Assembly (NCBI GenBank): GCA_017471705.1
Contig: JAFUSH010000052.1
Coordinates: 14,869 to 78,868, forward strand
From: Alphaproteobacteria bacterium
GTDB taxonomy: Bacteria > Pseudomonadota > Alphaproteobacteria > RF32 > CAG-239
Reading direction: 5' to 3'
DNA length: 64,000 bases
A program made the position numbers and the translations under genes. The notes under the pieces are model-generated. The model saw nothing but the letters and a program-made list of their open reading frames with translations, searched no databases and was not told the DNA's origin. Positions 1-64,000 of the stretch are shown here, piece by piece. How positions within the stretch are numbered: the stretch's first letter is position 1; every line of letters starts with the position of its first letter.

Positions 1-40
1 TTCTTAAATCGGCCTATATTCTTAAATGTTAATTCATATA

Positions 41-262
41 TCATTGCGGCCGGCCTTTCTCTTCATCACTTATACTCATCATCAAAAGTGGCAGGTTTTT
101 GTAGATGTTGTTAAGAATGCTTTGAATTGCTTGCCGGATCTCTTTCGGTGTGGTTGCGTTAATTTCGCCGTGTTGATGAATACCGACGCCGTTTTGATTG
201 TGTATATCTTCGGCGACAAATTCAAGTATATAGCGGCCATAAACTTTTTGTTCTTTAGACAT
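41..262 (-). CDS. hypothetical early protein (73 aa)
   Basis: ORF in a tightly packed co-directional leftward operon whose ends overlap its neighbours. No motif recognised. Confidence 0.5.
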   Translation of the reverse strand: MSKEQKVYGRYILEFVAEDIHNQNGVGIHQHGEINATTPKEIRQAIQSILNNIYKNLPLLMMSISDEEKGRPQ

Positions 263-437
263 TTTCTTTCTCCTTAATGTATTTACCGGCGCAGCGGTGG
301 TATTGTGATCTTTTGACTTTTATGACGTCTATTTGCCATTTGGCGCAAAAGTGATACCAGTGACGCTGCGCATATTTGTTTGGCCAGTTTTCTAAATACT
401 GGCAATATTTACAATTTTGGCACATGGTGACTTTCAT
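255..437 (-). CDS. small Cys-rich (zinc-binding-like) protein (60 aa)
   Basis: CQNCKYC...C...C pattern. Overlapping start/stop with both neighbours suggests translational coupling. Confidence 0.45.
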   Translation of the reverse strand: MKVTMCQNCKYCQYLENWPNKYAQRHWYHFCAKWQIDVIKVKRSQYHRCAGKYIKEKENV

Positions 438-799
438 TTTTTAGCTTTCGTATATGGACAAGTTAAATATGGGTGATCACTTTGGCCAAAGAGGCGGCAA
501 ACTTCCGGCCTCTTGTTATAGATTTTACATGAACAAATACCGACAGCATTGCGCTCCAAGAACGGACAAACAAGACTTTCAACAGTAGCCTTAAGTTTAT
601 CGTCCGGCATTTGTGGGTTTATGCTTTCCATTTTGCGCAGCAGGCTCTTTGGATAAAAGACAAGCTGATCATTAAGCGTGGCTTTTACAAAAGATACATG
701 CAGCTCTTTAGCCTCGCGCTTGATCGCGCGGTATTCTTTAGCCGTGAACGGCACAAAGCCGCAGCAGCGGCCGCAGCGGTGGCAGATAAAATCAGACAT
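434..799 (-). CDS. YkgJ-family CxxCxxCC cysteine-cluster protein (UPF0153-like)
   Basis: N-terminal CHRCGRCC plus C-terminal CPF...CSCKIY...RPEVCRLF motif layout, typical of PF03692. Confidence 0.7.
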   Translation of the reverse strand: MSDFICHRCGRCCGFVPFTAKEYRAIKREAKELHVSFVKATLNDQLVFYPKSLLRKMESINPQMPDDKLKATVESLVCPFLERNAVGICSCKIYNKRPEVCRLFGQSDHPYLTCPYTKAKK

Positions 800-1208
800 T
801 TAATTTCTCCTGTAATTTAGCTAAAGCCTTTTCATTATGAAACTGCTCTAATTTGGCCAATGCTTTTTCTATACGGATTTGCGGCTCAATGTTTTTTGCT
901 GATAATATGCTGCGCATACAATATCTAAATATTTCTATTTCTTCCTGTAGTGCTGCAGATGATACAAAATTGAGTAGTGCTGTATCTTTGCGTTTAGCCG
1001 GTGTTTTAATGACTTCAATGGCGCGTGTTTTGCCTTTGAGCCTGCGAATATAACCGCGATCTTCAAGTGCCGTTAAAAGAGTATGAATACCGGATTTTGA
1101 TTTTAAACCAAGCGCAGTGCGCATATCATCATAAGACGGTGCAATGCCGGTGCGTTGTATATACTGACGGATATATGCAAACAGTTTGTTTTGGGTTTTA
1201 GTCATCAT
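792..1208 (-). CDS. LexA N-terminal DNA-binding-domain protein lacking the S24 peptidase domain
   Basis: MMTKTQNKLFAYIRQYIQRTGIAPSYDDMRTALGLKSKSGIHTLLTALEDRGYIRRL matches the LexA winged-helix pattern. The C-terminus is a helical repeat (EKALAKL x2). GGAGG lies 5 nt before ATGATG. Internal start chosen over the ORF-track start at 1235. Confidence 0.65.
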   Translation of the reverse strand: MMTKTQNKLFAYIRQYIQRTGIAPSYDDMRTALGLKSKSGIHTLLTALEDRGYIRRLKGKTRAIEVIKTPAKRKDTALLNFVSSAALQEEIEIFRYCMRSILSAKNIEPQIRIEKALAKLEQFHNEKALAKLQEKLNV

Positions 1209-1569
1209 CGGCCTCCGTTTGCAGCACTTTTTCACAATCTCTTAGGATCTGCTTTGTTGTGTCGTCAAGTTCGTCAACACTGCTTGAGAGGTCTTGCACT
1301 TCATAGCGTAGCGTTTCAAGGCGATCAACAATGTCGTTAATATCGTGTTGCCGGCGTGAAAGTGGTAGAGGCAACAGTGCGCGCATATCAGGATCGGTGC
1401 ATATTTCATAAAAAATCTCATCATCTTTTGCGTTAATTTCAGCAATACGCTGCTTGACTGTTTCCTCCGGCTGTGCAACCCATTCATAACGCTCGGCCGC
1501 TCTCGTTTGTTTGTTGCGGCGTATGGCCAAAATCATATCTTCTTTATTGCTGTTTAATATTGTCGCCAT
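1198..1569 (-). CDS. hypothetical acidic protein (123 aa)
   Basis: ORF in the operon. Its stop overlaps the start of the LexA-like gene. Confidence 0.5.
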   Translation of the reverse strand: MATILNSNKEDMILAIRRNKQTRAAERYEWVAQPEETVKQRIAEINAKDDEIFYEICTDPDMRALLPLPLSRRQHDINDIVDRLETLRYEVQDLSSSVDELDDTTKQILRDCEKVLQTEADDD

Positions 1570-1741
1570 TTGTTTTCTCCTTTGTTTTGATTTGTCTGGC
1601 TATGCAGTAGGCGGTAAAAAGTTTAAGCACGCGCTGGCGGCTTTCCACATTACGAAACTCTTGAGAACGTGTGCCACGTGTCCAGTCTTGCAGTGCGCGG
1701 TGGGTGAGTTCTAAAATTTCAGTCTTGTTTAGTTTGGCCAT
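1544..1741 (-). CDS. hypothetical protein (65 aa, MAKLNKTEILEL...)
   Basis: Internal ATG at 1741 preceded by GGAGG. The longer ORF-track version overlaps the upstream gene extensively. Confidence 0.45.
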   Translation of the reverse strand: MAKLNKTEILELTHRALQDWTRGTRSQEFRNVESRQRVLKLFTAYCIARQIKTKEKTNGDNIKQQ

Positions 1742-2000
1742 AATTAGTGTCCTCCATAAAATTATCACGCAGCCAATTCTGCAGATAGGTGATTTTATCT
1801 TGATCCCAAGTATTAGCGCGCAGGCGTTCAAGATCGTGAATAACTGGATTGATAGCCGCACGTGCGCTGTGTCTTTCAATTCTTGCACCATCACACGCTC
1901 CGATCCGGTGCGCATTATGCACTAAAACATGAAGAGTGCCGACGGTTGTTAAAACTGGTCGATGGTTTTTAAGCCAGTGAATGAGTTTATTTTTTATCAT
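1719..2000 (-). CDS. hypothetical protein (93 aa)
   Basis: ORF in operon context. Confidence 0.5.
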   Translation of the reverse strand: MIKNKLIHWLKNHRPVLTTVGTLHVLVHNAHRIGACDGARIERHSARAAINPVIHDLERLRANTWDQDKITYLQNWLRDNFMEDTNYGQTKQD

Positions 2001-2085
2001 AATGGTTCTCCATAAATTTTGTTAAGGCAAACGCGCCGATAATAATAGCCACGCCTGCAACAATAATGATTGTGTTAATTGACAA
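1987..2085 (-). CDS. possible 32-aa single-pass membrane peptide (TTG start)
   Basis: AAGGGAG lies 8 nt upstream of TTG. The product (M)SINTIIIVAGVAIIIGAFALTKFMENHYDKK is hydrophobic. It fills the only gap in the operon. Not in the ORF track (under 60 aa). Confidence 0.25.
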   Translation of the reverse strand: MSINTIIIVAGVAIIIGAFALTKFMENHYDKK

Positions 2086-2090
2086 TGATT

Positions 2091-2550
2091 TTACTCCCTT
2101 GCTGTGATGTCTTTTTTGAAATAAATGATGACAGTGCCGGAATTATTACCTTTGGCCGCTCTACCGGTAGCCGGATCCACAAAGCTAACTCTGCCGGATA
2201 AAATCTCGTAAAAGAATTTTTTGTAAATGTATTGATGGAAAGCGCGGCAGTCTGTGCAATTTGAGGGCAATACCATGACGACAATGGCACAATCGCCGTT
2301 GATGACTTCATCATAAGCTTTGGCGATAAAAGCGGCTTTTTGGCTGAATGGTGGATTACAAAAGACACGTTCCCCCCCCCCATGAGGTTTGCAGGGCGTT
2401 AATACCCTGATCAAAATACAAGCCGCGTGGTGCTTTGCAGTTGGCGGTGGTGCAAGCAGCGTCAAGTGTGAAATTAAAAACACGATCAAGCTGCCGATAA
2501 AGAAAATCCGGTGTTTCAAAGCCGTCGTTACCTTTAACATTCATCTTCAT
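2091..2550 (-). pseudogene. Dam-family DNA N6-adenine methyltransferase interrupted by a poly-G(10) frameshift (OFF state)
   Basis: N-terminal half is MKMNVKGNDGFETPDFLYRQLDRVFNFTLDAAC...SWGGG. The catalytic half ERVFCNPPFSQKAAFIAKAYDE... lies in another frame. The two are joined at the C run 2372-2381. With 10 G the N-terminal frame reads TCLL-stop. Confidence 0.8.
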
Positions 2551-2726
2551 TTTTTCTGTCCTTTAATGGGTTTAAGATCCTTTAAGAGTTCACGTGCAGC
2601 GATTTTTACGCGCGCAAGCTCGCTAAAAGGGTTGCTATAGCTTTCAGTGGCCAGATCTGCAACACGCTCGATAACTTTCGGATCAACAGCAATTTTGCGT
2701 TTGAATGGGTTAAGCTCTAGTTTCAT
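2547..2726 (-). CDS. hypothetical protein (59 aa, MKLELNPFKRK...)
   Basis: Internal ATG at 2726 lies just after the dUTPase stop and has an upstream AGGA-type RBS. The longer ORF-track form overlaps dut. Confidence 0.45.
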   Translation of the reverse strand: MKLELNPFKRKIAVDPKVIERVADLATESYSNPFSELARVKIAARELLKDLKPIKGQKK

Positions 2727-2728
2727 AC

Positions 2729-3175
2729 TTAATCCTTTCCGGTGCTGCCAAACCCTCGCGTGCCGCGCTCGGTGGGTGTGAGTTCTTTGGCTGTGACGAC
2801 TATCGGTTTGAAAATCGGGCAAACAACAAGCTGCGCAATGCGCTCGTTCGGCTCGATGGTTACCGGTGAGCTACTAAAATTAAACAGTGTGATTTGAATT
2901 TCACCACGATAAGAGGCGTCTATTGTGCCGAATTGGGCAACAATACCCTTAACAGTGTGGCCGGAGCGTGGTCTGACTTGCAGCTCATATTCAAGCGGAG
3001 CAAGCCGCTGCGCTGTGTCGATTTCAACAGCAATGCCGGTGCCGACAGTTGCGCGGCCATGCGGATCTATAACAAGAGGATCTTTGATTGCAGCACGCAG
3101 ATCGTAGCCGCTGTCGCCGGCGCGTGTGTGCAGTTCTTCTGTTTCAGGGAATAGATATTTAACTTTAAGCTGCAT
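2729..3175 (-). CDS. dut: dUTP diphosphatase (trimeric dUTPase)
   Basis: Motifs AGDSGYDLRA, RPRSGH, GTIDASYRGEI and the C-terminal ERGTRGFGSTG. Confidence 0.9.
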   Translation of the reverse strand: MQLKVKYLFPETEELHTRAGDSGYDLRAAIKDPLVIDPHGRATVGTGIAVEIDTAQRLAPLEYELQVRPRSGHTVKGIVAQFGTIDASYRGEIQITLFNFSSSPVTIEPNERIAQLVVCPIFKPIVVTAKELTPTERGTRGFGSTGKD

Positions 3176-3449
3176 TTTCTTTCTCCATAATTTTCATAAG
3201 TTGATGATAAGACGGCACTGGTGAAAGCACGGTGAGCGTGTTGAGGTTGGTGCCGATAAATACGCCGTCACCGGTGAATTTCGGTTGCGGTTTAGGTAAC
3301 CCTGCGGCCTCACGTTGTTTGATTTCTGCGGCGGTCGGATATGTCCATTTACAGATATGGTAAGCGCCACAATAAATGTGATACCACCCTGCTTTCAATT
3401 CGCCTGCGTGATAGGCCTTTGTGAGTTCGTTGCTATCAGGATTTTGCAT
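3165..3449 (-). CDS. hypothetical protein (94 aa)
   Basis: ATG at 3449 preceded by GGAGG. Overlaps the upstream gene end by 14 nt. Confidence 0.5.
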   Translation of the reverse strand: MQNPDSNELTKAYHAGELKAGWYHIYCGAYHICKWTYPTAAEIKQREAAGLPKPQPKFTGDGVFIGTNLNTLTVLSPVPSYHQLMKIMEKENAA

Positions 3450-3678
3450 GAACAGCCTCCAGTCTGGCAGCAAGCCATTTAATAAGATCTTCTTTGTTAT
3501 AAACAACTTTAGAGCCTATTTTGTGGCTATTTGGCACGCCGCACCCACGATAATCATAGGTTGCCATTGTTTTTGGAGTATATAAGCCGCCGGTATATTT
3601 AGCTATATCAGCGCGTGCAATAATTTCCGGCCAAGCAGCGCGGAAGTTAGCACAAATTTCTGCAATTTTTTTATCCAT
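3436..3678 (-). CDS. helix-turn-helix DNA-binding protein, excisionase/AlpA-like
   Basis: 80 aa. The pattern ...ARADIAKYTGGLYTPKTMATYDYRGCGVPNSHKIGSKVVYNKEDLIKWL resembles the excisionase-family HTH_17 layout. Confidence 0.45.
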   Translation of the reverse strand: MDKKIAEICANFRAAWPEIIARADIAKYTGGLYTPKTMATYDYRGCGVPNSHKIGSKVVYNKEDLIKWLAARLEAVHAKS

Positions 3679-3695
3679 TTGCTTTTATCCTTTCT

Positions 3696-3956
3696 TTATG
3701 AATGTGATGGAAGTTGAATGAAATATTTAACATCAAAAGAATTGCCATAATTGGCATAATAGACGTGGTCTATAGCCTGCCATTTATCGCCAAGCCATAA
3801 AGCTTGCTCTACACGGTAACGTGGTGTATTTTCGTTAAAACCATGCTTATTGATGTAATAAGGGTTAGGAATAAGCACCACATAATCAGCTTTTTGTGCT
3901 GCGGCGGTGTTTTCCGGTTTGTATTTTGGGTATGGTAGCCAATTATTCATAATCAA
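3696..3956 (-). CDS. hypothetical protein (86 aa)
   Basis: ORF in operon. Confidence 0.5.
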   Translation of the reverse strand: MIMNNWLPYPKYKPENTAAAQKADYVVLIPNPYYINKHGFNENTPRYRVEQALWLGDKWQAIDHVYYANYGNSFDVKYFIQLPSHS

Positions 3957-4272
3957 CTACCTCACCCATTTGAGCGCGTAGCTCGTTAATCTCTTGATCT
4001 AAAATTGCCGTGTTAGCATGAATTTGTTCAAGCAACGCCTCGCAGCGGTCAAAAGATTGATTATATTCATAGATATTGTAAAAAGTGAAAGCGGCGGCAA
4101 AAATGCCGATAACAAAACAAACCGCCGTGATAAAGCATTGTAAAATACCTTTTGCTGCGCGTCTTTCTCTTTCTTTATCTGCGATCAAACGCAACCGCTC
4201 AAAATGATCTATTGTCATTTGACCTTTTGGCGATGGTGAACAATCTTTATATTTGTTAAGTAAATCGGTCAT
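3943..4272 (-). CDS. membrane-anchored coiled-coil protein (109 aa)
   Basis: Central hydrophobic segment ILQCFITAVCFVIGIFAAAFTF followed by a heptad-like C-terminus. Confidence 0.5.
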   Translation of the reverse strand: MTDLLNKYKDCSPSPKGQMTIDHFERLRLIADKERERRAAKGILQCFITAVCFVIGIFAAAFTFYNIYEYNQSFDRCEALLEQIHANTAILDQEINELRAQMGEVVDYE

Positions 4273-4275
4273 AGT

Positions 4276-4563
4276 TTAAGCCTCCAAAGAGTAGTTAAGA
4301 CGGATATGATTGACACCATAAGTGTCGGTAAAAGTTGAAAATGTGAGATTGTATTTTTGAACAAGTGAGGCAAAGGCCGGTGTGTCAATTACTCTGGCTT
4401 TGATTTCTTCCGGTTTCCAGTTGTCGCAGTTGAGTGTAGCAGTGTTGTTCTTTATTTGCCGCTCTGTCATCATTGCCTTTGGTGTTGCATAATAACCACC
4501 GGCCGTGCGAATGCCTTTTGCAAGCTTTTGCAGATCTTTTTTAAGTTGGGTTGTATTAAGCAT
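4276..4563 (-). CDS. hypothetical protein (95 aa), first gene of the leftward early operon
   Basis: AAGGAG RBS. Lies immediately downstream of the operator-bearing promoter. Confidence 0.55.
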   Translation of the reverse strand: MLNTTQLKKDLQKLAKGIRTAGGYYATPKAMMTERQIKNNTATLNCDNWKPEEIKARVIDTPAFASLVQKYNLTFSTFTDTYGVNHIRLNYSLEA

Positions 4564-4604
4564 TTATTTTCTCCTTAAATTTAGATTTAACACGATTTAA
4601 GGAT

Positions 4605-4659
4605 AAAATATGCCAATTTGGCACAAATGTCAATATAAAAATATGCCAATTAAGCATAT
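4605..4659 (-). promoter_or_regulatory. Leftward early promoter with operator palindrome in the spacer, plus an upstream operator-like site
   Basis: On the minus strand: TTGACA (4633-4628), then a 17-nt spacer containing TGCCAAATTGGCA (4611-4623), then TATTTT (4610-4605). A second imperfect palindrome, ATATGCCAATTAAGCATAT, lies at 4641-4659. Confidence 0.6.
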
Positions 4660-4664
4660 TTTTA

Positions 4665-4708
4665 TTCACAACAAGAGAAAAGCCTGAAAAATAAAGGCTT
4701 TCAGGCTT
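4665..4708 (-). terminator. Intrinsic terminator ending the repressor/membrane-protein transcript
   Basis: 10-bp stem AAGCCTGAAA/TTTCAGGCTT (4680-4689 / 4699-4708) followed on the minus strand by TTTCTCTTGTT. Confidence 0.7.
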
Positions 4709-4744
4709 GTGAAAAAATTTAGATTTACTTTAATTTAACGTGAT

Positions 4745-5104
4745 TTACTTTGCTATATAAGGTCTATTCATGGCTACATAAATTATAAATATCGGTATAT
4801 TAACGTAAAAAAATGCAGATGTCGGTATATACCAAAATAAATATATACCGGCGCTGATCATATATATATAATAAACCAAAAAGCCTCCCTCCGGCGCTGA
4901 ATATAGTGTAATATAATGCCGGCCATACTTTCCGGGGGCAATTAAACCTATGTGTAAAAAGAAGTATATGCCGATAATGTATCTGGCAAAACTTTTCATA
5001 TTGCTGTCGTATGCGCCGCCTGAATGTTCCGGCAGTATATAATATGCAATAATAAGCGCAAATAAAAACAAGATCTTTGCTATGTTATACCAAGATATTT
5101 TCAT
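4745..5104 (-). CDS. polytopic inner-membrane protein co-transcribed with the repressor (superinfection-exclusion candidate)
   Basis: 119 aa, about 4 hydrophobic helices. Starts 4 nt after the repressor stop. Confidence 0.6.
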   Translation of the reverse strand: MKISWYNIAKILFLFALIIAYYILPEHSGGAYDSNMKSFARYIIGIYFFLHIGLIAPGKYGRHYITLYSAPEGGFLVYYIYMISAGIYLFWYIPTSAFFYVNIPIFIIYVAMNRPYIAK

Positions 5105-5107
5105 GCA

Positions 5108-5464
5108 CTATCTTTCATTTGATTTTTGCGGTGGCGTGAGCGGTTGGCCAGAATGTTCAGAACTGTCTGTTTGTGTTGATATATTCTGATTATTTCCGCT
5201 TTGCGGTGTGGTTGTTTTACGGATCATGCGTAAAATTTCGCGCTCTTCCGGTGTAATTTCTTCCGGCTGCCATTCTTTTGGTAGTAGCTCGTATGGCTTG
5301 ACATCAAGCGCAGCGGCGATTGCCGGTATATACTCCATATCAAGGCCGCGCTCCCCTTTTTCTATGCGGCCAAGATTTGTATAAGACATACCGATTTTCT
5401 CCGCAAGCTGCTGCTGCGTTAATTTTCGCGCTTGTCTTAATTCTTTTATTCGGTTTGTCTGCAT
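5108..5464 (-). CDS. CI-like XRE-family repressor (no S24 peptidase domain)
   Basis: HTH IKELRQARKLTQQQLAEKIGMSYTNLGRIEKGERGL. Divergent from a Cro-like gene. Operators lie in the intergenic region. Confidence 0.8.
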   Translation of the reverse strand: MQTNRIKELRQARKLTQQQLAEKIGMSYTNLGRIEKGERGLDMEYIPAIAAALDVKPYELLPKEWQPEEITPEEREILRMIRKTTTPQSGNNQNISTQTDSSEHSGQPLTPPQKSNER

Positions 5465-5480
5465 TTTAAATCTCCTTATC

Positions 5481-5516
5481 TGGCATAATTATATGCCAAA
5501 AAGGATTATTTTTCAA
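5481..5516 (-). promoter_or_regulatory. Repressor (maintenance) promoter overlapped by an operator palindrome
   Basis: On the minus strand: TTGAAA (5516-5511), N17, TATAAT (5493-5488). The palindrome TGGCATAATTATATGCCA (5481-5498) covers the -10. AAGGAG RBS lies 7 nt before the ATG at 5464. Confidence 0.65.
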
Positions 5517-5567
5517 GAGGTTTAAATAATAAAAATAAAAAATGTGTCAAAAAAGCATATTTTAATA

Positions 5568-5597
5568 TTGACACATTGTGCCAATTTGGCATATAAG
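5568..5597 (+). promoter_or_regulatory. Rightward early promoter (PR-like) with operator in the spacer
   Basis: TTGACA (5568-5573), a spacer containing the perfect palindrome TGCCAATTTGGCA (5579-5591), then TATAAG (5592-5597). AATGTGTCAA (5541-5550) is the inverted partner of TTGACACATT (5568-5577). Confidence 0.65.
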
Positions 5598-5620
5598 GGT
5601 TTTCAGGAGGTAAAACCGCA

Positions 5621-5848
5621 ATGATAAAACTTCAAGAATACTTAGACAATAATAAAAAGACGGTAGCCGATCTGGCTCGCGCAATCAATGTGCCGCATTG
5701 TGTGGCTTTGCGGTGGGCAAACGGTGCGCGCATACCGTCAAGAGAGAATATGCAAAAAATCTTTGCATACACGGACGGCCAAGTTGAGCCGAACGATTTT
5801 TATAATATTAACACAGAAGAAGAAAAGGAGCTTAACAGTGTCAACTGA
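5621..5848 (+). CDS. Cro-like HTH regulator (75 aa)
   Basis: HTH TVADLARAINVPHCVALRWANGARIPS. GGAGG RBS. Divergent from the repressor. Confidence 0.7.
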   Translation: MIKLQEYLDNNKKTVADLARAINVPHCVALRWANGARIPSRENMQKIFAYTDGQVEPNDFYNINTEEEKELNSVN

Positions 5849-6125
5849 TAACATTATCAAATACACGCCGGAAGATGTTCAGCGCATTATGGCCGAACGC
5901 GTTAGGGTTAATTACAGATCTGCAACGTTTAAGGCCGGTATGATTGCCGAATATTGCTTTGAATATCCGAACGGCAAAATCCACGCCGATGTTGTGTGTG
6001 CTTTTCCGGTTGATCCGGCAAACGCAGATTATGACAACGGCGTGATTGTTTGTAACAAAAAGATTGAGGCGCAAATTTGGCCTTTAATCGGACAATATTC
6101 ACTTATTACAGGAGAAAAATTGTGA
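5838..6125 (+). CDS. hypothetical protein (95 aa, GTG start)
   Basis: AAGGAG lies 7 nt before the GTG at 5838. The upstream part of ORF 5688-6125 overlaps cro out of frame. Confidence 0.5.
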   Translation: MSTDNIIKYTPEDVQRIMAERVRVNYRSATFKAGMIAEYCFEYPNGKIHADVVCAFPVDPANADYDNGVIVCNKKIEAQIWPLIGQYSLITGEKL

Positions 6126-6505
6126 GTAACGATATTAAAGATTTCAGCCGAATGATCGGCGAATTAGAGGACGGCCAATTCAATGCCGACTGCTCGCAGC
6201 AGTTTGAAAAGGCATTGCAGGCCGTTAAAGAACGTTGTGAGATTGACGGTGCAAAGTCGGCCACGGCCACAATAGCCGTCAATTTGAAAATCAGTTTTGT
6301 GAGCGGTAATATTGAGGTGAACGCCGATGTTTCAAGCAAGCTGCCGGCTAAACCACGCAACCGCTCAATCTTCTGGCTTTCAGAGGACGGCAAAGGGATT
6401 TGCCGCGAAAATCCTAAACAGCCGCGGTTGCCGTTTGATGTTATTGCCGGCAAGCGTGAAGTAGTCAACTATGATAACGAAAGGAAAGATATACATGGAG
6501 AATAA
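6122..6505 (+). CDS. hypothetical protein (127 aa, GTG start)
   Basis: AGGAGA RBS before the GTG at 6122, which overlaps the preceding stop. Confidence 0.5.
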   Translation: MSNDIKDFSRMIGELEDGQFNADCSQQFEKALQAVKERCEIDGAKSATATIAVNLKISFVSGNIEVNADVSSKLPAKPRNRSIFWLSEDGKGICRENPKQPRLPFDVIAGKREVVNYDNERKDIHGE

Positions 6506-7382
6506 TGAAAACACCGTTGTTGCGGTTAAGGATATTGTTGAAAAATATTTTGATCCGCGTGTTGTGCCGGTTGAGGGCACTAAAGGCTTGCTTATTGCAC
6601 CGGGTGGCATGAGTGTTGCTCATGTTAAGCGGTTTATTGATGATGAACGCACTACACCGGAAACATTAAAAGGCAGCACAACATTGCATAATTGCCAGAG
6701 CTTTATTGACTTTGTTAATCGCTACAAAGATGATACTTCGGCTATTTTTTATAATCAAGATAAGCAAAAAGTTACCTGCATATTTGATTGTGCGACAAAA
6801 AATAATACAAGTTTTGAGCAGCACAAAGCTGATTATGCTTTCCCTTTCAGTGATGAGCTGAAAGAATGGAAAGAGCATAACGGTGATGTTATGACACAAA
6901 TTGACTTTGCTTTTTTCATTGAAAAAAATGTTTTAGATTTGGCCGATCCGGACAAGACGGCTGAAAGTGAGGCCTTAAAAGAGATTAGACTGCGCATTGG
7001 TGGCCATTTTGCTGCCGTTAGCAAAATGGTGGAACTCTCCAGAGGCATTTCAATCCATAGTGATGAACGCGCTACGGTTAAATATGATCCGAATACCGGT
7101 GAAAGCACTGTTGATTTTTCAAGTGAGCATACCGACGCTACCGGTGAAAAGGTGAAAGTGCCGAATATGTTTTTGATCGTGATCCCTATCCTTAAAGGTG
7201 GTAAATCATATCAGCTGCCATGTCGGCTGCGCCACCGCTTAAAGAATGGGCAGATTATATGGTGGTATGAAGTTATTGATCTTGATAAAGCCATCGCTGC
7301 TGCGATTGACGAAGAATTGAACAAGATTAAAGAAGATATTGCTTTGCCGGTGTTCTATGGAGATTTGCCGTCGGGCAGATAG
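6495..7382 (+). CDS. DUF2303/YfdQ-family prophage early protein
   Basis: 295 aa from MENNEN. The pattern ...LKGSTTLHNCQSFIDFVNRYKDDTSAIFYN... resembles the YfdQ family (recalled from memory, not searched). Confidence 0.5.
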   Translation: MENNENTVVAVKDIVEKYFDPRVVPVEGTKGLLIAPGGMSVAHVKRFIDDERTTPETLKGSTTLHNCQSFIDFVNRYKDDTSAIFYNQDKQKVTCIFDCATKNNTSFEQHKADYAFPFSDELKEWKEHNGDVMTQIDFAFFIEKNVLDLADPDKTAESEALKEIRLRIGGHFAAVSKMVELSRGISIHSDERATVKYDPNTGESTVDFSSEHTDATGEKVKVPNMFLIVIPILKGGKSYQLPCRLRHRLKNGQIIWWYEVIDLDKAIAAAIDEELNKIKEDIALPVFYGDLPSGR

Positions 7383-7391
7383 TATGATTAA

Positions 7392-7416
7392 AGGCGGTGG
7401 TGTTTTACCACCGCCT
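7392..7416 (+). terminator. Hairpin after the YfdQ-like gene
   Basis: AGGCGGTGGT-gtttt-ACCACCGCCT. No clean T tract follows. Confidence 0.45.
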
Positions 7417-7476
7417 GCACTGGTATTATTACGATATTACAATATAAGAGCTTAATTTATCAAAGGGTTAAAAATA

Positions 7477-7761
7477 ATGGTTGAAGAAACAGAAAAGAAA
7501 AAAGGTTGGGTTGTGCCGGTCGCCGCCGTTGAGGCTTTGCGATTAGAGGACGCAGAACTGTTTAAGGAGGCATTTTTGGCCATGCATGACTACAATATGA
7601 ACGGTGATGTTGATGTGACGACTATGACGCCCGCCGCACGCGTGTTGTTCAGTTTGTTTAAGGAAACGATTGACAGTAATGTGCGCCGCTATGAGGCTAT
7701 AAAAAAACGCAATCAGGAAACAGCCAAGAGCCGAAAACCGCGCAAGAAAAGAGGAGAATAA
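7477..7761 (+). CDS. hypothetical protein with basic C-terminal tail (94 aa), possibly origin-associated
   Basis: ORF directly upstream of the origin-like region. C-terminus is KKRNQETAKSRKPRKKRGE. Function not recognised with confidence. Confidence 0.5.
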   Translation: MVEETEKKKGWVVPVAAVEALRLEDAELFKEAFLAMHDYNMNGDVDVTTMTPAARVLFSLFKETIDSNVRRYEAIKKRNQETAKSRKPRKKRGE

Positions 7762-7765
7762 AAAT

Positions 7766-7827
7766 TTTTACCAAAAATTACCAGTGGTAAAAAAACACGC
7801 AAAATTTTACCAAAAATTACCAGTGGT
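7766..7827. repeat. Two 23-bp direct repeats (iteron-like), each built from TTACCA half-sites
   Basis: TTTTACCAAAAATTACCAGTGGT at 7766-7788 and 7805-7827. TTACCAGTGGTAA (7778-7790) is a perfect 6-1-6 palindrome. Further TGGTR half-sites lie at 7897-7920. Confidence 0.8.
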
Positions 7828-7869
7828 GACGAAAAACAAATAAAAGCAGCCAAAACCGGCCGCAAACGC

Positions 7870-8070
7870 AGTAAAATGATTTTTAGTTAAAAATTTGGTA
7901 GCAGTTGGTGAGGTTTGGTGAAAAAAAGAAAAGAAAAAAGAAGCAAAAAAGAAAATAAATAAAAAAACTTGGTTGTAGGTTAAAAGGTTATTGGTTTTAT
8001 GGTTAAAGGTTGAAATTATGGATAACAGGGAAAAGGTTAAGAGGGTTAAAGGGAGAAAGGAAAAGGTTGC
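7870..8070. other. C-depleted, A-rich tract with GGTTAAAGG-type repeats (DNA-unwinding-element candidate)
   Basis: I count only 5 C residues in ~200 nt on the top strand. An A/G run spans 7921-7967. GGTTAAA(A)GG-like motifs start at about 7978, 8001, 8034 and 8044. Confidence 0.6.
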
Positions 8071-8076
8071 AAAACT

Positions 8077-8106
8077 TGTGGATAAATCCACGCGTTTTGT
8101 GGATAA
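8077..8106 (-). promoter_or_regulatory. Two perfect DnaA boxes (TTATCCACA) in direct orientation, 21 bp apart
   Basis: TGTGGATAA at 8077-8085 and 8098-8106 on the top strand. Both are embedded in the identical 12-mer TTGTGGATAAAT. Confidence 0.65.
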
Positions 8107-8345
8107 ATGCTTGTCACATAAACGCGCCTTTGCGGACAAGCCTGCCGGCTTACCCTTGCAAAGACTGCGTTATACAAGCATTTTAGAGATGATTGCAGAA
8201 AAATCTGCAATCATTGGTGCGCAAGTTGAAACTTGCTTATTGCGCCTATCGGCGCAGGCTCGGCAAGGGAAAGGAGCGCGTTTTTGGCTTTGTGCAGCAA
8301 TTTCTGTCTATTTTTTAGTTGCAAGTGTTGTATGGGAGGTTAGGA

Positions 8346-8735
8346 ATGTTATCAAAAATCAGAACGATTGAAGATGTTAAGTTTGAATTGACGCGCTATT
8401 TTGAAACGTTGCACGCACTGCCGGCGCCAAAATTGCCGGATTATGCAAAAAATTACCTTTGGCAGCTTTTATTGGTTGAGCCGAATGATGATGATAAAGA
8501 GGCCGCCGGCCGCCGCTTTGAGCCTACAACGGCAGATATTGCTGATTGTTGGTATATGGACGCAAATTTTATCCCACTTCTTACAAAATTTGAATACAAT
8601 TTGCTACATGATCGGCTGCGTGATAAGCCGCTGCCGTGGAAATTGATTGAACATAAAACAAAATATTCGCGGCAATGGCTTAAAATCTATATGGATAAGG
8701 CCTTGCAACGCCTTTTTGTCCACATGAAAAGTTAA
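8346..8735 (+). CDS. putative late-gene regulator (sigma region-4-like HTH / antiterminator candidate), 129 aa
   Basis: GGGAGG RBS before the ATG at 8346. The C-terminus LTKFEYNLLHDRLRDKPLPWKLIEHKTKYSRQWLKIYMDKALQRL fits a sigma70 region-4-type pattern. Located directly upstream of the late operon control region. Confidence 0.45.
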   Translation: MLSKIRTIEDVKFELTRYFETLHALPAPKLPDYAKNYLWQLLLVEPNDDDKEAAGRRFEPTTADIADCWYMDANFIPLLTKFEYNLLHDRLRDKPLPWKLIEHKTKYSRQWLKIYMDKALQRLFVHMKS

Positions 8736-8812
8736 TTTTTAGACACAAAATGAGTTATTAAAAGATATAAAATAAACAAATAATATGATAAATCAAGCAC
8801 TTATGATAATAA

Positions 8813-8911
8813 TTTACATCACTTTACAAACACTTTACATCAATTTACAAAAAATGACTTTACAAAAAGGCGTAAATCTAAATATAAAAAATGTAGGATA
8901 GGGTTTTTACA
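8813..8911 (+). repeat. Six TTTACA hexamers, the first four spaced 10-11 bp apart
   Basis: TTTACA at 8813, 8823, 8834, 8844, 8859 and 8906. Confidence 0.75.
8859..8888 (+). promoter_or_regulatory. Candidate late promoter
   Basis: TTTACA (8859-8864), N18, TATAAA (8883-8888). The predicted ~60-nt transcript would end at the terminator at 8922-8954. Confidence 0.4.
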
Positions 8912-8921
8912 CTCTATTCGG

Positions 8922-8954
8922 AGGCCACTCAATTTTTGAGCGGCCTTTTTGTTT
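8922..8954 (+). terminator. Strong intrinsic terminator upstream of terS
   Basis: AGGCCACTCAA-ttt-TTGAGCGGCCT (11 bp, one mismatch) followed by TTTTTGTTT. Confidence 0.75.
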
Positions 8955-8999
8955 GGTGTAACACTGAACAATGACCCTGCGATGGGTTAAGCTCCAAAG

Positions 9000-9034
9000 G
9001 CTATGCGCTCTCAACCGGCGCATAGCTTTCTTGT
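9000..9034 (+). terminator. Second hairpin with T-rich tail immediately before the terS start
   Basis: GCTATGCGC (9000-9008) pairs with GCGCATAGC (9018-9026), followed by TTTCTTGT. Confidence 0.45.
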
Positions 9035-9562
9035 ATGGTGAATGAAATGGCAAAGGAAAAGAGAACAGTAAAGGCAAAAAAATCAGTTGGCCGTCCGAAA
9101 GTGAAATGGAAGAGCAAGGCAAACGCTGATAGAATTTTTGCGCTCATGCAAGATGGAAAGAGCTTACGGCAGATTTGCAGAGAGAATGGTTGGCCACATA
9201 GCACCGTGCTTGCTTGGTTGAATAGTGAGTTTTCTGACCAATACACGCAAGCGCAGGAGCGACGCGCGGATTATTACTTTGAAGAAATACTTGAAATTGC
9301 TGACAGTTGTCCGGCTGATAAGGAGGAAGTGGCTGCAGCCAAGTTAAGAATTGATACACGCAAGTGGATTATGGGGCGCATGAGCCCAAAAAAATACAGC
9401 GACAGGGTTAATGTTGATATGAGTGGCGAAACAAAGGTGACGCATGACGGAACAGTTGAATTTACCCCGACAGATATGGCAATATCGCGTCTTGATGAAA
9501 TCATTGGCCGCGTTGTCGGGACAGGAAAAGATACAAGCATGGAGGACACTAGCAAAGAATGA
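9035..9562 (+). CDS. terS: terminase small subunit
   Basis: N-terminal HTH (SLRQICRENGWPHSTVLAWL) followed by ...AAAKLRIDTRKWIMGRMSPKKYSDR, typical of terS families. Directly upstream of terL. Confidence 0.8.
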   Translation: MVNEMAKEKRTVKAKKSVGRPKVKWKSKANADRIFALMQDGKSLRQICRENGWPHSTVLAWLNSEFSDQYTQAQERRADYYFEEILEIADSCPADKEEVAAAKLRIDTRKWIMGRMSPKKYSDRVNVDMSGETKVTHDGTVEFTPTDMAISRLDEIIGRVVGTGKDTSMEDTSKE

Positions 9563-10946
9563 TTTGTTTTTTCTTCTGGTTTATGTGCTTGGCGTTAGCT
9601 TTGCAAATAATCAGTGGGTGCTTGACCGCTGCCGTGAATACCAAGAAGAGCCATACGGCTATTTGGATCTATGGGCGCGCGGCCATTTTAAGAGCACAAT
9701 TATTACATACGCACATACGATCTTTGAAATTTTGAACGATCCGGAGATCACAATCGGAATTTTCAGCCATAAGCTGCCGATTGCCAGAGCTTTTGTGATC
9801 CAGATAAAAAACACGTTGGAAAGCAACGAGTTATTAAAGCTCTTGTTTCCCGATATTTTATATAAAAATCCAAAAGATTTGCGCAATGGATCGCCAAAGT
9901 GGACGGAAGAAAAAATATGCGTGAAGAGAAAATCAACACGTAAAGAGATGACGGTTGAGGCCTGCGGTGTGGTTGAGGGGCAGCCGACAGGCATGCACTT
10001 TGATCGCTTGATTTATGATGACTTGGTTACATTAGAGAGTGTTAACACGCCGGAGCAGATCCTTAAAACAACGGCGGCGTATAAAATGAGCTTAAACTTA
10101 GGCAGCGCAACAGCAAAGCGCGCCATGATCGGCACGTTTTATGCGTTTAATGATACATATAATGTGATTATTGATGAGGGTGGCGTTATCCCTCGGATAT
10201 ATCCGGCAATGACAGATCCGACGGATTTTAACACTTCTGTCTTTTTACCGCCGGAAGAGTTGAAACAAAAACGTATTGAAATGGGTGCGGCAACATTTGG
10301 CACGCAGATGTTATTGGATCCATCTATTGCAAATAACAGATATTTTCTGCCGGAATGGGTGAAATACTATGACGGCAAAGGTTGGAACACAATGACAAGA
10401 TATATTATTGTTGATCCGGCCTCAAGCAAGGAGAAACGCAGCGACTATACCGTCATGCTTGTTTTAGGACTTGGCAAAGACGGTAATTATTATGTGATTG
10501 ACGGCATACGCGATCGGCTCAATCTGACTGAACGAACAAATATTTTATTCAGTCTTGTTGAGCAATACCGGCCGAATGCGGTATGGTATGAAAGCTATGG
10601 GCAACAGGCCGATAATGAGCATATTCAGGCTGAAATGTCTGCGCGACATTTTCGGTTTGCAATTCATCGGCTTGGCGGCACTATGGCTAAAAAAACAAGA
10701 ATTGAGCGCTTGCAGCCGTTATTTGAACAGGGTAAAATCTGGTTTCCGACACGTTTACCGTTTTTAACGGTTGATAATGGTTATCAAGATTTTACTAAGC
10801 TGTTTTTGGACGACGAATATTTGAAATATCCGGCTTGCAATCATGACGATATGATTGATTGTTTAGCGCGGTTGTTTGATATAAATGCGGTCTTTCCACA
10901 AAACGGCGCAGCATATCAAACAATTTTCTATAATAAGAAAGGATAG
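9444..10946 (+). CDS. terL: terminase large subunit
   Basis: Walker-A-like GHFKST, Walker-B LIYDDL, and nuclease acidic motifs (IIVDPASS..DYTV, NHDDMIDCL). The start is uncertain (9444, 9495 or a TTG at 9513). Overlaps terS out of frame by at least 50 nt. Confidence 0.9.
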   Translation: MTEQLNLPRQIWQYRVLMKSLAALSGQEKIQAWRTLAKNDLFFLLVYVLGVSFANNQWVLDRCREYQEEPYGYLDLWARGHFKSTIITYAHTIFEILNDPEITIGIFSHKLPIARAFVIQIKNTLESNELLKLLFPDILYKNPKDLRNGSPKWTEEKICVKRKSTRKEMTVEACGVVEGQPTGMHFDRLIYDDLVTLESVNTPEQILKTTAAYKMSLNLGSATAKRAMIGTFYAFNDTYNVIIDEGGVIPRIYPAMTDPTDFNTSVFLPPEELKQKRIEMGAATFGTQMLLDPSIANNRYFLPEWVKYYDGKGWNTMTRYIIVDPASSKEKRSDYTVMLVLGLGKDGNYYVIDGIRDRLNLTERTNILFSLVEQYRPNAVWYESYGQQADNEHIQAEMSARHFRFAIHRLGGTMAKKTRIERLQPLFEQGKIWFPTRLPFLTVDNGYQDFTKLFLDDEYLKYPACNHDDMIDCLARLFDINAVFPQNGAAYQTIFYNKKG

Positions 10947-10951
10947 ATAAA

Positions 10952-11344
10952 ATGGGATTAGGTAAAAGCTTAAAAAAAGCCGTCAAAAAAGTTACAAAGG
11001 CAGTAACAAAAGTGGTTGGTAGCCGTGTAACTGCAGGCATTGACGCAATTAAATCTGTGGCCAAAGGAGATTTAACCGGTGTGGCTGATGCTGCTACGCG
11101 TGTGGCAAGTGGTGGAACAATATCACTAAAGGATAAAGGTTTGCTTAATGCAAATTTAGGGATTGAGCAAAATGTTGAGGCTCCTCCGATACAAACAGAG
11201 CAACCCTATGATGGTTTGCTTGCTTATGTGACTGATCAGAGAAACCGCAGAGCAAAGCGAAACCGTCAAAGCACAAACAATACAAGCGGATCTAACACGG
11301 TTGACGGTAATAAATTGTCCGGCACAACTGCATTAGGAGTGTAA
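10952..11344 (+). CDS. small basic low-complexity virion-module protein (130 aa), C-terminus ...GTTALGV
   Basis: ORF between terL and portal. Shares a C-terminal motif with the next gene. Confidence 0.55.
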   Translation: MGLGKSLKKAVKKVTKAVTKVVGSRVTAGIDAIKSVAKGDLTGVADAATRVASGGTISLKDKGLLNANLGIEQNVEAPPIQTEQPYDGLLAYVTDQRNRRAKRNRQSTNNTSGSNTVDGNKLSGTTALGV

Positions 11345-11348
11345 AATC

Positions 11349-11657
11349 ATGATGTTTAGAAGATTATTCAAGCGCATACGTCAAAAGGCTCTTTTAGATA
11401 AAATAAACGCAGCTAAAAAAGCTCAAACAGACGCAAAAGCAGCGGCAGAGCAAACGCAAGCGACAGCACAAGCTGCAGCCACGGATCCGGCAACAACTCA
11501 ACCGACAACACCGCCGGTGCAAACGACAGCTACGCCGGCCGCCGAAAATAATGATCTTGATTTGTATATTAACACAATGAAAAATCGGCGCAAAAAGGGT
11601 GCACAGTTGCCAGATGTGGCCGCACTGTTAGGACAAACAGCTACATTGGGAGTTTAG
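11349..11657 (+). CDS. small basic Ala/Thr/Gln/Pro-rich protein (102 aa), C-terminus ...GQTATLGV
   Basis: ORF between terL and portal. Paralogous C-terminal ~30 aa. Confidence 0.55.
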   Translation: MMFRRLFKRIRQKALLDKINAAKKAQTDAKAAAEQTQATAQAAATDPATTQPTTPPVQTTATPAAENNDLDLYINTMKNRRKKGAQLPDVAALLGQTATLGV

Positions 11658-11660
11658 ACA

Positions 11661-13382
11661 ATGGATAATATTGATGATGTGGCCACACGCATTGTCAAAG
11701 GGTTGAGTAATTTGCAGAGCAGACGTCAACCTTTAGAGAATGTTTGGCAAAAAATTATGGAAATGGTTGATCCGGCCAATGCTTTTATTACACGTGAATA
11801 TTCAGCAGAACAGATGTTTAAGGAGGATCTTTATTCAACTACTGCTTTGCGTGCAATACCAAAGTTTGTGGCCGCTTTACAATCAACCGTTACACCACCG
11901 AATGAGCAATGGCACCGGTTGATACCACCGACACGTAAGCTTAAAAAAGATCAAAAATGTATTTCTTGGCTTGAAGAATTAGCAGAGGATTTGTTTGAGC
12001 GCAGGTATAGACCGGCCGCCGGATTTAATAAGGCTATTATTAAAATTTGGTATAGTATGGCAAAAATCGGCGTCGGCTGTATGTTTATAGATGAGGCAAG
12101 TGATGGCTCCGGTGCTGAATATACCTGCGTTAATATGAAAGATTTTTATGTTAGCCTGTATGATAATGGCCAGATCAAAAAATGTTATCGTAAAATCAAA
12201 AAAAGCTTTTGGGAAGTTTGCGAAGATTTGGAAAATAAAGGAGTTGATCCGCAGTCTGTTATCCCTCAAGAGATATATAATCGCTGCATTAAAGAGCCGA
12301 ATACTGAACTTAATCTTATTCATGCAGTAAAAAAACTAAGCAACAAGGAAATTAAAACTTGTCAAATTGAAATGAATAAGGTGGACGGCTCAAAGGAAAT
12401 TATTAAACGCCGTTACAGATCTTACTTAGTTTTGACTGATAGCGGAAAGCCTGTTGTGTTGCATGATGGGTATTTCTTTACATGCCCTTATCAATTTGCA
12501 CGTTTCAAAGAGCTTGATTTTGATATTTATTCAAACTCTCCATCTATGCAAGGCCTGCCTGATATTCAGATGTTGCAGCGTATGCGTAAATCAATGATTG
12601 AGGCCGGTGAAAAAGCTGTTGATCCTACAATCTTGGCTAAACAAGACGCAGCAATGGGCGGTATTCAACCAGTTGCCGGCGCGATTATTCCGGGAGGATT
12701 GGACGATCAAGGTAAAGAAAACCTGAAAGCGTTGAATGTCACCGGATCAGCCTCGCTTGGTGTTGATTTAGAAGAGCTTATCACAAAAGGAATTGAGGAC
12801 TTTTATCTTGTGCCGCTATACATGATGTATTACCAAGAGGGCAAGATGACGGCTACTGAAATAAATCAGCGCGCGATGGAAAGAGCAATGCTGATGTCAA
12901 TCAATGTCTTTCCGGTTGAAAATGAGTTGCTTTCGCCGATGGTGGCTAGGGAGCTTGATATTATGGAGCGTTTAGGAGTATTGCCACCGGAAATACCGCC
13001 AGAATTATCAGAGCTTTTGAATAAAGATTTACCTTATTATGCAATCCAGTATGAGGGAGAGCAGCATAAGGCGCAAGAGATCATCAAAGCTAATGGTATT
13101 ATGGTGACTTTGGAGGGTGCGGCAACTTTAAGCCAGTATGAGCCGACTGTCGGTATGGCAATCAAAGGATATGATTGCTTGGCTACACTTGGCCGCGCAA
13201 ACGGTATGCCGATGGATCATTTATTGACAGCCAAAGAATATAAAAGCAAGACTGATCAATATCAACAAGAGCAGTTAGCTCAAGCACAAGCTGCCGCTGC
13301 GGCCGTTGATCCTCGTGCCGCTGAAACGGCAGGTAACACAGCCGATCGGTATGCTACACAACTTGCAAGTATGAGGTATTGA
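11661..13382 (+). CDS. portal (head-to-tail connector) protein, T7 gp8-type
   Basis: 573 aa immediately after the terminase genes. Size and position match the T7 gp8 slot. N-terminal ...SRRQPLENVWQKI... and ...DLYSTTALRAI... resemble podovirus portals. Confidence 0.8.
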   Translation: MDNIDDVATRIVKGLSNLQSRRQPLENVWQKIMEMVDPANAFITREYSAEQMFKEDLYSTTALRAIPKFVAALQSTVTPPNEQWHRLIPPTRKLKKDQKCISWLEELAEDLFERRYRPAAGFNKAIIKIWYSMAKIGVGCMFIDEASDGSGAEYTCVNMKDFYVSLYDNGQIKKCYRKIKKSFWEVCEDLENKGVDPQSVIPQEIYNRCIKEPNTELNLIHAVKKLSNKEIKTCQIEMNKVDGSKEIIKRRYRSYLVLTDSGKPVVLHDGYFFTCPYQFARFKELDFDIYSNSPSMQGLPDIQMLQRMRKSMIEAGEKAVDPTILAKQDAAMGGIQPVAGAIIPGGLDDQGKENLKALNVTGSASLGVDLEELITKGIEDFYLVPLYMMYYQEGKMTATEINQRAMERAMLMSINVFPVENELLSPMVARELDIMERLGVLPPEIPPELSELLNKDLPYYAIQYEGEQHKAQEIIKANGIMVTLEGAATLSQYEPTVGMAIKGYDCLATLGRANGMPMDHLLTAKEYKSKTDQYQQEQLAQAQAAAAAVDPRAAETAGNTADRYATQLASMRY

Positions 13383-13383
13383 C

Positions 13384-13674
13384 ATGGCTTTAAGTAAAGA
13401 AAGTAAAGAAAAAATCTGCCTGAATGTGCGGCTTGTTAAAGAGGCTTATGTTAAAGCATTTGCCGGTAATCAGGTGATTATGCAAGATTTGCGCAGCTTT
13501 TGCGATGTTAATGTGCCGACGGATATGAATCCGACGATGGGCAATATTGACGTGAGCAAAGTATTGGTTAAAACCGGCCGCGCAAGTGTGTTTCAGCGTA
13601 TTGAATATTGGCTGAACACGCCGGTTGAACAAATTGAAACAGATACTTTAAATAAATGGGAGCAATTAGCATGA
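13384..13674 (+). CDS. hypothetical head-module protein (96 aa)
   Basis: ORF between portal and scaffold. ATGA overlap with the next gene. Confidence 0.55.
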   Translation: MALSKESKEKICLNVRLVKEAYVKAFAGNQVIMQDLRSFCDVNVPTDMNPTMGNIDVSKVLVKTGRASVFQRIEYWLNTPVEQIETDTLNKWEQLA

Positions 13675-14360
13675 GCGAAGAAAACTCAACCGCTGCCGAT
13701 CCGGCAGTAACAAACGCAGGGGAAAATGTCGGCAATGAGCCGGCTTTTTTGTTTGAGAACGCTGACGCCTCCGGCTATGGTGAGGAAAATGTCAACTTCT
13801 TAAAGGAGAACAATTTAAGCAATATGTCTGATTTGGTTGCGTTGGCCACAAAAGGTAAAAATGCCTTACAGTTACCAAGCGATGATGATCAAGATAGTTT
13901 GCTCAATTTCCGTAAAGCCTGCGGTTATCCTGAAACCGCTGACGGTTATGGATTTAAGGCTGAAACGGAAGAAGAAAAGAATATTGCTGATTTTGTGCAT
14001 AAATGCCAGTTAGATAAATGGGCAGCTAAGGCGGTATATAATCAAATTATTGCAAATATCAAAGCAGAGGACGCCGAAGACAAAAAGCAATATGCCGCCG
14101 AAGTGGCCAAAGTAAAAGGCAACTGGGGTGAAAATGCACAAGGCAATGAAAGCTTACTGCAGCGCGGTGTTGCGGCAATCGGATTGTCGGAGCAACAACT
14201 GCAGGAAATCTCCGGTATTATCGGAGTGGAGGCGGCGCTCAATCTTATGTTGACGCTTGGCCGCGTAAAGTCTGATCATTCGGGCGTTACCGGAACAACC
14301 GGCGGCGGCAGCGGTGATGAGAGCTTGGATAGTTTTATATACAGACGCCGCGATATGTAG
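13671..14360 (+). CDS. scaffolding protein (229 aa)
   Basis: Acidic helical protein between portal and capsid (T7 gp9 slot). ATG at 13671 overlaps the preceding stop. Followed by a terminator. Confidence 0.6.
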   Translation: MSEENSTAADPAVTNAGENVGNEPAFLFENADASGYGEENVNFLKENNLSNMSDLVALATKGKNALQLPSDDDQDSLLNFRKACGYPETADGYGFKAETEEEKNIADFVHKCQLDKWAAKAVYNQIIANIKAEDAEDKKQYAAEVAKVKGNWGENAQGNESLLQRGVAAIGLSEQQLQEISGIIGVEAALNLMLTLGRVKSDHSGVTGTTGGGSGDESLDSFIYRRRDM

Positions 14361-14388
14361 TGTTTGAATATAAAACATTGTTTTAACC

Positions 14389-14411
14389 GGAGGCGTTTGC
14401 CTCCATTTTTT
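14389..14411 (+). terminator. Intrinsic terminator after the scaffold gene
   Basis: GGAGGC-gttt-GCCTCC followed by ATTTTTT. Confidence 0.75.
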
Positions 14412-14427
14412 ATATAGGATAAAATAA

Positions 14428-15414
14428 ATGGATAACGATACTTTACAACGAATTGCGCTTAATCAATCTAAGACGCAACAAAAAGTAGTTGATCACTTTA
14501 CAAAACCTACGGAATTTTTGAAAAGAGTGCCTTTTATTGTTTCAAGTCACGGCTTTGTCAATGATTACGAAGAGTGGTCAAACGTTGAGGGCGGCGAGTT
14601 CAGAGAATTTGACGCACCTTATTCACCGATGACTGCCGATACAAGCTTAAGACAAGTTAAGCTTGGTGTTATGGGTGGTGAAATGAGTGTTGGCGAAGAG
14701 GCTGCATTGCACATGTTTAGTGGTGTTACCACTGATAGTGCAGAGGCTGCAGCAAAATACTTTGCTAAACAAACACCGCAGATCTTGAATAAGTCCGGTA
14801 GAAATACCGAATTGCATTTTATTTATAACATTTTGTATGGCGAAATGAAAAAATACAACGCCAAGAATGCGGCTGACACCACAAAACATACTATGTTTAA
14901 TGCAGGCGGCACCGGCAATACAAACTATTCAATCTTTGCAATCCGTCAAGCACCGGAATTAAACTGCGGTTTATATTCTCCTTGCGGTAAAAACAAAGAT
15001 GAAACCATGTATATGGAATGGCTGAACGGCGGTGAACGTCACTATATTGCCACCGGTAAAGATCAAGGCAAAATCGGCTATGAGGCTACATGGAAAGCCT
15101 TTTTAGGCTATCAGTTGGCTTGTCCTGAATATTTGGGCGGTATTTTCAATATCGATCCGGCAAACAATCACAATGTTACAGCTGCGATGATTGATGACTT
15201 GCTTGACGCTGTTGAGGCTGATACCTCCGATACTGTTCTTGTTATGGCTCGCACCATGAAGAGCAAGATCGGCGCCTTGAAGTGGGATAAAGTTGAGCTT
15301 GAAAATCGTGAAGAAAATATCAATACCAAGGTTTTGACTTGGAACGGTATTGAAATTATTGGCACGAATACCATGCTCAAAGGCACTGAAAGCAAGGTTA
15401 TCTTGCCTTACTAG
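14428..15414 (+). CDS. major capsid protein (328 aa)
   Basis: T7 gp10 slot after the scaffold, bracketed by intrinsic terminators. Size is typical for a capsid protein. Confidence 0.7.
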   Translation: MDNDTLQRIALNQSKTQQKVVDHFTKPTEFLKRVPFIVSSHGFVNDYEEWSNVEGGEFREFDAPYSPMTADTSLRQVKLGVMGGEMSVGEEAALHMFSGVTTDSAEAAAKYFAKQTPQILNKSGRNTELHFIYNILYGEMKKYNAKNAADTTKHTMFNAGGTGNTNYSIFAIRQAPELNCGLYSPCGKNKDETMYMEWLNGGERHYIATGKDQGKIGYEATWKAFLGYQLACPEYLGGIFNIDPANNHNVTAAMIDDLLDAVEADTSDTVLVMARTMKSKIGALKWDKVELENREENINTKVLTWNGIEIIGTNTMLKGTESKVILPY

Positions 15415-15430
15415 GGAAATAAGCACCTCT

Positions 15431-15460
15431 TTAAGGGGTGCTTTGTTTTTAATCTTTTTT
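15431..15460 (+). terminator. Intrinsic terminator after the capsid gene
   Basis: AAGCACC...GGTGCTT followed by TGTTTTT. Confidence 0.7.
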
Positions 15461-15477
15461 AAGAAAAGGAAAAAAAT

Positions 15478-15867
15478 ATGACTAAAAATTTCGGTTTTTA
15501 TAGAGGAAACTTTACCGATGAAGCTGCCGCAGCTGCAAGTATTTCAGGCACACGCGGCTTGCGTGTCGGTGGTGCATTAGGCCATGTTTATGCGCAATGC
15601 GTAGCCGGCGCCGGTGGATTTTCTATTGCCGCCGGCAAAGCTGTGACTTTAACCGGTAAAGAATGCGATACAGTTGATGGCACTTATGCTGCAAACGGTG
15701 TGACAGTTGTCCGCACTTTTGCTGCTGCCACAACTTTTGCAGAGGGTGAAGTTATTGCAGAGATCCATTTTGCTGAATATTCAAAAGAATACGGCAAAGT
15801 TGATTTTGCTTGCAACGACACTGGTGCAACCGGCGCAATCAAGATTGTGCCTAACGCAATGGGGTAG
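15478..15867 (+). CDS. Ala/Gly-rich head protein (129 aa), decoration/cement candidate
   Basis: AAAGGAAAAAAATATG start region. Position directly after the capsid gene. Confidence 0.5.
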   Translation: MTKNFGFYRGNFTDEAAAAASISGTRGLRVGGALGHVYAQCVAGAGGFSIAAGKAVTLTGKECDTVDGTYAANGVTVVRTFAAATTFAEGEVIAEIHFAEYSKEYGKVDFACNDTGATGAIKIVPNAMG

Positions 15868-15871
15868 TAAC

Positions 15872-16270
15872 ATGGCTCAATACAAAGCAATACATGACAC
15901 TATGTATAATTTTGCGTTGGTTAAAAAAGGCAAAATTATATTCGGCGGTGACGAGTTGAAGTCTAATGAGCATTTTGAGCTTGTTGGCAATGAAAACAAA
16001 GCACCGGCCGCCGGTGAAAATGGAAACGCTACCGGTGCAACCACTGCGACAGCAGATCCTAAACAACAGATGAACTTTAATCAGCTTGTTAAATACGCTC
16101 AAAGTATTGGCGTAGAGGGTGCAAACAGAATGAAAAAGCCTGAACTCTTGGCCGCAATCGCAGCTAAAGAGGCGGAAACTGCTGCACCTAAGGCTGACGA
16201 AGTTGTCACCGAAGATGGAAAAGATGGCAATGTTGATGGCGATAGCGTCAATATTCAGCCGGTAGCTTAA
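15872..16270 (+). CDS. head-module protein with Rho-N/SAP-like HeH motif (132 aa)
   Basis: ATG at 15872 (MAQYKAIHDT...). Motif NFNQLVKYAQSIGVEGANRMKKPELLAAIAAKE. The upstream part of ORF 15707-16270 is out-of-frame overlap. Confidence 0.55.
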   Translation: MAQYKAIHDTMYNFALVKKGKIIFGGDELKSNEHFELVGNENKAPAAGENGNATGATTATADPKQQMNFNQLVKYAQSIGVEGANRMKKPELLAAIAAKEAETAAPKADEVVTEDGKDGNVDGDSVNIQPVA

Positions 16271-16277
16271 TGATATT

Positions 16278-16307
16278 GAGGAGGCTTAAACGGCCTCCTC
16301 TTTTTTT
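16278..16307 (+). terminator. Intrinsic terminator
   Basis: GAGGAGGC-ttaaacg-GCCTCCTC followed by TTTTTTT. Confidence 0.8.
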
Positions 16308-16319
16308 GGAGAATATAAG

Positions 16320-16970
16320 ATGGTAGCGACTTGCAGAACAGAATTAGATATTTTTAATATGGCAGCTTTAGCACTCGGCGCAAAAAGAAGTATATCAACA
16401 AACGATAAAACGAATATAGCCGAAGAAATGCAGGCCGCTTTTAGGTTGGTGAGAGATAACTTAATAAGATCTTATAATTGGGATTGCTGCCAAAAAGAGG
16501 ACACTTTGGCCTTAAAAGAGGTTAAAGATGGGGAACGTCTGGCGTATGTTTATCAAGTGCCAAGTGATTGCCTGCAAATAATCAGCTTAAATGGAATACA
16601 AACCGGTTATTCAGGGGTTGAACGTGTTGAGTTTTATGATCCTCTTTATAAAATCCGTGGCCATAATTTATTTACAAAACTAAAAGCACCGTTAAAAGTT
16701 GAATATAGCTATCGCAACGAAGATATTACGAGTTATGACGCTTGTTTTTGTAAAGTATTAGCTCTTGATTTAGCTATTGCTGTATGCGATAGAGCAACAA
16801 ACAGCGACAGCAAAAAGGAATCCTTAAAACGTGATCGTCGTGAGGCAATCAATGACGCATTAAGATCTAATGCGCTTGAGATACCGGCACGGCCAAAAAT
16901 TACCGGAAACTGGCTAAAATCAAGACAACGCCAGAATGATCTTTTGTTGGTAAAGAATGCGGAGTTTTAA
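16320..16970 (+). CDS. tail tubular protein A / adaptor (T7 gp11-type)
   Basis: 216 aa. N-terminal ...DIFNMAALALGAKRSIS...AFRLVRDNLIRSYNWDC pattern. Precedes the gp12-type gene. Confidence 0.7.
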   Translation: MVATCRTELDIFNMAALALGAKRSISTNDKTNIAEEMQAAFRLVRDNLIRSYNWDCCQKEDTLALKEVKDGERLAYVYQVPSDCLQIISLNGIQTGYSGVERVEFYDPLYKIRGHNLFTKLKAPLKVEYSYRNEDITSYDACFCKVLALDLAIAVCDRATNSDSKKESLKRDRREAINDALRSNALEIPARPKITGNWLKSRQRQNDLLLVKNAEF

Positions 16971-16973
16971 GAT

Positions 16974-19256
16974 ATGGTGCAGAAAAGAGTTTTAAGATCT
17001 TTCAATGCCGGTGAGGTTAGCCCTGATTTATATGGTCGTGACGATATACCAAAGGTTAACGGCGGTATGAAAGTATGTGAAAATATGATATTAACAATAC
17101 AGGGCGCTGCTTATTATCGTGGCGGTATGAAATATGCTCATGCTACAAAAAATAATACCGGCGTTTTGTTACGTGATTTTAGTTATAATGATAATGACTG
17201 CTATACTCTTGAATTTGGTGATCATTATGTGCGTTTTTATCGCAATCAGCAGCTTATGGTTGGTAATGATAATCAACCGCTTGAGCTTACGACACCTTAT
17301 GCTTTGAGCGATTTGTTTGACACGCAAGGCCGTCCGGCTATTTCAAAAGCACAATCAGCAGATTTAATGTATTTATTTCAAAGTGAGGGAAAATATCCGG
17401 TGCAACGTTTGGAACGCAATGCAGATGGCAGTTTTTCACAACAAGAAGTTGACTACGCAGAAGATGGTGGCTTTGAAGATATTAACATGGATAAAGAAAA
17501 ACGCGTTTATGCGAGTGCGCAAACTGGCGATAATATAACCATAACGGCCACGCATAGCATTTTCAAAAGCGGTCATGTGGGTGATATTTTCTATATTGAG
17601 CCGATCAATTTTGATGGCATTTATACATGGGCAGAGGGTAAAAGCGTTTCAGCCGGCCAAAGAATTATATCAAACTATAAGACATATACGGCAGAGGCCG
17701 CCGGCACCACCGGTTATGCAACGCCAAAACATCAAGAGGGAACGGCAACAGATGGCGCTGTGCGCTGGCGATATGAAGATTGCGGTTATGGAATTGCTAA
17801 GATTTTGACAGTTGCGGCAGATGGAAAAAGCTGCACAGCTAAAGTGTTGCTGCCTTTTCCGTATGCTTGCACCGGATCTGACCGGAATACATGGAAGTGG
17901 AAATTTGGCAGTTGGTGTGCCGAATATGGTTATCCGACAACCGGCTGCTTTCATCGTGAACGCCTATGTTTAGCCAGAAAATCAAGAATGTGGTTTAGTT
18001 GGAGTGACGATTTTGAAAGTTTTGCCGAAAAAGACGCCGGACAGATCACAAGTGAGTGCGGTTGGGGGTTTGGTGTTTCTTCCGGTATTACGGTTGGTAA
18101 TATTGCATGGATGCAGAGCGGTCGTGATTTATTGCTTGGCACTGATGTTAATGTGGTTGGTGTGGGTGAAAGCTCAAGCGACGCTCTTTTTTATTCAAGT
18201 AACTGCCGCAGCTATGAGCAAACACGTGAGGGTTGCGCCGCTATTCAACCGGTGAGGATCGGCAGCAGGTTTGTGTTTATGGATATTACCGGCAAAAATA
18301 TGGACACTTTAGCTTATGACGCAAACACATACCAATACAACAGCGACACAATACAAACATACGCCAAGCATATCAATGTTGAGGGCGTTATTGATATTGT
18401 GCGGATCCGTGAGCCGTTTGATGTGATTTATTGCCTTAAAAGCAACGGTGAATTAAGCTGCAGCCTTTATTCGCCGACACAGGAGGGTTTGGCTTGGTAT
18501 AGGATTAAAACCGACGGTGATGTGGTTAGTATAAGTAAAGACGGTAATAGTTTGGCCATGTGCGTTTGTCGCAAGAAAATTATAGACGGCCAAACAGTTA
18601 ATAGCTATGGTGTTGAGTTTTTACAAAATCCTTTTCAAGGCTTTTTCTCAAAAACAATAGCAGATTTTGAAAGCCAAAATGACTATCAGCAGTATTGTAT
18701 TGACAGTCTTTTGGAAGTGCAAAAAGAGGCTTGTTATTTAGACGCTGCAATTATTGTGAGCAGCGACACTGCATTTACAGAAGTTAATACAAACTTAGAT
18801 CACTTGGCCGGCCGCACTGTGAGTATTGTATCAGAGGGCGGTATTGAGCCAAGCCAAGAGGTTAAGCTTGTAAATGGTCAATGGACAGTGCAGCTTAAAT
18901 GGCCGTCAAAAATTGCGATTGTAGGTTTGCCATATAAAGGCGTGATTATACCGACAAGCATGGAGGGTGACGGCGAAACAAGTGCTCGCGGCCGAATTAA
19001 ACGTATCAATGCAGTCGGGTTTAGAGTTTGTAACTCAATGGGCGGTATGGCCGGAGATAAGATGGAGAACTTAAAGGATATTTTGAGCCGATCCGGTAGA
19101 GATAACCTGAACAATCCGATACCATTATTTACCGGTGATGTGCCACTTGCTATGTTTAGCGGCGATTATGAGGAGGCAGAGCAACTGATATTTATTCAAC
19201 CTTATCCGTTACCGTTTATGCTGCAGGCAATCGTTTTTGAGTTTGAAATTTCTTAA
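16974..19256 (+). CDS. tail tubular protein B / nozzle (T7 gp12-type)
   Basis: 760 aa. N-terminal RSFNAGEVSPDLYGRDDIPKVNGGMKVCENMILTIQGAAYYRGG is typical of this family. Synteny supports the call. Confidence 0.8.
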   Translation: MVQKRVLRSFNAGEVSPDLYGRDDIPKVNGGMKVCENMILTIQGAAYYRGGMKYAHATKNNTGVLLRDFSYNDNDCYTLEFGDHYVRFYRNQQLMVGNDNQPLELTTPYALSDLFDTQGRPAISKAQSADLMYLFQSEGKYPVQRLERNADGSFSQQEVDYAEDGGFEDINMDKEKRVYASAQTGDNITITATHSIFKSGHVGDIFYIEPINFDGIYTWAEGKSVSAGQRIISNYKTYTAEAAGTTGYATPKHQEGTATDGAVRWRYEDCGYGIAKILTVAADGKSCTAKVLLPFPYACTGSDRNTWKWKFGSWCAEYGYPTTGCFHRERLCLARKSRMWFSWSDDFESFAEKDAGQITSECGWGFGVSSGITVGNIAWMQSGRDLLLGTDVNVVGVGESSSDALFYSSNCRSYEQTREGCAAIQPVRIGSRFVFMDITGKNMDTLAYDANTYQYNSDTIQTYAKHINVEGVIDIVRIREPFDVIYCLKSNGELSCSLYSPTQEGLAWYRIKTDGDVVSISKDGNSLAMCVCRKKIIDGQTVNSYGVEFLQNPFQGFFSKTIADFESQNDYQQYCIDSLLEVQKEACYLDAAIIVSSDTAFTEVNTNLDHLAGRTVSIVSEGGIEPSQEVKLVNGQWTVQLKWPSKIAIVGLPYKGVIIPTSMEGDGETSARGRIKRINAVGFRVCNSMGGMAGDKMENLKDILSRSGRDNLNNPIPLFTGDVPLAMFSGDYEEAEQLIFIQPYPLPFMLQAIVFEFEIS

Positions 19257-19267
19257 GGAGTAAAAAT

Positions 19268-19858
19268 ATGGTAGCACCTATTATTGCCGCCGTTGCCGCT
19301 AGTGCAGCGCTCGGCGCGATTGGCTCGCTTGCACAAAACAAGAGCCAGATTAAACAGTTAAAGCAACAAGCTGCGCTCAAAAATCTTGAGGGTGATATTT
19401 ATGAAAAAAATGCGCACATGCAGGCAGAGGCTGACAGCTACAATGAAAGTGTGGCCAGAAACGAACGCAACGAAACGTTGGCGCGCTTGAGGGTAGCACA
19501 AGCACAAAGCGGTGTTACCGGTGGCACTTTGCTTGAAATACAAATGCGCAGCGAACAAGAGGCCGAACTTGATGATATGATGGCTCGTTACAATAATCAC
19601 ACAAAGTATGTGGCCACAATGTATGAGGCTCAAAAATCAAGATCAGAGGCACAGCAACTTTTGGCTAATGCTAAGAGCTTAAAGAAAAACAGGTGGTTTA
19701 ATGCTATTTTGGCAGGCGCAAATAGCGGTATGTCAACGGCAACAAGTCAATATTTATTCAGTAACAGCGGCAGCACAAACGGTGTGGAAGATATGAGCGG
19801 TCAATCGAGCGGTTGGAATCCGTCAATGTCTGCGCCTGCAGCCAAACCGGCAAGATAA
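19268..19858 (+). CDS. internal virion protein (T7 gp14 slot, 196 aa)
   Basis: N-terminal hydrophobic segment followed by coiled coil. Same size and position as T7 gp14. Confidence 0.6.
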   Translation: MVAPIIAAVAASAALGAIGSLAQNKSQIKQLKQQAALKNLEGDIYEKNAHMQAEADSYNESVARNERNETLARLRVAQAQSGVTGGTLLEIQMRSEQEAELDDMMARYNNHTKYVATMYEAQKSRSEAQQLLANAKSLKKNRWFNAILAGANSGMSTATSQYLFSNSGSTNGVEDMSGQSSGWNPSMSAPAAKPAR

Positions 19859-19869
19859 GGAGTATTAAA

Positions 19870-21444
19870 ATGGCTATGAATAACACATATACGCGCCAAG
19901 TGCAAGCTGCACCGACAGATCTTAATCCACATCAGAACTATGTGGAAGAGTATGACGCAATGAACGAATTGGTGCAAAACGCCGTTGCAACCGGCCAGAA
20001 TATTATCAATACCTACGCAAAAGCGCGTGATGATAATGAGCGCGAAACAACAAAATTACTTGTTGATGAACGCAATGAAAAGCTGAAAAATGCTATGCGT
20101 GAGGTGCAGCTCAATCAAGATCCGGCAACATGGGAAGAAAATTACAAGCAGCGTTTTGATGAAATTGATGAAGAATACAAAGGCCGAGTGCCGGCTAGAT
20201 ATACCGACGAATACAACCGGTGGAATGAATTAAATGACAGTCGCAACTTGATGGATCTACGCTTTGCTCAAACGAAAAAAACGCAGGAAATAAACCGCGA
20301 ATTGTTGTTTGATCGGGTGGAACGTAACGCTAAAAATGCGATTGGCGCTGACGCCGGAACGATGGCCATGCTTGACGCTGATACCAAAAACAGCTTAGCC
20401 GGTGCCTTAAAGCGCGGCCAGATTAGCCGATTACAATATGACAAAGCTATGCGCAACTATGGTGAAAGCAAAACATACAACACGCTTTCAGATCGGTTAA
20501 TCAGAGATCCGGAGGGATTAAAGCTTGACTTGGAAAAAAATGCGTATGGCCTGAACGCTAAAGATTTGAAGAGTTGGAAGTCAAAAGTTGATCATGAATT
20601 GAAGATAAACGACTTAACAAATAAGACGGCTGAAAATAATCAAATTGAGGCGCAGGCTTTGACAGCGATGGAAATGATTAAAAATAAGCAGCAGCCGCCA
20701 CAAACATTGCTTGATCAATTACCGGAAAAGACAAAAGAGGCAATGCAAAAAGTGCAGTTTTATGCCGTTACCGGTGATGATGTTCCGACGGACACACAAA
20801 CATACGGCTTTTTGAATGATATGCGGCAGAATTATCCTGAACGGTTTAAGAACTTGAATTTGTATGATTATGCCGGATCTTTAAGCGGTGAGGATTTACA
20901 AGCCTTACGCTATGCGCAGCAGTCAATCGTGATCGGTTTGGACGGTAAAGCAAAGGTTAATCCGACAATTAGCCATAACGATCAAGTGCTGAAAGTAGCA
21001 CATAGCAGCTTAGGATTTAAGCAAAACAGTCAAGAAGCTTATGATTTTGACAGGCTTTATGATGGTGAAGTGCGCGCTATTATCAATGAAAAAGGCCGTA
21101 TGCCGACACAAACGGAGCAAGATGATATTATCAAGCGCCTGCGCAAGTCGGTGGCCACACGTCGTGACTGGTGGTTTGACGGTGACAAAGAGGCTCGCAC
21201 TTTGGAAGAAGATGACAGGCCTTATGTTAAAATGGAAGACATTGCGCCGAACACTAAAGAGGCGATCCTAAACATTATCAAAAACGATAAAAACTTTAAC
21301 ACGCTGCTCAAGCTTAACGATGAAGAACAAAATCAGATGGTTGAGGAAATGGCCGGCGTTTATGAGCGGCCGAATGAGCAATGGAATGACGCCACAAGAA
21401 ACGTCATAAACAGATATTTGGATATTGCAAGCAGGAGAAAATAA
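19870..21444 (+). CDS. internal virion protein (T7 gp15 slot, 524 aa)
   Basis: ATG at 19870 follows an AAGGAG RBS. Helical, charged protein. Synteny supports the call. Confidence 0.6.
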   Translation: MAMNNTYTRQVQAAPTDLNPHQNYVEEYDAMNELVQNAVATGQNIINTYAKARDDNERETTKLLVDERNEKLKNAMREVQLNQDPATWEENYKQRFDEIDEEYKGRVPARYTDEYNRWNELNDSRNLMDLRFAQTKKTQEINRELLFDRVERNAKNAIGADAGTMAMLDADTKNSLAGALKRGQISRLQYDKAMRNYGESKTYNTLSDRLIRDPEGLKLDLEKNAYGLNAKDLKSWKSKVDHELKINDLTNKTAENNQIEAQALTAMEMIKNKQQPPQTLLDQLPEKTKEAMQKVQFYAVTGDDVPTDTQTYGFLNDMRQNYPERFKNLNLYDYAGSLSGEDLQALRYAQQSIVIGLDGKAKVNPTISHNDQVLKVAHSSLGFKQNSQEAYDFDRLYDGEVRAIINEKGRMPTQTEQDDIIKRLRKSVATRRDWWFDGDKEARTLEEDDRPYVKMEDIAPNTKEAILNIIKNDKNFNTLLKLNDEEQNQMVEEMAGVYERPNEQWNDATRNVINRYLDIASRRK

Positions 21445-21445
21445 A

Positions 21446-24400
21446 ATGGGTGTATTTGATGAAATTAAACAGCAAGAACAGCAGAGCTTGAACACAAGTG
21501 ATCAAGCTAGTGATCAAGCTGCTGCGCCGGTATTAACGGAGAATGTTTTTGCGCCGGTTGCAACCGATAGTCAAACTATGAAAGATAATCAAATACAAGT
21601 GTTTTCTCGTGATTGGCGTCAACAAAGCGATGATGATATGGAGCAACATATTGCCGCCGGATTTATTAAGCGTGAAGACGCCGATCCGGTGCGTTGGAAG
21701 TCTGCGATTGAAACCGCAAAAGGCTTGGGTTATGACGAAAAAAGCTACGATTTGATTTATGATGACTTGCCGGAATATCAAAAACAGTGGAAAGAAAAAG
21801 AATTGCGCCGTTATTATGATAATTGCGACACAATGAAAAATATGTGTATAACTGATAAAAATTTCTTGAACACGCTTGATGATAAAACAGCTAAAGATTT
21901 GTATGACATCAATTTTAATTTGGCCGTATATGGTCAACCGAATGAGCCGAATGCGGTATGGGCGTTTGGTCAAAGAGTTGCTTATCAAACCGGTCGGAGT
22001 GAGAAAAGCATACAAACCGGAAAACTGGCCGGCAATATTCGTGGCAAGCGTGGTGATGAACGCGCTGCAGCGATTGCCGCATGGCGTAAAGAACATGATC
22101 AGTTAATCAGAATGCCGGAAATAGATACCTCCGGCTATGGCGTAGAAGATTTTGTTATGGCAGCAGCAGATCAGTTGCCGATTATGGCCAGAACAACGGG
22201 CGCAGTTGTTGGTGGAACTCTCGCCGGTGGTGCAGCCGGTGCCGGTGTTGGCTCGGCGGTGCCGGTAGTCGGAACAGCCGCCGGTGGTGTGGCCGGTGCA
22301 AAGGCTGGTTGGGTTGCCGGCAACGCTTTGGCCGCTTATGAAAGCTATCAAATTGAGGCAAACAGCATGACTGAAAGCCTTTTGGATATTACTGATAAAG
22401 ACGGTCTGCCGCTTGAGGATTGGGTTGTTGACGGTGCGTCATACGCTTATGGCGCGATTGCAGCCGCGATTGAACTTGTGCCGATGAAAGCAGTAACAAA
22501 CACAATCCCCGGAATGAAAAACATCACAAAGGTTGGAATTAAGCAGGCTCTTAAAGAGGCAGTAAAAGACAAGACAAAGCGGCAAGTGATTATGCAGATC
22601 ATTAAAGATTATGGTTTGGCGGTTGCCGGTGAAAGTGCCGAAGAGGCTGCGCAACAATTTACACAGGCTGAATTTACACGCGGTGCAAAGGCTTTAATGA
22701 ATGCTTTGTATGACACAAGTTTTGAACAGCAATCTTTTGCAAATGATTTGGCTGAAAGCGCGGAGGCTGCTATACAGGCCGGTAAAGCAACCGCAGTGAT
22801 GGCCGGTGCAAGCAGTGCAACAAGAGTGCGGCCGGAATTGCGCACATGGCAACGCGATCAGGAGGCAAAGCAACTTAAACGCGGTCAAGAGGTAAAGGCA
22901 CAATATGACGCGCAGCGCATGGACGAAGTGGCAGAGGCCGCGCAATCGTATATGCAAAAACCAAGTGCAGAACGAGCAACGCTCAAAAAATATATGCAGC
23001 AAGCCAAAAACAGCAGCGTTTATCAAGATATTTATATGTCGGCCGATGACGCACGCGCGGTGATGATTTCAGAGGCGGTGCAGAAAAATAAAGCTGCGCT
23101 GCAGGAAAGCGGCTTATATGATGATATTGAGCGGCAAATTGAGCAGGCTGATCAACTCGGAACGCCGGTGCGTATTGCTTTTGAAACTTTTGGCTCGGAA
23201 ATTATGGCCAGTCAAGAGCTGTATGCTGCATTTAAGGACGTTATTAAAACTTATGAGAACGGTATCACTATGCAAGAATTGCGCGTGGAGGCCGAACAAC
23301 GGCAGCAGGTGCGCAACAATATTGAAAAAGCAGCCAAAGACAATGCCAGTGATTATGAATACGCTTATCAGTATATTTTGGAGCAAGAGGTTGCCGGTGG
23401 TATTGATCAACAACGCAGAGGCTATACAGCAGAAATGTTGGCCAAAGTTATGACTTATATGGCCAAAGAAACAAAACAGCCGATCAATGAAGTCATGGCA
23501 AAGTATGCGCCAAGTTTTGAGCGCTCTTTTGATGGTAGTGTTGGTGGTGGCCAGACGGTGCAAGATATTATCAGCACAATCAGAAAATCGGCGCAAGATA
23601 AGGAAGTGCAAAACCTTATGAAACGCGCCGGAGAACTCGGCAAGCGTGACGCACGCAAGATTGCAAAGATCTTAGGCAAACATTTGGATAATGCAGCCGC
23701 CGGAGATGTGCAGCAATTTATGCGTGTTGTTAATGCAATCGGCGATATGAAACTCAATATTGAGGCTATGACTGACGAAGATATTGCAAACAGTTTGGAT
23801 AGTTATACAAAATCCGGTGATGTGCAACTCAATATTAAGCGTGATGACGCAGATAGAGTAAAAAGCGGCATTTTCTCGGCTAGTGAAAAGGCTTTGAGCG
23901 ATATACAGGCAAACGGTCAAGACAGCGATTATGTTGTGGTTGGCGGTGGCAGAATACCGGTGCAATATCAAATTGTTGAGCTGAATAATATGATCACCTC
24001 ACATGATGACGCCGGTGCGGTCAATGAGAACTATCCGCAAGAGCTGCAACCACGCGACAGATCCAGATCGGCAAGCGATACGCAAATTGCAAGTATTGTC
24101 AATAATTTTGCGCCGGAACGTGTCGGACAGGCAGAAATTGCAACAGAGGGCGCGCCGATTGTGACGCCGGAGGGGTTTGTTGCCGTCGGTAACGGCCGCG
24201 CAATGGCTATCCGTCAAGTGTATAAAAATGCCGAAAAAGCGCAAGCATACAAGGATTATTTGGCCGGCAAAGGTTATGATCTGAACGGATTTGAGCAGCC
24301 GGTATTGGTGCGCAGATTAGCCATAGAGATGAATAATGAGCAGTTAAAGGCTTTGGTTGATGACGCAAACACGGCCGGAACTATGCAATATTCAGACAGT

Positions 24401-27400
24401 GAAAACGCTTTGCGTGACGCTGATAAAATGAGCGGCAATTTGCTTGATTTGCTTGATATGGAGGCAGATATTGACAGCGCAGCAAACAGACGCTTTTTGA
24501 ACGCATTTTTTGCCGAAGTTGTGCCGACGGCCGAACGCAATGCTTATTTGGATAAAGACGATAAGATTACACGCAAAGGTGTTGAGCGCGTTGAAAATGC
24601 TATTGTGGCCAAGTTATTACCTGACGCCAGAATGCTCTCAATCTTGGTGGAAAATCCTGACAATAATATCCGCAAAGTTACAAAAGAGTTAGCAAAGGCT
24701 GCGCCGGCAATTATCTCGTTTGAGAATGATATTGCCGCCGGCCGGATCAATGCTGATTATTCTATTGCCGGTGATGTTACAGGCGCGGTGGATTTACTCA
24801 AACGCGCAAAGGATCGCAATGTTACGGCAGCAGAGTTTATTGCTATGCGTGATATGTTTGAAGAGCCGATTTCCTCAAGCACGCAAAATATGGTGCAACT
24901 CTTTGAAAAATCTACCGGTGCGACTGATTTCCTCAACAAGATCCGCAGCTATATCCGGCAAGCCGGCGAACAAGGCGATATGAGCCAAGATAATATGTTT
25001 GGTATGCAGCCGGTGAGCAAAACGGAATTATTGGATAATTTGGCCAGACAAGAGAGTTTGTTTCAATTCGCCGGTGTGAAAGCACAAACCGCAGCGATGG
25101 ATCAGCTTGAACAAGCCAAGCGGCTTGAGGCTCAAGGTGTTGACGCTGAACAGATCCGGCAGCAAACAGGTTGGTTTAAGGGTGCTGATGGTAAATACAG
25201 ATTTGAAATATCTGATAAAGATCTTAGTATTGGTGAAAAGTATCACAGCGCAAAATGGAGATCAGAACACCTTGTTTATGCAGGTCTTAGTCACAATCTT
25301 GATGGCATTATAAAACACGATAAATTATTTGCCGCATATCCGCATTTACGGAAGTTGCAAGTTGAATTTTCTTTCCAGTTACCGGAGGGTGTTTTAGGTA
25401 ATTATGAAGACAATCGTATTACGCTTTCAAATAAAATGGATCAGTCGCAAACACTTTCAGTTTTAATGCATGAAGTGCAGCACGCAATACAGGAATATGA
25501 GAACTTTGCGCGTGGTGGTAATAGTAACACGATAGCAGAACAAATTGAGTATTATAAAGAAGTTATCCGTCGGTATAATACTTCGGCTGACGCGGTAGAG
25601 CTTGAGAATGCTATCGATAACTATGAATTTATTGGTGACGTTATCAATACAATAGAGGTATCAGAAAAACCTGAAAAAGTCATGAAAAAAGCATGGTATC
25701 GTGAGCATGTATTTGGCACGCCAAGAGGCAAAGCAGCTAAGGCTTTCTTGCAAGAAAAAGCTCAAAACTATATTGACGATTTGCGCGATAAATATAAAGC
25801 CGCTGGCAATGTTGTTTATATGGATTATCTTGATATTCTGCAAAATGGCAACATGAACGATCTGAAAAAGCAATATAAATCTATTCAGGCCAGAATTAAA
25901 CGTTTGCGCGAAAAAGCTTTTCCGAAAGAATATACAGCTGCACATGAGTGGATTGCTCGGTTTGAGGACGGTAAATTGAGTAGCCAAGAGTTATATAAGC
26001 GCTTGGCCGGTGAAATAGAGGCACGCAATACACAAGCACGCCTTAATATGACGGAAGAAGAACGTAAAGCAACGTCACCGGAAAGCACTCAAGATGTGAA
26101 AAATGCTGACGCTATTGTTGTATTTGATGACGGCACGGCGATGGATTATGAGCCTAAAACTCAACGTAAAGGCCATAAAGTGCATAGTGTTTTTGATTTA
26201 AGAGTTGGCGATAAGACGGCAATCGGTGATGTGCAAGAAATTAACGCCGAAAACCGCACAATCAAAATCAATGATAAATTACACTCTATGCTTATGCTTG
26301 ATACGCAGATACAGTATAAAGGCTTAACTGTATATGATAGCCAAGAGCAAAAAGAGGTTGTTGATATGCCGGAAGAACAAACGCCGGCAGATGTTAAAAA
26401 GGCAACCGGTGATCTATCGGTTATAAAGGAACAAAAAAAACATAATACTGAATATAACAAAGCGGCGATAGAATATTTTGGCCTAACAAATAAACTTTCG
26501 GAAACCGGATATATTTTGACTGACGGTAACCTTTTGGATTTGAGCGGCAAAAATTTTGGCGGATCGCCGAATATCAGATCACTTGATCATAGAGATGTGT
26601 TAAAACCTTTAGAGCCGTGGCACGCTAAAATGGAAGAATTTATCAATTCGGGTAATATTCGCTATTTACCAGAGGGGGATAAATTACTTATGAGCAATAT
26701 GCCGACGCCGGCACAGCTCAAGGTTATTGAGCGTATTATTGATAAAACTGGCGGCAATATTACGATTGAGTTAATGGGCGACGCTAACCGTTGGGGAATG
26801 AATAAAAATGATTTCTACAATGAATATACAAACACATCATTTAATCAAGTAAAGCGTGATATAAATGCTTTTTATAAAGGTGATGGTGTGCGTGAAATTA
26901 CGCGGTATTATCAAAAAACACCGGTAACAAACGCCAAAATCGCCAAGCTACAAGAGGGTTTGCAACAGTGGGAAAAGTATCTTGCCGAAGTTGTTGAGCC
27001 GAATAAATACGGTTGGTATGCTGACGCAGTGGAAGATAACCGGAAAAACGCAAAGCGCAAGATTGCTCAATTTAAGAAAGAGATTAAAAAAGAGCAAGAA
27101 AAAGCCGCCGTGCCGGTTGGCGAAAAGTTGTATGCAACGCATAACATGAGTTTGGCCGGTGTTAAAGGCGCATTAAATCTTGGCGGTTTAGCTATGCCAT
27201 CACTTGCTTTACGGAAAGTATCACAAGGGAATATCAATCAATTTGGCGACATTGTTTTTGTGGCTAATGAGAAAATGGTTGAGCCAAGTCGAACAACGGA
27301 TATTTTTGACCGTGACGCATGGACACCAAGCATTGCTAATTCTATGCGCTACGAATTACTGCCAAGCGGTAATACATTTATAAAGAATGTGTTGGCTAAA

Positions 27401-30400
27401 GTCGGCAGAGAAAATGAGCTGTCGGTATTTGTGTATAATATCAGCGACAATCTCGATACGCCAAAAAGTAATGATATGGCACTGGAATTATATGCACTTG
27501 ACAAGGGAATTGAGCTTGATCCTTATGAAACGCTACACAGCCAAGAATATCTTGACTGGTATGATGAAAATATTATGGGTAATTCAGAGCCATATTTATG
27601 GACTGAAAATGCTAGTAATACGGACATGGTGGCCAAGAAATTCACGCTTGATAATATCATGAAGATCTTAAAAAAACAGGAACGCGCAGGCGGCGGCTTT
27701 TTAGGTGATCAGGTTTTCAGCGCAAGAAATTTGCTTAACTTTATGGCTAAAAAATATAAAAATCTTGACGAAGTGCGCAAAGATAAGCACAAACTTGTAT
27801 CTGCCGAAGAGCAAAATGCTTTCTTTCAAAAGATTGATGAGAGATTTTGGGATTTGGCCGCAGAGCTTAAACTTGAAGATCGTGACTATAATTACGGCAG
27901 CGATCGCATGGGGTTGGCTGTTGCGGCTATCAATGCGGACAATGGCGATGATGTTATTAAAAAACGCTTAGCCGGATATTATCTTGACACTTCTGACGCA
28001 GCAGTGGCTAAAGTTAAAGAATTTAGCAATATGATGAAAGAGGTATTAACCGATTATTTTGAGGTTAAACCGCGTCGTGTTGTCAATTTTAGTGAGTTTT
28101 CCGGTGTAATTATACCGGAAGGCAAGGAATATGACGACGTGGCCAAGCAGCTTGAGCAGGAATATATTACGGTTGAGCGCGTTAAAAAAGGTGACACCGC
28201 TGATTATGAGCGCGCTTTAATGAATATCCAAGCGAATGCTGAAACAACGTTTTTCCAAAATCAAAAGATTGATATGGAGGCGTTGGGTGCATATACGCCG
28301 GCAGAGCGCAAGATCACTCTTTTCCGCAACAACAATCTTTCAACGCTTATTCATGAAAGCGGCCACTATTGGCTTGATATGTTGCAGCAATTTGCGCAAC
28401 TGCCGACAGCCAGTGAAAAGCTGAAAAATGATTGGGCAACCGTTAAAAATTGGCTCGGCGTTGGCGACGATAACGTGGTCACAGAAGAGCAGCACGAAAA
28501 ATTTGCGCGCGGCGTTGAAAAGTATTTTTTGACACGTAAAGCACCATCTGCCGGCTTAGCCAAAATATTTGACACTTTCCGGCGGTGGCTCGTTTCGGTG
28601 TATAAAGATGTGAAAGAGCTTGACGTTGATTTGAATGATGATGTTGAGCGCGTTTTTGATCACATGCTCGCAAGTGAAAGTGAGATTGAAGAGTATGCAC
28701 AAGCGCAGCAATTTGCCGACATGATGGAGGCAAGCACCAAAGGCTTAAGCAAAGCAGATCTTGAAAAGTATGCAACGCTTACCGAACAGGCAATGACAAT
28801 GGCCAAGGATAAACACTTGACGGATAAGGTGGCTTTAATCCTGAAAGAAGAAACGGAGGCCTACAAAGAAAAGCAGCAGCAGCTTAAAGATCAGGTTTTG
28901 GAAGAGTGGAGCAAGGATAACACAAACAAAGCTGTTTATATTCTGGTGACAGGCGAAGTGCCGCACGGTCACTTAGATATTAAGATCAATACAGAAGAGC
29001 TGCGCAATTTGCTTGGTGAAAACTTTGATAAATATGCGACTTTTGGCGGCCGGCCGATTTTTGCCGATGACGGCATAAGTTTGACTGATTTGCAGGAATT
29101 TACCGGATTAACAAAAGATCAGGTAAAGGCTGCGCTTTTGACAGCGCGGCAGCGTATGCGTAACTTTAAGCAAGCACTACAACGCCGCACGCATGAGGAG
29201 CTTGGCGATCCGGTAACCTATGATGATGTGCAAAAGCAGGTGATTGCTGCTTATTATAACGATAAGCGCGCGCAACTGTTGGATTTGGATCTGAAAAGTT
29301 TGGCCGGCGATAACGCAAAGCGACAAGCTGTATCTACACAAGGCTTTAAGAAGTGGGCAACCGACACAATCAGCCGGATTGCAATTAAAGACTTAAACCC
29401 TGAACAATACAGCAGAGCCATGCAATTTGCCGGTGATAAGGCGATGGCTGCACTTAATCACGGACAGCGTGACTTAGCTTATAGGTTTAAAATTCAGCAG
29501 ATCCGCAATTTTGTGCTGTTTCGTGAGGCTAAAGACAGACAGGCCGAAGTTGAAAGCACACTGCGCCGGTTGAAGCAGATCGGCAAGCAGGAAGTCAACC
29601 ACGATATTGATCAGGTTTATCAAGACGCCGTGCGCGCACTCTTAAGCCGCTTTACTCTCTCCAGAGCCTTAACGCAAAAGGCAAAAGAACGGCTTGGTAA
29701 TTTGAGCGCATGGATCTTGGAGCAACGCAGCAACGGCTATGATATTGTTGTGCCGGCAGATTTGTTGGAGAAAAACAACGGCACAAGCTATGCAGAGCTG
29801 ACGGTTGATGAATTTCTGACACTTGGTGAAAGCGTCAAAAGTTTGGTCACAAACGGCCGCGCAATCAAACAATTTGAGCTTGAGGGTGAACTGATTGAAA
29901 GATCTAAACTTTTGAATGAGTTTGCCGCGCAACTGCGTAAAACATACAAAGGCCGCGATATTCAACGCACCGGTAAAAAACATTTTAAGGGTATATCTGA
30001 AATGCTTGCACCGGCCGACGCAGCAATCGTGATGTTTGGTGATTTATCTAACCGGATTGACGGCTATGACACAAACGGTGTTTTTCACCGGTTATTCTTA
30101 CGGCCGATGACGGAGAGCCAAAACAGAGAAAATGAACTGCTGCGGCTCTACGGTGGCAAGATGAAAGAGCTGCAAGAGGCATTACCGGAATGGGTAAAAA
30201 AGCAGTTGTTTGAGAATGTGGCGGGCGCAAAAGATGTGCTTGGCGCGGATTATACGCGCGGCGAATTGATAAGCATTGCCTTAAATATGGGTAACTTAAG
30301 CAACCTGCAGCGTTTGCAAGACGGTAATGGATTTTCTGACGAACAGCTTGCATGGGTGGCCGGCACGTTAAGTCAAGAAGAATGGGATTATATTCAAGGT

Positions 30401-31996
30401 GTATGGGACACGCTTGAAAGTATGTATCCTATGCTTGCAGAGCACCATAAAAAAATGAGCGGCTTGGACATGGATCATGTTTTAGCCTCTCCGGTGGTCA
30501 CGCCGTATGGTGTTTATAAAGGCGGTTATTTTCCGTTGTTCTACGACAGATCGGCTGAAATAGAGGCGCGACGCAATAACAGTTTAGAGCAAGCACTGCT
30601 TGAAAGTGATTACGGCCGCGCAACAACAAGCGCCGGATATACAAAACAACGTCAAAACATTGTTAAAGAGGCGGTTAAGTTTGATCTTGGATTGATACAG
30701 CGGCATTTAGCAAGCGCAATTCATGATCTGGCTTGGCGCGGTAATATCCGGCAGATGTGGAATATGGCGAATAATCCTGAATTTATGGCCACAATGGACG
30801 GCTATTTACATGAAAGCTATCGGCAGCAGCTTATGAAGTTAATCAAAGATTTGGCAAACTCTACAAACAGAGAGGCTAGAGAGATGACTTTTGCTGAACG
30901 TATGGCGCGCAACATGCGTGTTGCACGCACCACAATCGGCTTAGGCTTTAGGGTTAAGACTGCGGTTAAGCAGCTCACCGGTTTTGCTCAATCTACGGCT
31001 ATTATGAAACGCTACGGCCATAAAAATAAAGGCAAGCACAGCGGCACATATTGGCTCGTTAAAGGCACAAAGGCTTTCGCAAGCGATAAAGCGACACGTG
31101 AATGGTGCTTGGCAAACAGCGGAGAGCTGCGCACGCGCTTGAATAACATGGACGCAAATATTGCGGAGGCCATGAAAGGTGTTGCCTCAAAGCAATCTAA
31201 ACTGCAGAAGATCGATGAAAGCATTTATAATGCCGCCTTTTGGGCAATCGGCAAGGTTGATGTTTTCACTGCAGAGAGCACTTGGTATGGCGCATATTTG
31301 CAGGCAATCAATGACTTTGGCTATAAACATAAGGACGCGGTATTTTATGCCGACAGAGTTATGATTGAAAGTCAAGGCTCCGGTAACCTGAAAGATAAGC
31401 CGGCTATGCAACGCAAAAACGAATGGGAAAAAATGTTTTTGATGTTTTACTCACCGTTTAGCGGTATGTATGGCTTATGGACTTCGGTCATGCGTGACAT
31501 ACGCGATGGTAAAGAACGCAGCAAAGCACTTGCTGATTTGGCGGTGGCTATGTGTCTGCCGGCTTGGCTTGACGCATTGGTTGACGGTGATCAACCGGAC
31601 GGCGATGATGATTTGGCTGAATGGTTAAAATTCTTCTTGCTGCGGCCGATAATGTTTTGGGCGTCAACAATGCCGATCACGAGAGATTTAGCAAGCTACT
31701 TTGAATTTGGCCGCGCTCAAGGCTTTTTCGGTGATACATTTAAGGCAATAGCAGATCTGCCGAAAGTTATCACAAGCGATAAATGGACAGCCGGCAAGCG
31801 TGTTAATACAGTGATGAACGCAACAGCGCAAATTGCCGGCACGCTCGGATATAATATACCGATCGGAGGACAGCTCGCTGACTGGACGCAATGGCTGACA
31901 GATGTGGCCGCCGGTAATATCAAAATCGAAAGTCCTATGAATGTGATCTGGGGCGTTTGGCGTGGTAAAGACGGCAAGCCGCAAGATAAAAAATAA
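21446..31996 (+). CDS. giant polyvalent internal virion / ejection protein (3516 aa; T7 gp16 slot)
   Basis: Single uninterrupted ORF. ATG at 21446 follows a GGAGAAAATAAA RBS region and the previous stop. Gly-zipper hydrophobic block at ~22189-22340. ParB-like ...NYPQELQPRDRSR...VAVGNGRAMAI at ~23935-24325. Zincin motifs HEVQH (25469-25483) and HESGH (28352-28366). Confidence 0.85.
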   Translation: MGVFDEIKQQEQQSLNTSDQASDQAAAPVLTENVFAPVATDSQTMKDNQIQVFSRDWRQQSDDDMEQHIAAGFIKREDADPVRWKSAIETAKGLGYDEKSYDLIYDDLPEYQKQWKEKELRRYYDNCDTMKNMCITDKNFLNTLDDKTAKDLYDINFNLAVYGQPNEPNAVWAFGQRVAYQTGRSEKSIQTGKLAGNIRGKRGDERAAAIAAWRKEHDQLIRMPEIDTSGYGVEDFVMAAADQLPIMARTTGAVVGGTLAGGAAGAGVGSAVPVVGTAAGGVAGAKAGWVAGNALAAYESYQIEANSMTESLLDITDKDGLPLEDWVVDGASYAYGAIAAAIELVPMKAVTNTIPGMKNITKVGIKQALKEAVKDKTKRQVIMQIIKDYGLAVAGESAEEAAQQFTQAEFTRGAKALMNALYDTSFEQQSFANDLAESAEAAIQAGKATAVMAGASSATRVRPELRTWQRDQEAKQLKRGQEVKAQYDAQRMDEVAEAAQSYMQKPSAERATLKKYMQQAKNSSVYQDIYMSADDARAVMISEAVQKNKAALQESGLYDDIERQIEQADQLGTPVRIAFETFGSEIMASQELYAAFKDVIKTYENGITMQELRVEAEQRQQVRNNIEKAAKDNASDYEYAYQYILEQEVAGGIDQQRRGYTAEMLAKVMTYMAKETKQPINEVMAKYAPSFERSFDGSVGGGQTVQDIISTIRKSAQDKEVQNLMKRAGELGKRDARKIAKILGKHLDNAAAGDVQQFMRVVNAIGDMKLNIEAMTDEDIANSLDSYTKSGDVQLNIKRDDADRVKSGIFSASEKALSDIQANGQDSDYVVVGGGRIPVQYQIVELNNMITSHDDAGAVNENYPQELQPRDRSRSASDTQIASIVNNFAPERVGQAEIATEGAPIVTPEGFVAVGNGRAMAIRQVYKNAEKAQAYKDYLAGKGYDLNGFEQPVLVRRLAIEMNNEQLKALVDDANTAGTMQYSDSENALRDADKMSGNLLDLLDMEADIDSAANRRFLNAFFAEVVPTAERNAYLDKDDKITRKGVERVENAIVAKLLPDARMLSILVENPDNNIRKVTKELAKAAPAIISFENDIAAGRINADYSIAGDVTGAVDLLKRAKDRNVTAAEFIAMRDMFEEPISSSTQNMVQLFEKSTGATDFLNKIRSYIRQAGEQGDMSQDNMFGMQPVSKTELLDNLARQESLFQFAGVKAQTAAMDQLEQAKRLEAQGVDAEQIRQQTGWFKGADGKYRFEISDKDLSIGEKYHSAKWRSEHLVYAGLSHNLDGIIKHDKLFAAYPHLRKLQVEFSFQLPEGVLGNYEDNRITLSNKMDQSQTLSVLMHEVQHAIQEYENFARGGNSNTIAEQIEYYKEVIRRYNTSADAVELENAIDNYEFIGDVINTIEVSEKPEKVMKKAWYREHVFGTPRGKAAKAFLQEKAQNYIDDLRDKYKAAGNVVYMDYLDILQNGNMNDLKKQYKSIQARIKRLREKAFPKEYTAAHEWIARFEDGKLSSQELYKRLAGEIEARNTQARLNMTEEERKATSPESTQDVKNADAIVVFDDGTAMDYEPKTQRKGHKVHSVFDLRVGDKTAIGDVQEINAENRTIKINDKLHSMLMLDTQIQYKGLTVYDSQEQKEVVDMPEEQTPADVKKATGDLSVIKEQKKHNTEYNKAAIEYFGLTNKLSETGYILTDGNLLDLSGKNFGGSPNIRSLDHRDVLKPLEPWHAKMEEFINSGNIRYLPEGDKLLMSNMPTPAQLKVIERIIDKTGGNITIELMGDANRWGMNKNDFYNEYTNTSFNQVKRDINAFYKGDGVREITRYYQKTPVTNAKIAKLQEGLQQWEKYLAEVVEPNKYGWYADAVEDNRKNAKRKIAQFKKEIKKEQEKAAVPVGEKLYATHNMSLAGVKGALNLGGLAMPSLALRKVSQGNINQFGDIVFVANEKMVEPSRTTDIFDRDAWTPSIANSMRYELLPSGNTFIKNVLAKVGRENELSVFVYNISDNLDTPKSNDMALELYALDKGIELDPYETLHSQEYLDWYDENIMGNSEPYLWTENASNTDMVAKKFTLDNIMKILKKQERAGGGFLGDQVFSARNLLNFMAKKYKNLDEVRKDKHKLVSAEEQNAFFQKIDERFWDLAAELKLEDRDYNYGSDRMGLAVAAINADNGDDVIKKRLAGYYLDTSDAAVAKVKEFSNMMKEVLTDYFEVKPRRVVNFSEFSGVIIPEGKEYDDVAKQLEQEYITVERVKKGDTADYERALMNIQANAETTFFQNQKIDMEALGAYTPAERKITLFRNNNLSTLIHESGHYWLDMLQQFAQLPTASEKLKNDWATVKNWLGVGDDNVVTEEQHEKFARGVEKYFLTRKAPSAGLAKIFDTFRRWLVSVYKDVKELDVDLNDDVERVFDHMLASESEIEEYAQAQQFADMMEASTKGLSKADLEKYATLTEQAMTMAKDKHLTDKVALILKEETEAYKEKQQQLKDQVLEEWSKDNTNKAVYILVTGEVPHGHLDIKINTEELRNLLGENFDKYATFGGRPIFADDGISLTDLQEFTGLTKDQVKAALLTARQRMRNFKQALQRRTHEELGDPVTYDDVQKQVIAAYYNDKRAQLLDLDLKSLAGDNAKRQAVSTQGFKKWATDTISRIAIKDLNPEQYSRAMQFAGDKAMAALNHGQRDLAYRFKIQQIRNFVLFREAKDRQAEVESTLRRLKQIGKQEVNHDIDQVYQDAVRALLSRFTLSRALTQKAKERLGNLSAWILEQRSNGYDIVVPADLLEKNNGTSYAELTVDEFLTLGESVKSLVTNGRAIKQFELEGELIERSKLLNEFAAQLRKTYKGRDIQRTGKKHFKGISEMLAPADAAIVMFGDLSNRIDGYDTNGVFHRLFLRPMTESQNRENELLRLYGGKMKELQEALPEWVKKQLFENVAGAKDVLGADYTRGELISIALNMGNLSNLQRLQDGNGFSDEQLAWVAGTLSQEEWDYIQGVWDTLESMYPMLAEHHKKMSGLDMDHVLASPVVTPYGVYKGGYFPLFYDRSAEIEARRNNSLEQALLESDYGRATTSAGYTKQRQNIVKEAVKFDLGLIQRHLASAIHDLAWRGNIRQMWNMANNPEFMATMDGYLHESYRQQLMKLIKDLANSTNREAREMTFAERMARNMRVARTTIGLGFRVKTAVKQLTGFAQSTAIMKRYGHKNKGKHSGTYWLVKGTKAFASDKATREWCLANSGELRTRLNNMDANIAEAMKGVASKQSKLQKIDESIYNAAFWAIGKVDVFTAESTWYGAYLQAINDFGYKHKDAVFYADRVMIESQGSGNLKDKPAMQRKNEWEKMFLMFYSPFSGMYGLWTSVMRDIRDGKERSKALADLAVAMCLPAWLDALVDGDQPDGDDDLAEWLKFFLLRPIMFWASTMPITRDLASYFEFGRAQGFFGDTFKAIADLPKVITSDKWTAGKRVNTVMNATAQIAGTLGYNIPIGGQLADWTQWLTDVAAGNIKIESPMNVIWGVWRGKDGKPQDKK

Positions 31997-32082
31997 AGTT
32001 TTCTCCTTGTTTATTATTATGAATTTTGTTGAACAACAGGGCGGTGGTGACACTGCCCTATTTTATTGAAAGGTAAAAAAAT

Positions 32083-34764
32083 ATGACTATTCCTGCAAGT
32101 ATGCCGGCAAAGGCCACCTATCTGGGTGATGGGGTAACGGTTAATTTTCCGGTGCCATTTATATATTTTGAAAATACCGACGGAACAAAGCAAATAAAAG
32201 TTATTCTTGCCGATGAAAATGGTGAAAATGAAGTTGTGCAGGTAGAAAATACCGACTTCACAATCACCGACGCCGGCCAAAGTAACGGAACATTAACGAT
32301 GTTAAGCGCGCCGCCGGAAGACTATATTTTAACAATCGCTTATGATATACCGGTTGAACAACTCGTTGATTGGGAGGAGTTCGGTCGCTTACCAAGCGAA
32401 AGTATAGAGGCTGCGGTTGATAAAATAACGGCAATTATAAAACAAATTTATGAAATATTGGGGCGTTGCGTTAAGGTAACAATAAGCGGCAAACAAACCC
32501 CGGAAGAGTTGCTTGCTACAGTTTATGAAAAATTAGACAGTGCAAGTGCGATTGCGGCGCAGGCAATCACTGCTGCTGATAATGCCACAACAGCGGCTAA
32601 CAATGCAACCGCGGCGGTGGCAAGTGCAGAGCAAACGCTTGAAAATGTTACAGCTTATGTTGACGCGGCAGAGGAAGAGATAAGAGAGATTAAAGCCGCA
32701 GCTGAAAGTGAGATTGACACTAAGGTTACAACCGCAAAAGGTGAGATTGACGGTGCAATATCCAGTGCTATTGAGGACGTTGAGGCGGCAGCTATTGCGG
32801 CGGCTCAAGAAGTTATTGACAGTGCGGCTGAAAGCGCAACGGAAACAGCTAAAGCAAATCTTGACACTTATGTTGATGAAACAGTTGAGCCAAGTTTGCA
32901 GTCGTTTGTTGACGCGGCGCAGGCACAAGCCGGTAGTGCGTCATCTTCTGCCTCGTCTGCGGCACAAACTTTAAGCACTATTCAAACAACAGCCGCGCAG
33001 TTTGATACGAATTATACAACAAAACTTTCGGCATTTAATCAGAACGCAACGGATAAGACAACAGCTTTTAACAGCAATGCGTCTGACAAAACAACGGCGT
33101 TTAATGATAATGCGGCGGCTAAACAAGCTCTTATTGACACAAGTGCAACCGCGGCACAAAACGCGGCAAGTGCGGCGGCAACAAGTGAAACAAACAGCGC
33201 AAATTCAGAAGAAAATGCGTATAAATCGGAATTGAAAGCGGCGGCTTATGCTGAACGCGTTAGAAGTGAGGGAATCCCTATGAGCATTATTGAAAACAAA
33301 AAAATTGAAATATCCGGCAATACGGTAAAACTTTACTGGCGCGATCCGCGTGACACGATTATTGACGGCTTTGTCTTATCGTCTTGGAAAAGCACAACGA
33401 TTGTGAAAAAACAAGGTAGTGAGCCGGAAGATATTGACGACGGCGATATTGTCGCAATCGTGACAACGCGCAATCAATACGCAAATACACCGCTTGAAGA
33501 TACACAAGCAAACGCAGAGCAATGGCATTACCGTGCATTTCCTTTATCGGTTAATGGCGTTTATTCGCTTGATAAGCGCAACATTTTCGGCACGGTGCTA
33601 TATGGGTATAGGATAAACAATGTTGATGGTGTGCCGTCATCTAAAGTTGAATATTTGCCATATTGCGATAACTACTTTTATGATCCGTGTGTTATGGATT
33701 TTCTCGGTGATAAATTTAACTGGGGTGACTGGGAAAAAGCCTTTTTTATCCCTAAACCTTGCTTGTTATCAACCGCCGGAACGGTTACATATTACCTTTC
33801 AAAGGATAACTTTAACTATCGTGAGGACGGCGTTACGGCAAGTGATGTGTCCAATTCAGGCGTAAATGGTAATTTTATGTGTGAGTTTCCGTCTATCTTT
33901 GTTAAGGTATGGGAAGAAAAGAACTATATCAACGTGCTTGTATCAAACAAAAAACTTGATGACGATTTTGAATGTTGGGCAACCAAAAAATCTGACGGCA
34001 CTTATGCTGATAACTTTTATTTACCGATGTTTGAGGGAACAAGTATCAATAATGTTATGCGCTCTATTGCCACAAACGGCAAACCTACAGGAAGCTTAAA
34101 CGCAGAAACAGAGGCGACACACGCAACCGCAAACGGCACCGGTTGGAACACAACCACTTGGGCAGATGAAATGCTTATGATGTTGCTGTTTCCGCTGTTG
34201 TTTAAGTCAACAGACAGTCAAACGGTGTTAGGATATGGTGGCTCAAGTTCTTCAAGCGCGCTGACGGTTAATAATAATGCCGCACTTGATAAGGGTTTGA
34301 TGTATGGCACAAGCGCTGGCAGTGCCTATGGTATGACTTATTTAGGCTTACATAACTGGTGGGGGCATAGGTGGCGCCGTCCTAACGGTTTAATGAATGA
34401 TAACGGCAATTATAAATTTAAGCTGACACATAGCACAGTGGACGGCTCAACCGTTACCGGTTATAATCGGAGCGGCAACGGCTATATTTCAAGCGGTGTT
34501 AGACCGCCGGAGGCAAGCGGTAGTTATATCAATTATTATCAGCCTATCGGTAAATTTGGTATAGTGCCAAAGCTGACAAGCGGCTCAAGCACAACACACT
34601 ATTGCGATGGTATGTGGACGAATAACGGACAACTGGATCAGCTTTTTCTCGGTGGCTCTGTTAATTACGGTGCTCTCTGTGGCGTTTTCGCGTTTAATGT
34701 TTACAACCTACCTTCGAACACTTATTGGTACTTCGGCGCGTCGCTCTCTTATCATCACCTTTAA
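32083..34764 (+). CDS. tail fibre / receptor-binding protein with C-terminal DGR variable region
   Basis: N-terminus ATYLGDGVTVNFPVPFIYF is like the T7-type fibre N-domain. An Ala/Thr-rich coiled shaft follows. The C-terminal ...GGSVNYGALCGVFAFNVYNLPSNTYWYFGASL pattern resembles C-type-lectin-fold VR sequences. Occupies the gp17 slot. Confidence 0.85.
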   Translation: MTIPASMPAKATYLGDGVTVNFPVPFIYFENTDGTKQIKVILADENGENEVVQVENTDFTITDAGQSNGTLTMLSAPPEDYILTIAYDIPVEQLVDWEEFGRLPSESIEAAVDKITAIIKQIYEILGRCVKVTISGKQTPEELLATVYEKLDSASAIAAQAITAADNATTAANNATAAVASAEQTLENVTAYVDAAEEEIREIKAAAESEIDTKVTTAKGEIDGAISSAIEDVEAAAIAAAQEVIDSAAESATETAKANLDTYVDETVEPSLQSFVDAAQAQAGSASSSASSAAQTLSTIQTTAAQFDTNYTTKLSAFNQNATDKTTAFNSNASDKTTAFNDNAAAKQALIDTSATAAQNAASAAATSETNSANSEENAYKSELKAAAYAERVRSEGIPMSIIENKKIEISGNTVKLYWRDPRDTIIDGFVLSSWKSTTIVKKQGSEPEDIDDGDIVAIVTTRNQYANTPLEDTQANAEQWHYRAFPLSVNGVYSLDKRNIFGTVLYGYRINNVDGVPSSKVEYLPYCDNYFYDPCVMDFLGDKFNWGDWEKAFFIPKPCLLSTAGTVTYYLSKDNFNYREDGVTASDVSNSGVNGNFMCEFPSIFVKVWEEKNYINVLVSNKKLDDDFECWATKKSDGTYADNFYLPMFEGTSINNVMRSIATNGKPTGSLNAETEATHATANGTGWNTTTWADEMLMMLLFPLLFKSTDSQTVLGYGGSSSSSALTVNNNAALDKGLMYGTSAGSAYGMTYLGLHNWWGHRWRRPNGLMNDNGNYKFKLTHSTVDGSTVTGYNRSGNGYISSGVRPPEASGSYINYYQPIGKFGIVPKLTSGSSTTHYCDGMWTNNGQLDQLFLGGSVNYGALCGVFAFNVYNLPSNTYWYFGASLSYHHL
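33031..33129 (+). repeat. Three tandem 33-nt (11-aa) repeats within the fibre shaft
   Basis: AFNQNATDKTT / AFNSNASDKTT / AFNDNAAAKQA, with synonymous differences between units. Confidence 0.7.
34641..34746 (+). repeat. DGR variable repeat (VR)
   Basis: Ungapped 106-bp alignment to 34929-35034 with 12 mismatches. Eleven of these lie opposite TR adenines. Confidence 0.9.
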
Positions 34765-34773
34765 GGGGGTTGC

Positions 34774-34795
34774 AAAGGGGGATTTCTCCCCCTTT
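34774..34795 (+). promoter_or_regulatory. GC-rich hairpin downstream of VR (DGR target-recognition element candidate)
   Basis: AAAGGGGGA-tttc-TCCCCCTTT, a perfect 9-bp stem with a 4-nt loop, 28 nt after the VR end. No T tract follows. Confidence 0.6.
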
Positions 34796-34928
34796 AGCAT
34801 TAAGCTCGGCGTTAGCCGAATCGTTTAAAATATTATTATGGAGTGCAACGAAAATTTAACCTTTTGTTGTATAAAAGATAAACGGGATTGTGTGGGCGAC
34901 CTGTCGGGCGCTGTTTTTCCCTTTTCGG

Positions 34929-35034
34929 GCTTATTCTCGGTGGCAATGTTAATAACGGTGCTATCTGTGGCGTTTTCGCGTTTAATGTTAACAACCTACC
35001 TACGAACACGAATTGGAACAACGGCGCGTCGCTC
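34929..35034 (+). repeat. DGR template repeat (TR)
   Basis: Adenine-rich invariant copy. In the VR frame it reads LILGGNVNNGAICGVFAFNVNNLPTNTNWNNGASL, with many AAC/AAT codons. Lies 124 nt upstream of the RT gene. Confidence 0.9.
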
Positions 35035-35157
35035 AACCTTATAGGTAAAAGTTCTCTATAATGCCCTATCAATTCCTTGCTAGGTATGGCAAAAATAACG
35101 CTGAAAAAGGCACGGATTAGTAGGTAATCGCTGAATACCCGTGAAGCTATAAGAGAG

Positions 35158-36291
35158 ATGAAAACATACAACGGATTGTTTGAAAAAATTGTTGATGAGA
35201 AAAATATCCAAAAGGCTATATTAAAAGCCTCTCTCGGCAAACGTAAAAAGTCAAGCGTCCGGCGCACGTTATCTCACTTAACCGAAGTGGCGCACGATTT
35301 AAGCGAACAGCTTAAAAATGGAACGTGGCGACCGTTGGATATACACCAAACCACGCAAATAAATGACGGCGTGGAGCTTAAAAAGCGGTATATCGTATGT
35401 CCGAATTTTGCACGTGAGCAATGCGTCCATCACGCTATTATGAATATTTGTGAGCCATTATTCAGAAAAAAGTTTTATAAATATAGTTGCGGCAGTGTCA
35501 AAGGGCGCGGCGGCGACCAAGCAAAGAAGTATATTGCAAAAATTATTAGGAAATATCCGGCGAAAACAAAGTATGTAGCAAAACTTGATATTAAAAAATT
35601 TTTTCATAATGTTAAGCCAAGCTATGTATTTCACGAGATACGCCGAACAATCCGCGATAAAAGAGTGTTGTGGTTGTTTGCTCTTATCCTACGTGCCAAT
35701 AAGCAAATTATTGACGGCGTGACAGTTAAGGGTGGTATTCCTATCGGCTTTTATACAAGTCCTATTTTTGCAAATATTTTACTTAACGCTTTAGATCACT
35801 ACATAAAAGAGGTTTTAGGCGTTGAGTTTTATGTCCGCTATATGGACGATATTGTTATGTTTAGCCCGAATAAGCGCAAACTTAAAAAGGCGTGTCTTGC
35901 AATACAAGGTTATATTGAGGCTCGTAAAATGAAACTCAAACCGACGTGGCAGATACACCGCTTTAGGAGTGTTAATTTTATCGGGTATCAATTCAAACGC
36001 GGTGGGCAAGTCCGGCTTAGAGATAGAGTATTTTTGAAATCTATCCGGCTGATCCGGCGCGTTTCTCGCAAAACAAAGCTGACGATATATGATTGCCTCC
36101 GTGTATTAAGTTATATGGGGCGATTTAAGGCGGCGCATACATACGCCGCATTTAAGTTGCACATTTCGCCGTATGTTAATATCAGGGAATTACGCAAGCG
36201 CGTATCTCGGCACGATAAAAAGTTAAACCAGTTAGAAAAAGAAAGGAAAGCTAATGCAATACAGGAAAGCGGAAAGCCGGCAACAGCCTAA
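35158..36291 (+). CDS. DGR reverse transcriptase
   Basis: RT motifs KRYIVCPNFAREQCVHHAI, SCGSVKGRG, LDIKKFFHNV, GIPIGFYTSPIFANILLNALDHYI and YVRYMDDIVMF (YMDD at 35839-35850). Adjacent to TR/VR. Confidence 0.9.
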   Translation: MKTYNGLFEKIVDEKNIQKAILKASLGKRKKSSVRRTLSHLTEVAHDLSEQLKNGTWRPLDIHQTTQINDGVELKKRYIVCPNFAREQCVHHAIMNICEPLFRKKFYKYSCGSVKGRGGDQAKKYIAKIIRKYPAKTKYVAKLDIKKFFHNVKPSYVFHEIRRTIRDKRVLWLFALILRANKQIIDGVTVKGGIPIGFYTSPIFANILLNALDHYIKEVLGVEFYVRYMDDIVMFSPNKRKLKKACLAIQGYIEARKMKLKPTWQIHRFRSVNFIGYQFKRGGQVRLRDRVFLKSIRLIRRVSRKTKLTIYDCLRVLSYMGRFKAAHTYAAFKLHISPYVNIRELRKRVSRHDKKLNQLEKERKANAIQESGKPATA

Positions 36292-36520
36292 AGAAATTGA
36301 ACAGGCAACCGCCGGACGTTATTATATCCGAAAAAATATCAAAAAAGAAAGCCGCACCGATGAAAAAGGAGCGGCTTTTGATTTATGGGTTTATGATGAG
36401 GCGGTGGCAAGTGAGGCAGAATATGCCGCATACTTGGCAATACAGGGCGCGGAGTTGCGCCGTGAGGCTGAAATCGTGGACGACTACACACTGCAACTTA
36501 TTGAGGAGGGCACACTATGA
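36254..36520 (+). CDS. hypothetical acidic protein (88 aa) preceding the XkdX-like gene
   Basis: ATGA overlap with the next gene. Overlaps the RT 3' end by 38 nt. C-terminus is ...EIVDDYTLQLIEEGTL. Confidence 0.5.
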   Translation: MQYRKAESRQQPKEIEQATAGRYYIRKNIKKESRTDEKGAAFDLWVYDEAVASEAEYAAYLAIQGAELRREAEIVDDYTLQLIEEGTL

Positions 36521-36660
36521 GAGTGATTGTTGAGAGCTTAAAACGTCTTTATGAACAAGGGCGATTAACAAAAGAGCAAGTTATGGAGCGTGTTGAAAAA
36601 GGCACAATTACCATAGACGAATATCATTATATTGTCGGAGATGAAGAACAAGGGGCATAA
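36517..36660 (+). CDS. XkdX-family small phage protein (47 aa)
   Basis: MRVIVESLKRLYEQGRLTKEQVMERVEKGTITIDEYHYIVGDE matches the XkdX pattern (Y..G.xTKEQV...V.KG.IT.EY..I.G). Not in the ORF track (under 60 aa). A hairpin follows at 36649-36669. Confidence 0.65.
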   Translation: MRVIVESLKRLYEQGRLTKEQVMERVEKGTITIDEYHYIVGDEEQGA

Positions 36661-36789
36661 AGCCCCTTGCACTCCGGACGTTTTTGTTTATATGTAGAAA
36701 GATTAAGATTGTAAAACAAAAATAAATATATTATTCTTTAGGTGAGCTTAATGAGTGGGGTCATTGTTTGCTTTTAAGGAATGTAAACA

Positions 36790-37227
36790 ATGACTAAAGA
36801 AAGAGATATTGATACGTTGGCGCGCACGCTTTATGGTGAGGCGCGTGGGGAGGACAGGCAAGGCAAAATCGCTGTTGCCTGCGTTGTTTTAAATAGGGTA
36901 AAAAAGCGAATTATGGCCGGTTATCGGATTATTAGCGGTATGAAAGTGCCGACGATTGACGCAACCTGCCTGAAACCGTGGCAATTTTCTTGTTGGAATG
37001 ACAACGATCCGAATAAAAAAATTATTCAAAATGTTGATTTGGCAAATAAACGCTTTGCGGAATGCTATGAAATTGCAACACTGGCCGTTAACGGAGGGCT
37101 TGAGGATATAACAAAAGGCGCAACGCATTATTATAACCCAAAGGCCTGCAATCAGCCAAAGTGGGCAAAAGGCAAAACGCCATGTGTAGTGCTTGGCCAT
37201 CATCTTTTCTTTAACAATATAGATTAA
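36790..37227 (+). CDS. endolysin, SleB-type cell-wall hydrolase (Hydrolase_2)
   Basis: LARTLYGEARGE...IAVACVVLNRV...PWQFSCWN motif series. First gene of the lysis cassette. Confidence 0.8.
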   Translation: MTKERDIDTLARTLYGEARGEDRQGKIAVACVVLNRVKKRIMAGYRIISGMKVPTIDATCLKPWQFSCWNDNDPNKKIIQNVDLANKRFAECYEIATLAVNGGLEDITKGATHYYNPKACNQPKWAKGKTPCVVLGHHLFFNNID

Positions 37228-37239
37228 GAGGGCGATGGT

Positions 37240-37587
37240 ATGCTGAAAGCAATAAAAGATTTAATTTTGGAGTTCGGATTGATCGGGTTAATTTTCGGCA
37301 CATTGTCGGTGGTCTGGTCAAAAGAGCCATTATCGCCGGCTGATAAAATCAAAAAGGTTGTTGCCTCAATTACATTAAGCCTAATTATCGGTAGTATTTG
37401 TATGGGAATTGGCGTCAATGAATATCTGACTTTTGCGATCATAGGCGGTGGTTGCAGTTTTGCTAGAGAATTTTTTGACGTATTAACTAACCTTTTAAAA
37501 TTGTTGGCCGACAAACCGCTAAACACGATCAAGCAACTGGTTGATATTATCAGAGGGGTGCGTCATGACAAAGGCCAAGATAATTGA
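37240..37587 (+). CDS. holin (3 predicted TM segments)
   Basis: Hydrophobic segments LILEFGLIGLIFGTLSVVW, VVASITLSLIIGSICMGIGV and LTFAIIGGGCSFA with a charged C-terminus. Lies between the endolysin and the spanins. Confidence 0.6.
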   Translation: MLKAIKDLILEFGLIGLIFGTLSVVWSKEPLSPADKIKKVVASITLSLIIGSICMGIGVNEYLTFAIIGGGCSFAREFFDVLTNLLKLLADKPLNTIKQLVDIIRGVRHDKGQDN

Positions 37588-37831
37588 TTTAATATTGCGC
37601 TGCGTGCTGATTATTATAGCCGTCGGTGCATTTTTCTTATGGAGCAATCACCAAGTTGAAAAACGTGTTAAAGCTGAATGTGAGCTGAAAGCGGTGCAAC
37701 AGGTGGTAATTACAACAGAGGCAAAGCAAAAGGAGGTTGAAGATGTGGCAAAGGCTAAGGCTGTTATTCATAGTAGGCCTAACGCTAACCGCGACAGCTT
37801 GCTCAACGCAATGCGTAACGGTGCATTATGA
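37565..37831 (+). CDS. i-spanin (Rz-like)
   Basis: N-terminal TM LILRCVLIIIAVGAFFLW followed by a coiled-coil periplasmic domain. Overlaps the o-spanin gene. Confidence 0.65.
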   Translation: MTKAKIIDLILRCVLIIIAVGAFFLWSNHQVEKRVKAECELKAVQQVVITTEAKQKEVEDVAKAKAVIHSRPNANRDSLLNAMRNGAL

Positions 37832-37973
37832 TTTTTGTCCGGTCTATCCGGTGGCCGGTAAAGCGGTGGCTGACGAATTAGAAAACGCCAGTATTGACGA
37901 CTATCCGGCAACATGGGAGTGGATCGGCCGAATTGATAAATTAAGGCAGGAGCTTGAAATATGTCAAAAGTAA
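37737..37973 (+). CDS. o-spanin (Rz1-like outer-membrane lipoprotein), overlapped architecture
   Basis: Signal peptide MKMWQRLRLLFIVGLTLTATA-C with a lipobox-like TATAC. Starts in a different frame inside the i-spanin 3' end and extends beyond it. Confidence 0.6.
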   Translation: MKMWQRLRLLFIVGLTLTATACSTQCVTVHYDFCPVYPVAGKAVADELENASIDDYPATWEWIGRIDKLRQELEICQK

Positions 37974-38167
37974 ATGTTTGGATTTATTGGCCTAACCGGA
38001 GGCAAAAGGTCGATCCTGAATTGTGCTATACGCCACAAGGGCAATCTTTTCATGAGTGGCAACGCGATCAGGAGGAGGCTTATCAATATAAAGTTGAGCT
38101 GATTAAGCGCAAACTTGAGGCGGCCAGAAAACCGAACAAGCATTTTGTGGAGGATTATTGGCGATGA
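37961..38167 (+). CDS. hypothetical protein (68 aa)
   Basis: ORF overlapping the o-spanin stop. Confidence 0.45.
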   Translation: MSKVNVWIYWPNRRQKVDPELCYTPQGQSFHEWQRDQEEAYQYKVELIKRKLEAARKPNKHFVEDYWR

Positions 38168-38514
38168 AAGAAGAAAGGATCCCTTTCCCTGACTATCCAC
38201 CGGAAGAGCAGGAAAAAGACGCGCAACGCGCAAAGCAAATAAAAATGATACGGCACGCATACCTTATGAAAATCAGTGGCGAATGGGCGCATTTTATAAT
38301 AAGCCAAGGTGGTGAGAATATAGACTTTTATGAGGATATGAAACTGCCGGAAGTTTGCGCAAAATTAAAGCGTAAATTTCCCGATTATCAGCCGCGCGTG
38401 ATTATGAATGAGGGGCTTGAGAATTATTTGCGTGATCAAAGGCCTAGAATTATGCGCGGCCGTAACAAACAATTAACAATTAACTTTAACGGAGGGCAAA
38501 ATAATGAGCGATAA
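38164..38514 (+). CDS. hypothetical protein (116 aa)
   Basis: ATG at 38164 lies 9 nt after GGAGG. The ORF-track start at 38158 is a TTG too close to the RBS. Confidence 0.5.
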   Translation: MKEERIPFPDYPPEEQEKDAQRAKQIKMIRHAYLMKISGEWAHFIISQGGENIDFYEDMKLPEVCAKLKRKFPDYQPRVIMNEGLENYLRDQRPRIMRGRNKQLTINFNGGQNNER

Positions 38515-38722
38515 TATTGAGTTGAAAGACGAAGAACGGCAAAAATGTGAGATTTGGACACGTGTCATGGGTTATCATCGGCCGGTGTCTGAATTTAACA
38601 AAGGCAAGAAGTCTGAATATTACAGCCGCAAGTGTTTTACGGAGGCAAATGCGGTGGCCGGAATTGAAAAAATAGAGGTTCAGGCCTCTTCTGATTGTGG
38701 CTGTTCAATAGCAGCTGAATAG
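38504..38722 (+). CDS. stand-alone NrdD-type glycyl-radical domain protein (72 aa)
   Basis: CEIWTRVMGYHRPVSEFNKGKKSEYYSRKCF matches the C-terminal glycyl-radical segment of class III ribonucleotide reductases (R-x-x-G-Y ... N-x-G-K-x-x-E ... R). Confidence 0.6.
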   Translation: MSDNIELKDEERQKCEIWTRVMGYHRPVSEFNKGKKSEYYSRKCFTEANAVAGIEKIEVQASSDCGCSIAAE

Positions 38723-39933
38723 TCTGGTATGGCGTTGATGGTTTCACTTAAAAGTGGCAGCGGATTTTCTAAACAGTTGACAGCGCTATCAAATTTGTTT
38801 GGCGCAAGGTGCATATATCGCTTAGTCATTTCAAGCGTAGCGTGCCCCATTAGCTCACTGATAGTGTTAATATCAACGCCGTCCATTGCAAGCCATGACG
38901 CAAAAGTATGGCGCAGCGTATGAAAAACAACCTTATTGCGGTCATCAGTAATGTCTTTGTTAAATAATTCATCAACAATGCGTTGATATTGATCTGAAAT
39001 AGTATTTACATGTTCAGATCTGTCTGCTTTCATAAATAGATAATCATTAGGTTTAAGGTCTGCACAGCGGCGTTTGAGCATATCAAAAACAATTTGCGTT
39101 AATGGTAATGCACGATTAACAACCCCTTTAGGATCACGAACATAGAGCCTGCGCGCGGTAAAGTTAATATCTACAGCTTGTAATTTGCATATTTCACCGG
39201 CACGCAAGCCGCAACATAAAGCAAGCAGTGACATATCAAAAACAGTGCTTGTCGGCATTTTACTTAATCTTTCAAATAGTATTGCGGCCTCTTCTCTTGA
39301 TAAAAAACGGATTCGGCGATTATCTATTTTAAGTTTTTTGACTTTTGAGGCCGGATTGTCACCGGCAAAATATTCATTATTTTTAGCCATATTAAATACA
39401 TGGCCGATATAAATTAAAATCTTATTAACGCTTGACGGCGCAAGGCCGGCGGTAATCATATTTGCTTTAATTGTTTCAAGATGTATAGGCTTTATATCCA
39501 CAAGACGCATATCGCCAATCACCGGCAAAATATGGTTATTATGCGCGCCGACTTTCCCCTCTTTAGGTTTATTCTCGTCAATATAGCTAGGTTTGTAAAC
39601 TTCTTCAAAAAATTGCCGGTATGTAATATTTTCTCTTTCTTGAATTGCTGCAGCGGTGGCCTCGGCTTTTTTCTTAGCCTCGGCCATTTCTGCTTTTTCT
39701 TTTAAGCTGAAATAACCGGAGCCGTTTTTAATGTTGTTGCGAATAATTTCTATTTCTGCAGCAGCCTTTGCCTCTGTATATCCGGCACTTTCCCACCCAA
39801 AACCCTCTTCACGCTGCTTGCCGTTGACGGTGTAGCGTAAATAAAAATATCTATCCTTACGGATCTGTCCGTTTTTGCGTGTTGGGTGTTCACGATAATA
39901 AACGCCGCGTATTTTTGTTTTTACTCTATCCAT
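38680..39933 (-). CDS. int: tyrosine integrase
   Basis: C-terminal HTLRHTFASWLAMDGVDINTISELMGHATLEMTKRYMHL (R..H-x-x-R..Y catalytic signature). N-terminal arm-binding-type domain. Adjacent to the tRNA. Confidence 0.9.
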   Translation of the reverse strand: MDRVKTKIRGVYYREHPTRKNGQIRKDRYFYLRYTVNGKQREEGFGWESAGYTEAKAAAEIEIIRNNIKNGSGYFSLKEKAEMAEAKKKAEATAAAIQERENITYRQFFEEVYKPSYIDENKPKEGKVGAHNNHILPVIGDMRLVDIKPIHLETIKANMITAGLAPSSVNKILIYIGHVFNMAKNNEYFAGDNPASKVKKLKIDNRRIRFLSREEAAILFERLSKMPTSTVFDMSLLALCCGLRAGEICKLQAVDINFTARRLYVRDPKGVVNRALPLTQIVFDMLKRRCADLKPNDYLFMKADRSEHVNTISDQYQRIVDELFNKDITDDRNKVVFHTLRHTFASWLAMDGVDINTISELMGHATLEMTKRYMHLAPNKFDSAVNCLENPLPLLSETINAIPDYSAAIEQPQSEEA

Positions 39934-39936
39934 ATA

Positions 39937-39989
39937 TTTACCCCTAAATTACCCCTAAATTTTGGTCAAAATATATCATTATAAATCTA
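39937..39989 (+). repeat. 53-bp direct repeat, copy A (tandem ACCCCTAAATT 11-mers plus AATATATCATTATAAATCTA); candidate Int arm-type sites
   Basis: 50/53 identical to 40309-40361. Lies 119 bp from the tRNA 5' end and abuts the int start codon. Confidence 0.8.
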
Positions 39990-40108
39990 TATAAATCTAA
40001 AACCAATATACAAACAAAATCCTTGATTGTCAATACTTTTGCAATATAAATCGTGATAAATTAAAGTAAATCTAAAACAATATAAAAACGCATTCGTAAA
40101 GAGTTTAG

Positions 40109-40184
40109 GCCGTGGTAGCTCAGTTGGTAGAGCAAACGATTCGTAATCGTTAGGTCGGAAGTTCAAATCTTCTCCACGGCACCA
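40109..40184 (+). tRNA. tRNA-Thr (anticodon CGU)
   Basis: Manual cloverleaf. Acceptor GCCGTGG/CCACGGC, D arm GCTC/GAGC, anticodon arm AACGA-TTCGTAA-TCGTT (CGT at 40142-40144), T arm GGAAG-TTCAAAT-CTTCT, encoded CCA. Confidence 0.85.
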
Positions 40185-40189
40185 GTTCA

Positions 40190-40220
40190 AAGCCTTGAAA
40201 ATCAAGGCTTTTATTTTTTT
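40190..40220 (+). terminator. Intrinsic terminator after the tRNA
   Basis: AAGCCTTGA-aaa-TCAAGGCTT followed by TTATTTTTTT. Confidence 0.8.
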
Positions 40221-40308
40221 ACTACTGTTATAATAAGCAGACTAATTTTATAAATTTAAGTAAATTTTTGCCGCTCCGGTGATGGTGTTTTGAGGTGGAT
40301 TTTGAAAT

Positions 40309-40361
40309 TTTACCCCTAAATTACCCCTAAATTTTAATCTAAATATATCATTATAAATCTA
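40309..40361 (+). repeat. 53-bp direct repeat, copy B
   Basis: Same orientation as copy A. Lies 124 bp from the tRNA 3' end. Confidence 0.8.
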
Positions 40362-40558
40362 AAAATGATTTAGGATCCTGCGCGTCATTTAAGTTCAAAA
40401 ATGACTTACAAATTAAACTTATGTATCATGATGATAGATTTATGTTTAGCAAATTAAACTTAGATTTTAAATGACATCTCATGACATATAATATCGTTGT
40501 TATATCAATATATTAAGCTGATTTAGGATAGATTTTAAATATGAAAATGACACAAAAG

Positions 40559-40586
40559 AACGTCTTGCCGGTGTTAGCAAGACGTT
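40559..40586 (-). terminator. Hairpin terminator at the distal end of the leftward early operon (bidirectional)
   Basis: AACGTCTTGC-cggtgtta-GCAAGACGTT, with T-rich flanks on both strands. Lies 24 nt past the stop at 40610. Confidence 0.65.
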
Positions 40587-40609
40587 TTAATAGAGAGCTA
40601 AGGCGGTGG

Positions 40610-40948
40610 CTATTCACGCCAAGTGTCATATATTTCAATTTCCGGCAGTTCAATATCTTCGTTTGGGGTTATAACAATGCTGCCGTATTTATCCATAAAT
40701 TTTATAAGCTCGTCTATGCTGTTTATTTCTATGGTAAAGGCTTTTTCTTTTCCTTTCACTTTATAACAGCCATTAGCACCATTTCTTAATGTTTTATTTA
40801 TATAATCATTAAACCGCTCACCGTGATTTTTTACCATTTCCTCTCTTGATACACTTCTAAAGTCTATATACTCAAGCTCGGCCTCTTGCGCCTCTTCGCA
40901 AGGCTTTTCCTCTCTCCATGCCGATGTTCTTGTAATTTTAAATTTCAT
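40610..40948 (-). CDS. hypothetical protein (112 aa), last gene of the leftward operon
   Basis: ORF overlapping the upstream gene stop. Confidence 0.5.
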   Translation of the reverse strand: MKFKITRTSAWREEKPCEEAQEAELEYIDFRSVSREEMVKNHGERFNDYINKTLRNGANGCYKVKGKEKAFTIEINSIDELIKFMDKYGSIVITPNEDIELPEIEIYDTWRE

Positions 40949-41316
40949 TTCATACGCCTCCCTAATTCAATATCATAAACAAGCTCGTTGATATGTAAAT
41001 CTGTGTCTTTACCGTCAACAAGACGCATATCGGTCACTTCAAACAGCATTTTTGTTTTGGTATAACCGCGGTGAAATTCAACAGTTTTATAAAAACAATC
41101 AAGCCGTTTGCGCCAGTGCGCACTCTGCCGACGGTATTCGTGAGTTTTCCGGCCGGCCTCAATCTTATCATACCATTCAGATTTTAGAAAAAGCACAAGT
41201 TTGTCTTTTGTTTCTGCCTGTTCAAGGTTGATCTGATATAGGCATTTATCGCAAAACATATCATCTTGGTAAATTTTCTCAAATTCTTGCCTGCATATAT
41301 CGCACTTAATTTTCAT
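40945..41316 (-). CDS. ASCH-domain protein with N-terminal zinc-ribbon (123 aa)
   Basis: ATG at 41316 follows GGAGG. CDIC...CDKC ribbon. LKSEWYDKIEAGRKTHEYRR resembles the ASCH signature. Confidence 0.55.
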   Translation of the reverse strand: MKIKCDICRQEFEKIYQDDMFCDKCLYQINLEQAETKDKLVLFLKSEWYDKIEAGRKTHEYRRQSAHWRKRLDCFYKTVEFHRGYTKTKMLFEVTDMRLVDGKDTDLHINELVYDIELGRRMK

Positions 41317-41317
41317 T

Positions 41318-41596
41318 TTATACCTCCGTGTCGCTAAAAGCAAAAGACAAACGAATAGCATGACGCATTGATAAATTATCTAACAACCCGTTTTCATAGG
41401 CTTTTTTATAATGGCTTTTAACTTTATTTAAAAATCCTTTTGAATAATTATCTTGAATGAGTGGCATACAAGCAAGTATATCCCACGATTGACAATCAAA
41501 AACCTCAATATATTGATCTACAAATTTTTCAATTTCCTTATAGTTTTTGTTATTGATTGCCTTAACTAATTCTTTTTTTTGTTCCCATGTAATCAT
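41318..41596 (-). CDS. hypothetical protein (92 aa)
   Basis: ORF in operon. Confidence 0.5.
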   Translation of the reverse strand: MITWEQKKELVKAINNKNYKEIEKFVDQYIEVFDCQSWDILACMPLIQDNYSKGFLNKVKSHYKKAYENGLLDNLSMRHAIRLSFAFSDTEV

Positions 41597-41597
41597 C

Positions 41598-41972
41598 TTA
41601 TTTTAACTCCTCAAAAAGTGGTAATTTCTTGTTGTTGCGCCGATTCTCTCGGTGCTGCTCAATATCGTGGTTGAGGTGGCATTTTTGGCATAATGCGCGC
41701 AGGTTTGCCGGATCATTATTTTGTGGGTTATGATCCAAGTGCGCGATGGTTAAGACAATCTTGATAATATGGAGGCCGTCAAGAGCGTCTGCCTCTTGCT
41801 GCATACCGCAACTCTCTACAAAATGACCGTTCTCGTCACGGTAACCCTCTGCATAGTTTTCTACGCCACAAAACTCGCAGCGATTGCCGGCACGTTTTAA
41901 GATGGCCTGCCGGATCTCTTTCCAGTTTTTAGGGTAAAGTTTTTTATTTTCCGGCGATATTGGCATATTCAT
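41598..41972 (-). CDS. HNH endonuclease
   Basis: AGNRCEFCG...HLDHNPQNNDPANLRALCQKCHLNHD (HNH core with flanking Cys pairs). Confidence 0.85.
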   Translation of the reverse strand: MNMPISPENKKLYPKNWKEIRQAILKRAGNRCEFCGVENYAEGYRDENGHFVESCGMQQEADALDGLHIIKIVLTIAHLDHNPQNNDPANLRALCQKCHLNHDIEQHRENRRNNKKLPLFEELK

Positions 41973-42174
41973 TTTTCCTTATAGTAAAATCCCATGAATA
42001 CCACCCCGCATATATCTGGCCAGCTGTTTCATCAGCGTTAATCCAAAAATCAAGTTGCGAGAAAAAATACGGCTTAAATGCTTTTGATAAACAAGAATAG
42101 TTTAGGCGTTTAACCTTAACTGTGCCGCTTTTCTTAAATCGGCCTATATTCTTAAATGTTAATTCATATATCAT
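41944..42174 (-). CDS. hypothetical protein (76 aa)
   Basis: ORF in operon. It spans the copy-1/copy-2 boundary without any discontinuity. Confidence 0.45.
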   Translation of the reverse strand: MIYELTFKNIGRFKKSGTVKVKRLNYSCLSKAFKPYFFSQLDFWINADETAGQIYAGWYSWDFTIRKNEYANIAGK

Positions 42175-42392
42175 TGCGGCCGGCCTTTCTCTTCATCACT
42201 TATACTCATCATCAAAAGTGGCAGGTTTTTGTAGATGTTGTTAAGAATGCTTTGAATTGCTTGCCGGATCTCTTTCGGTGTGGTTGCGTTAATTTCGCCG
42301 TGTTGATGAATACCGACGCCGTTTTGATTGTGTATATCTTCGGCGACAAATTCAAGTATATAGCGGCCATAAACTTTTTGTTCTTTAGACAT
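42171..42392 (-). CDS. hypothetical early protein (73 aa), second copy
   Basis: Translation identical to 41..262. Confidence 0.5.
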   Translation of the reverse strand: MSKEQKVYGRYILEFVAEDIHNQNGVGIHQHGEINATTPKEIRQAIQSILNNIYKNLPLLMMSISDEEKGRPQ

Positions 42393-42567
42393 TTTCTTTC
42401 TCCTTAATGTATTTACCGGCGCAGCGGTGGTATTGTGATCTTTTGACTTTTATGACGTCTATTTGCCATTTGGCGCAAAAGTGATACCAGTGACGCTGCG
42501 CATATTTGTTTGGCCAGTTTTCTAAATACTGGCAATATTTACAATTTTGGCACATGGTGACTTTCAT
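42385..42567 (-). CDS. small Cys-rich protein, second copy
   Basis: Identical to 255..437. Confidence 0.45.
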   Translation of the reverse strand: MKVTMCQNCKYCQYLENWPNKYAQRHWYHFCAKWQIDVIKVKRSQYHRCAGKYIKEKENV

Positions 42568-42929
42568 TTTTTAGCTTTCGTATATGGACAAGTTAAATAT
42601 GGGTGATCACTTTGGCCAAAGAGGCGGCAAACTTCCGGCCTCTTGTTATAGATTTTACATGAACAAATACCGACAGCATTGCGCTCCAAGAACGGACAAA
42701 CAAGACTTTCAACAGTAGCCTTAAGTTTATCGTCCGGCATTTGTGGGTTTATGCTTTCCATTTTGCGCAGCAGGCTCTTTGGATAAAAGACAAGCTGATC
42801 ATTAAGCGTGGCTTTTACAAAAGATACATGCAGCTCTTTAGCCTCGCGCTTGATCGCGCGGTATTCTTTAGCCGTGAACGGCACAAAGCCGCAGCAGCGG
42901 CCGCAGCGGTGGCAGATAAAATCAGACAT
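42564..42929 (-). CDS. YkgJ-family CxxCxxCC protein, second copy
   Basis: Identical to 434..799. Confidence 0.7.
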   Translation of the reverse strand: MSDFICHRCGRCCGFVPFTAKEYRAIKREAKELHVSFVKATLNDQLVFYPKSLLRKMESINPQMPDDKLKATVESLVCPFLERNAVGICSCKIYNKRPEVCRLFGQSDHPYLTCPYTKAKK

Positions 42930-43338
42930 TTAATTTCTCCTGTAATTTAGCTAAAGCCTTTTCATTATGAAACTGCTCTAATTTGGCCAATGCTTTTTCT
43001 ATACGGATTTGCGGCTCAATGTTTTTTGCTGATAATATGCTGCGCATACAATATCTAAATATTTCTATTTCTTCCTGTAGTGCTGCAGATGATACAAAAT
43101 TGAGTAGTGCTGTATCTTTGCGTTTAGCCGGTGTTTTAATGACTTCAATGGCGCGTGTTTTGCCTTTGAGCCTGCGAATATAACCGCGATCTTCAAGTGC
43201 CGTTAAAAGAGTATGAATACCGGATTTTGATTTTAAACCAAGCGCAGTGCGCATATCATCATAAGACGGTGCAATGCCGGTGCGTTGTATATACTGACGG
43301 ATATATGCAAACAGTTTGTTTTGGGTTTTAGTCATCAT
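42922..43338 (-). CDS. LexA DNA-binding-domain-only protein, second copy
   Basis: Identical to 792..1208. Confidence 0.65.
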   Translation of the reverse strand: MMTKTQNKLFAYIRQYIQRTGIAPSYDDMRTALGLKSKSGIHTLLTALEDRGYIRRLKGKTRAIEVIKTPAKRKDTALLNFVSSAALQEEIEIFRYCMRSILSAKNIEPQIRIEKALAKLEQFHNEKALAKLQEKLNV

Positions 43339-43699
43339 CGGCCTCCGTTTGCAGCACTTTTTCACAATCTCTTAGGATCTGCTTTGTTGTGTCGTCAAGT
43401 TCGTCAACACTGCTTGAGAGGTCTTGCACTTCATAGCGTAGCGTTTCAAGGCGATCAACAATGTCGTTAATATCGTGTTGCCGGCGTGAAAGTGGTAGAG
43501 GCAACAGTGCGCGCATATCAGGATCGGTGCATATTTCATAAAAAATCTCATCATCTTTTGCGTTAATTTCAGCAATACGCTGCTTGACTGTTTCCTCCGG
43601 CTGTGCAACCCATTCATAACGCTCGGCCGCTCTCGTTTGTTTGTTGCGGCGTATGGCCAAAATCATATCTTCTTTATTGCTGTTTAATATTGTCGCCAT
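43328..43699 (-). CDS. hypothetical acidic protein, second copy
   Basis: Identical to 1198..1569. Confidence 0.5.
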   Translation of the reverse strand: MATILNSNKEDMILAIRRNKQTRAAERYEWVAQPEETVKQRIAEINAKDDEIFYEICTDPDMRALLPLPLSRRQHDINDIVDRLETLRYEVQDLSSSVDELDDTTKQILRDCEKVLQTEADDD

Positions 43700-43871
43700 T
43701 TGTTTTCTCCTTTGTTTTGATTTGTCTGGCTATGCAGTAGGCGGTAAAAAGTTTAAGCACGCGCTGGCGGCTTTCCACATTACGAAACTCTTGAGAACGT
43801 GTGCCACGTGTCCAGTCTTGCAGTGCGCGGTGGGTGAGTTCTAAAATTTCAGTCTTGTTTAGTTTGGCCAT
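43674..43871 (-). CDS. hypothetical protein (65 aa), second copy
   Basis: Identical to 1544..1741. Confidence 0.45.
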   Translation of the reverse strand: MAKLNKTEILELTHRALQDWTRGTRSQEFRNVESRQRVLKLFTAYCIARQIKTKEKTNGDNIKQQ

Positions 43872-44130
43872 AATTAGTGTCCTCCATAAAATTATCACGC
43901 AGCCAATTCTGCAGATAGGTGATTTTATCTTGATCCCAAGTATTAGCGCGCAGGCGTTCAAGATCGTGAATAACTGGATTGATAGCCGCACGTGCGCTGT
44001 GTCTTTCAATTCTTGCACCATCACACGCTCCGATCCGGTGCGCATTATGCACTAAAACATGAAGAGTGCCGACGGTTGTTAAAACTGGTCGATGGTTTTT
44101 AAGCCAGTGAATGAGTTTATTTTTTATCAT
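43849..44130 (-). CDS. hypothetical protein (93 aa), second copy
   Basis: Identical to 1719..2000. Confidence 0.5.
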   Translation of the reverse strand: MIKNKLIHWLKNHRPVLTTVGTLHVLVHNAHRIGACDGARIERHSARAAINPVIHDLERLRANTWDQDKITYLQNWLRDNFMEDTNYGQTKQD

Positions 44131-44220
44131 AATGGTTCTCCATAAATTTTGTTAAGGCAAACGCGCCGATAATAATAGCCACGCCTGCAACAATAATGAT
44201 TGTGTTAATTGACAATGATT

Positions 44221-44681
44221 TTACTCCCTTGCTGTGATGTCTTTTTTGAAATAAATGATGACAGTGCCGGAATTATTACCTTTGGCCGCTCTACCGGTAG
44301 CCGGATCCACAAAGCTAACTCTGCCGGATAAAATCTCGTAAAAGAATTTTTTGTAAATGTATTGATGGAAAGCGCGGCAGTCTGTGCAATTTGAGGGCAA
44401 TACCATGACGACAATGGCACAATCGCCGTTGATGACTTCATCATAAGCTTTGGCGATAAAAGCGGCTTTTTGGCTGAATGGTGGATTACAAAAGACACGT
44501 TCCCCCCCCCCCATGAGGTTTGCAGGGCGTTAATACCCTGATCAAAATACAAGCCGCGTGGTGCTTTGCAGTTGGCGGTGGTGCAAGCAGCGTCAAGTGT
44601 GAAATTAAAAACACGATCAAGCTGCCGATAAAGAAAATCCGGTGTTTCAAAGCCGTCGTTACCTTTAACATTCATCTTCAT
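44221..44681 (-). pseudogene. Dam-family N6-adenine methyltransferase with poly-G(11) tract (OFF state, different wrong frame)
   Basis: C run 44502-44512 has 11 residues. The N-terminal frame continues as ...SWGGGNVSFVIHH... (158-aa ORF). The catalytic half GGGERVFCNPPFS lies in another frame. Confidence 0.8.
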
Positions 44682-44857
44682 TTTTTCTGTCCTTTAATGG
44701 GTTTAAGATCCTTTAAGAGTTCACGTGCAGCGATTTTTACGCGCGCAAGCTCGCTAAAAGGGTTGCTATAGCTTTCAGTGGCCAGATCTGCAACACGCTC
44801 GATAACTTTCGGATCAACAGCAATTTTGCGTTTGAATGGGTTAAGCTCTAGTTTCAT
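44678..44857 (-). CDS. hypothetical protein (59 aa), second copy
   Basis: Identical to 2547..2726. Confidence 0.45.
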   Translation of the reverse strand: MKLELNPFKRKIAVDPKVIERVADLATESYSNPFSELARVKIAARELLKDLKPIKGQKK

Positions 44858-44859
44858 AC

Positions 44860-45306
44860 TTAATCCTTTCCGGTGCTGCCAAACCCTCGCGTGCCGCGCT
44901 CGGTGGGTGTGAGTTCTTTGGCTGTGACGACTATCGGTTTGAAAATCGGGCAAACAACAAGCTGCGCAATGCGCTCGTTCGGCTCGATGGTTACCGGTGA
45001 GCTACTAAAATTAAACAGTGTGATTTGAATTTCACCACGATAAGAGGCGTCTATTGTGCCGAATTGGGCAACAATACCCTTAACAGTGTGGCCGGAGCGT
45101 GGTCTGACTTGCAGCTCATATTCAAGCGGAGCAAGCCGCTGCGCTGTGTCGATTTCAACAGCAATGCCGGTGCCGACAGTTGCGCGGCCATGCGGATCTA
45201 TAACAAGAGGATCTTTGATTGCAGCACGCAGATCGTAGCCGCTGTCGCCGGCGCGTGTGTGCAGTTCTTCTGTTTCAGGGAATAGATATTTAACTTTAAG
45301 CTGCAT
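44860..45306 (-). CDS. dut: dUTPase, second copy
   Basis: Identical to 2729..3175. Confidence 0.9.
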   Translation of the reverse strand: MQLKVKYLFPETEELHTRAGDSGYDLRAAIKDPLVIDPHGRATVGTGIAVEIDTAQRLAPLEYELQVRPRSGHTVKGIVAQFGTIDASYRGEIQITLFNFSSSPVTIEPNERIAQLVVCPIFKPIVVTAKELTPTERGTRGFGSTGKD

Positions 45307-45580
45307 TTTCTTTCTCCATAATTTTCATAAGTTGATGATAAGACGGCACTGGTGAAAGCACGGTGAGCGTGTTGAGGTTGGTGCCGATAAATACGCCGTC
45401 ACCGGTGAATTTCGGTTGCGGTTTAGGTAACCCTGCGGCCTCACGTTGTTTGATTTCTGCGGCGGTCGGATATGTCCATTTACAGATATGGTAAGCGCCA
45501 CAATAAATGTGATACCACCCTGCTTTCAATTCGCCTGCGTGATAGGCCTTTGTGAGTTCGTTGCTATCAGGATTTTGCAT
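45296..45580 (-). CDS. hypothetical protein (94 aa), second copy
   Basis: Identical to 3165..3449. Confidence 0.5.
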   Translation of the reverse strand: MQNPDSNELTKAYHAGELKAGWYHIYCGAYHICKWTYPTAAEIKQREAAGLPKPQPKFTGDGVFIGTNLNTLTVLSPVPSYHQLMKIMEKENAA

Positions 45581-45809
45581 GAACAGCCTCCAGTCTGGCA
45601 GCAAGCCATTTAATAAGATCTTCTTTGTTATAAACAACTTTAGAGCCTATTTTGTGGCTATTTGGCACGCCGCACCCACGATAATCATAGGTTGCCATTG
45701 TTTTTGGAGTATATAAGCCGCCGGTATATTTAGCTATATCAGCGCGTGCAATAATTTCCGGCCAAGCAGCGCGGAAGTTAGCACAAATTTCTGCAATTTT
45801 TTTATCCAT
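45567..45809 (-). CDS. excisionase/AlpA-like HTH protein, second copy
   Basis: Identical to 3436..3678. Confidence 0.45.
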   Translation of the reverse strand: MDKKIAEICANFRAAWPEIIARADIAKYTGGLYTPKTMATYDYRGCGVPNSHKIGSKVVYNKEDLIKWLAARLEAVHAKS

Positions 45810-45826
45810 TTGCTTTTATCCTTTCT

Positions 45827-46087
45827 TTATGAATGTGATGGAAGTTGAATGAAATATTTAACATCAAAAGAATTGCCATAATTGGCATAATAGACGTGGT
45901 CTATAGCCTGCCATTTATCGCCAAGCCATAAAGCTTGCTCTACACGGTAACGTGGTGTATTTTCGTTAAAACCATGCTTATTGATGTAATAAGGGTTAGG
46001 AATAAGCACCACATAATCAGCTTTTTGTGCTGCGGCGGTGTTTTCCGGTTTGTATTTTGGGTATGGTAGCCAATTATTCATAATCAA
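45827..46087 (-). CDS. hypothetical protein (86 aa), second copy
   Basis: Identical to 3696..3956. Confidence 0.5.
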   Translation of the reverse strand: MIMNNWLPYPKYKPENTAAAQKADYVVLIPNPYYINKHGFNENTPRYRVEQALWLGDKWQAIDHVYYANYGNSFDVKYFIQLPSHS

Positions 46088-46403
46088 CTACCTCACCCAT
46101 TTGAGCGCGTAGCTCGTTAATCTCTTGATCTAAAATTGCCGTGTTAGCATGAATTTGTTCAAGCAACGCCTCGCAGCGGTCAAAAGATTGATTATATTCA
46201 TAGATATTGTAAAAAGTGAAAGCGGCGGCAAAAATGCCGATAACAAAACAAACCGCCGTGATAAAGCATTGTAAAATACCTTTTGCTGCGCGTCTTTCTC
46301 TTTCTTTATCTGCGATCAAACGCAACCGCTCAAAATGATCTATTGTCATTTGACCTTTTGGCGATGGTGAACAATCTTTATATTTGTTAAGTAAATCGGT
46401 CAT
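46074..46403 (-). CDS. membrane-anchored coiled-coil protein, second copy
   Basis: Identical to 3943..4272. Confidence 0.5.
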   Translation of the reverse strand: MTDLLNKYKDCSPSPKGQMTIDHFERLRLIADKERERRAAKGILQCFITAVCFVIGIFAAAFTFYNIYEYNQSFDRCEALLEQIHANTAILDQEINELRAQMGEVVDYE

Positions 46404-46406
46404 AGT

Positions 46407-46694
46407 TTAAGCCTCCAAAGAGTAGTTAAGACGGATATGATTGACACCATAAGTGTCGGTAAAAGTTGAAAATGTGAGATTGTATTTTTGAACAAGTGAG
46501 GCAAAGGCCGGTGTGTCAATTACTCTGGCTTTGATTTCTTCCGGTTTCCAGTTGTCGCAGTTGAGTGTAGCAGTGTTGTTCTTTATTTGCCGCTCTGTCA
46601 TCATTGCCTTTGGTGTTGCATAATAACCACCGGCCGTGCGAATGCCTTTTGCAAGCTTTTGCAGATCTTTTTTAAGTTGGGTTGTATTAAGCAT
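46407..46694 (-). CDS. hypothetical protein (95 aa), second copy
   Basis: Identical to 4276..4563. Confidence 0.55.
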   Translation of the reverse strand: MLNTTQLKKDLQKLAKGIRTAGGYYATPKAMMTERQIKNNTATLNCDNWKPEEIKARVIDTPAFASLVQKYNLTFSTFTDTYGVNHIRLNYSLEA

Positions 46695-46875
46695 TTATTT
46701 TCTCCTTAAATTTAGATTTAACACGATTTAAGGATAAAATATGCCAATTTGGCACAAATGTCAATATAAAAATATGCCAATTAAGCATATTTTTATTCAC
46801 AACAAGAGAAAAGCCTGAAAAATAAAGGCTTTCAGGCTTGTGAAAAAATTTAGATTTACTTTAATTTAACGTGAT

Positions 46876-47235
46876 TTACTTTGCTATATAAGGTCTATTC
46901 ATGGCTACATAAATTATAAATATCGGTATATTAACGTAAAAAAATGCAGATGTCGGTATATACCAAAATAAATATATACCGGCGCTGATCATATATATAT
47001 AATAAACCAAAAAGCCTCCCTCCGGCGCTGAATATAGTGTAATATAATGCCGGCCATACTTTCCGGGGGCAATTAAACCTATGTGTAAAAAGAAGTATAT
47101 GCCGATAATGTATCTGGCAAAACTTTTCATATTGCTGTCGTATGCGCCGCCTGAATGTTCCGGCAGTATATAATATGCAATAATAAGCGCAAATAAAAAC
47201 AAGATCTTTGCTATGTTATACCAAGATATTTTCAT
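46876..47235 (-). CDS. polytopic membrane protein, second copy
   Basis: Identical to 4745..5104. Confidence 0.6.
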   Translation of the reverse strand: MKISWYNIAKILFLFALIIAYYILPEHSGGAYDSNMKSFARYIIGIYFFLHIGLIAPGKYGRHYITLYSAPEGGFLVYYIYMISAGIYLFWYIPTSAFFYVNIPIFIIYVAMNRPYIAK

Positions 47236-47238
47236 GCA

Positions 47239-47595
47239 CTATCTTTCATTTGATTTTTGCGGTGGCGTGAGCGGTTGGCCAGAATGTTCAGAACTGTCTG
47301 TTTGTGTTGATATATTCTGATTATTTCCGCTTTGCGGTGTGGTTGTTTTACGGATCATGCGTAAAATTTCGCGCTCTTCCGGTGTAATTTCTTCCGGCTG
47401 CCATTCTTTTGGTAGTAGCTCGTATGGCTTGACATCAAGCGCAGCGGCGATTGCCGGTATATACTCCATATCAAGGCCGCGCTCCCCTTTTTCTATGCGG
47501 CCAAGATTTGTATAAGACATACCGATTTTCTCCGCAAGCTGCTGCTGCGTTAATTTTCGCGCTTGTCTTAATTCTTTTATTCGGTTTGTCTGCAT
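47239..47595 (-). CDS. CI-like repressor, second copy
   Basis: Identical to 5108..5464. Confidence 0.8.
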   Translation of the reverse strand: MQTNRIKELRQARKLTQQQLAEKIGMSYTNLGRIEKGERGLDMEYIPAIAAALDVKPYELLPKEWQPEEITPEEREILRMIRKTTTPQSGNNQNISTQTDSSEHSGQPLTPPQKSNER

Positions 47596-47751
47596 TTTAA
47601 ATCTCCTTATCTGGCATAATTATATGCCAAAAAGGATTATTTTTCAAGAGGTTTAAATAATAAAAATAAAAAATGTGTCAAAAAAGCATATTTTAATATT
47701 GACACATTGTGCCAATTTGGCATATAAGGGTTTTCAGGAGGTAAAACCGCA

Positions 47752-47979
47752 ATGATAAAACTTCAAGAATACTTAGACAATAATAAAAAGACGGTAGCCG
47801 ATCTGGCTCGCGCAATCAATGTGCCGCATTGTGTGGCTTTGCGGTGGGCAAACGGTGCGCGCATACCGTCAAGAGAGAATATGCAAAAAATCTTTGCATA
47901 CACGGACGGCCAAGTTGAGCCGAACGATTTTTATAATATTAACACAGAAGAAGAAAAGGAGCTTAACAGTGTCAACTGA
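47752..47979 (+). CDS. Cro-like regulator, second copy
   Basis: Identical to 5621..5848. Confidence 0.7.
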   Translation: MIKLQEYLDNNKKTVADLARAINVPHCVALRWANGARIPSRENMQKIFAYTDGQVEPNDFYNINTEEEKELNSVN

Positions 47980-48256
47980 TAACATTATCAAATACACGCC
48001 GGAAGATGTTCAGCGCATTATGGCCGAACGCGTTAGGGTTAATTACAGATCTGCAACGTTTAAGGCCGGTATGATTGCCGAATATTGCTTTGAATATCCG
48101 AACGGCAAAATCCACGCCGATGTTGTGTGTGCTTTTCCGGTTGATCCGGCAAACGCAGATTATGACAACGGCGTGATTGTTTGTAACAAAAAGATTGAGG
48201 CGCAAATTTGGCCTTTAATCGGACAATATTCACTTATTACAGGAGAAAAATTGTGA
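47969..48256 (+). CDS. hypothetical protein (95 aa), second copy
   Basis: Identical to 5838..6125. Confidence 0.5.
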   Translation: MSTDNIIKYTPEDVQRIMAERVRVNYRSATFKAGMIAEYCFEYPNGKIHADVVCAFPVDPANADYDNGVIVCNKKIEAQIWPLIGQYSLITGEKL

Positions 48257-48636
48257 GTAACGATATTAAAGATTTCAGCCGAATGATCGGCGAATTAGAG
48301 GACGGCCAATTCAATGCCGACTGCTCGCAGCAGTTTGAAAAGGCATTGCAGGCCGTTAAAGAACGTTGTGAGATTGACGGTGCAAAGTCGGCCACGGCCA
48401 CAATAGCCGTCAATTTGAAAATCAGTTTTGTGAGCGGTAATATTGAGGTGAACGCCGATGTTTCAAGCAAGCTGCCGGCTAAACCACGCAACCGCTCAAT
48501 CTTCTGGCTTTCAGAGGACGGCAAAGGGATTTGCCGCGAAAATCCTAAACAGCCGCGGTTGCCGTTTGATGTTATTGCCGGCAAGCGTGAAGTAGTCAAC
48601 TATGATAACGAAAGGAAAGATATACATGGAGAATAA
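48253..48636 (+). CDS. hypothetical protein (127 aa), second copy
   Basis: Identical to 6122..6505. Confidence 0.5.
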   Translation: MSNDIKDFSRMIGELEDGQFNADCSQQFEKALQAVKERCEIDGAKSATATIAVNLKISFVSGNIEVNADVSSKLPAKPRNRSIFWLSEDGKGICRENPKQPRLPFDVIAGKREVVNYDNERKDIHGE

Positions 48637-49513
48637 TGAAAACACCGTTGTTGCGGTTAAGGATATTGTTGAAAAATATTTTGATCCGCGTGTTGTGCCG
48701 GTTGAGGGCACTAAAGGCTTGCTTATTGCACCGGGTGGCATGAGTGTTGCTCATGTTAAGCGGTTTATTGATGATGAACGCACTACACCGGAAACATTAA
48801 AAGGCAGCACAACATTGCATAATTGCCAGAGCTTTATTGACTTTGTTAATCGCTACAAAGATGATACTTCGGCTATTTTTTATAATCAAGATAAGCAAAA
48901 AGTTACCTGCATATTTGATTGTGCGACAAAAAATAATACAAGTTTTGAGCAGCACAAAGCTGATTATGCTTTCCCTTTCAGTGATGAGCTGAAAGAATGG
49001 AAAGAGCATAACGGTGATGTTATGACACAAATTGACTTTGCTTTTTTCATTGAAAAAAATGTTTTAGATTTGGCCGATCCGGACAAGACGGCTGAAAGTG
49101 AGGCCTTAAAAGAGATTAGACTGCGCATTGGTGGCCATTTTGCTGCCGTTAGCAAAATGGTGGAACTCTCCAGAGGCATTTCAATCCATAGTGATGAACG
49201 CGCTACGGTTAAATATGATCCGAATACCGGTGAAAGCACTGTTGATTTTTCAAGTGAGCATACCGACGCTACCGGTGAAAAGGTGAAAGTGCCGAATATG
49301 TTTTTGATCGTGATCCCTATCCTTAAAGGTGGTAAATCATATCAGCTGCCATGTCGGCTGCGCCACCGCTTAAAGAATGGGCAGATTATATGGTGGTATG
49401 AAGTTATTGATCTTGATAAAGCCATCGCTGCTGCGATTGACGAAGAATTGAACAAGATTAAAGAAGATATTGCTTTGCCGGTGTTCTATGGAGATTTGCC
49501 GTCGGGCAGATAG
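48626..49513 (+). CDS. DUF2303/YfdQ-family protein, second copy
   Basis: Identical to 6495..7382. Confidence 0.5.
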   Translation: MENNENTVVAVKDIVEKYFDPRVVPVEGTKGLLIAPGGMSVAHVKRFIDDERTTPETLKGSTTLHNCQSFIDFVNRYKDDTSAIFYNQDKQKVTCIFDCATKNNTSFEQHKADYAFPFSDELKEWKEHNGDVMTQIDFAFFIEKNVLDLADPDKTAESEALKEIRLRIGGHFAAVSKMVELSRGISIHSDERATVKYDPNTGESTVDFSSEHTDATGEKVKVPNMFLIVIPILKGGKSYQLPCRLRHRLKNGQIIWWYEVIDLDKAIAAAIDEELNKIKEDIALPVFYGDLPSGR

Positions 49514-49607
49514 TATGATTAAAGGCGGTGGTGTTTTACCACCGCCTGCACTGGTATTATTACGATATTACAATATAAGAGCTTAATTTATCAAAGGGTT
49601 AAAAATA

Positions 49608-49892
49608 ATGGTTGAAGAAACAGAAAAGAAAAAAGGTTGGGTTGTGCCGGTCGCCGCCGTTGAGGCTTTGCGATTAGAGGACGCAGAACTGTTTAAGGAG
49701 GCATTTTTGGCCATGCATGACTACAATATGAACGGTGATGTTGATGTGACGACTATGACGCCCGCCGCACGCGTGTTGTTCAGTTTGTTTAAGGAAACGA
49801 TTGACAGTAATGTGCGCCGCTATGAGGCTATAAAAAAACGCAATCAGGAAACAGCCAAGAGCCGAAAACCGCGCAAGAAAAGAGGAGAATAA
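49608..49892 (+). CDS. hypothetical basic-tailed protein, second copy
   Basis: Identical to 7477..7761. Confidence 0.5.
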   Translation: MVEETEKKKGWVVPVAAVEALRLEDAELFKEAFLAMHDYNMNGDVDVTTMTPAARVLFSLFKETIDSNVRRYEAIKKRNQETAKSRKPRKKRGE

Positions 49893-50476
49893 AAATTTTT
49901 ACCAAAAATTACCAGTGGTAAAAAAACACGCAAAATTTTACCAAAAATTACCAGTGGTGACGAAAAACAAATAAAAGCAGCCAAAACCGGCCGCAAACGC
50001 AGTAAAATGATTTTTAGTTAAAAATTTGGTAGCAGTTGGTGAGGTTTGGTGAAAAAAAGAAAAGAAAAAAGAAGCAAAAAAGAAAATAAATAAAAAAACT
50101 TGGTTGTAGGTTAAAAGGTTATTGGTTTTATGGTTAAAGGTTGAAATTATGGATAACAGGGAAAAGGTTAAGAGGGTTAAAGGGAGAAAGGAAAAGGTTG
50201 CAAAACTTGTGGATAAATCCACGCGTTTTGTGGATAAATGCTTGTCACATAAACGCGCCTTTGCGGACAAGCCTGCCGGCTTACCCTTGCAAAGACTGCG
50301 TTATACAAGCATTTTAGAGATGATTGCAGAAAAATCTGCAATCATTGGTGCGCAAGTTGAAACTTGCTTATTGCGCCTATCGGCGCAGGCTCGGCAAGGG
50401 AAAGGAGCGCGTTTTTGGCTTTGTGCAGCAATTTCTGTCTATTTTTTAGTTGCAAGTGTTGTATGGGAGGTTAGGA
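49893..50476. other. Origin-like non-coding region, second copy
   Basis: Same as 7762..8345. Iterons at 49897-49958. DnaA boxes at 50208-50237. Confidence 0.55.
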
Positions 50477-50866
50477 ATGTTATCAAAAATCAGAACGATT
50501 GAAGATGTTAAGTTTGAATTGACGCGCTATTTTGAAACGTTGCACGCACTGCCGGCGCCAAAATTGCCGGATTATGCAAAAAATTACCTTTGGCAGCTTT
50601 TATTGGTTGAGCCGAATGATGATGATAAAGAGGCCGCCGGCCGCCGCTTTGAGCCTACAACGGCAGATATTGCTGATTGTTGGTATATGGACGCAAATTT
50701 TATCCCACTTCTTACAAAATTTGAATACAATTTGCTACATGATCGGCTGCGTGATAAGCCGCTGCCGTGGAAATTGATTGAACATAAAACAAAATATTCG
50801 CGGCAATGGCTTAAAATCTATATGGATAAGGCCTTGCAACGCCTTTTTGTCCACATGAAAAGTTAA
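50477..50866 (+). CDS. putative late-gene regulator, second copy
   Basis: Identical to 8346..8735. Confidence 0.45.
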   Translation: MLSKIRTIEDVKFELTRYFETLHALPAPKLPDYAKNYLWQLLLVEPNDDDKEAAGRRFEPTTADIADCWYMDANFIPLLTKFEYNLLHDRLRDKPLPWKLIEHKTKYSRQWLKIYMDKALQRLFVHMKS

Positions 50867-50943
50867 TTTTTAGACACAAAATGAGTTATTAAAAGATATA
50901 AAATAAACAAATAATATGATAAATCAAGCACTTATGATAATAA

Positions 50944-51165
50944 TTTACATCACTTTACAAACACTTTACATCAATTTACAAAAAATGACTTTACAAAAAG
51001 GCGTAAATCTAAATATAAAAAATGTAGGATAGGGTTTTTACACTCTATTCGGAGGCCACTCAATTTTTGAGCGGCCTTTTTGTTTGGTGTAACACTGAAC
51101 AATGACCCTGCGATGGGTTAAGCTCCAAAGGCTATGCGCTCTCAACCGGCGCATAGCTTTCTTGT
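50944..51165 (+). promoter_or_regulatory. TTTACA array, candidate late promoter and tandem terminators, second copy
   Basis: Same as 8813..9034. Terminator stem at 51053-51077. Confidence 0.55.
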
Positions 51166-51693
51166 ATGGTGAATGAAATGGCAAAGGAAAAGAGAACAGT
51201 AAAGGCAAAAAAATCAGTTGGCCGTCCGAAAGTGAAATGGAAGAGCAAGGCAAACGCTGATAGAATTTTTGCGCTCATGCAAGATGGAAAGAGCTTACGG
51301 CAGATTTGCAGAGAGAATGGTTGGCCACATAGCACCGTGCTTGCTTGGTTGAATAGTGAGTTTTCTGACCAATACACGCAAGCGCAGGAGCGACGCGCGG
51401 ATTATTACTTTGAAGAAATACTTGAAATTGCTGACAGTTGTCCGGCTGATAAGGAGGAAGTGGCTGCAGCCAAGTTAAGAATTGATACACGCAAGTGGAT
51501 TATGGGGCGCATGAGCCCAAAAAAATACAGCGACAGGGTTAATGTTGATATGAGTGGCGAAACAAAGGTGACGCATGACGGAACAGTTGAATTTACCCCG
51601 ACAGATATGGCAATATCGCGTCTTGATGAAATCATTGGCCGCGTTGTCGGGACAGGAAAAGATACAAGCATGGAGGACACTAGCAAAGAATGA
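51166..51693 (+). CDS. terS: terminase small subunit, second copy
   Basis: Identical to 9035..9562. Confidence 0.8.
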   Translation: MVNEMAKEKRTVKAKKSVGRPKVKWKSKANADRIFALMQDGKSLRQICRENGWPHSTVLAWLNSEFSDQYTQAQERRADYYFEEILEIADSCPADKEEVAAAKLRIDTRKWIMGRMSPKKYSDRVNVDMSGETKVTHDGTVEFTPTDMAISRLDEIIGRVVGTGKDTSMEDTSKE

Positions 51694-53077
51694 TTTGTTT
51701 TTTCTTCTGGTTTATGTGCTTGGCGTTAGCTTTGCAAATAATCAGTGGGTGCTTGACCGCTGCCGTGAATACCAAGAAGAGCCATACGGCTATTTGGATC
51801 TATGGGCGCGCGGCCATTTTAAGAGCACAATTATTACATACGCACATACGATCTTTGAAATTTTGAACGATCCGGAGATCACAATCGGAATTTTCAGCCA
51901 TAAGCTGCCGATTGCCAGAGCTTTTGTGATCCAGATAAAAAACACGTTGGAAAGCAACGAGTTATTAAAGCTCTTGTTTCCCGATATTTTATATAAAAAT
52001 CCAAAAGATTTGCGCAATGGATCGCCAAAGTGGACGGAAGAAAAAATATGCGTGAAGAGAAAATCAACACGTAAAGAGATGACGGTTGAGGCCTGCGGTG
52101 TGGTTGAGGGGCAGCCGACAGGCATGCACTTTGATCGCTTGATTTATGATGACTTGGTTACATTAGAGAGTGTTAACACGCCGGAGCAGATCCTTAAAAC
52201 AACGGCGGCGTATAAAATGAGCTTAAACTTAGGCAGCGCAACAGCAAAGCGCGCCATGATCGGCACGTTTTATGCGTTTAATGATACATATAATGTGATT
52301 ATTGATGAGGGTGGCGTTATCCCTCGGATATATCCGGCAATGACAGATCCGACGGATTTTAACACTTCTGTCTTTTTACCGCCGGAAGAGTTGAAACAAA
52401 AACGTATTGAAATGGGTGCGGCAACATTTGGCACGCAGATGTTATTGGATCCATCTATTGCAAATAACAGATATTTTCTGCCGGAATGGGTGAAATACTA
52501 TGACGGCAAAGGTTGGAACACAATGACAAGATATATTATTGTTGATCCGGCCTCAAGCAAGGAGAAACGCAGCGACTATACCGTCATGCTTGTTTTAGGA
52601 CTTGGCAAAGACGGTAATTATTATGTGATTGACGGCATACGCGATCGGCTCAATCTGACTGAACGAACAAATATTTTATTCAGTCTTGTTGAGCAATACC
52701 GGCCGAATGCGGTATGGTATGAAAGCTATGGGCAACAGGCCGATAATGAGCATATTCAGGCTGAAATGTCTGCGCGACATTTTCGGTTTGCAATTCATCG
52801 GCTTGGCGGCACTATGGCTAAAAAAACAAGAATTGAGCGCTTGCAGCCGTTATTTGAACAGGGTAAAATCTGGTTTCCGACACGTTTACCGTTTTTAACG
52901 GTTGATAATGGTTATCAAGATTTTACTAAGCTGTTTTTGGACGACGAATATTTGAAATATCCGGCTTGCAATCATGACGATATGATTGATTGTTTAGCGC
53001 GGTTGTTTGATATAAATGCGGTCTTTCCACAAAACGGCGCAGCATATCAAACAATTTTCTATAATAAGAAAGGATAG
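51575..53077 (+). CDS. terL: terminase large subunit, second copy
   Basis: Identical to 9444..10946. Confidence 0.9.
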   Translation: MTEQLNLPRQIWQYRVLMKSLAALSGQEKIQAWRTLAKNDLFFLLVYVLGVSFANNQWVLDRCREYQEEPYGYLDLWARGHFKSTIITYAHTIFEILNDPEITIGIFSHKLPIARAFVIQIKNTLESNELLKLLFPDILYKNPKDLRNGSPKWTEEKICVKRKSTRKEMTVEACGVVEGQPTGMHFDRLIYDDLVTLESVNTPEQILKTTAAYKMSLNLGSATAKRAMIGTFYAFNDTYNVIIDEGGVIPRIYPAMTDPTDFNTSVFLPPEELKQKRIEMGAATFGTQMLLDPSIANNRYFLPEWVKYYDGKGWNTMTRYIIVDPASSKEKRSDYTVMLVLGLGKDGNYYVIDGIRDRLNLTERTNILFSLVEQYRPNAVWYESYGQQADNEHIQAEMSARHFRFAIHRLGGTMAKKTRIERLQPLFEQGKIWFPTRLPFLTVDNGYQDFTKLFLDDEYLKYPACNHDDMIDCLARLFDINAVFPQNGAAYQTIFYNKKG

Positions 53078-53082
53078 ATAAA

Positions 53083-53475
53083 ATGGGATTAGGTAAAAGC
53101 TTAAAAAAAGCCGTCAAAAAAGTTACAAAGGCAGTAACAAAAGTGGTTGGTAGCCGTGTAACTGCAGGCATTGACGCAATTAAATCTGTGGCCAAAGGAG
53201 ATTTAACCGGTGTGGCTGATGCTGCTACGCGTGTGGCAAGTGGTGGAACAATATCACTAAAGGATAAAGGTTTGCTTAATGCAAATTTAGGGATTGAGCA
53301 AAATGTTGAGGCTCCTCCGATACAAACAGAGCAACCCTATGATGGTTTGCTTGCTTATGTGACTGATCAGAGAAACCGCAGAGCAAAGCGAAACCGTCAA
53401 AGCACAAACAATACAAGCGGATCTAACACGGTTGACGGTAATAAATTGTCCGGCACAACTGCATTAGGAGTGTAA
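53083..53475 (+). CDS. small basic protein (...TALGV), second copy
   Basis: Identical to 10952..11344. Confidence 0.55.
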   Translation: MGLGKSLKKAVKKVTKAVTKVVGSRVTAGIDAIKSVAKGDLTGVADAATRVASGGTISLKDKGLLNANLGIEQNVEAPPIQTEQPYDGLLAYVTDQRNRRAKRNRQSTNNTSGSNTVDGNKLSGTTALGV

Positions 53476-53479
53476 AATC

Positions 53480-53788
53480 ATGATGTTTAGAAGATTATTC
53501 AAGCGCATACGTCAAAAGGCTCTTTTAGATAAAATAAACGCAGCTAAAAAAGCTCAAACAGACGCAAAAGCAGCGGCAGAGCAAACGCAAGCGACAGCAC
53601 AAGCTGCAGCCACGGATCCGGCAACAACTCAACCGACAACACCGCCGGTGCAAACGACAGCTACGCCGGCCGCCGAAAATAATGATCTTGATTTGTATAT
53701 TAACACAATGAAAAATCGGCGCAAAAAGGGTGCACAGTTGCCAGATGTGGCCGCACTGTTAGGACAAACAGCTACATTGGGAGTTTAG
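53480..53788 (+). CDS. small basic protein (...TATLGV), second copy
   Basis: Identical to 11349..11657. Confidence 0.55.
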   Translation: MMFRRLFKRIRQKALLDKINAAKKAQTDAKAAAEQTQATAQAAATDPATTQPTTPPVQTTATPAAENNDLDLYINTMKNRRKKGAQLPDVAALLGQTATLGV

Positions 53789-53791
53789 ACA

Positions 53792-55513
53792 ATGGATAAT
53801 ATTGATGATGTGGCCACACGCATTGTCAAAGGGTTGAGTAATTTGCAGAGCAGACGTCAACCTTTAGAGAATGTTTGGCAAAAAATTATGGAAATGGTTG
53901 ATCCGGCCAATGCTTTTATTACACGTGAATATTCAGCAGAACAGATGTTTAAGGAGGATCTTTATTCAACTACTGCTTTGCGTGCAATACCAAAGTTTGT
54001 GGCCGCTTTACAATCAACCGTTACACCACCGAATGAGCAATGGCACCGGTTGATACCACCGACACGTAAGCTTAAAAAAGATCAAAAATGTATTTCTTGG
54101 CTTGAAGAATTAGCAGAGGATTTGTTTGAGCGCAGGTATAGACCGGCCGCCGGATTTAATAAGGCTATTATTAAAATTTGGTATAGTATGGCAAAAATCG
54201 GCGTCGGCTGTATGTTTATAGATGAGGCAAGTGATGGCTCCGGTGCTGAATATACCTGCGTTAATATGAAAGATTTTTATGTTAGCCTGTATGATAATGG
54301 CCAGATCAAAAAATGTTATCGTAAAATCAAAAAAAGCTTTTGGGAAGTTTGCGAAGATTTGGAAAATAAAGGAGTTGATCCGCAGTCTGTTATCCCTCAA
54401 GAGATATATAATCGCTGCATTAAAGAGCCGAATACTGAACTTAATCTTATTCATGCAGTAAAAAAACTAAGCAACAAGGAAATTAAAACTTGTCAAATTG
54501 AAATGAATAAGGTGGACGGCTCAAAGGAAATTATTAAACGCCGTTACAGATCTTACTTAGTTTTGACTGATAGCGGAAAGCCTGTTGTGTTGCATGATGG
54601 GTATTTCTTTACATGCCCTTATCAATTTGCACGTTTCAAAGAGCTTGATTTTGATATTTATTCAAACTCTCCATCTATGCAAGGCCTGCCTGATATTCAG
54701 ATGTTGCAGCGTATGCGTAAATCAATGATTGAGGCCGGTGAAAAAGCTGTTGATCCTACAATCTTGGCTAAACAAGACGCAGCAATGGGCGGTATTCAAC
54801 CAGTTGCCGGCGCGATTATTCCGGGAGGATTGGACGATCAAGGTAAAGAAAACCTGAAAGCGTTGAATGTCACCGGATCAGCCTCGCTTGGTGTTGATTT
54901 AGAAGAGCTTATCACAAAAGGAATTGAGGACTTTTATCTTGTGCCGCTATACATGATGTATTACCAAGAGGGCAAGATGACGGCTACTGAAATAAATCAG
55001 CGCGCGATGGAAAGAGCAATGCTGATGTCAATCAATGTCTTTCCGGTTGAAAATGAGTTGCTTTCGCCGATGGTGGCTAGGGAGCTTGATATTATGGAGC
55101 GTTTAGGAGTATTGCCACCGGAAATACCGCCAGAATTATCAGAGCTTTTGAATAAAGATTTACCTTATTATGCAATCCAGTATGAGGGAGAGCAGCATAA
55201 GGCGCAAGAGATCATCAAAGCTAATGGTATTATGGTGACTTTGGAGGGTGCGGCAACTTTAAGCCAGTATGAGCCGACTGTCGGTATGGCAATCAAAGGA
55301 TATGATTGCTTGGCTACACTTGGCCGCGCAAACGGTATGCCGATGGATCATTTATTGACAGCCAAAGAATATAAAAGCAAGACTGATCAATATCAACAAG
55401 AGCAGTTAGCTCAAGCACAAGCTGCCGCTGCGGCCGTTGATCCTCGTGCCGCTGAAACGGCAGGTAACACAGCCGATCGGTATGCTACACAACTTGCAAG
55501 TATGAGGTATTGA
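53792..55513 (+). CDS. portal protein, second copy
   Basis: Identical to 11661..13382. Confidence 0.8.
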   Translation: MDNIDDVATRIVKGLSNLQSRRQPLENVWQKIMEMVDPANAFITREYSAEQMFKEDLYSTTALRAIPKFVAALQSTVTPPNEQWHRLIPPTRKLKKDQKCISWLEELAEDLFERRYRPAAGFNKAIIKIWYSMAKIGVGCMFIDEASDGSGAEYTCVNMKDFYVSLYDNGQIKKCYRKIKKSFWEVCEDLENKGVDPQSVIPQEIYNRCIKEPNTELNLIHAVKKLSNKEIKTCQIEMNKVDGSKEIIKRRYRSYLVLTDSGKPVVLHDGYFFTCPYQFARFKELDFDIYSNSPSMQGLPDIQMLQRMRKSMIEAGEKAVDPTILAKQDAAMGGIQPVAGAIIPGGLDDQGKENLKALNVTGSASLGVDLEELITKGIEDFYLVPLYMMYYQEGKMTATEINQRAMERAMLMSINVFPVENELLSPMVARELDIMERLGVLPPEIPPELSELLNKDLPYYAIQYEGEQHKAQEIIKANGIMVTLEGAATLSQYEPTVGMAIKGYDCLATLGRANGMPMDHLLTAKEYKSKTDQYQQEQLAQAQAAAAAVDPRAAETAGNTADRYATQLASMRY

Positions 55514-55514
55514 C

Positions 55515-55805
55515 ATGGCTTTAAGTAAAGAAAGTAAAGAAAAAATCTGCCTGAATGTGCGGCTTGTTAAAGAGGCTTATGTTAAAGCATTTGCCGGTAA
55601 TCAGGTGATTATGCAAGATTTGCGCAGCTTTTGCGATGTTAATGTGCCGACGGATATGAATCCGACGATGGGCAATATTGACGTGAGCAAAGTATTGGTT
55701 AAAACCGGCCGCGCAAGTGTGTTTCAGCGTATTGAATATTGGCTGAACACGCCGGTTGAACAAATTGAAACAGATACTTTAAATAAATGGGAGCAATTAG
55801 CATGA
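55515..55805 (+). CDS. hypothetical head-module protein, second copy
   Basis: Identical to 13384..13674. Confidence 0.55.
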   Translation: MALSKESKEKICLNVRLVKEAYVKAFAGNQVIMQDLRSFCDVNVPTDMNPTMGNIDVSKVLVKTGRASVFQRIEYWLNTPVEQIETDTLNKWEQLA

Positions 55806-56491
55806 GCGAAGAAAACTCAACCGCTGCCGATCCGGCAGTAACAAACGCAGGGGAAAATGTCGGCAATGAGCCGGCTTTTTTGTTTGAGAACGCTGACGCC
55901 TCCGGCTATGGTGAGGAAAATGTCAACTTCTTAAAGGAGAACAATTTAAGCAATATGTCTGATTTGGTTGCGTTGGCCACAAAAGGTAAAAATGCCTTAC
56001 AGTTACCAAGCGATGATGATCAAGATAGTTTGCTCAATTTCCGTAAAGCCTGCGGTTATCCTGAAACCGCTGACGGTTATGGATTTAAGGCTGAAACGGA
56101 AGAAGAAAAGAATATTGCTGATTTTGTGCATAAATGCCAGTTAGATAAATGGGCAGCTAAGGCGGTATATAATCAAATTATTGCAAATATCAAAGCAGAG
56201 GACGCCGAAGACAAAAAGCAATATGCCGCCGAAGTGGCCAAAGTAAAAGGCAACTGGGGTGAAAATGCACAAGGCAATGAAAGCTTACTGCAGCGCGGTG
56301 TTGCGGCAATCGGATTGTCGGAGCAACAACTGCAGGAAATCTCCGGTATTATCGGAGTGGAGGCGGCGCTCAATCTTATGTTGACGCTTGGCCGCGTAAA
56401 GTCTGATCATTCGGGCGTTACCGGAACAACCGGCGGCGGCAGCGGTGATGAGAGCTTGGATAGTTTTATATACAGACGCCGCGATATGTAG
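55802..56491 (+). CDS. scaffolding protein, second copy
   Basis: Identical to 13671..14360. Confidence 0.6.
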   Translation: MSEENSTAADPAVTNAGENVGNEPAFLFENADASGYGEENVNFLKENNLSNMSDLVALATKGKNALQLPSDDDQDSLLNFRKACGYPETADGYGFKAETEEEKNIADFVHKCQLDKWAAKAVYNQIIANIKAEDAEDKKQYAAEVAKVKGNWGENAQGNESLLQRGVAAIGLSEQQLQEISGIIGVEAALNLMLTLGRVKSDHSGVTGTTGGGSGDESLDSFIYRRRDM

Positions 56492-56558
56492 TGTTTGAAT
56501 ATAAAACATTGTTTTAACCGGAGGCGTTTGCCTCCATTTTTTATATAGGATAAAATAA

Positions 56559-57545
56559 ATGGATAACGATACTTTACAACGAATTGCGCTTAATCAATCT
56601 AAGACGCAACAAAAAGTAGTTGATCACTTTACAAAACCTACGGAATTTTTGAAAAGAGTGCCTTTTATTGTTTCAAGTCACGGCTTTGTCAATGATTACG
56701 AAGAGTGGTCAAACGTTGAGGGCGGCGAGTTCAGAGAATTTGACGCACCTTATTCACCGATGACTGCCGATACAAGCTTAAGACAAGTTAAGCTTGGTGT
56801 TATGGGTGGTGAAATGAGTGTTGGCGAAGAGGCTGCATTGCACATGTTTAGTGGTGTTACCACTGATAGTGCAGAGGCTGCAGCAAAATACTTTGCTAAA
56901 CAAACACCGCAGATCTTGAATAAGTCCGGTAGAAATACCGAATTGCATTTTATTTATAACATTTTGTATGGCGAAATGAAAAAATACAACGCCAAGAATG
57001 CGGCTGACACCACAAAACATACTATGTTTAATGCAGGCGGCACCGGCAATACAAACTATTCAATCTTTGCAATCCGTCAAGCACCGGAATTAAACTGCGG
57101 TTTATATTCTCCTTGCGGTAAAAACAAAGATGAAACCATGTATATGGAATGGCTGAACGGCGGTGAACGTCACTATATTGCCACCGGTAAAGATCAAGGC
57201 AAAATCGGCTATGAGGCTACATGGAAAGCCTTTTTAGGCTATCAGTTGGCTTGTCCTGAATATTTGGGCGGTATTTTCAATATCGATCCGGCAAACAATC
57301 ACAATGTTACAGCTGCGATGATTGATGACTTGCTTGACGCTGTTGAGGCTGATACCTCCGATACTGTTCTTGTTATGGCTCGCACCATGAAGAGCAAGAT
57401 CGGCGCCTTGAAGTGGGATAAAGTTGAGCTTGAAAATCGTGAAGAAAATATCAATACCAAGGTTTTGACTTGGAACGGTATTGAAATTATTGGCACGAAT
57501 ACCATGCTCAAAGGCACTGAAAGCAAGGTTATCTTGCCTTACTAG
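56559..57545 (+). CDS. major capsid protein, second copy
   Basis: Identical to 14428..15414. Confidence 0.7.
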   Translation: MDNDTLQRIALNQSKTQQKVVDHFTKPTEFLKRVPFIVSSHGFVNDYEEWSNVEGGEFREFDAPYSPMTADTSLRQVKLGVMGGEMSVGEEAALHMFSGVTTDSAEAAAKYFAKQTPQILNKSGRNTELHFIYNILYGEMKKYNAKNAADTTKHTMFNAGGTGNTNYSIFAIRQAPELNCGLYSPCGKNKDETMYMEWLNGGERHYIATGKDQGKIGYEATWKAFLGYQLACPEYLGGIFNIDPANNHNVTAAMIDDLLDAVEADTSDTVLVMARTMKSKIGALKWDKVELENREENINTKVLTWNGIEIIGTNTMLKGTESKVILPY

Positions 57546-57608
57546 GGAAATAAGCACCTCTTTAAGGGGTGCTTTGTTTTTAATCTTTTTTAAGAAAAGG
57601 AAAAAAAT

Positions 57609-57998
57609 ATGACTAAAAATTTCGGTTTTTATAGAGGAAACTTTACCGATGAAGCTGCCGCAGCTGCAAGTATTTCAGGCACACGCGGCTTGCGTGTCGG
57701 TGGTGCATTAGGCCATGTTTATGCGCAATGCGTAGCCGGCGCCGGTGGATTTTCTATTGCCGCCGGCAAAGCTGTGACTTTAACCGGTAAAGAATGCGAT
57801 ACAGTTGATGGCACTTATGCTGCAAACGGTGTGACAGTTGTCCGCACTTTTGCTGCTGCCACAACTTTTGCAGAGGGTGAAGTTATTGCAGAGATCCATT
57901 TTGCTGAATATTCAAAAGAATACGGCAAAGTTGATTTTGCTTGCAACGACACTGGTGCAACCGGCGCAATCAAGATTGTGCCTAACGCAATGGGGTAG
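57609..57998 (+). CDS. Ala/Gly-rich head protein, second copy
   Basis: Identical to 15478..15867. Confidence 0.5.
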   Translation: MTKNFGFYRGNFTDEAAAAASISGTRGLRVGGALGHVYAQCVAGAGGFSIAAGKAVTLTGKECDTVDGTYAANGVTVVRTFAAATTFAEGEVIAEIHFAEYSKEYGKVDFACNDTGATGAIKIVPNAMG

Positions 57999-58002
57999 TA
58001 AC

Positions 58003-58401
58003 ATGGCTCAATACAAAGCAATACATGACACTATGTATAATTTTGCGTTGGTTAAAAAAGGCAAAATTATATTCGGCGGTGACGAGTTGAAGTCTAATGA
58101 GCATTTTGAGCTTGTTGGCAATGAAAACAAAGCACCGGCCGCCGGTGAAAATGGAAACGCTACCGGTGCAACCACTGCGACAGCAGATCCTAAACAACAG
58201 ATGAACTTTAATCAGCTTGTTAAATACGCTCAAAGTATTGGCGTAGAGGGTGCAAACAGAATGAAAAAGCCTGAACTCTTGGCCGCAATCGCAGCTAAAG
58301 AGGCGGAAACTGCTGCACCTAAGGCTGACGAAGTTGTCACCGAAGATGGAAAAGATGGCAATGTTGATGGCGATAGCGTCAATATTCAGCCGGTAGCTTA
58401 A
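58003..58401 (+). CDS. HeH/Rho-N-motif head protein, second copy
   Basis: Identical to 15872..16270. Confidence 0.55.
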   Translation: MAQYKAIHDTMYNFALVKKGKIIFGGDELKSNEHFELVGNENKAPAAGENGNATGATTATADPKQQMNFNQLVKYAQSIGVEGANRMKKPELLAAIAAKEAETAAPKADEVVTEDGKDGNVDGDSVNIQPVA

Positions 58402-58450
58402 TGATATTGAGGAGGCTTAAACGGCCTCCTCTTTTTTTGGAGAATATAAG

Positions 58451-59101
58451 ATGGTAGCGACTTGCAGAACAGAATTAGATATTTTTAATATGGCAGCTTT
58501 AGCACTCGGCGCAAAAAGAAGTATATCAACAAACGATAAAACGAATATAGCCGAAGAAATGCAGGCCGCTTTTAGGTTGGTGAGAGATAACTTAATAAGA
58601 TCTTATAATTGGGATTGCTGCCAAAAAGAGGACACTTTGGCCTTAAAAGAGGTTAAAGATGGGGAACGTCTGGCGTATGTTTATCAAGTGCCAAGTGATT
58701 GCCTGCAAATAATCAGCTTAAATGGAATACAAACCGGTTATTCAGGGGTTGAACGTGTTGAGTTTTATGATCCTCTTTATAAAATCCGTGGCCATAATTT
58801 ATTTACAAAACTAAAAGCACCGTTAAAAGTTGAATATAGCTATCGCAACGAAGATATTACGAGTTATGACGCTTGTTTTTGTAAAGTATTAGCTCTTGAT
58901 TTAGCTATTGCTGTATGCGATAGAGCAACAAACAGCGACAGCAAAAAGGAATCCTTAAAACGTGATCGTCGTGAGGCAATCAATGACGCATTAAGATCTA
59001 ATGCGCTTGAGATACCGGCACGGCCAAAAATTACCGGAAACTGGCTAAAATCAAGACAACGCCAGAATGATCTTTTGTTGGTAAAGAATGCGGAGTTTTA
59101 A
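58451..59101 (+). CDS. tail tubular protein A, second copy
   Basis: Identical to 16320..16970. Confidence 0.7.
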   Translation: MVATCRTELDIFNMAALALGAKRSISTNDKTNIAEEMQAAFRLVRDNLIRSYNWDCCQKEDTLALKEVKDGERLAYVYQVPSDCLQIISLNGIQTGYSGVERVEFYDPLYKIRGHNLFTKLKAPLKVEYSYRNEDITSYDACFCKVLALDLAIAVCDRATNSDSKKESLKRDRREAINDALRSNALEIPARPKITGNWLKSRQRQNDLLLVKNAEF

Positions 59102-59104
59102 GAT

Positions 59105-61387
59105 ATGGTGCAGAAAAGAGTTTTAAGATCTTTCAATGCCGGTGAGGTTAGCCCTGATTTATATGGTCGTGACGATATACCAAAGGTTAACGGCGGTATG
59201 AAAGTATGTGAAAATATGATATTAACAATACAGGGCGCTGCTTATTATCGTGGCGGTATGAAATATGCTCATGCTACAAAAAATAATACCGGCGTTTTGT
59301 TACGTGATTTTAGTTATAATGATAATGACTGCTATACTCTTGAATTTGGTGATCATTATGTGCGTTTTTATCGCAATCAGCAGCTTATGGTTGGTAATGA
59401 TAATCAACCGCTTGAGCTTACGACACCTTATGCTTTGAGCGATTTGTTTGACACGCAAGGCCGTCCGGCTATTTCAAAAGCACAATCAGCAGATTTAATG
59501 TATTTATTTCAAAGTGAGGGAAAATATCCGGTGCAACGTTTGGAACGCAATGCAGATGGCAGTTTTTCACAACAAGAAGTTGACTACGCAGAAGATGGTG
59601 GCTTTGAAGATATTAACATGGATAAAGAAAAACGCGTTTATGCGAGTGCGCAAACTGGCGATAATATAACCATAACGGCCACGCATAGCATTTTCAAAAG
59701 CGGTCATGTGGGTGATATTTTCTATATTGAGCCGATCAATTTTGATGGCATTTATACATGGGCAGAGGGTAAAAGCGTTTCAGCCGGCCAAAGAATTATA
59801 TCAAACTATAAGACATATACGGCAGAGGCCGCCGGCACCACCGGTTATGCAACGCCAAAACATCAAGAGGGAACGGCAACAGATGGCGCTGTGCGCTGGC
59901 GATATGAAGATTGCGGTTATGGAATTGCTAAGATTTTGACAGTTGCGGCAGATGGAAAAAGCTGCACAGCTAAAGTGTTGCTGCCTTTTCCGTATGCTTG
60001 CACCGGATCTGACCGGAATACATGGAAGTGGAAATTTGGCAGTTGGTGTGCCGAATATGGTTATCCGACAACCGGCTGCTTTCATCGTGAACGCCTATGT
60101 TTAGCCAGAAAATCAAGAATGTGGTTTAGTTGGAGTGACGATTTTGAAAGTTTTGCCGAAAAAGACGCCGGACAGATCACAAGTGAGTGCGGTTGGGGGT
60201 TTGGTGTTTCTTCCGGTATTACGGTTGGTAATATTGCATGGATGCAGAGCGGTCGTGATTTATTGCTTGGCACTGATGTTAATGTGGTTGGTGTGGGTGA
60301 AAGCTCAAGCGACGCTCTTTTTTATTCAAGTAACTGCCGCAGCTATGAGCAAACACGTGAGGGTTGCGCCGCTATTCAACCGGTGAGGATCGGCAGCAGG
60401 TTTGTGTTTATGGATATTACCGGCAAAAATATGGACACTTTAGCTTATGACGCAAACACATACCAATACAACAGCGACACAATACAAACATACGCCAAGC
60501 ATATCAATGTTGAGGGCGTTATTGATATTGTGCGGATCCGTGAGCCGTTTGATGTGATTTATTGCCTTAAAAGCAACGGTGAATTAAGCTGCAGCCTTTA
60601 TTCGCCGACACAGGAGGGTTTGGCTTGGTATAGGATTAAAACCGACGGTGATGTGGTTAGTATAAGTAAAGACGGTAATAGTTTGGCCATGTGCGTTTGT
60701 CGCAAGAAAATTATAGACGGCCAAACAGTTAATAGCTATGGTGTTGAGTTTTTACAAAATCCTTTTCAAGGCTTTTTCTCAAAAACAATAGCAGATTTTG
60801 AAAGCCAAAATGACTATCAGCAGTATTGTATTGACAGTCTTTTGGAAGTGCAAAAAGAGGCTTGTTATTTAGACGCTGCAATTATTGTGAGCAGCGACAC
60901 TGCATTTACAGAAGTTAATACAAACTTAGATCACTTGGCCGGCCGCACTGTGAGTATTGTATCAGAGGGCGGTATTGAGCCAAGCCAAGAGGTTAAGCTT
61001 GTAAATGGTCAATGGACAGTGCAGCTTAAATGGCCGTCAAAAATTGCGATTGTAGGTTTGCCATATAAAGGCGTGATTATACCGACAAGCATGGAGGGTG
61101 ACGGCGAAACAAGTGCTCGCGGCCGAATTAAACGTATCAATGCAGTCGGGTTTAGAGTTTGTAACTCAATGGGCGGTATGGCCGGAGATAAGATGGAGAA
61201 CTTAAAGGATATTTTGAGCCGATCCGGTAGAGATAACCTGAACAATCCGATACCATTATTTACCGGTGATGTGCCACTTGCTATGTTTAGCGGCGATTAT
61301 GAGGAGGCAGAGCAACTGATATTTATTCAACCTTATCCGTTACCGTTTATGCTGCAGGCAATCGTTTTTGAGTTTGAAATTTCTTAA
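59105..61387 (+). CDS. tail tubular protein B, second copy
   Basis: Identical to 16974..19256. Confidence 0.8.
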   Translation: MVQKRVLRSFNAGEVSPDLYGRDDIPKVNGGMKVCENMILTIQGAAYYRGGMKYAHATKNNTGVLLRDFSYNDNDCYTLEFGDHYVRFYRNQQLMVGNDNQPLELTTPYALSDLFDTQGRPAISKAQSADLMYLFQSEGKYPVQRLERNADGSFSQQEVDYAEDGGFEDINMDKEKRVYASAQTGDNITITATHSIFKSGHVGDIFYIEPINFDGIYTWAEGKSVSAGQRIISNYKTYTAEAAGTTGYATPKHQEGTATDGAVRWRYEDCGYGIAKILTVAADGKSCTAKVLLPFPYACTGSDRNTWKWKFGSWCAEYGYPTTGCFHRERLCLARKSRMWFSWSDDFESFAEKDAGQITSECGWGFGVSSGITVGNIAWMQSGRDLLLGTDVNVVGVGESSSDALFYSSNCRSYEQTREGCAAIQPVRIGSRFVFMDITGKNMDTLAYDANTYQYNSDTIQTYAKHINVEGVIDIVRIREPFDVIYCLKSNGELSCSLYSPTQEGLAWYRIKTDGDVVSISKDGNSLAMCVCRKKIIDGQTVNSYGVEFLQNPFQGFFSKTIADFESQNDYQQYCIDSLLEVQKEACYLDAAIIVSSDTAFTEVNTNLDHLAGRTVSIVSEGGIEPSQEVKLVNGQWTVQLKWPSKIAIVGLPYKGVIIPTSMEGDGETSARGRIKRINAVGFRVCNSMGGMAGDKMENLKDILSRSGRDNLNNPIPLFTGDVPLAMFSGDYEEAEQLIFIQPYPLPFMLQAIVFEFEIS

Positions 61388-61398
61388 GGAGTAAAAAT

Positions 61399-61989
61399 AT
61401 GGTAGCACCTATTATTGCCGCCGTTGCCGCTAGTGCAGCGCTCGGCGCGATTGGCTCGCTTGCACAAAACAAGAGCCAGATTAAACAGTTAAAGCAACAA
61501 GCTGCGCTCAAAAATCTTGAGGGTGATATTTATGAAAAAAATGCGCACATGCAGGCAGAGGCTGACAGCTACAATGAAAGTGTGGCCAGAAACGAACGCA
61601 ACGAAACGTTGGCGCGCTTGAGGGTAGCACAAGCACAAAGCGGTGTTACCGGTGGCACTTTGCTTGAAATACAAATGCGCAGCGAACAAGAGGCCGAACT
61701 TGATGATATGATGGCTCGTTACAATAATCACACAAAGTATGTGGCCACAATGTATGAGGCTCAAAAATCAAGATCAGAGGCACAGCAACTTTTGGCTAAT
61801 GCTAAGAGCTTAAAGAAAAACAGGTGGTTTAATGCTATTTTGGCAGGCGCAAATAGCGGTATGTCAACGGCAACAAGTCAATATTTATTCAGTAACAGCG
61901 GCAGCACAAACGGTGTGGAAGATATGAGCGGTCAATCGAGCGGTTGGAATCCGTCAATGTCTGCGCCTGCAGCCAAACCGGCAAGATAA
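61399..61989 (+). CDS. internal virion protein (gp14 slot), second copy
   Basis: Identical to 19268..19858. Confidence 0.6.
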   Translation: MVAPIIAAVAASAALGAIGSLAQNKSQIKQLKQQAALKNLEGDIYEKNAHMQAEADSYNESVARNERNETLARLRVAQAQSGVTGGTLLEIQMRSEQEAELDDMMARYNNHTKYVATMYEAQKSRSEAQQLLANAKSLKKNRWFNAILAGANSGMSTATSQYLFSNSGSTNGVEDMSGQSSGWNPSMSAPAAKPAR

Positions 61990-62000
61990 GGAGTATTAAA

Positions 62001-63575
62001 ATGGCTATGAATAACACATATACGCGCCAAGTGCAAGCTGCACCGACAGATCTTAATCCACATCAGAACTATGTGGAAGAGTATGACGCAATGAACGAAT
62101 TGGTGCAAAACGCCGTTGCAACCGGCCAGAATATTATCAATACCTACGCAAAAGCGCGTGATGATAATGAGCGCGAAACAACAAAATTACTTGTTGATGA
62201 ACGCAATGAAAAGCTGAAAAATGCTATGCGTGAGGTGCAGCTCAATCAAGATCCGGCAACATGGGAAGAAAATTACAAGCAGCGTTTTGATGAAATTGAT
62301 GAAGAATACAAAGGCCGAGTGCCGGCTAGATATACCGACGAATACAACCGGTGGAATGAATTAAATGACAGTCGCAACTTGATGGATCTACGCTTTGCTC
62401 AAACGAAAAAAACGCAGGAAATAAACCGCGAATTGTTGTTTGATCGGGTGGAACGTAACGCTAAAAATGCGATTGGCGCTGACGCCGGAACGATGGCCAT
62501 GCTTGACGCTGATACCAAAAACAGCTTAGCCGGTGCCTTAAAGCGCGGCCAGATTAGCCGATTACAATATGACAAAGCTATGCGCAACTATGGTGAAAGC
62601 AAAACATACAACACGCTTTCAGATCGGTTAATCAGAGATCCGGAGGGATTAAAGCTTGACTTGGAAAAAAATGCGTATGGCCTGAACGCTAAAGATTTGA
62701 AGAGTTGGAAGTCAAAAGTTGATCATGAATTGAAGATAAACGACTTAACAAATAAGACGGCTGAAAATAATCAAATTGAGGCGCAGGCTTTGACAGCGAT
62801 GGAAATGATTAAAAATAAGCAGCAGCCGCCACAAACATTGCTTGATCAATTACCGGAAAAGACAAAAGAGGCAATGCAAAAAGTGCAGTTTTATGCCGTT
62901 ACCGGTGATGATGTTCCGACGGACACACAAACATACGGCTTTTTGAATGATATGCGGCAGAATTATCCTGAACGGTTTAAGAACTTGAATTTGTATGATT
63001 ATGCCGGATCTTTAAGCGGTGAGGATTTACAAGCCTTACGCTATGCGCAGCAGTCAATCGTGATCGGTTTGGACGGTAAAGCAAAGGTTAATCCGACAAT
63101 TAGCCATAACGATCAAGTGCTGAAAGTAGCACATAGCAGCTTAGGATTTAAGCAAAACAGTCAAGAAGCTTATGATTTTGACAGGCTTTATGATGGTGAA
63201 GTGCGCGCTATTATCAATGAAAAAGGCCGTATGCCGACACAAACGGAGCAAGATGATATTATCAAGCGCCTGCGCAAGTCGGTGGCCACACGTCGTGACT
63301 GGTGGTTTGACGGTGACAAAGAGGCTCGCACTTTGGAAGAAGATGACAGGCCTTATGTTAAAATGGAAGACATTGCGCCGAACACTAAAGAGGCGATCCT
63401 AAACATTATCAAAAACGATAAAAACTTTAACACGCTGCTCAAGCTTAACGATGAAGAACAAAATCAGATGGTTGAGGAAATGGCCGGCGTTTATGAGCGG
63501 CCGAATGAGCAATGGAATGACGCCACAAGAAACGTCATAAACAGATATTTGGATATTGCAAGCAGGAGAAAATAA
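62001..63575 (+). CDS. internal virion protein (gp15 slot), second copy
   Basis: Identical to 19870..21444. Confidence 0.6.
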   Translation: MAMNNTYTRQVQAAPTDLNPHQNYVEEYDAMNELVQNAVATGQNIINTYAKARDDNERETTKLLVDERNEKLKNAMREVQLNQDPATWEENYKQRFDEIDEEYKGRVPARYTDEYNRWNELNDSRNLMDLRFAQTKKTQEINRELLFDRVERNAKNAIGADAGTMAMLDADTKNSLAGALKRGQISRLQYDKAMRNYGESKTYNTLSDRLIRDPEGLKLDLEKNAYGLNAKDLKSWKSKVDHELKINDLTNKTAENNQIEAQALTAMEMIKNKQQPPQTLLDQLPEKTKEAMQKVQFYAVTGDDVPTDTQTYGFLNDMRQNYPERFKNLNLYDYAGSLSGEDLQALRYAQQSIVIGLDGKAKVNPTISHNDQVLKVAHSSLGFKQNSQEAYDFDRLYDGEVRAIINEKGRMPTQTEQDDIIKRLRKSVATRRDWWFDGDKEARTLEEDDRPYVKMEDIAPNTKEAILNIIKNDKNFNTLLKLNDEEQNQMVEEMAGVYERPNEQWNDATRNVINRYLDIASRRK

Positions 63576-63576
63576 A

Positions 63577-64000
63577 ATGGGTGTATTTGATGAAATTAAA
63601 CAGCAAGAACAGCAGAGCTTGAACACAAGTGATCAAGCTAGTGATCAAGCTGCTGCGCCGGTATTAACGGAGAATGTTTTTGCGCCGGTTGCAACCGATA
63701 GTCAAACTATGAAAGATAATCAAATACAAGTGTTTTCTCGTGATTGGCGTCAACAAAGCGATGATGATATGGAGCAACATATTGCCGCCGGATTTATTAA
63801 GCGTGAAGACGCCGATCCGGTGCGTTGGAAGTCTGCGATTGAAACCGCAAAAGGCTTGGGTTATGACGAAAAAAGCTACGATTTGATTTATGATGACTTG
63901 CCGGAATATCAAAAACAGTGGAAAGAAAAAGAATTGCGCCGTTATTATGATAATTGCGACACAATGAAAAATATGTGTATAACTGATAAAAATTTCTTGA
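63577..64000 (+). CDS. giant polyvalent virion protein, second copy, 5' fragment truncated by the window end
   Basis: Same sequence as 21446..21869. Confidence 0.85.
   Translation, partial: MGVFDEIKQQEQQSLNTSDQASDQAAAPVLTENVFAPVATDSQTMKDNQIQVFSRDWRQQSDDDMEQHIAAGFIKREDADPVRWKSAIETAKGLGYDEKSYDLIYDDLPEYQKQWKEKELRRYYDNCDTMKNMCITDKNFL

Follow-up and report, generated by a model that had tools for sequence, protein, structure and literature searches.

A length-variable poly-G run as a probable ON/OFF switch in an orphan adenine methyltransferase gene of temperate phages

Liu and colleagues are said to have described, in 2004, a poly-G run in the methylase ORF bpm of phage BPP-1 that is a frameshift hotspot. 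We checked this run in three genomes: BPP-1 carries G8, which is in frame, BIP-1 carries G9 and BMP-1 carries G10. The phage studied here, found in a 64-kb stretch of DNA (64,000 nucleotides, hereafter the window), resembles BPP-1 in being a temperate podophage of ~42 kb with a diversity-generating retroelement, and in carrying within its early operon a DNA adenine methylase gene with a poly-G run inside the ORF. The portal, the tail, a giant protein and the reverse transcriptase of the two phages are distant structural homologues with 20-34% amino acid identity. The two enzymes, however, differ in family and in motif order. Bpm is a 251-aa protein of PF01555 (N6_N4_Mtase; match at 2.9e-33) with DPPY first and FxGxG last, whereas the 152-aa window protein matches PF05869 only; the run of bpm lies ahead of motif I and that of the window gene ahead of motif IV. 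No match to bpm was found among the window ORFs searched against BPP-1. Moreover, bpm is represented in a handful of known genomes, whereas the window-type locus occurs on hundreds of contigs.

Experimental proof of switching exists for the phage contingency loci T2 agt and T4 rIIA (Gomez, Barrick & Waters, bioRxiv 10.1101/2025.10.21.683753). There, a homopolymer in a phage DNA-modification gene mutates reversibly and ~1000-fold faster than by point mutation, and the A-run in T2 agt lets the phage alternate between the opposing restriction systems TgvAB and McrA/BC (bioRxiv 10.1101/2025.10.21.683753). The mechanism in T2 agt is the one that we propose here. Nevertheless, those loci are A-runs in virulent coliphages, with a glucosyltransferase as the switched modification enzyme, whereas in the window a temperate phage carries a G-run in its gene for an adenine methyltransferase, a locus known from comparative genomics alone. 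On methyltransferases, the same preprint offers only a citation of BPP-1 (bioRxiv 10.1101/2025.10.21.683753). In the Fletchervirus phages of Campylobacter, runs of G7-G11 in the genes for receptor-binding proteins give mixed progeny (Sorensen et al. 2021); those runs hit host recognition, whereas the window run hits DNA modification.

On the bacterial side, phasevarions switch N6-adenine methyltransferases ON and OFF through SSR slippage, as in Type III Mod, Type I and the Type IIG gene cj0031 with its poly-G. Such genes are chromosomal, stem from restriction-modification systems and reprogramme a host regulon when they switch. The window gene, on the other hand, is a phage-borne orphan in a predicted early operon with no adjacent nuclease, and its neighbours include nothing of the mod/hsd kind that would make it part of a restriction-modification system. 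The likeness to phasevarions drawn in the initial annotation is therefore apt as a description of how the gene would work and fails as a statement of membership. BPP-1 bpm, absent from the initial annotation, is the closer precedent.

Two small phage enzymes appear to be relatives of the window protein. M.Phi93DAM, from a lactococcal phage, methylates GATC, protecting against DpnII and sensitising to DpnI (PMC4190342). PamA, from a Staphylococcus aureus prophage, is a 141-aa protein with NPPY at residues 64-67 that methylates GATC and alters host expression and virulence (PMC12435837). Like the window enzyme, both have ~140-150 aa and NPPY/F near residue 65 as the single conserved methyltransferase motif; from this size and motif position we infer that they belong to PF05869. 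In the two papers we found no mention of a repeat tract or of switching. A repeat does occur in the orphan m6A methyltransferases M.Btr192IV and M.Btr189ORF5700P of Bibersteinia trehalosi prophages, whose ORFs contain (CAAG)12 (PMC4996451). Both are promiscuous enzymes that resemble Hia5 and are of the EcoDam type, with the tetranucleotide repeat near the 5' end, and its significance was left open by the authors (PMC4996451). The non-specific methylases Hia5/Hin1523 were considered as relatives and rejected, being 281-aa EcoDam-like DPPY enzymes of another family; the paper on them does not mention repeats. We also rejected the Campylobacter CJIE1 prophage as a case of an adenine methylase with homopolymeric tracts, the tracts there lying in host genes and not in the prophage methylase. 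In the literature searched, which did not extend to subscription journals and whose silence is not proof, we found no description of a phase-variable PF05869 or phage Dam gene.

The genome of a temperate phage, 42.13 kb long, is present in the window in ~1.5 tandem copies. The phage is a BPP-1-like podophage of 42.1 kb, and its hosts are uncultured Alphaproteobacteria of gut and rumen. Positions 1-21869 are repeated at 42131-64000, and the repeat is free of mismatches over the 2371 nt leading up to the tract and over the 19488 nt that follow it. The sole difference between the copies is C10 versus C11 on the + strand, in agreement with the initial annotation, which had named the tract as the only one. 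These two tracts are also the only C/G runs of at least 8 in the 64 kb, and the window has no A/T run of at least 9; by chance, 0.1 matches to C9 would be expected per window. On the minus strand, the G-run splits a gene for a PF05869 "Dam" adenine methyltransferase into two halves (Table 1).

Table 1. Positions of the tract, the dam reading frames and neighbouring features in the window
Feature	Position	Strand	Description
poly-G tract, copy 1	2372..2381	-	10 G on coding strand (C10 on +), out of frame
poly-G tract, copy 2	44502..44512	-	11 G (C11 on +), out of frame
dam N-terminal half, copy 1	2356..2550	-	64-aa ORF, ATG at 2550, stop TAA 2358-2356
dam C-terminal catalytic half, copy 1	2091..2371	-	ERVFCNPPF...ITARE, stop TAA 2093-2091, +1 frame relative to N-half
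copy 2 chimera, 158 aa	44205..44681	-	N-half 1-57 + GGG + 98-aa out-of-frame tail
copy 2 C-half ORF, 97 aa	44221..44514	-	MGGGERVF..., ATG overlapping 5' edge of tract
59-aa ORF upstream of dam	2547..2726	-	TGA stop overlaps dam ATG (ATGA)
dUTPase gene	2729..3175	-	PF00692; conserved upstream neighbour, same leftward operon
promoter-like site TTGACA-17-TATTTT	4605..4633	-	consensus scan
terminator-like hairpin, 11 pairs + T-run	4680..4708	-	consensus scan

The length of the run determines what the gene can encode. By base counting, an intact enzyme of ~152 aa results from 6, 9 or 12 G only, with the junction WGGERVF for 9 G and WGGGERVF for 12 G. Runs of 7 or 10 G give a stub of 63-64 aa without motif IV, and runs of 5, 8 or 11 G join the N-half to an out-of-frame tail of ~98 aa. 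As judged from their reading frames, both copies in the window are OFF. The 64-aa ORF of copy 1 reads MKMNVKGND...QTSWGGGTCLL, in which residues 1-57 are genuine and GGGTCLL follows; the catalytic half continues in the +1 frame as ERVFCNPPFSQK...ITARE and ends at the stop at 2091. In copy 2, the tail of the chimera extends beyond the normal dam stop, and the C-half also appears as the 97-aa ORF deposited at NCBI as MBQ8482466.1. Products of the chimera type have been called in other assemblies as well (P0125, P0131 and P0134), while a 149-aa C-frame ORF of the window had no exact match in the contig index. The open alternative frame of the C-half was considered as a conserved second product or an anti-polarity device and rejected: its openness has p ~0.025 in the window species and is unconserved across the family. 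Several proposals of the initial annotation are borne out by these readings, namely that the ORF starts with a Dam-family N-half, that the NPPF half lies in another frame, that both 10 G and 11 G are out of frame (the stub and the chimera) and that 9 or 12 G would restore the gene.

The restored protein belongs to a recognizable family. With 9 G, the repaired 152-aa sequence matched the Pfam family PF05869 (Dam) at E = 8.7e-21 and 74.8 bits, against a gathering cutoff of 28.1 bits, and covered profile positions 7-146 of 169. The two halves match adjoining stretches of the profile: the N-half alone covers positions 6-60 at 27.6 bits, slightly below the cutoff, and the C-half alone covers positions 62-146 at 39 bits. 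The repaired protein also matched phrog_111, DNA methyltransferase, at 1.5e-32. A sequence search of the PDB with it returned no relative, no near-identical DNA was found in annotated phages, and the best matches to proteins of cultured phages are below 45% identity, with the homologues in lactococcal 936 phages at 39%. Motif IV, NPPF, occupies residues 65-68, and all four of these residues (N65, P66, P67 and F68) are conserved without exception in 53 homologues. The N-half includes an invariant T13-P14 and the strand D30-A-A-C33, presumably a motif-I-like AdoMet-binding region. An AF2 model of the in-frame allele P0001, which is 95% identical, reached a pLDDT of 87.5 and a pTM of 0.84, and places W57-G58-G59-E60 just before the strand 61-64 and NPPF; the tract is thus predicted to encode a W57-G-G-(G) loop directly ahead of motif IV. 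The top PDB matches of this model in Foldseek were adenine-N6 methyltransferases, led by PCIF1/CAPAM (TMq ~0.7) and followed by KsgA, Erm, METTL16, CamA and EcoDam, a Rossmann-like AdoMet-dependent methyltransferase fold. Taken from sequence and model, the locus is predicted to encode an orphan DNA methyltransferase that acts on N6 of adenine and belongs to PF05869, the small phage "Dam" family. The phage shows no avoidance of GATC (O/E 1.25), which is uninformative on target specificity.

The gene stands in a tightly ordered neighbourhood. The 59-aa gene precedes dam in all relatives, and its ATGA overlap with dam suggests translational coupling within the operon. The promoter-like site may mark the start of the leftward early operon to which dam belongs, and the hairpin would set a repressor-like HTH gene (5108-5464) and also a membrane ORF apart from it, an assignment of the operon based on consensus scans alone. 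The other neighbours of dam are small ORFs of no assigned function, a LexA-type DNA-binding protein and a CxxCxxCC protein. Neither a nuclease nor a specificity subunit was found beside dam in the window phage or in the neighbourhoods of its relatives, and dam is probably expressed as part of a lytic early operon.

We then compared the tract among contigs of the same phage species, taking its length from the protein junctions and confirming it on DNA. In-frame alleles were G6 on 4 contigs, G9 on at least 41 and G12 on 6; out-of-frame alleles were G5 on 6 contigs, G7 on 5, G8 on about 35, G10 on 14-17 and G11 on 3. Overall, ~51 contigs were in frame (ON) and ~63 out of frame (OFF), counts that are not independent, as they can include ENA and Logan assemblies of one run, and samples have strains in common. 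The exact 64-aa G10 product of the window was found on 17 other contigs from at least 10 samples and several studies. Samples with G10 include ERZ27256832 and SAMN15829993, and the sibling samples ERZ27255443 and ERZ27255447 carry G8 and G7, respectively. Alleles of G5, G7, G8 and G10 occurred on flanks with only 2-3 mismatches per 1.1-2.0 kb (99.8-99.9% identity), and the C-halves of the OFF alleles are intact, with protein sequences identical to those of the ON alleles. ON and OFF alleles also occur together in several other sub-lineages. Hypermutability of the tract in the population, as proposed, is therefore supported by the different lengths on nearly identical flanks, the mixture of states in several sub-lineages and the recurrence of G5 to G12 across independent contigs and samples. 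For heterogeneity within a sample, the one hint is the G10/G11 pair in a single contig, which the assembler could have mishandled. Short G5 alleles on host contigs of 123-387 kb look like locked-off and possibly decaying copies.

The run also recurs outside this species, in several divergent gene lineages represented by viral contigs, MAGs from a range of metagenomes and a cultured Faecalibacterium phage. In the NPPY branch, viral contigs with the run (n = 105) divided into 52 in frame and 53 out of frame, whereas genes with interrupted Gly codons were in frame in 34 of 34 cases (Fisher 5e-9). When ON and OFF were pooled, both halves were intact in 105 of the 109 distinct tract-bearing sequences of the NPPY clade. 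ON was commoner than the 1/3 expected of random frames (p = 4e-4 and 7e-3). The codons themselves are unusual. GGG is the rarest Gly codon of the phage (4.5% of 576), which gives two consecutive GGG a probability of 0.002, and yet every W-G-G allele uses GGG-GGG. Elsewhere in the homologues, GGG occupies 7 of 99 conserved Gly positions, and these control codons turn over freely; between W and R, the clade accepts a variety of residues (EKE, SNE, SDQ, EQH and others). Nevertheless, the shared position of the tract is weaker evidence of selection than it might seem, because W-G-G-E is conserved in distant members of the family and needs just two wobble G's to become G9. The G-run at the W-G-G loop may be under selection as a contingency locus throughout the phage Dam genes of PF05869, a generalization that we stop somewhat short of favoring.

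For the window locus, the reading that we consider probable is a slippage-prone contingency locus in an orphan phage dam gene, whose run length would toggle methylation of the phage DNA. Three hallmarks of contingency loci were found: the repeat lies inside the ORF and its length sets the reading frame, its length changes far faster than the flanks, and ON and OFF are both common in nature with the OFF copies otherwise intact. Slipped-strand mispairing during DNA replication would alter the length of the run, with 6, 9 and 12 G expected to be ON and all other lengths OFF, and switching between the two would be reversible. Methylated progeny DNA would be protected from classical restriction, while unmethylated DNA would escape methylation-dependent defences and the cost of methylation. 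The overall pay-off may thus be bet-hedging between methylated and unmethylated progeny, for which selection would keep the tract as a contingency locus.

Homopolymers are error-prone, one G7 contig (L046) has a coverage of only ~2x, and the G10/G11 pair stems from an abnormal concatemer of ~1.9 copies; one might suppose a single true in-frame length with all variants being miscalls. However, many of the alleles recur on multiple contigs, several of them in independent samples, so that the variation in length can hardly be sequencing error: the same lengths appear across many samples, studies and assemblers (G10 on 17 contigs, G8 on at least 24, G5 on 7). A consensus error rate of 50% is implausible, the interrupted control genes are all in frame, and of the 7 classifiable G/C runs of at least 8 found elsewhere in the same contigs (1.6 Mb), 6 keep the frame. 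In addition, the finished genome of the cultured phage FP_Lagaffe of Faecalibacterium prausnitzii carries an out-of-frame tract, G7. We give an artefact almost no credence. Transcriptional slippage can arise at long homopolymers, chiefly A/T runs, and OFF alleles, with both halves intact, might still make full-length enzyme through slippage of RNA polymerase or ribosomal frameshifting, the tract then tuning dosage. But +1 and -1 offsets are similarly frequent and no single recoding mechanism rescues both; nor is there a fixed "programmed" length, because the in-frame G6, G9 and G12 are common, which makes recoding very unlikely. We regard as equally improbable that the tract acts mainly on neighbours, where the stop at 7 or 10 G could cause polarity on the downstream genes from the LexA-like and CxxCxxCC ones toward the integrase, or through a new product, be it the chimera of 5, 8 or 11 G or the C-half ORF. 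Such an action would suit the tightly packed operon with its upstream overlap. It would also suit the alternative frame of the C-half in the window, open for all 93 codons (seen in 2.5% of synonymous resamples), and the ATG at the tract edge, which shares the frame of the C-half when the run is G5, G8 or G11. Yet only 14% of the tract-bearing relatives (and 0 of 10 without the tract) keep this frame open over the entire C-half, the tail has no family match and resembles translated noise, and the two essential motifs never lie within one half.

A more serious alternative is a mutational hotspot that is merely tolerated in a dispensable gene, where the codons of W-G-G-E produce the run, selection is weak and frameshifts drift without adaptive switching. 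Several observations fit it: OFF prevails in over half of the contigs of the species, the G5 alleles, which would be slow to revert, sit in integrated prophages on large contigs, one in-frame allele (P0160) has NPSF instead of NPPF, and the run is easily created because W-G-G-E is conserved in distant relatives. By contrast, a dispensable gene is hard to reconcile with OFF alleles that carry no second lesions, with C-halves matching the ON alleles, or with the near-universal integrity of both halves in the NPPY clade and the excess of ON over the neutral third. The run has also persisted in a phage that otherwise seldom uses GGG, and synonymous breaks are absent while other Gly codons turn over. 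In IMG/VR, uninterrupted runs (more than 120 among the matches listed) outnumber the 61 interrupted W-G-G codings. On this balance we consider the tolerated hotspot unlikely, and the contingency locus remains our preferred reading.

The question is directly testable, in the cultured phage FP_Lagaffe and in public long-read metagenomes, which could link tract length to m6A motifs. For annotation, the locus carries a warning: such genes are called as fragments of 60-100 aa or as "hypothetical" proteins, and if the family-wide reading is true, routine annotation misses the locus because of this fragmentation. Orphan methyltransferases of phages are usually regarded as fixed anti-restriction equipment, but here about half of the natural copies are off, and throughout a large family the switch occupies one and the same codon. 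Should this switching be adaptive, phage populations would routinely mix methylated and unmethylated genomes, with consequences for host range, for the arms race against Type II and Type IV restriction and for the reshaping of host epigenomes by prophage methylases. If the locus is indeed family-wide, about half of its carriers would be OFF at any time, and phages would commonly use stochastic switching of self-methylation against the opposing threats of methylation-blocked and methylation-dependent restriction.

The window consists of a tandemly repeated phage genome with a unit of 42,130/42,131 bp, in which positions 1-21869 recur at 42131-64000. Between the two copies we found 0 mismatches in the 2371 nt before the homopolymer and 0 in the 19,488 nt after it. 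The sole difference was the homopolymer itself, C10 in copy 1 and C11 in copy 2 on the plus strand, and these are the only C/G runs of at least 8 within the 64 kb. On the minus strand the run divides a dam gene into an N-half and a catalytic NPPF half (C-half) that lies in another frame. Ten G lead to WGGGTCLL and a stop, while eleven G yield a chimera, also out of frame; nine G (WGGERVF, a 152-aa protein) or twelve G (WGGGERVF) would rejoin the halves. The initial annotation had proposed these frames, with the run as the only difference between the copies, and its description of the locus is correct in every detail.

Coordinates of the features in the window
Feature	Position	Strand	Remarks
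Run, copy 1	2372-2381		C10 on plus strand
Run, copy 2	44502-44512		C11 on plus strand
N-half ORF, copy 1	ATG at 2550	minus	64 aa, MKMNVKGND...QTSWGGGTCLL*
C-half, copy 1	ends 2091	minus	ERVFCNPPFSQK...ITARE*; +1 frame relative to N-half
Chimera, copy 2	44205-44681	minus	158 aa; eleven G join N-half to 98-aa out-of-frame tail
ATG at 5' edge of run (TC-ATG-G...)	44512-44514 / 2382-2384		opens 97-aa C-half-only ORF in copy 2
Open alternative frames	2075-2383 and 2091-2540	minus	
Promoter-like site	4633-4605		upstream of dam gene run
Terminator-like hairpin	4708-4680		precedes promoter-like site; ends repressor-like HTH transcript
Tail/injection module ORF	21425-31996		3523 aa; 27% identity over ~1200 aa to BPP-1 Bbp10
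DGR region	32083-36291		copy 2 equivalent starts 74214, beyond window
Tail-fibre ORF	32083-34764		
DGR VR	34641-34746		3' end of tail-fibre ORF
DGR TR	34929-35034		
DGR reverse transcriptase	35158-36291		
Likely attachment region	38680-40184		integrase and tRNA-Thr
Tyrosine integrase	38680-39933	minus	adjoins tRNA-Thr
tRNA-Thr(CGT)	40109-40184		complete gene

The repaired 9-G protein matched Pfam PF05869 (Dam) at 8.7e-21, with the two halves on adjoining segments of the profile, and also matched phrog_111. Across 53 aligned homologues, W57, R61, F63 and N65-P66-P67-F68 are invariant, and the N-half contains a strand with invariant D30/A32. A sequence search of the PDB detected no relative. The AlphaFold model of P0001, an in-frame allele with 95% identity, was confident (pLDDT 87.5, pTM 0.84) and placed W57-G58-G59-E60 directly before strand 61-64, which runs into NPPF. 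Among solved structures, the closest folds belong to adenine-N6 methyltransferases, first PCIF1/CAPAM, likewise an NPPF enzyme, followed by KsgA, Erm, METTL16, CamA and EcoDam. Since the run separates the motif-I-like half from the motif-IV half, presumably neither the truncated nor the chimeric products can be active.

An ATG overlaps the 5' edge of the run, and a G5, G8 or G11 run places it in frame with the catalytic half; proteins of 95-97 aa beginning 'MG(G)(G)ERVF...' appear from it in gene-caller output. No Shine-Dalgarno-like sequence was evident upstream of this ATG. On either side of the run, the alternative frames are unusually open. Across the C-half, all 93 codons of the +1 frame are free of stops, which was matched by 2.5% of synonymous resamples, and upstream of the run the frame of the C-half extends without a stop as far as an ATG at 2540, for an ORF of 149 aa.

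Annotated phages contained no close match. In large metagenome collections, on the other hand, the same phage species was present many times over (87-99% nucleotide identity around dam), and we took run lengths from the DNA of these copies and from exact protein products. In-frame (ON) alleles were G6 (WGERVF, 4 contigs), G9 (at least 41) and G12 (6); out-of-frame (OFF) alleles were G5 (6 contigs), G7 (5), G8 (about 35, of which the main allele accounts for at least 24), G10 (14-17) and G11 (3, plus copy 2 of the window). The exact G10 product of the window occurred on 17 contigs, drawn from at least 10 samples across different studies and assemblers, including phage-sized contigs of 42.2 kb. 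Such recurrence rules out random miscalls. G5, G7, G8 or G10 also appeared on flanks with only 2-3 mismatches per 1.1-2.0 kb, as in the sibling samples ERZ27255447 (G7) and ERZ27255443 (G8). The mutation rate of the run exceeds that of the surrounding DNA by orders of magnitude. The run thus varies in the population and not just in reads, one of the two options that the initial annotation had offered. Overall, natural alleles of the species span G5 to G12, and the length of the run determines the reading frame of an adenine methyltransferase gene. ON and OFF are roughly equal in frequency, and OFF copies are otherwise intact, with the same C-half protein sequence as ON alleles.

Two ORFs of the window are identical to NCBI MBQ8482412.1 and MBQ8482466.1, both on one 80,052-bp contig of an 'Alphaproteobacteria bacterium' MAG, with ~1.9 tandem genome copies differing only at the run. 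G10 and G11 in one contig are compatible with a mixed population that sent the assembler twice round a circular genome, plausibly through an assembly bubble between G10 and G11 reads; if so, both lengths were abundant in the sample. The shortest and most stable runs, G5 OFF (proteins P0119, P0153) and G6 ON (P0152), lie on host contigs of 123-387 kb, i.e., in integrated prophages, and G7-G12 lie mostly on phage-sized contigs of ~42 kb. Runs may be stabilised in fixed prophages, or the pattern may come from sampling. Three further proteins hint that some copies are decaying: P0160 is in frame with NPSF in place of NPPF, P0115 has SPPF, and in P0088 the NPPF region is lost to a second, compensating frameshift.

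Beyond the species, sub-lineages at 60-75% amino acid identity contained ON and OFF loci side by side: L043 (G9, ON) versus L031 and L040 (G8, OFF); L034, L035 and L039 (G8+TAT, ON) versus L044 (G9, OFF); and L001, L002, L004 and L025 (ON) versus L009 and L029 (OFF). In IMG/VR, a scan for this site within the NPPY branch of the family gave at least 120 contigs (loci L078-L197); among the matches listed, 105 distinct genes had both halves intact, 52 in frame and 53 out. A control scan required the two Gly codons to be interrupted (GGH-GGH; 61 contigs, loci L198-L258), and every one of the 34 genes that could be classified was in frame (Fisher p = 5e-9 versus run-bearing genes). The 1.63 Mb flanking these genes held only 32 other G/C runs of at least 8, versus ~78 G runs of that length at the dam site among the matches listed, and 6 of the 7 flanking runs in clear coding context were in frame. 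The cultured Faecalibacterium phage FP_Lagaffe (finished genome NC_047911; L265, 41068-41501) has G7+TATTGCGTG, out of frame, and G8 would restore WGGYCVFCNPPY; its annotation covers only the C-terminal 97 aa, as 'DNA methyltransferase'. FP_Lagaffe offers an experimentally tractable system. In a distant GC-rich PF05869 gene (L042, JACCDR011387138.1, 3351-3381), G7 at the same W-G-G position is out of frame and G8 would give WGGFVFCNPPF, which suggests a recurrent origin of the run.

Given that alleles recur and that the controls contradict it, a sequencing or assembly artefact is hardly credible. Recoding, by which OFF alleles would still give full-length enzyme, is very improbable, because both frame offsets are common and no length is programmed. 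Comparably improbable is a role for polarity or for the chimera itself: the open alternative frame in the window, matched by so few resamples, speaks for it, but such openness is not conserved in the wider family. A tolerated hotspot in a dispensable gene is unlikely too, yet deserves more weight than these. More than half of the copies are OFF, and integrated prophages hold short G5 alleles, both as this explanation would have it. Against it, OFF copies lack second lesions, and ON exceeds the random-frame expectation of 1/3 in the NPPY branch (p = 4e-4) and in the species of the window (p = 7e-3), p-values that are rough since contigs are non-independent.

The run also persists despite codon bias. 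GGG is the rarest Gly codon of the phage (26/576, 4.5%), so that two in succession have an expected probability of 0.002, and still every W-G-G allele uses GGG-GGG. Four conserved Gly elsewhere in dam are GGA, GGC or GGT, turning over freely among homologues (GGG in 7/99). In the close clade the three residues between W57 and R61 are unconstrained (EKE, SNE, SDQ, EQH, KNE and others). However, W-G-G-E is conserved in distant relatives, where a G9 run takes just two wobble G's, so a shared run position alone is not proof of selection.

The phage encodes a large terminase, a portal-type adaptor, a major head protein and tail proteins, and its relatives occur on MAG contigs (up to 387 kb) of Alphaproteobacteria from gut and rumen, indicating a temperate phage. 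Bordetella phage BPP-1 has distant homologues (20-34% amino acid identity) of the reverse transcriptase and of several structural proteins. TR and VR differ at 12 positions, 11 of which are TR adenines; with this diversity-generating retroelement (DGR) besides the run, the phage carries two independent hypervariation devices, as does BPP-1. The dam gene sits among small genes packed on the minus strand. A dUTPase gene comes first, then a 59-aa ORF with a stop codon that overlaps the start of dam; dam itself is followed by a small hydrophobic ORF and by genes for a LexA-type DNA-binding protein and then a CxxCxxCC protein. Together these genes probably form a lytic early-left operon. No nuclease adjoins dam, making the methyltransferase an orphan. 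In the phage genome (1-42131), GTAC occurs once versus 55 expected and TCGA 13 times versus 46, suggesting strong long-term restriction pressure at these sites in the host lineage; GATC is not avoided (188 versus 150). These counts say nothing firm about the target of the enzyme.

The closest precedent is bpm of BPP-1, reportedly (Liu and colleagues, 2004) an adenine methylase gene in which a homopolymer is a hotspot for frameshifts, carried by a temperate podophage that also has a DGR. We checked its run in the genomes and found G8 in BPP-1, G9 in BIP-1 and G10 in BMP-1. Bpm belongs to PF01555 with the run before motif I, whereas the window enzyme belongs to PF05869 with the run before motif IV, so the two cases are convergent, not homologous. 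Host phasevarions work alike, but derive from restriction-modification systems, unlike this orphan, and are defined by a regulon. In T2, an A-run in agt frameshifts reversibly, ~1000-fold faster than point mutation, and the switching lets the phage escape either TgvAB or McrA/BC (10.1101/2025.10.21.683753), an experimental demonstration of the same logic. Hia5-like methylases of Bibersteinia prophages contain (CAAG)12 repeats, whose significance was left open (PMC4996451). In the literature covered, which lies mostly outside subscription journals, we found no description of a repeat-controlled PF05869 Dam.

The finding is thus real, and the switch reading of the initial annotation is supported. 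Repeat-mediated switching of a DNA-modification gene is already known from hosts, BPP-1 and T2; three aspects appear to be new, namely the family of the enzyme, a switch position that is fixed throughout a large clade, and the population-scale evidence, with about half of the copies OFF. GATC is the methylation target of the characterised small phage Dams with this architecture (PMC4190342, PMC12435837). DNA modified by M.Phi93DAM is protected from DpnII but becomes sensitive to DpnI (PMC4190342), so methylation carries both a benefit and a cost, and PamA (141 aa, NPPY at 64-67) also changes host gene expression (PMC12435837). Replication slippage would alter the run in both directions; ON phages would methylate their own DNA, and possibly that of the lysogen, and OFF phages would not. 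The mixture of ON and OFF may then serve as a hedge.

Follow-up and report, generated by a model that had tools for sequence, protein, structure and literature searches.

The giant reading frame and its surroundings

The window, a 64,000-nt stretch of contig JAFUSH010000052.1, holds the 42,131-bp genome of a temperate phage (an integrase is present) wrapped on itself; the contig comprises 1.9 tandem copies of this genome, without host flank. A single open reading frame of 3516 codons opens with an ATG that follows an AGGAG sequence and has no internal stops (Table 1). Because the genome measures 42,131 bp and the window is self-wrapped, this frame makes up 25.0% of the genome, confirming the original prediction of one uninterrupted frame that fills a quarter of it. 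Ahead of the giant ORF come, in order, the genes for tail tube A, tail tube B, a gp14-like internal virion protein and a 543-aa product, and the tail fibre gene follows it; this places the ORF behind tubular tail B, IVP-B and IVP-C, as in IVP-D ejection proteins. The arrangement agrees gene for gene with that of Bordetella phage BPP-1 and, as in BPP-1, a DGR is present. Among named relatives of the phage, the closest is a prophage found in an alphaproteobacterial MAG from sheep rumen. A megablast search of the giant ORF against annotated phages gave no match, tblastn returned only distant relatives and an IMG/VR scan with the C-terminal block retrieved no relatives. At the protein level, the whole chain matched no PDB sequence and an NCBIfam scan gave no useful match.

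The protein consists of a constant front and rear frame, the N and C blocks, that holds swappable enzyme modules. Phages whose N and C blocks are 97–99% identical differ in the cassettes that lie between them, and the exchange breakpoints are sharp to a few bases (Table 1). A census of 68 relatives yielded 22 cassette types in 31 arrangements. Both blocks are under strong purifying selection, with dN/dS values of 0.03–0.08. In the original prediction, more than 2000 residues carried no recognisable motif and several effector domains were expected. About 2,000 residues are in fact the conserved chassis formed by the N and C blocks, and the expectation of effectors applies only to the centre, ∼1,060 aa of cargo in three exchangeable cassettes.

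Table 1. Features of the giant reading frame, in window coordinates
Feature	Residues	Coordinates	Strand	Remarks
Whole giant ORF	3516 aa + stop	21446..31996	+	Bbp10/T7 gp16-slot (IVP-D) ejection protein (probable), polyvalent type
N block	1–1207	21446..25066	+	BLASTP segment map against 45 relatives; nucleotide breakpoint 25060–25066; dN/dS 0.03–0.06
Glycine-zipper segment, Gly/Ala-rich, hydrophobic	250–297	22193..22336	+	36-residue uncharged stretch; 8 GxxxG in 51 aa
Second N-block hydrophobic segment	327–354	22424..22507	+	
ddrB-like ParB/sulfiredoxin domain	835–958	23948..24319	+	Pfam PF18763, E 2.4e-31, 108.8 bits against a cut-off of 27.6
Joint 1, end of N block	L1205-F1206-Q1207	25058..25066	+	residues just upstream have pLDDT <50
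Cassette A	1208–1573	25067..26164	+	LPD23 (to 1262) and predicted zincin with helical insert; HEVQH 25469–25483, GEIEAR 26009–26026
Joint 2, degenerate	K1571-T1572-Q1573	26156..26164	+	FYQ or YYQ in relatives; pLDDT <50
Cassette B	1574–1823	26165..26914	+	unannotated enzyme-like domain, core ∼1662–1817
Joint 3	Y1821-Y1822-Q1823	26906..26914	+	
Cassette C	1824–2271	26915..28258	+	charged linker, PBECR5 RNase-like domain (Pfam match 1892–1976), C-terminal part; cluster K4 with K10
Joint 4	F2269-F2270-Q2271	28250..28258	+	32 aa upstream of HESGH; breakpoint 28249–28251; pLDDT <50, no secondary structure
C block	2272–3516	28259..31993	+	predicted zincin head and helical IVP-D body (PHROG 9880)
Core zincin signature	HESGH (2303–2307) and EQHEKFARGVEKY helix (E2351, A2354, E2358)	28352..28531	+	
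Two C-terminal hydrophobic segments	3330–3349 and 3361–3379	31433..31582	+	

The C block and the identity of the protein

The C block (the last 1,245 aa) is homologous to Bbp10 of BPP-1 (E = 3e-98) and to gp16 of Pseudomonas phage AF (E = 2e-127, 99% of the core), matches PHROG 9880 with an E-value of 5e-236 and extends its homology to 50 phage records. Bbp10 (2052 aa), AF gp16 (2213 aa), gp35 of Xanthomonas phage CP2/PhiXacm4-11 and PHROG 9880 all occupy the same gene slot. Bbp10 and AF gp16 are 27–28% identical to the giant protein over ∼1,250 aa, a stretch that takes in the HE.GH...HE.FARG zincin head, and the giant protein is 1,300–1,460 aa longer than either. Hardies et al. 2016 listed Bbp10 as a homologue of T7 IVP-D (gp16) (their Table 2; PMC4819975). 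A preprint on the CP2-like phage PhiXacm4-11 takes its homologue, gp35, to be the core protein of the gp16 slot and reports density above the portal (bioRxiv 10.64898/2026.02.16.706137). The T7 gp16 slot assigned in the original prediction is thus borne out by synteny with BPP-1 and by homology to Bbp10 and AF gp16. T7 gp16 itself was not among the matches in a PDB fold search with the C-block model. Like T7 gp16, the giant protein is encoded after gp14-/gp15-type genes and before the fibre, is helical and has a presumed role in an inner-membrane ejection channel, but T7 gp16 (1318 aa) carries a lytic transglycosylase in place of cytoplasmic cargo. We conclude that the product of the frame, a Bbp10 homologue of polyvalent build, is probably the largest of the internal virion (ejection) proteins in a temperate BPP-1-like podophage of rumen/gut Alphaproteobacteria.

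A second zincin motif, HESGH, had been predicted at 28352–28366. The motif is real and lies at that place, but instead of being cargo it forms the invariant head of the core that this ejection protein has in common with Bbp10. Across 60 sequences with identities as low as 22% the signature does not vary, and in a set of 47 it is at least 90% conserved; H2303, E2304, H2307 and E2351 are invariant, and the modelled layout is strand-strand-helix...helix. Residues 700–1000 of Bbp10 served as a seed of the CLCA_X zincin family (PMC3650047), and published zincin profile links are limited to Bbp10 (PMC3650047) and N4 (PMC5512222). The head is followed by a helical body of ∼1,100 aa. An AlphaFold model of the C block (pLDDT 78.6, nearly all helix) matched 88 BFVD entries that are C-terminal pieces of giant phage proteins, with a best E-value of 8e-53. 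The core zincin had no Pfam match, and the model had no significant fold match in a PDB copy with entries released up to 8 April 2026, the N4 gp50 C-terminal domain (CTD) being absent from its matches. Motifs and weak hits support the prediction that the core HESGH belongs to a gluzincin-type zincin metallopeptidase, with zinc binding and peptidase activity as predicted properties.

The N block

The first 79 residues form a variable leader that is acidic and Q-rich. A Gly-zipper hydrophobic block had been predicted at ∼22189–22340 and a ParB/sulfiredoxin-like segment at ∼23935–24325, and both were recovered at nearly the same positions (Table 1). The glycine-zipper segment is kept in two relatives (P0018 and P0040) and in AF gp16, gives a weak tape-measure PHROG match and is a candidate membrane-inserting element; in N4 gp50, membrane-spanning helices of the N-terminal domain (NTD) lie at 224–278 (PMC13434306). 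The ddrB-ParB match covers profile positions 4–120 of 121. Between the N block and the Bbp10 N-terminus there is no significant similarity (best E = 0.24).

By analogy with T7, N4, P1 and PhiXacm4-11, the giant protein would be packaged in the virion, ejected and lodged in the membrane. A few copies would be packed above the portal and expelled before the DNA, as drawn from T7, N4 and the polyvalent-protein literature. The N-block hydrophobic segment would then anchor the protein in the inner membrane, like the N4 gp50 NTD, and the ParB domain, cargo and C block would enter the cytoplasm. During the first minutes of infection, the delivered enzymes might target nucleic acids, proteins or defences of the host.

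The cargo cassettes

Cassette A combines an LPD23 domain (Pfam, E = 1.5e-22) with HEVQH (aa 1342–1346) and a distal GE.E.R helix. H1342, E1343, Q1345, H1346, Q1349, E1352, G1522, E1523, E1525 and R1527 are invariant. Such LPD23-plus-zincin modules are very common, and AF gp16 likewise has an LPD23-HEVQH module; these features support the earlier reading of HEVQH as part of a polyvalent metallopeptidase module. Matches to DUF6782 (22.4 bits against a 27-bit cut-off), PhageMetallopep and SprT were all sub-threshold, and a neutral metalloprotease (E = 0.05) and IrrE (E = 0.042) were weakly matched. With a model of pLDDT 78, Foldseek gave a weak match to PprI/IrrE (probability 0.54, E = 0.44) and no significant PDB fold match. 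Matches to PI3K p85 and similar folds were dismissed, as the long coiled-coil insert of this cassette draws coiled coils. Since neither the cassette A model nor the C-block model has a significant PDB fold match, the zincin fold is assigned from motifs and weak matches. Both HExxH sites are nonetheless unlike chance occurrences: each lies within a set of residues invariant over 43–60 divergent homologues.

Cassette B has homologues in 1169 representative clusters and contains 16 invariant residues, including E1686, D1698, S1700, R1711, D1714 and H1715. Neither this cassette nor its small stand-alone homologues matched Pfam, PHROG or PDB. The domain is widespread (>1,100 sequence clusters) and has no entry in Pfam or PHROGs, and a search with its profile gave no match to the sequence of any PDB chain. 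Cassette C matches PBECR5 (PF18814, E = 1.6e-15, 54–58 bits against a cut-off of 25) over profile positions 12–100 of 239. The giant protein therefore holds ddrB-ParB, LPD23 and PBECR5, all above their Pfam gathering scores, in addition to the two zincin signatures and cassette B, and the Pfam assignments uphold the original description of a polyvalent protein.

A tripeptide at the cassette joints

The joints carry a hydrophobic-[F/Y]-Q tripeptide located in predicted flexible linkers; one peptide bearing it reads ANAETTFFQNQKID, and around joints 1, 2 and 3 the chain reads ESLFQ|FAG, EPKTQ|RKG and TRYYQ|KTP, the bar marking the proposed cut. Among BLAST-derived boundaries, 163 of 448 fell within 6 aa of a tripeptide, compared with 12.6 expected. 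We relied on this breakpoint test in place of a motif density test, which is partly circular in that the centre was itself delimited by two motifs in each protein. Pieces bounded by the motif correspond to single Pfam units, and the tripeptide is present whichever domains flank the joint. Because codons differ among joints, the tripeptide is conserved at the protein level, and a DNA recombination signal was rejected, as both codons and flanks differ from site to site. An internal FFQ (2126–2128) was also rejected as a joint: it is missing in one relative (P0005), and the pieces on its two sides, K4 and K10, form one cassette in other relatives.

The tripeptide extends beyond the close relatives. 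It lies 27–37 aa upstream of the core HExxH in Bbp10 and in distant prophages (23–29% identity), and it recurs in independent IMG/VR phages; other lineages read [R/K/L]-[F/Y]-S. Bbp10 has LFQ at 167–169 and 587–589 and FYQ at 766–768, and its PBECR1 cassette is flanked by LFQ and FYQ. AF gp16 lacks the canonical tripeptide.

Processed or ejected whole

We tentatively propose, at somewhat less than an even chance, that the joint tripeptide is a self-processing site and the giant protein a self-processing polyprotein, its core zincin cutting after the joint Q to free the cassettes. In this scheme the zincin would recognise the tripeptide and cut once the chain is in the cytoplasm, so that each enzyme is set free, and any cassette ending in the tripeptide could be inserted by recombination. 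A processing role for the metallopeptidases (MPTases) of polyvalent proteins has been predicted (PMC5512222), and P1 DdrB, which combines ParB and zincin domains, is known to be processed (PMC5512222).

A serious competitor, which in our judgement likewise falls a little short of an even chance, is that this chassis-and-cargo protein is never cut. The whole chain would be ejected and would work as membrane-tethered beads on a string, as for N4 vRNAP. On this view the tripeptide would do no more than show where modules end, acting as a hinge or folding cap, and the core zincin would have its role in encapsidation or against a target in the host. N4 gp50 shares the three-part plan and has a conserved HExxH, yet it is both packaged and ejected in unprocessed form (PMC5512222, PMC13434306), so an invariant HExxH alone does not imply self-cleavage; at the corresponding places, however, N4 gp50 lacks the tripeptide. 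In the model, a strand of the LPD23 domain begins with the Q of joint 1, which favours an uncut chain, whereas the low-confidence linkers (pLDDT <50) in which the tripeptide lies and its independence of the flanking domains count against one. Joint 2 has lost its aromatic residues, which counts against processing, as do the absence of the motif from AF gp16 and the S that ends the joint in other lineages. On the other side, the distance between tripeptide and core HExxH is held across proteins as divergent as 23–29% identity.

The presence of such a tripeptide at joints in predicted flexible linkers was not found described in the literature searched. The BPP-1, OANV1 and PhiXacm4-11 papers hold no data on processing of the homologues. 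In the main text of Iyer et al. 2017 (PMC5512222), 'linker' and 'boundar' are absent, and 'cleavage' occurs for RNA and in the reference list only. The tripeptide thus provides a precise and cheap hypothesis for how enzymes are released from giant proteins, for which BPP-1, AF and CP2-type phages are suited. If self-processing is true, it would amount to a general delivery-and-release system for phage effectors and would provide the MPTase processing role predicted by Iyer et al. with the cleavage site it has lacked. Should cleavage take place at the joints, the frame could also be a natural scaffold for protein delivery into bacteria by phage particles.

Other roles for the giant protein

We also considered whether the giant protein might not be ejected at all and instead be a late intracellular or lysis-released weapon, either for superinfection exclusion or as a MuF-type polymorphic toxin against competitors. 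The phage is temperate, and relatives carry MuF_C, ART and RNase-like cassettes, domains also found in phage-borne polymorphic toxins (PMC5576092). Yet the gene lies in the exact gp16 slot, with internal-virion genes on one side and the tail fibre on the other, and its core has homologues that are regarded as core or ejection proteins (PMC4819975 and the PhiXacm4-11 preprint). In addition, no small immunity-like gene comes after it, the tail fibre ORF following directly. We regard this role as unlikely.

Still less probable is a purely structural protein (ejectosome or tape-measure-like) in which the enzyme-like modules are decayed relics. Such a role could be read from the mostly helical chain, which matched no solved enzyme fold, and from the partial coverage of the PBECR5 profile. 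It is contradicted by the invariance of catalytic-type residues in both zincins and cassette B over hundreds of homologues and by the low omega values, and active cassette turnover among near-identical phages is hard to square with inert spacers. Finally, an assembly or frameshift artefact fusing several genes can be set aside almost with certainty: although the contig is concatemeric and was binned into a MAG, and its copies differ by a single homopolymer indel, that indel lies outside the giant ORF, over which the copies are identical; near-identical uninterrupted ORFs of 3346–3520 aa occur in at least five independent assemblies (NCBI, ENA and Logan; P0002 and L005–L008), and the frame is under purifying selection from end to end. 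The split by frameshifts that the original prediction had named as its refutation is therefore not seen.

Comparison with known systems

The type of protein is already known, both as polyvalent proteins (Iyer et al. 2017) and as cargo-bearing IVP-D proteins (Hardies et al. 2016), and the giant gene is therefore a well-resolved example and not a discovery. Phage-type polyvalent proteins, among them P1 DdrB and the mosaic protein jhp1044 of a Helicobacter prophage, were described by Iyer, Burroughs, Anand, de Souza and Aravind (PMC5512222). Like them, the giant protein is a huge late-block polypeptide with ddrB-ParB, zincin MPTase, PBECR and LPD domains and mosaicism at the level of orthologues. 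Beyond that description, the chassis can be named (an IVP-D core), breakpoints are placed to within a few bases and the joint tripeptide is proposed as a processing site. The 'polyvalent protein' class is thereby given a concrete machine, namely the ejection protein that BPP-1-like podophages encode in the gp16 slot, and chassis can be told apart from cargo. Bbp10 is likewise polyvalent (LPD22, PBECR1), but Bbp10 and the counterparts named with it above have one or two cassettes, compared with ddrB-ParB and three cassettes here. The turnover of cargo in otherwise near-identical phages catches a phage–host arms race in progress in rumen/gut bacteria.

N4 gp50 is an ejection protein whose CTD was classed as an IVP-D homologue by Hardies et al. 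2016. At 3500 aa it resembles the giant protein in size, in membrane helices near residue 250 and in its central cargo, and its CTD resembles the C block in having an HExxH subdomain and a large helical body without structural homologue (PMC13434306). An hhalign comparison of the C-block profile with this CTD aligned the HExxH strand and helix correctly but was not significant (probability 2.9%, E = 0.016), and the likeness is therefore claimed as an analogy only. The cargo also differs: that of the giant protein is not an RNA polymerase, as Pfam, PHROG and NCBIfam scans found no RNAP family.

In polymorphic toxins, VENN of CdiA and the PxxxxDPxGL aspartyl-autoproteolysis motif of Rhs are demarcation motifs. 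As in these toxins, a short conserved peptide in the giant protein borders a constant delivery part and exchangeable cassettes. In contrast to them, the peptide is an aromatic-Q tripeptide repeated at several joints per chain, and the candidate protease is a zincin in the same chain.

The likeness to P1 DarB and Bcep22-type proteins that had been suggested for the giant protein holds as an analogy; it does not extend to helicase or methylase domains, since Pfam and NCBIfam scans found no SNF2/DExH helicase or DNA methyltransferase module in the protein. Helicase and methyltransferase domains were seen only in remote matches that share the ParB domain (P0081 and P0088).

The giant ORF is a genuine reading frame in the Bbp10 slot

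The window is a phage genome of 42,131 bp wrapped on itself, and contig C42 (80,052 bp, from the source bin) is a pure concatemer of 1.9 tandem phage genome copies. C42 was binned into a MAG of 1.8 Mb and 39% GC. Since it carries no host flank or junction to host DNA, host assignment rests on binning and on a prophage of 92% identity found in an alphaproteobacterial MAG from rumen (locus L008). The giant ORF (21446-31996, plus strand) starts with an ATG behind AGGAG, runs for 3516 codons without a stop and takes up 25.0% of the genome. This frame is genuine and not an artefact, as its sequence is the same in both genome copies of C42, at least five independent assemblies contain intact orthologues (3346-3520 aa), and dN/dS against four relatives is low (0.03-0.08) for the N and C blocks, the conserved front and rear of the protein, alike. 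The original prediction of a giant polyvalent virion protein was real and its interpretation essentially right, each of its four motifs lying where it had been placed. Only 4 of the 3516 residues are cysteines (aa 127, 134, 3221 and 3370).

PHROG and Pfam scans place the giant ORF after the two terminase subunits (small, then large), portal, capsid, tail tubes A and B, a T7 gp14-like internal virion protein and a 543-aa ORF; downstream of it come a tail fibre, reverse transcriptase, endolysin and integrase. Gene for gene, this is the order of Bordetella phage BPP-1 (bbp14, 13, 12, 11, 10, 9, mtd, brt). The C-terminal 1,245 aa match Bbp10 (28% identity, E 3e-98), gp16 of Pseudomonas phage AF (27% identity, E 2e-127, aligned end to end) and 50 phage records (Xanthomonas, Caulobacter, Vibrio and others). 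Of the named relatives, the nearest (92%) is a prophage in a sheep-rumen Alphaproteobacteria MAG, where it lies on a contig of 346 kb, and more distant core homologues occur in prophages of many diderm lineages. We conclude from sequence and gene order that the giant ORF corresponds to Bbp10, with slot and homology established. Bbp10 has been listed as a homologue of T7 internal virion protein D (gp16), a class of proteins that host cytoplasm-bound domains, with N4 vRNAP as the extreme case (Hardies et al. 2016, PMC4819975). In the CP2-like phage PhiXacm4-11, which shows core density above the portal, the homologue gp35 (2,300 aa, without PDB similarity) is treated as the gp16-slot core protein (2026 preprint, bioRxiv 10.64898/2026.02.16.706137). 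The 543-aa ORF (19813-21444) occupies the gp15/Bbp11 slot; unlike Bbp11 and PhiXacm4-11 gp34, which have a transglycosylase, and AF gp15, which is annotated 'endolysin', it gave no transglycosylase or other family match.

A conserved chassis carries exchangeable cassettes

BLASTP against 45 relatives showed conservation over aa 1-1207 (the N block) and from aa 2269-2272 onwards (the C block), with a mosaic centre between them. Breakpoints were located by nucleotide comparison with three relatives that are 88-98.5% identical on either side (loci L005 and L006, 88-89% upstream and about 96-97% downstream; L007, 97% and 98.5%), and at each breakpoint their similarity to the window drops within a few bases. 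Against a set of relatives common to both blocks, dS is 0.18-0.20 in the N block (21446-25066) against 0.03-0.10 in the C block (28259-31993), a several-fold gap indicating that the blocks have separate histories and recombined independently.

Features of the giant protein and of the neighbouring diversity-generating retroelement (DGR); a dot marks the position after Q
Feature	Window position	Residues (aa)	Description
Breakpoint 1	25060-25066	1207/1208	nucleotide comparison
Breakpoint 2	26158-26161	1572/1573	nucleotide comparison
Breakpoint 3	28249-28251	2268/2269	nucleotide comparison
ddrB-ParB domain		835-958	N block; Pfam, E 2.4e-31
Cassette A		1208-1573	LPD23, then predicted zincin
Cassette B	26429-26896 (core)	1574-1823 (core 1662-1817)	domain of roughly 150 aa
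Cassette C		1824-2271	PBECR5 RNase-like domain, E 1.6e-15, profile covered in part
N block end			ESLFQ·FAG
A/B joint			EPKTQ·RKG; relatives FYQ·RKG or YYQ·SAFAG
Cassette B end			TRYYQ·KTP
Cassette C end			ETTFFQ·NQK
DGR, VR	34641-34746
DGR, TR	34929-35034
DGR, RT	35158-36291

At least four different centres are found in phages that match the window at 91-99% identity in both conserved blocks (relatives P0002, P0003-5, P0006-7 and P0008-14). When the centres of 68 family members were cut at the joint motif and the pieces clustered, 22 types in 31 architectures were obtained, the pieces being single known units (MuF_C, ART-PolyVal, LPD1, LPD3, PBECR5) or unannotated ones. These data establish the chassis-and-cargo plan and the exchange of cassettes; as a phenomenon such exchange is already known, since ortholog-level mosaicism was described for Helicobacter jhp1044 (PMC5512222). 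One cassette cluster common in relatives (K1; P0053, P0008 and others; 445-600 aa) has its own HEWWH motif and no Pfam match, and may, judged from this motif, be a third zincin type in the family.

The N block contains only two hydrophobic stretches (within aa 250-297, and aa 327-354), the first of which holds an uncharged Gly/Ala run of 36 residues with 8 GxxxG. In cassette A, 43 divergent homologues share H1342, E1343, Q1345, H1346, Q1349 and E1352 without exception, together with G1522, E1523, E1525 and R1527 of a distal helix set apart by a variable helical insert; this is the layout given for polyvalent-protein metallopeptidases by Iyer et al. 2017 (PMC5512222). Independent support for a zincin is weak and all in one direction: sub-threshold Pfam matches over the HExxH (DUF6782, PhageMetallopep, SprT), the zincins IrrE and neutral metalloprotease as the top two PDB profile matches (E 0.04-0.05), and an IrrE orthologue as the Foldseek match of highest probability (0.54, E 0.44). 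The LPD23-plus-zincin module recurs very often, in 2,715 giant proteins and on more than 530 IMG/VR contigs. The cassette B domain, found in 1,169 representative clusters that include stand-alone proteins of 147-350 aa, has no match in Pfam, PHROG or PDB. Its 16 invariant residues include E1686, Y1689, D1698, S1700, R1711, D1714, H1715 and R1739; it looks enzymatic, and its core may represent a new enzyme family among phage polyvalent proteins.

The C block starts with a second putative zincin of HExxH type, in which H2303, E2304, H2307, E2351, A2354 and E2358 are invariant in 60 sequences, down to 22% identity, and at least 90% conserved in a second set of 47; conservation of catalytic-type residues is thus established. 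Residues 700-1000 of Bbp10 were earlier used as a zincin-like family seed (Lenart et al. 2013, PMC3650047), and aa 2130-2448 of N4 vRNAP were assigned to an equivalent domain by Iyer et al. (PMC5512222). This second putative zincin, whose motif was correctly recognised in the original prediction, belongs to the conserved core and not to the cargo; likewise, most residues left unnamed there are chassis. In an AlphaFold model of aa 2240-3439 (pLDDT 78.6, pTM 0.60), a beta-hairpin is followed by the HExxH helix, the Glu helix and about 1,100 nearly all-helical residues. The model gave no significant match in a PDB fold search. Its matches in BFVD were 88 C-terminal pieces from giant phage proteins (best E 8e-53), whose annotations name LPD, ART-PolyVal, MuF_C, 'nuclease' or 'crystallin motif'. 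The protein has two hydrophobic helices close to its C-terminus.

A tripeptide marks the joints and may be a processing site

Across the family, [L/F]FQ closes the N block in nearly all members, and the start of the core, about 32 aa ahead of its HExxH, is in every case preceded by [F/L/Y][F/Y]Q. In a motif-independent test, 163 of 448 internal BLAST boundaries fell within 6 aa of the motif against 12.6 expected, the sequences being related and the events not independent. BPP-1 Bbp10 has FYQ 31 aa ahead of HESGH, and its PBECR1 cassette is bracketed by LFQ and FYQ. LFQ, FFQ or YYQ is kept 27-37 aa ahead of HExxH in distant prophages of 23-29% identity (in Fibrobacteraceae-, Paraglaciecola-, Rhodobacterales-, Limnohabitans-, Parasutterella- and Geminicoccaceae-labelled genomes); other prophages retain the Q and have an aromatic residue at P3. 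For the LPD23 module, an independent IMG/VR set shows Phi[F/Y]Q·FAG ahead of it, other lineages have [R/K/L][F/Y]S·FAG, and the module as a separate gene starts M·FAG. The joint motif is established, and literature searches found no description of it.

By analogy with T7, N4 (PMC13434306) and P1, a few copies of the giant protein would sit above the portal and be expelled before the DNA. The N-block Gly-zipper would hold the chain in the inner membrane, a role comparable to that of the nanodisc-validated membrane-spanning helices 224-278 of N4 gp50 (PMC13434306), while ParB, cargo and C block would refold in the cytoplasm for early action against nucleic acids, proteins or defences of the host. 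The core zincin could then cleave after the joint Q and free the cassettes, a tentative reading to which we give slightly less than even weight. If true, joint cleavage would be the step predicted by Iyer et al. (PMC5512222) without a named site; in the main text of that paper 'linker' and 'boundar' do not occur, and 'cleavage' appears solely with respect to RNA and among the references. The main rival is an uncut, tethered chain as in N4, with the tripeptide as a module cap only. N4 gp50 is indeed known to be packaged unprocessed, but it differs in having no tripeptide at its domain borders or upstream of HELVH. Bearing on cleavage by the core zincin, the joints in both models have pLDDT below 50 and no secondary structure, except for Q1207 at the start of the first LPD23 strand, and the phage ORFs scanned yielded no further peptidase. 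A DNA crossover signal is ruled out, since the joint codons differ (TTG TTT CAA, TAT TAT CAA, TTT TTC CAA) and the flanks are unrelated, indicating conservation at the protein level. The tripeptide as a candidate self-processing site and the unannotated cassette B domain are of greatest interest.

The tail-fibre region varies by retroelement and by exchange

The DGR acts on the tail-fibre ORF (32083-34764), at its 3' end. The C42 genome copies differ by 11 substitutions, all 11 inside VR (34646-34730), indicating that the assembly caught two VR alleles. Outside VR, the copies differ by a single 1-bp indel (2371/44502), which turns ORF 2075-2383 (102 aa) into ORF 44205-44681 (158 aa). Nearly identical relatives exchange the tail-fibre module too (window 32083-34764 versus 20126-23659 in L005 and 20384-23917 in L006): the window and L007 have a single 893-aa ORF, and L005 and L006 have ORFs of 325, 404, 63 and 351 aa, with Mtd_N in the 351-aa one.

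Follow-up and report, generated by a model that had tools for sequence, protein, structure and literature searches.

The DNA analysed here (the window, a stretch of 64,000 nt amounting to 1.5 copies of a 42,130-bp gut phage unit) carries a cassette that is very probably a functional diversity-generating retroelement (DGR) without an accessory gene, made up of a target gene ending in a variable repeat (VR), a template repeat (TR), a structured spacer RNA and a reverse transcriptase (RT). DGRs are an already known kind of system, and the accessory-less layout ("architecture A") has already been described. The features of the cassette are listed below.

32083..34764, + strand: target gene, 893-aa tail fibre/receptor-binding protein (ORF, PHROG, AlphaFold, Foldseek)
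34641..34746, + strand: VR, fibre codons 854-888; the stop codon lies 18 nt past its end
34735..34746, + strand: GC-rich VR 3' end, GGCGCGTCGCTC; same letters in TR 35023-35034
34771..34799, + strand: GC-rich hairpin/cruciform, 24 nt downstream of VR; loop TTTC
34883..34897, + strand: long-range RNA helix, 5' strand (C-GGGAUUG...GGGC), 31-46 nt upstream of TR (RNAalifold)
34929..35034, + strand: TR, non-coding, 25 adenines
35039..35061, + strand: speculative self-priming hairpin (UUAUAGG / UCUAUAA), immediately 3' of TR
35063..35077, + strand: long-range RNA helix, 3' strand (GCCC...CAAUUCC-U), within the TR-RT spacer
35078..35157, + strand: structured spacer RNA, match to Rfam RT-18 (RF03021)
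35158..36291, + strand: RT, 377 aa, catalytic motif YMDD, motif 4 IPIGFYTSP, pI 10.4

An earlier note on this DNA had placed the cassette in a temperate, T7-like phage of ~42 kb. The 42,130-bp unit bears out the size, and a temperate lifestyle is supported by an integrase and by the location of relatives within bacterial contigs of 78-201 kb. The term "T7-like" applies to nothing beyond the virion module, with its matches to T7_gp14, VirionAssem_T7, portal and tail-tube PHROGs. Close relatives sit in MAGs labelled Alphaproteobacteria/proteobacterium.

Adenine-specific divergence of VR from TR

VR and TR align without gaps over 106 nt (offset 288) and differ at 12 positions, 11 of which are TR adenines (nine A>T, two A>C). 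With 25 adenines among 106 positions, the probability that 11 or more of 12 mismatches fall on them is 1.7e-7 (hypergeometric). The twelfth mismatch (TR G35010 vs VR T34722) is synonymous (ACG/ACT). A repeat search of the DNA recovered the same pair independently (89%). The coordinates, gapless match, mismatches, adenine count and synonymous exception of the earlier note were all reproduced exactly, and the TR and VR peptides it quoted match the translations. The abundance of AAC/AAT codons that it had noticed in TR is likewise evident: read in the VR frame, TR contains 10 AAY, 2 ATY and 2 ACG codons, and its adenines are distributed 14/10/1 over the codon positions, with 24 of the 25 in positions 1-2. 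No second TR copy was found in the 42-kb genome, and a search for a promoter of the TR transcript identified none.

Evidence from relatives extends this pattern. Pooled over eight RT-intact loci (the window, L080, L007, L008, L009, L083, L162 and L164), 89 of 91 VR/TR mismatches occur at TR adenines. L080 comes from a different metagenome. Across 2,600 nt it matches the window phage at 98.8% identity, with no change in TR; the 106 nt of VR hold 18 of the 31 differences between the two (odds ratio 39, P = 3e-18), of which 17 fall at A-templated sites and one at the G35010 site. TR is also 100% identical between the window and the independent contigs L080 and L082, i.e., in three independent samples, so that TR is invariant and VR hypervariable between near-identical phages. 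The claim of past activity in the earlier note thus finds support in these clustered differences and the unchanged TR, which, together with the window's own VR/TR divergence, argue for activity in the window genome. The RT of L166 has an internal deletion of ~1 kb, half of its TR adenines are gone, and only 8 of its 21 VR/TR mismatches are at A; judged from sequence, L166 serves as a natural control in which the adenine bias is lost along with the RT.

Target gene and reverse transcriptase

The 893-aa fibre ORF described earlier is present, and its gene directly follows T7 gp14/gp16-like internal virion genes. The protein begins with a tail-attachment domain, continues as an Ala-rich shaft and ends in a domain of predicted C-type-lectin fold (~residues 500-893), with PHROG matches to tail protein 5302 (1.7e-68, residues 409-892) and to 1640 (6e-23, residues 9-128); no Pfam family matched the C-terminal domain. 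As the earlier note had expected, the AlphaFold model of residues 500-893 (the C-terminal 394; pLDDT 96.1) predicts a C-type-lectin fold for the tip, and its best PDB matches in Foldseek are TaqVP (5vf4, E 2.5e-13, probability 1.0) and then BPP-1 Mtd (1yu0-4, ~E 1e-4), followed by PvdO, EgtB and TvpA. As in TaqVP and other variable proteins of the CLec/FGE type, VR lies at the extreme C-terminus. TaqVP-type proteins nevertheless share 14-15% sequence identity with the fibre tip at a TM-score of ~0.47 over the whole two-domain model, and the lectin-fold domain sits here on a phage fibre shaft. The position of the target and its fold suggest that the cassette would serve tropism switching.

The RT matches Pfam RVT_1 (1e-21) and PHROG 1423 (3.3e-85). 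Its ORF is full length, keeps every catalytic residue and is 100% identical in L082. The YMDD enzyme adjoining TR stands as first described, and its motifs are intact; the TR-RT spacer measures 123 nt (35035-35157) rather than the 124 nt given earlier. Equivalents of R74 and I181 are conserved relative to BPP-1 bRT (8ub7). The motif reads IGxxxSP, without the Gln at the end of the signature [I/V/L]GxxxSQ.

RNA structure around TR and the hairpin after VR

A long-range helix is proposed between 34883..34897, upstream of TR, and 35063..35077 in the spacer; among seven relatives it shows compensatory AU<->GC (3 vs 3) and GC->AU changes, and L162 and Butyrivibrio phage Idris contain an equivalent duplex. 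We propose that the upstream strand of the window helix corresponds to that of the BPP-1 "cPRT Stop" duplex. The spacer RNA that follows consists of a short stem-loop (35078-35091), an A-run (35092-35099, AAAAAUAA) and a long interrupted stem-loop that terminates at the RT ribosome-binding site. It matches RT-18 by cmscan barely above threshold (score 41.8 bits, gathering cut-off 41.3, E 3.8e-6), and five relatives (L001, L002, L007, L008 and L009) have matches of 42-48 bits directly upstream of RT, which makes six loci above the gathering threshold. All three helices show compensatory changes. In the long-range pairing, helices 1 and 2 reach 92% and 100% pairing and 3 pairs are changed on both sides; the 27-pair structure as a whole is 95.7% paired with compensatory changes at 7 pairs; none of 500 shuffles attained the observed value, and slid controls were 36-50% paired. 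Single-sequence folding of the TR RNA gave no gain in stability over shuffles (z = +0.67), and duplex energies were not significant; support for the RNA model thus comes from conservation and covariation among just seven fairly close relatives. Between TR and the long-range helix, both strands of 35039..35061 are nearly invariant in the seven relatives, with an A.A mismatch in 5/7 and no covariation. By its position, this element might speculatively act as a self-priming hairpin (cf. bioRxiv 10.1101/2023.10.23.563531).

VR/TR homology ends abruptly past GGCGCGTCGCTC, which is kept in relatives and, by analogy, likely corresponds to the (GC)14 core of the IMH in BPP-1, thought to be the start point of cDNA integration (PMC3240598). 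The downstream hairpin at 34771..34799 has a 9-bp core stem (AAAGGGGGA/TCCCCCTTT) plus a GC clamp, and the DNA fold of 34735-34830 reaches -20.1 kcal/mol (z = -4.1). A GGGGGA-loop-TCCCCC stem occupies the equivalent place in L001, L002, L007, L008, L009, L083, L162, L164 and L166; the hairpin is thus kept in 10 loci, with varying loops (TTTC, GAAA, GCAA, TTTT, 5-nt). DGR target-site hairpins have a 7-10-bp GC-rich stem located 4-34 bp after VR (PMC3240598). The hairpin in the window agrees with this stem requirement, but its TTTC loop, read on the sense strand, departs from the published consensus 5'-GRNA. We consider it a candidate target-recognition structure, which may additionally act as the terminator of the fibre transcript.

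Proposed mechanism

Taken as a DGR, the cassette could operate as follows. The transcript of TR and its flanks would fold so that the long-range helix brackets TR, and the RT-18 RNA downstream would be bound to RT. The RT would then copy TR into cDNA, faithfully except that any nucleotide could be placed opposite adenines, and the cDNA would substitute for VR at the 3' end of the fibre gene, presumably guided by the common GC-rich end and by the GC-rich hairpin past the stop codon, all independently of Avd. Fourteen lectin-tip codons would be rewritten, a stop codon never arising, with ~1.5e14 possible protein variants from which the phage might sample new receptor specificities. Several features fit this explanation less comfortably, namely the missing accessory gene, the non-adenine T34722, the RT without its terminal Gln and the TTTC loop.

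Alternative explanations

The absence of an accessory gene invites the question of whether the DGR depends on one supplied in trans, by an unrecognised Avd-like or other nucleic-acid-binding factor of phage or host origin; we hold this to be possible, if somewhat doubtful. Avd is essential for cDNA synthesis in BPP-1, the only biochemically dissected DGR, its sequences are so poorly conserved that HMM searches could miss one, and the host genome lies outside the window. No avd was found between VR and TR or elsewhere in the genome, however; Pfam and NCBIfam scans covering virtually every ORF of the 42-kb genome returned no Avd or four-helix-bundle match, nor did any called gene near the cassette in L162-L165 give such a Pfam match. 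TR is separated from the long-range helix strand by 28 nt, compared with 58 in BPP-1, which by analogy is too short for the ~31-nt Avd-binding stem-loop. Moreover, 29% of 372 DGRs have the layout target(VR)-TR-RT without an accessory gene (architecture A1), and avd was not found elsewhere in those genomes, for which the authors proposed Avd-independent retrohoming (Wu, Gingery, Zimmerly et al. 2018, PMC5758913). The last 38 nt of the RT gene are shared with an 88-aa ORF (36254-36520), which is found alongside the RT in phages of podovirus, myovirus and serine-recombinase type, as an accessory gene might be, but its product is acidic (pI 4.8 vs ~9.5 for Avd) and persists unchanged in the lineage whose RT has been lost.

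It is far less probable that the cassette is a recent fossil whose VR/TR differences record past activity only. Activity in the window genome is a reading of sequences, T34722 could be ordinary drift since the last homing, and decay is known in the lineage, where the RT of L166 and L167 is deleted and their TR eroded. Against this stand the complete RT, the retention of all 25 TR adenines, the intact hairpin and RNA elements, and the 17 A-site VR differences between genomes 99.5% identical elsewhere, which would therefore place activity very recently relative to genome divergence. A third reading, in which the RT would come from a different kind of retroelement or from a defence system (group II intron, retron, Abi/DRT) and VR/TR would be an unrelated duplication, deserves hardly any credence. 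The best PDB sequence match of the RT is indeed the group II intron RT GsI-IIC (1e-18), slightly ahead of bRT (5e-16), and its top NCBIfam match is a group II RT/maturase model; the NCBIfam scores nevertheless fall far under their cut-offs (105.6 vs 300, 62.5 vs 235, 60.6 vs 200), below all curated values for group II, retron, Drt and Abi families. Rfam matches at E <= 1 within 34000-36500 were RT-18 and a weak RT-4, with no group II intron or retron RNA. The pooled adenine bias also cannot be explained by ordinary duplication and drift, and it is gone where the RT is deleted.

Comparison with known systems

The earlier note had drawn a parallel with BPP-1, which holds only in part, the order of fibre VR, TR and RT being shared; there is no avd, and the layout is therefore A1 rather than mtd-avd-TR-brt (PMC5758913). 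Both are temperate short-tailed phages of ~42 kb in which VR forms the last ~35-45 codons of a lectin-fold receptor-binding tail fibre, and both have an AAY-rich TR upstream of RT, A-to-N mutagenesis, a GC-rich VR/TR 3' end with a GC-rich hairpin past VR, and a spacer RNA in which a TR-upstream/spacer helix precedes a short stem-loop and an adenosine run. Unlike BPP-1, the window phage has RT motif IGxxxSP (IGxxxSQ there), an RT-18 spacer RNA (RT-10 there), loop TTTC (GRNA there), low RT identity to bRT and a fibre without detectable sequence similarity to Mtd. Avd-less lineage 3A comprises only Bacteroides and relatives (PMC5758913), whereas close relatives of the window phage occur in the proteobacterial MAGs mentioned above.

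The closest cultured phages are Butyrivibrio phages Idris and Arawn (Arawnvirus), which share, in the same gene order, a tail protein with C-terminal VR, a TR (theirs 111-nt), a structured spacer, an RT, a small ORF and an XkdX-like ORF, with 35% identity in RT and 33% in the target C-terminus. All 17 VR/TR mismatches of Idris are at adenines, and it too has a helix between upstream flank and spacer. They differ in being 31-kb phages of a Firmicutes host with another virion module, RT motif LGxxxSQ and a spacer resembling RT-4 (49 bits, below threshold) rather than RT-18. Their records annotate neither repeats nor a DGR. The discoverers of the RT motifs could assign only RT-10 to a DGR and speculated about a retron or DGR origin for other RT motifs (Weinberg et al. 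2017, PMC5737381); RT-18 sits here between a verified TR and its RT.

The VR/TR Repeat Pair and Its Recent Activity

By its sequence, the locus at the end of the fibre gene is a bona fide, recently active diversity-generating retroelement (DGR) that targets the tip of the phage tail fibre and has an accessory-less architecture. The DGR interpretation of the fibre, VR, TR and reverse transcriptase (RT), which had been advanced in the earlier note, is supported by the adenine bias of the repeats, by the RT, by the fold of the target protein and by the related loci. The elements concerned, in window positions, are:

32083–34764 (+), tail-fibre gene of 893 codons
34641–34746 (+), VR, codons 854–888, i.e., the 3′ end of the coding target
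34747–34928, gap of 182 nt between VR and TR, with no ORF (164 nt between the fibre stop and TR)
34929–35034 (+), TR
35158–36291 (+), RT gene

Recomputed from the sequence, the alignment of VR and TR spans 106 nt, is ungapped and contains 12 mismatches. As the earlier note had counted, 11 of the 12 fall on TR adenines (nine A-to-T, two A-to-C), each at exactly the position it had listed, TR holds 25 adenines in total, and the twelfth mismatch, TR G35010 against VR T34722, is synonymous. The probability that at least 11 of 12 mismatches fall on 25 adenines among 106 positions is 1.7e-7. An independent repeat search recovered the same pair, the alignment of VR with TR contains no similarity beyond either repeat boundary, and a BLAST search of the complete 42-kb genome with TR found neither a further TR-like copy nor a remote second target. 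In the fibre frame, TR comprises 10 AAY, 2 ATY and 2 ACG codons, and its adenines are spread 14/10/1 over the three codon positions. Since 24 of the 25 adenines thus occupy positions 1 and 2, under the genetic code A-to-N changes never yield a stop codon, and they open a peptide space of about 15^10 × 4^4 = 1.5e14. A preference for A-to-T (9 of 11 in the window), which resembles the dATP bias of the Q187P mutant of bRT, the RT of the prototype DGR of Bordetella phage BPP-1, was considered and dropped, as six pooled loci of the clade gave T 26, C 23 and G 21.

Related loci (L-numbers) were gathered from other assemblies and metagenomes with the RT as query and also via neighbouring proteins. 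Across the eight loci with an intact RT (the window, L080, L007, L008, L009, L083, L162 and L164), 89 of 91 VR/TR mismatches lie on TR adenines. L080, taken from a different ENA assembly, shares 98.8% identity with the window across 2,600 nt, and 18 of the 31 differences between the two are located inside the 106-nt VR (odds ratio 39, P = 3e-18). Seventeen of these occupy A-templated positions, and the eighteenth is the G35010 site, where L080 carries the TR base. TR itself is identical between window and L080, and the last 494 residues of their fibre proteins differ only at adenine-templated VR codons. In L082 the RT is 100% identical to that of the window and TR is identical too. A hypervariable VR beside an invariant TR among close genomes, a mark of DGRs, is therefore found between the window and L080, with L082 adding to the evidence on TR. 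In the L166/L167 lineage, whose RT lacks ~1 kb internally, adenines account for 8 of 21 VR/TR mismatches and the “TR” keeps 12 A; this RT-deleted lineage is a natural negative control.

Among cultured phages, the closest are Butyrivibrio phages Idris and Arawn; they possess the same cassette with 35% identity in the RT and 33% in the target, and all 17 VR/TR mismatches of Idris are at adenines. In a collection of 50,697 phage records, relatives were detectable at the protein level only, megablast of the 4.2-kb cassette giving no nucleotide match. Ever since BPP-1, DGRs acting on receptor-binding proteins of phages have been a familiar kind of element, and they abound in gut viromes, which makes the existence of one here unsurprising; the value of this locus lies in an unusually clean natural example, in which near-identical phages from separate samples have the same TR but a scrambled VR, and a sister lineage without its RT acts as negative control. 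Its incremental interest lies in that sister lineage, in an RT with the motif IGxxxSP, in the assignment of the RNA motif RT-18, and in an RNA resembling “cPRT Stop”, the RNA duplex of BPP-1, without the BPP-1 accessory protein Avd.

Several side observations concern the related loci. In L166 (5345–5960) and L167 (GCA_948480655.1 / GCA_949113775.1) the RT is cut to its first 37 and last ~15 codons, and the fibre, the hairpin past VR, the TR flanks and the RT-18 RNA are retained. Most AAY codons of their “TR” are gone, and it looks A-mutagenised or VR-converted itself; the cassette is a decaying DGR. This sister lineage is common, its 89-aa protein being indexed in 78 blocks. The TRs of L008 (9771–9876) and L083 (3278–3383) have TCT or GCT in place of the sixth-codon AAT of the others and have further non-A differences in common with their own VRs, which indicates that TR itself evolves, perhaps by occasional VR-to-TR conversion. 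The contigs of L001, L002 and L086 end inside VR or just past it. In L082 (2752–2857; ERZ842401 NODE_12245) the fibre body runs straight into the TR-identical 106 nt, followed by the spacer and the RT, and the contig has no equivalent of window 34747–34928. Either the assembly, at 3x coverage, collapsed VR onto TR, or VR and TR truly recombined, with deletion of the last fibre codons and the hairpin. Contig breaks at VR and the L082 collapse are suggestive of the behaviour expected of assemblers at a heterogeneous repeat. In L080 (positions 328–330), 40 nt of the fibre shaft (window 32956–32995) are missing, a gap that would shift the frame and may be a low-coverage error.

The Fibre Target Protein

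The C-terminal 394 residues of the fibre were modelled from a 51-sequence alignment (pLDDT 96.1, pTM 0.94). A Foldseek search of the PDB with this model placed TaqVP, a variable protein of another DGR, at the top (E 2.5e-13) and BPP-1 Mtd next (five variants, E 1e-4 to 1e-3), followed by PvdO, EgtB and TvpA, all of the C-type-lectin / FGE-type fold. The C-terminal domain, the last part of which is VR, is accordingly modelled as a predicted CLec/FGE-like DGR variable protein. One fibre homologue had previously been labelled “PvdO” by structure-based annotation. At its N-terminus the fibre matches PHROGs of phage tail proteins, and its gene comes after the internal-virion genes, in the same position as the T7 fibre gene. 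Fold, tail PHROGs and gene position together support the description of this protein as a receptor-binding fibre tip, and from it we infer tropism switching.

The Reverse Transcriptase

The RT matches RVT_1 (1e-21) and PHROG 1423 (3e-85), and its PDB matches are the GsI-IIC RT and bRT, to which (8ub7) it was aligned over residues 4–280. As expected of a DGR, it has YMDD and intact catalytic motifs and starts close behind TR, 123 nt past its end; the spacer length of 124 nt given in the earlier note was its sole numerical slip. In bRT, the fingertip arginine R74 and the palm-motif residue I181 promote adenine mutagenesis (PMC7826257), the I181-type I/V/L standing where other RTs carry the Gln of QGxxxSP. 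Equivalents of both residues are conserved here (IPIGFYTSP versus bRT IPIGSLTSQ; KKRYIV versus bRT KPRLI). The full signature [I/V/L]GxxxSQ is absent, the motif reading IGFYTSP (IGxxxSP). Among 156 retrieved DGR-like RTs, SP occurs in 11, namely the window and its 10 closest relatives, and SQ in the other 145. Since adenine specificity is intact in the SP clade, IGxxxSP is not disqualifying. The engineered bRT Q187P retains adenine mutagenesis with an unchanged misincorporation frequency (PMC7826257). The IGxxxSP RT is its natural counterpart, and the strict A-specificity read from the repeats of the SP clade is a natural confirmation of that result; the terminal Gln of [I/V/L]GxxxSQ is a common signature and no functional requirement.

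Other classes of RT were weighed against this assignment. A group II intron was rejected, TIGR04416 reaching 105.6 bits against a cut-off of 300, and Rfam found no group II intron RNA family at E ≤ 1 in 34000–36500. A retron, DRT or Abi RT was rejected on NCBIfam scores that likewise stay far below their cut-offs (retron St85 62.5 versus 235, Drt3a 60.6 versus 200, AbiA 24 versus 250), and Rfam found no retron RNA near the RT.

Cassette Architecture Without Avd

In BPP-1 the cassette has the order mtd-avd-TR-brt, and an Avd was sought as a basic four-helix bundle of about 128 aa encoded in the cassette. Pfam and NCBIfam searches of essentially every ORF of the 42-kb genome, including 39 small ORFs and the cassette neighbours, gave no match to Avd or to a four-helix bundle, and no Avd-type domain appears among the precomputed Pfam matches around the cassette in L162–L165. 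The layout thus differs from BPP-1-type architecture B (avd-TR-RT) in that no Avd was found, and corresponds to architecture A1 (target-TR-RT, without avd, HRDC, MSL or CH1 genes; PMC5758913). Pfam, which would detect them, reported no HRDC or MutS-like domains, and no acidic ORF of 160–169 aa adjoins the cassette as a CH1 candidate, as judged by size, CH1 having no public model. In the survey of Wu et al. (PMC5758913), architecture A represents 29% of 372 DGRs, and homing independent of Avd was proposed. Because no Avd was found and an accessory-less class is known, the element is like BPP-1 in function and not in layout; the parallel with BPP-1 drawn in the earlier note holds to that extent only. 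The locus provides a specific instance in which the independence of a DGR from Avd can be tested.

An acidic 88-aa ORF (36254–36520, +; pI 4.8), whose only family is PHROG 20201, has a 38-nt overlap with the end of the RT gene; an XkdX-like 47-aa ORF (36517–36660, +) comes next, a pairing seen in fibre/lysis modules. The 88-aa ORF is unlikely to be a new accessory factor, being acidic, partnered with the XkdX-like ORF and intact where the RT is deleted. The same pair accompanies the cassette in the myovirus-type prophage L162 (sheath initiator, baseplate J) and the serine-recombinase prophage L164, and since it travels with the cassette, the fibre-tip/DGR/XkdX block behaves as a mobile module.

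RNA Anatomy

The spacer at 35078–35157 matches the Rfam motif RT-18 (RF03021) with 41.8 bits, barely above the gathering score of 41.3; in the spacers of five relatives the same motif scores 41.8–47.9 bits, above the gathering score. Weinberg et al. placed only RT-10 in a DGR, that of BPP-1, and speculated on other RT motifs (PMC5737381). Here RT-18 lies between a verified TR and its RT, and this orphan motif is thereby assigned to a DGR. RNAalifold on the whole TR region predicted in addition a long-range helix between 34883–34897, upstream of TR, and 35063–35077 in the spacer. Scored on seven fairly close relatives, a five-helix structure combining this long-range helix with three RT-18 helices is 95.7% paired, with 7 of 27 pairs changed on both sides; none of 500 column shuffles reached the observed pairing or covariation, and slid controls were 36–50% paired. 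The more distant L162 and Idris have an equivalent duplex of different sequence. The single-sequence fold of 34900–35165 was no better than shuffles (z = +0.67) and RNAduplex energies between the TR flanks were not significant (z −2.5 to +1.2), so that the RNA model draws on conservation and covariation only.

The order of elements here is a primer-side segment, a 1-nt linker, the duplex strand, a stem-loop (35078–35091), an A-run (35092–35099), a single strand and a long interrupted stem-loop. In the cryo-EM structure of the BPP-1 RNP (Sp, BPP-1 spacer numbering), the primer strand Sp47–56 is followed by the avd:Sp “cPRT Stop” duplex Sp59–70, the stem-loop Sp71–78, the A-minor adenosines Sp79–81, a thumb ring and the bRT-binding stem-loop (bioRxiv 10.1101/2023.10.23.563531). 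From seven fairly close sequences, we infer by analogy that the RNA elements may map onto those of the BPP-1 RNP. In BPP-1, 58 nt separate TR from the duplex strand and only 28 nt do so here, the missing length being that of the Avd-binding stem-loop Sp3–33. The published survey of “cPRT Stop” took in Avd-containing DGRs only (bioRxiv 10.1101/2023.10.23.563531), and here the duplex, stem-loop and A-run arrangement occurs in a cassette that has no Avd and into which the Avd-binding stem-loop would not fit.

These features raise the possibility, which we rate slightly below an even chance, that the clade is a natural minimal two-component DGR, made of the RT and a structured RNA with no Avd, in which the TR-bracketing, cPRT-Stop-like helix and RT-18 would replace the positioning by Avd and its stem-loop, and adenine mutagenesis would remain strict despite IGxxxSP. 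In that case, the mechanism of RNA-guided initiation and stop that cryo-EM revealed in BPP-1 would be older than Avd or have outlasted it, and the cassette, which moves between phages of podovirus, myovirus and other types, would serve as a compact chassis for diversifying chosen targets in vivo. Should RT and RNA alone suffice, the small size of the cassette (~1.5 kb) would recommend it for the engineering of targeted mutagenesis.

A hairpin at 35039–35061 might, speculatively, be a self-priming element; its sequence is invariant, covariation is nil, and an A.A mismatch occurs in five of seven relatives. UUCUCU at 35052–35057, just past TR, can pair with AGAGAG at 35152–35157, the ribosome-binding site of the RT, with compensatory changes in two of the six pairs among six relatives. 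This helix crosses the long-range TR-bracketing helix, implying a pseudoknot or an alternative conformation, and possibly couples RNA folding to RT translation. A sigma-70 promoter and terminator scan of 34600–36700, uninformative with matches no commoner than in shuffles, found no promoter upstream of TR.

Candidate Target-Site Elements at and Downstream of VR

VR and TR have in common the conserved GC-rich 3′ end GGCGCGTCGCTC (34735–34746 and 35023–35034). A 9-bp GC-rich hairpin (34771–34799; z = −4.1) lies 24 nt past VR, just after the stop codon, and is kept in ten loci with varying loops, TTTC in the window and GAAA, GCAA, TTTT or 5 nt in relatives. Retrohoming of BPP-1 needs a cruciform with a GC-rich stem of 7–10 bp and a 4-nt GRNA loop, 4–34 bp past VR (PMC3240598); the hairpin here fits in stem and position, but its loop departs from the GRNA consensus. 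Termination of the fibre transcript is an equally possible, or an additional, role for it. A second small hairpin (34808–34826, CUCGGC-GUUA-GCCGA), lying 10 nt past the first, recurs with altered loops in L008, L083 and L166, is absent from L001, L002, L007 and L009, and may be what really terminates that transcript.

Phage Genome and Lifestyle

The window consists of 1.5 head-to-tail copies of a 42,130-bp unit (1–21870 versus 42131–64000), identical save for a poly-C tract of 10 (2371–2380) or 11 (44501–44511), which makes the record either a concatemer or a circular genome that was over-assembled. Virion genes encode the large terminase, a T7-type portal, the tail tube, and gp14-like and other internal virion proteins, as judged from T7_gp14, VirionAssem_T7 and the portal and tail-tube PHROGs; the fibre region then continues with the 893-aa fibre, the RT, the 88-aa ORF, the XkdX-like ORF and an endolysin/spanin block. 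A tyrosine integrase (38680–39933, −) adjoins a complete tRNA-Thr(CGT) (40109–40184, +), a stretch that is likely the attachment-site region. Repressor-type HTH/LexA-like genes are present, and the close relatives L007, L008 and L083 sit inside bacterial contigs of 78–201 kb. The integrase, the repressor-type genes and these relatives bear out the description of the phage as temperate in the earlier note. Its other epithet, “T7-like”, suits the virion module and not the Autographiviridae sense; given the integrase and repressors, and with no match to a single-subunit RNA polymerase reported in the genome scans, only the structural module is T7-like.

The metagenome-assembled genomes of close relatives carry labels that point to gut Alphaproteobacteria or proteobacteria, whereas one short contig was binned with Bacteroidales, so that any assignment of the host is tentative. 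At the position of T7 gp16, a 3,523-aa protein (21425–31996, +) carries ddrB-ParB, LPD23 and PBECR5 domains, the last a barnase/EndoU/RelE-like nuclease, with two HExxH-like motifs, and is probably a “polyvalent protein” injected with the DNA. The C10/C11 tract, a G-tract on the coding strand, lies inside a gene for a Dam-like N6-adenine methyltransferase, and the difference in length is due either to phase variation by slipped-strand mispairing or to a homopolymer error of long-read sequencing. The gene is split at both tract lengths, a 149-aa ORF covering Dam profile positions 60–146 and a 158-aa ORF positions 7–62, and a tract of 9 or 12 would restore the full-length Dam-like protein.
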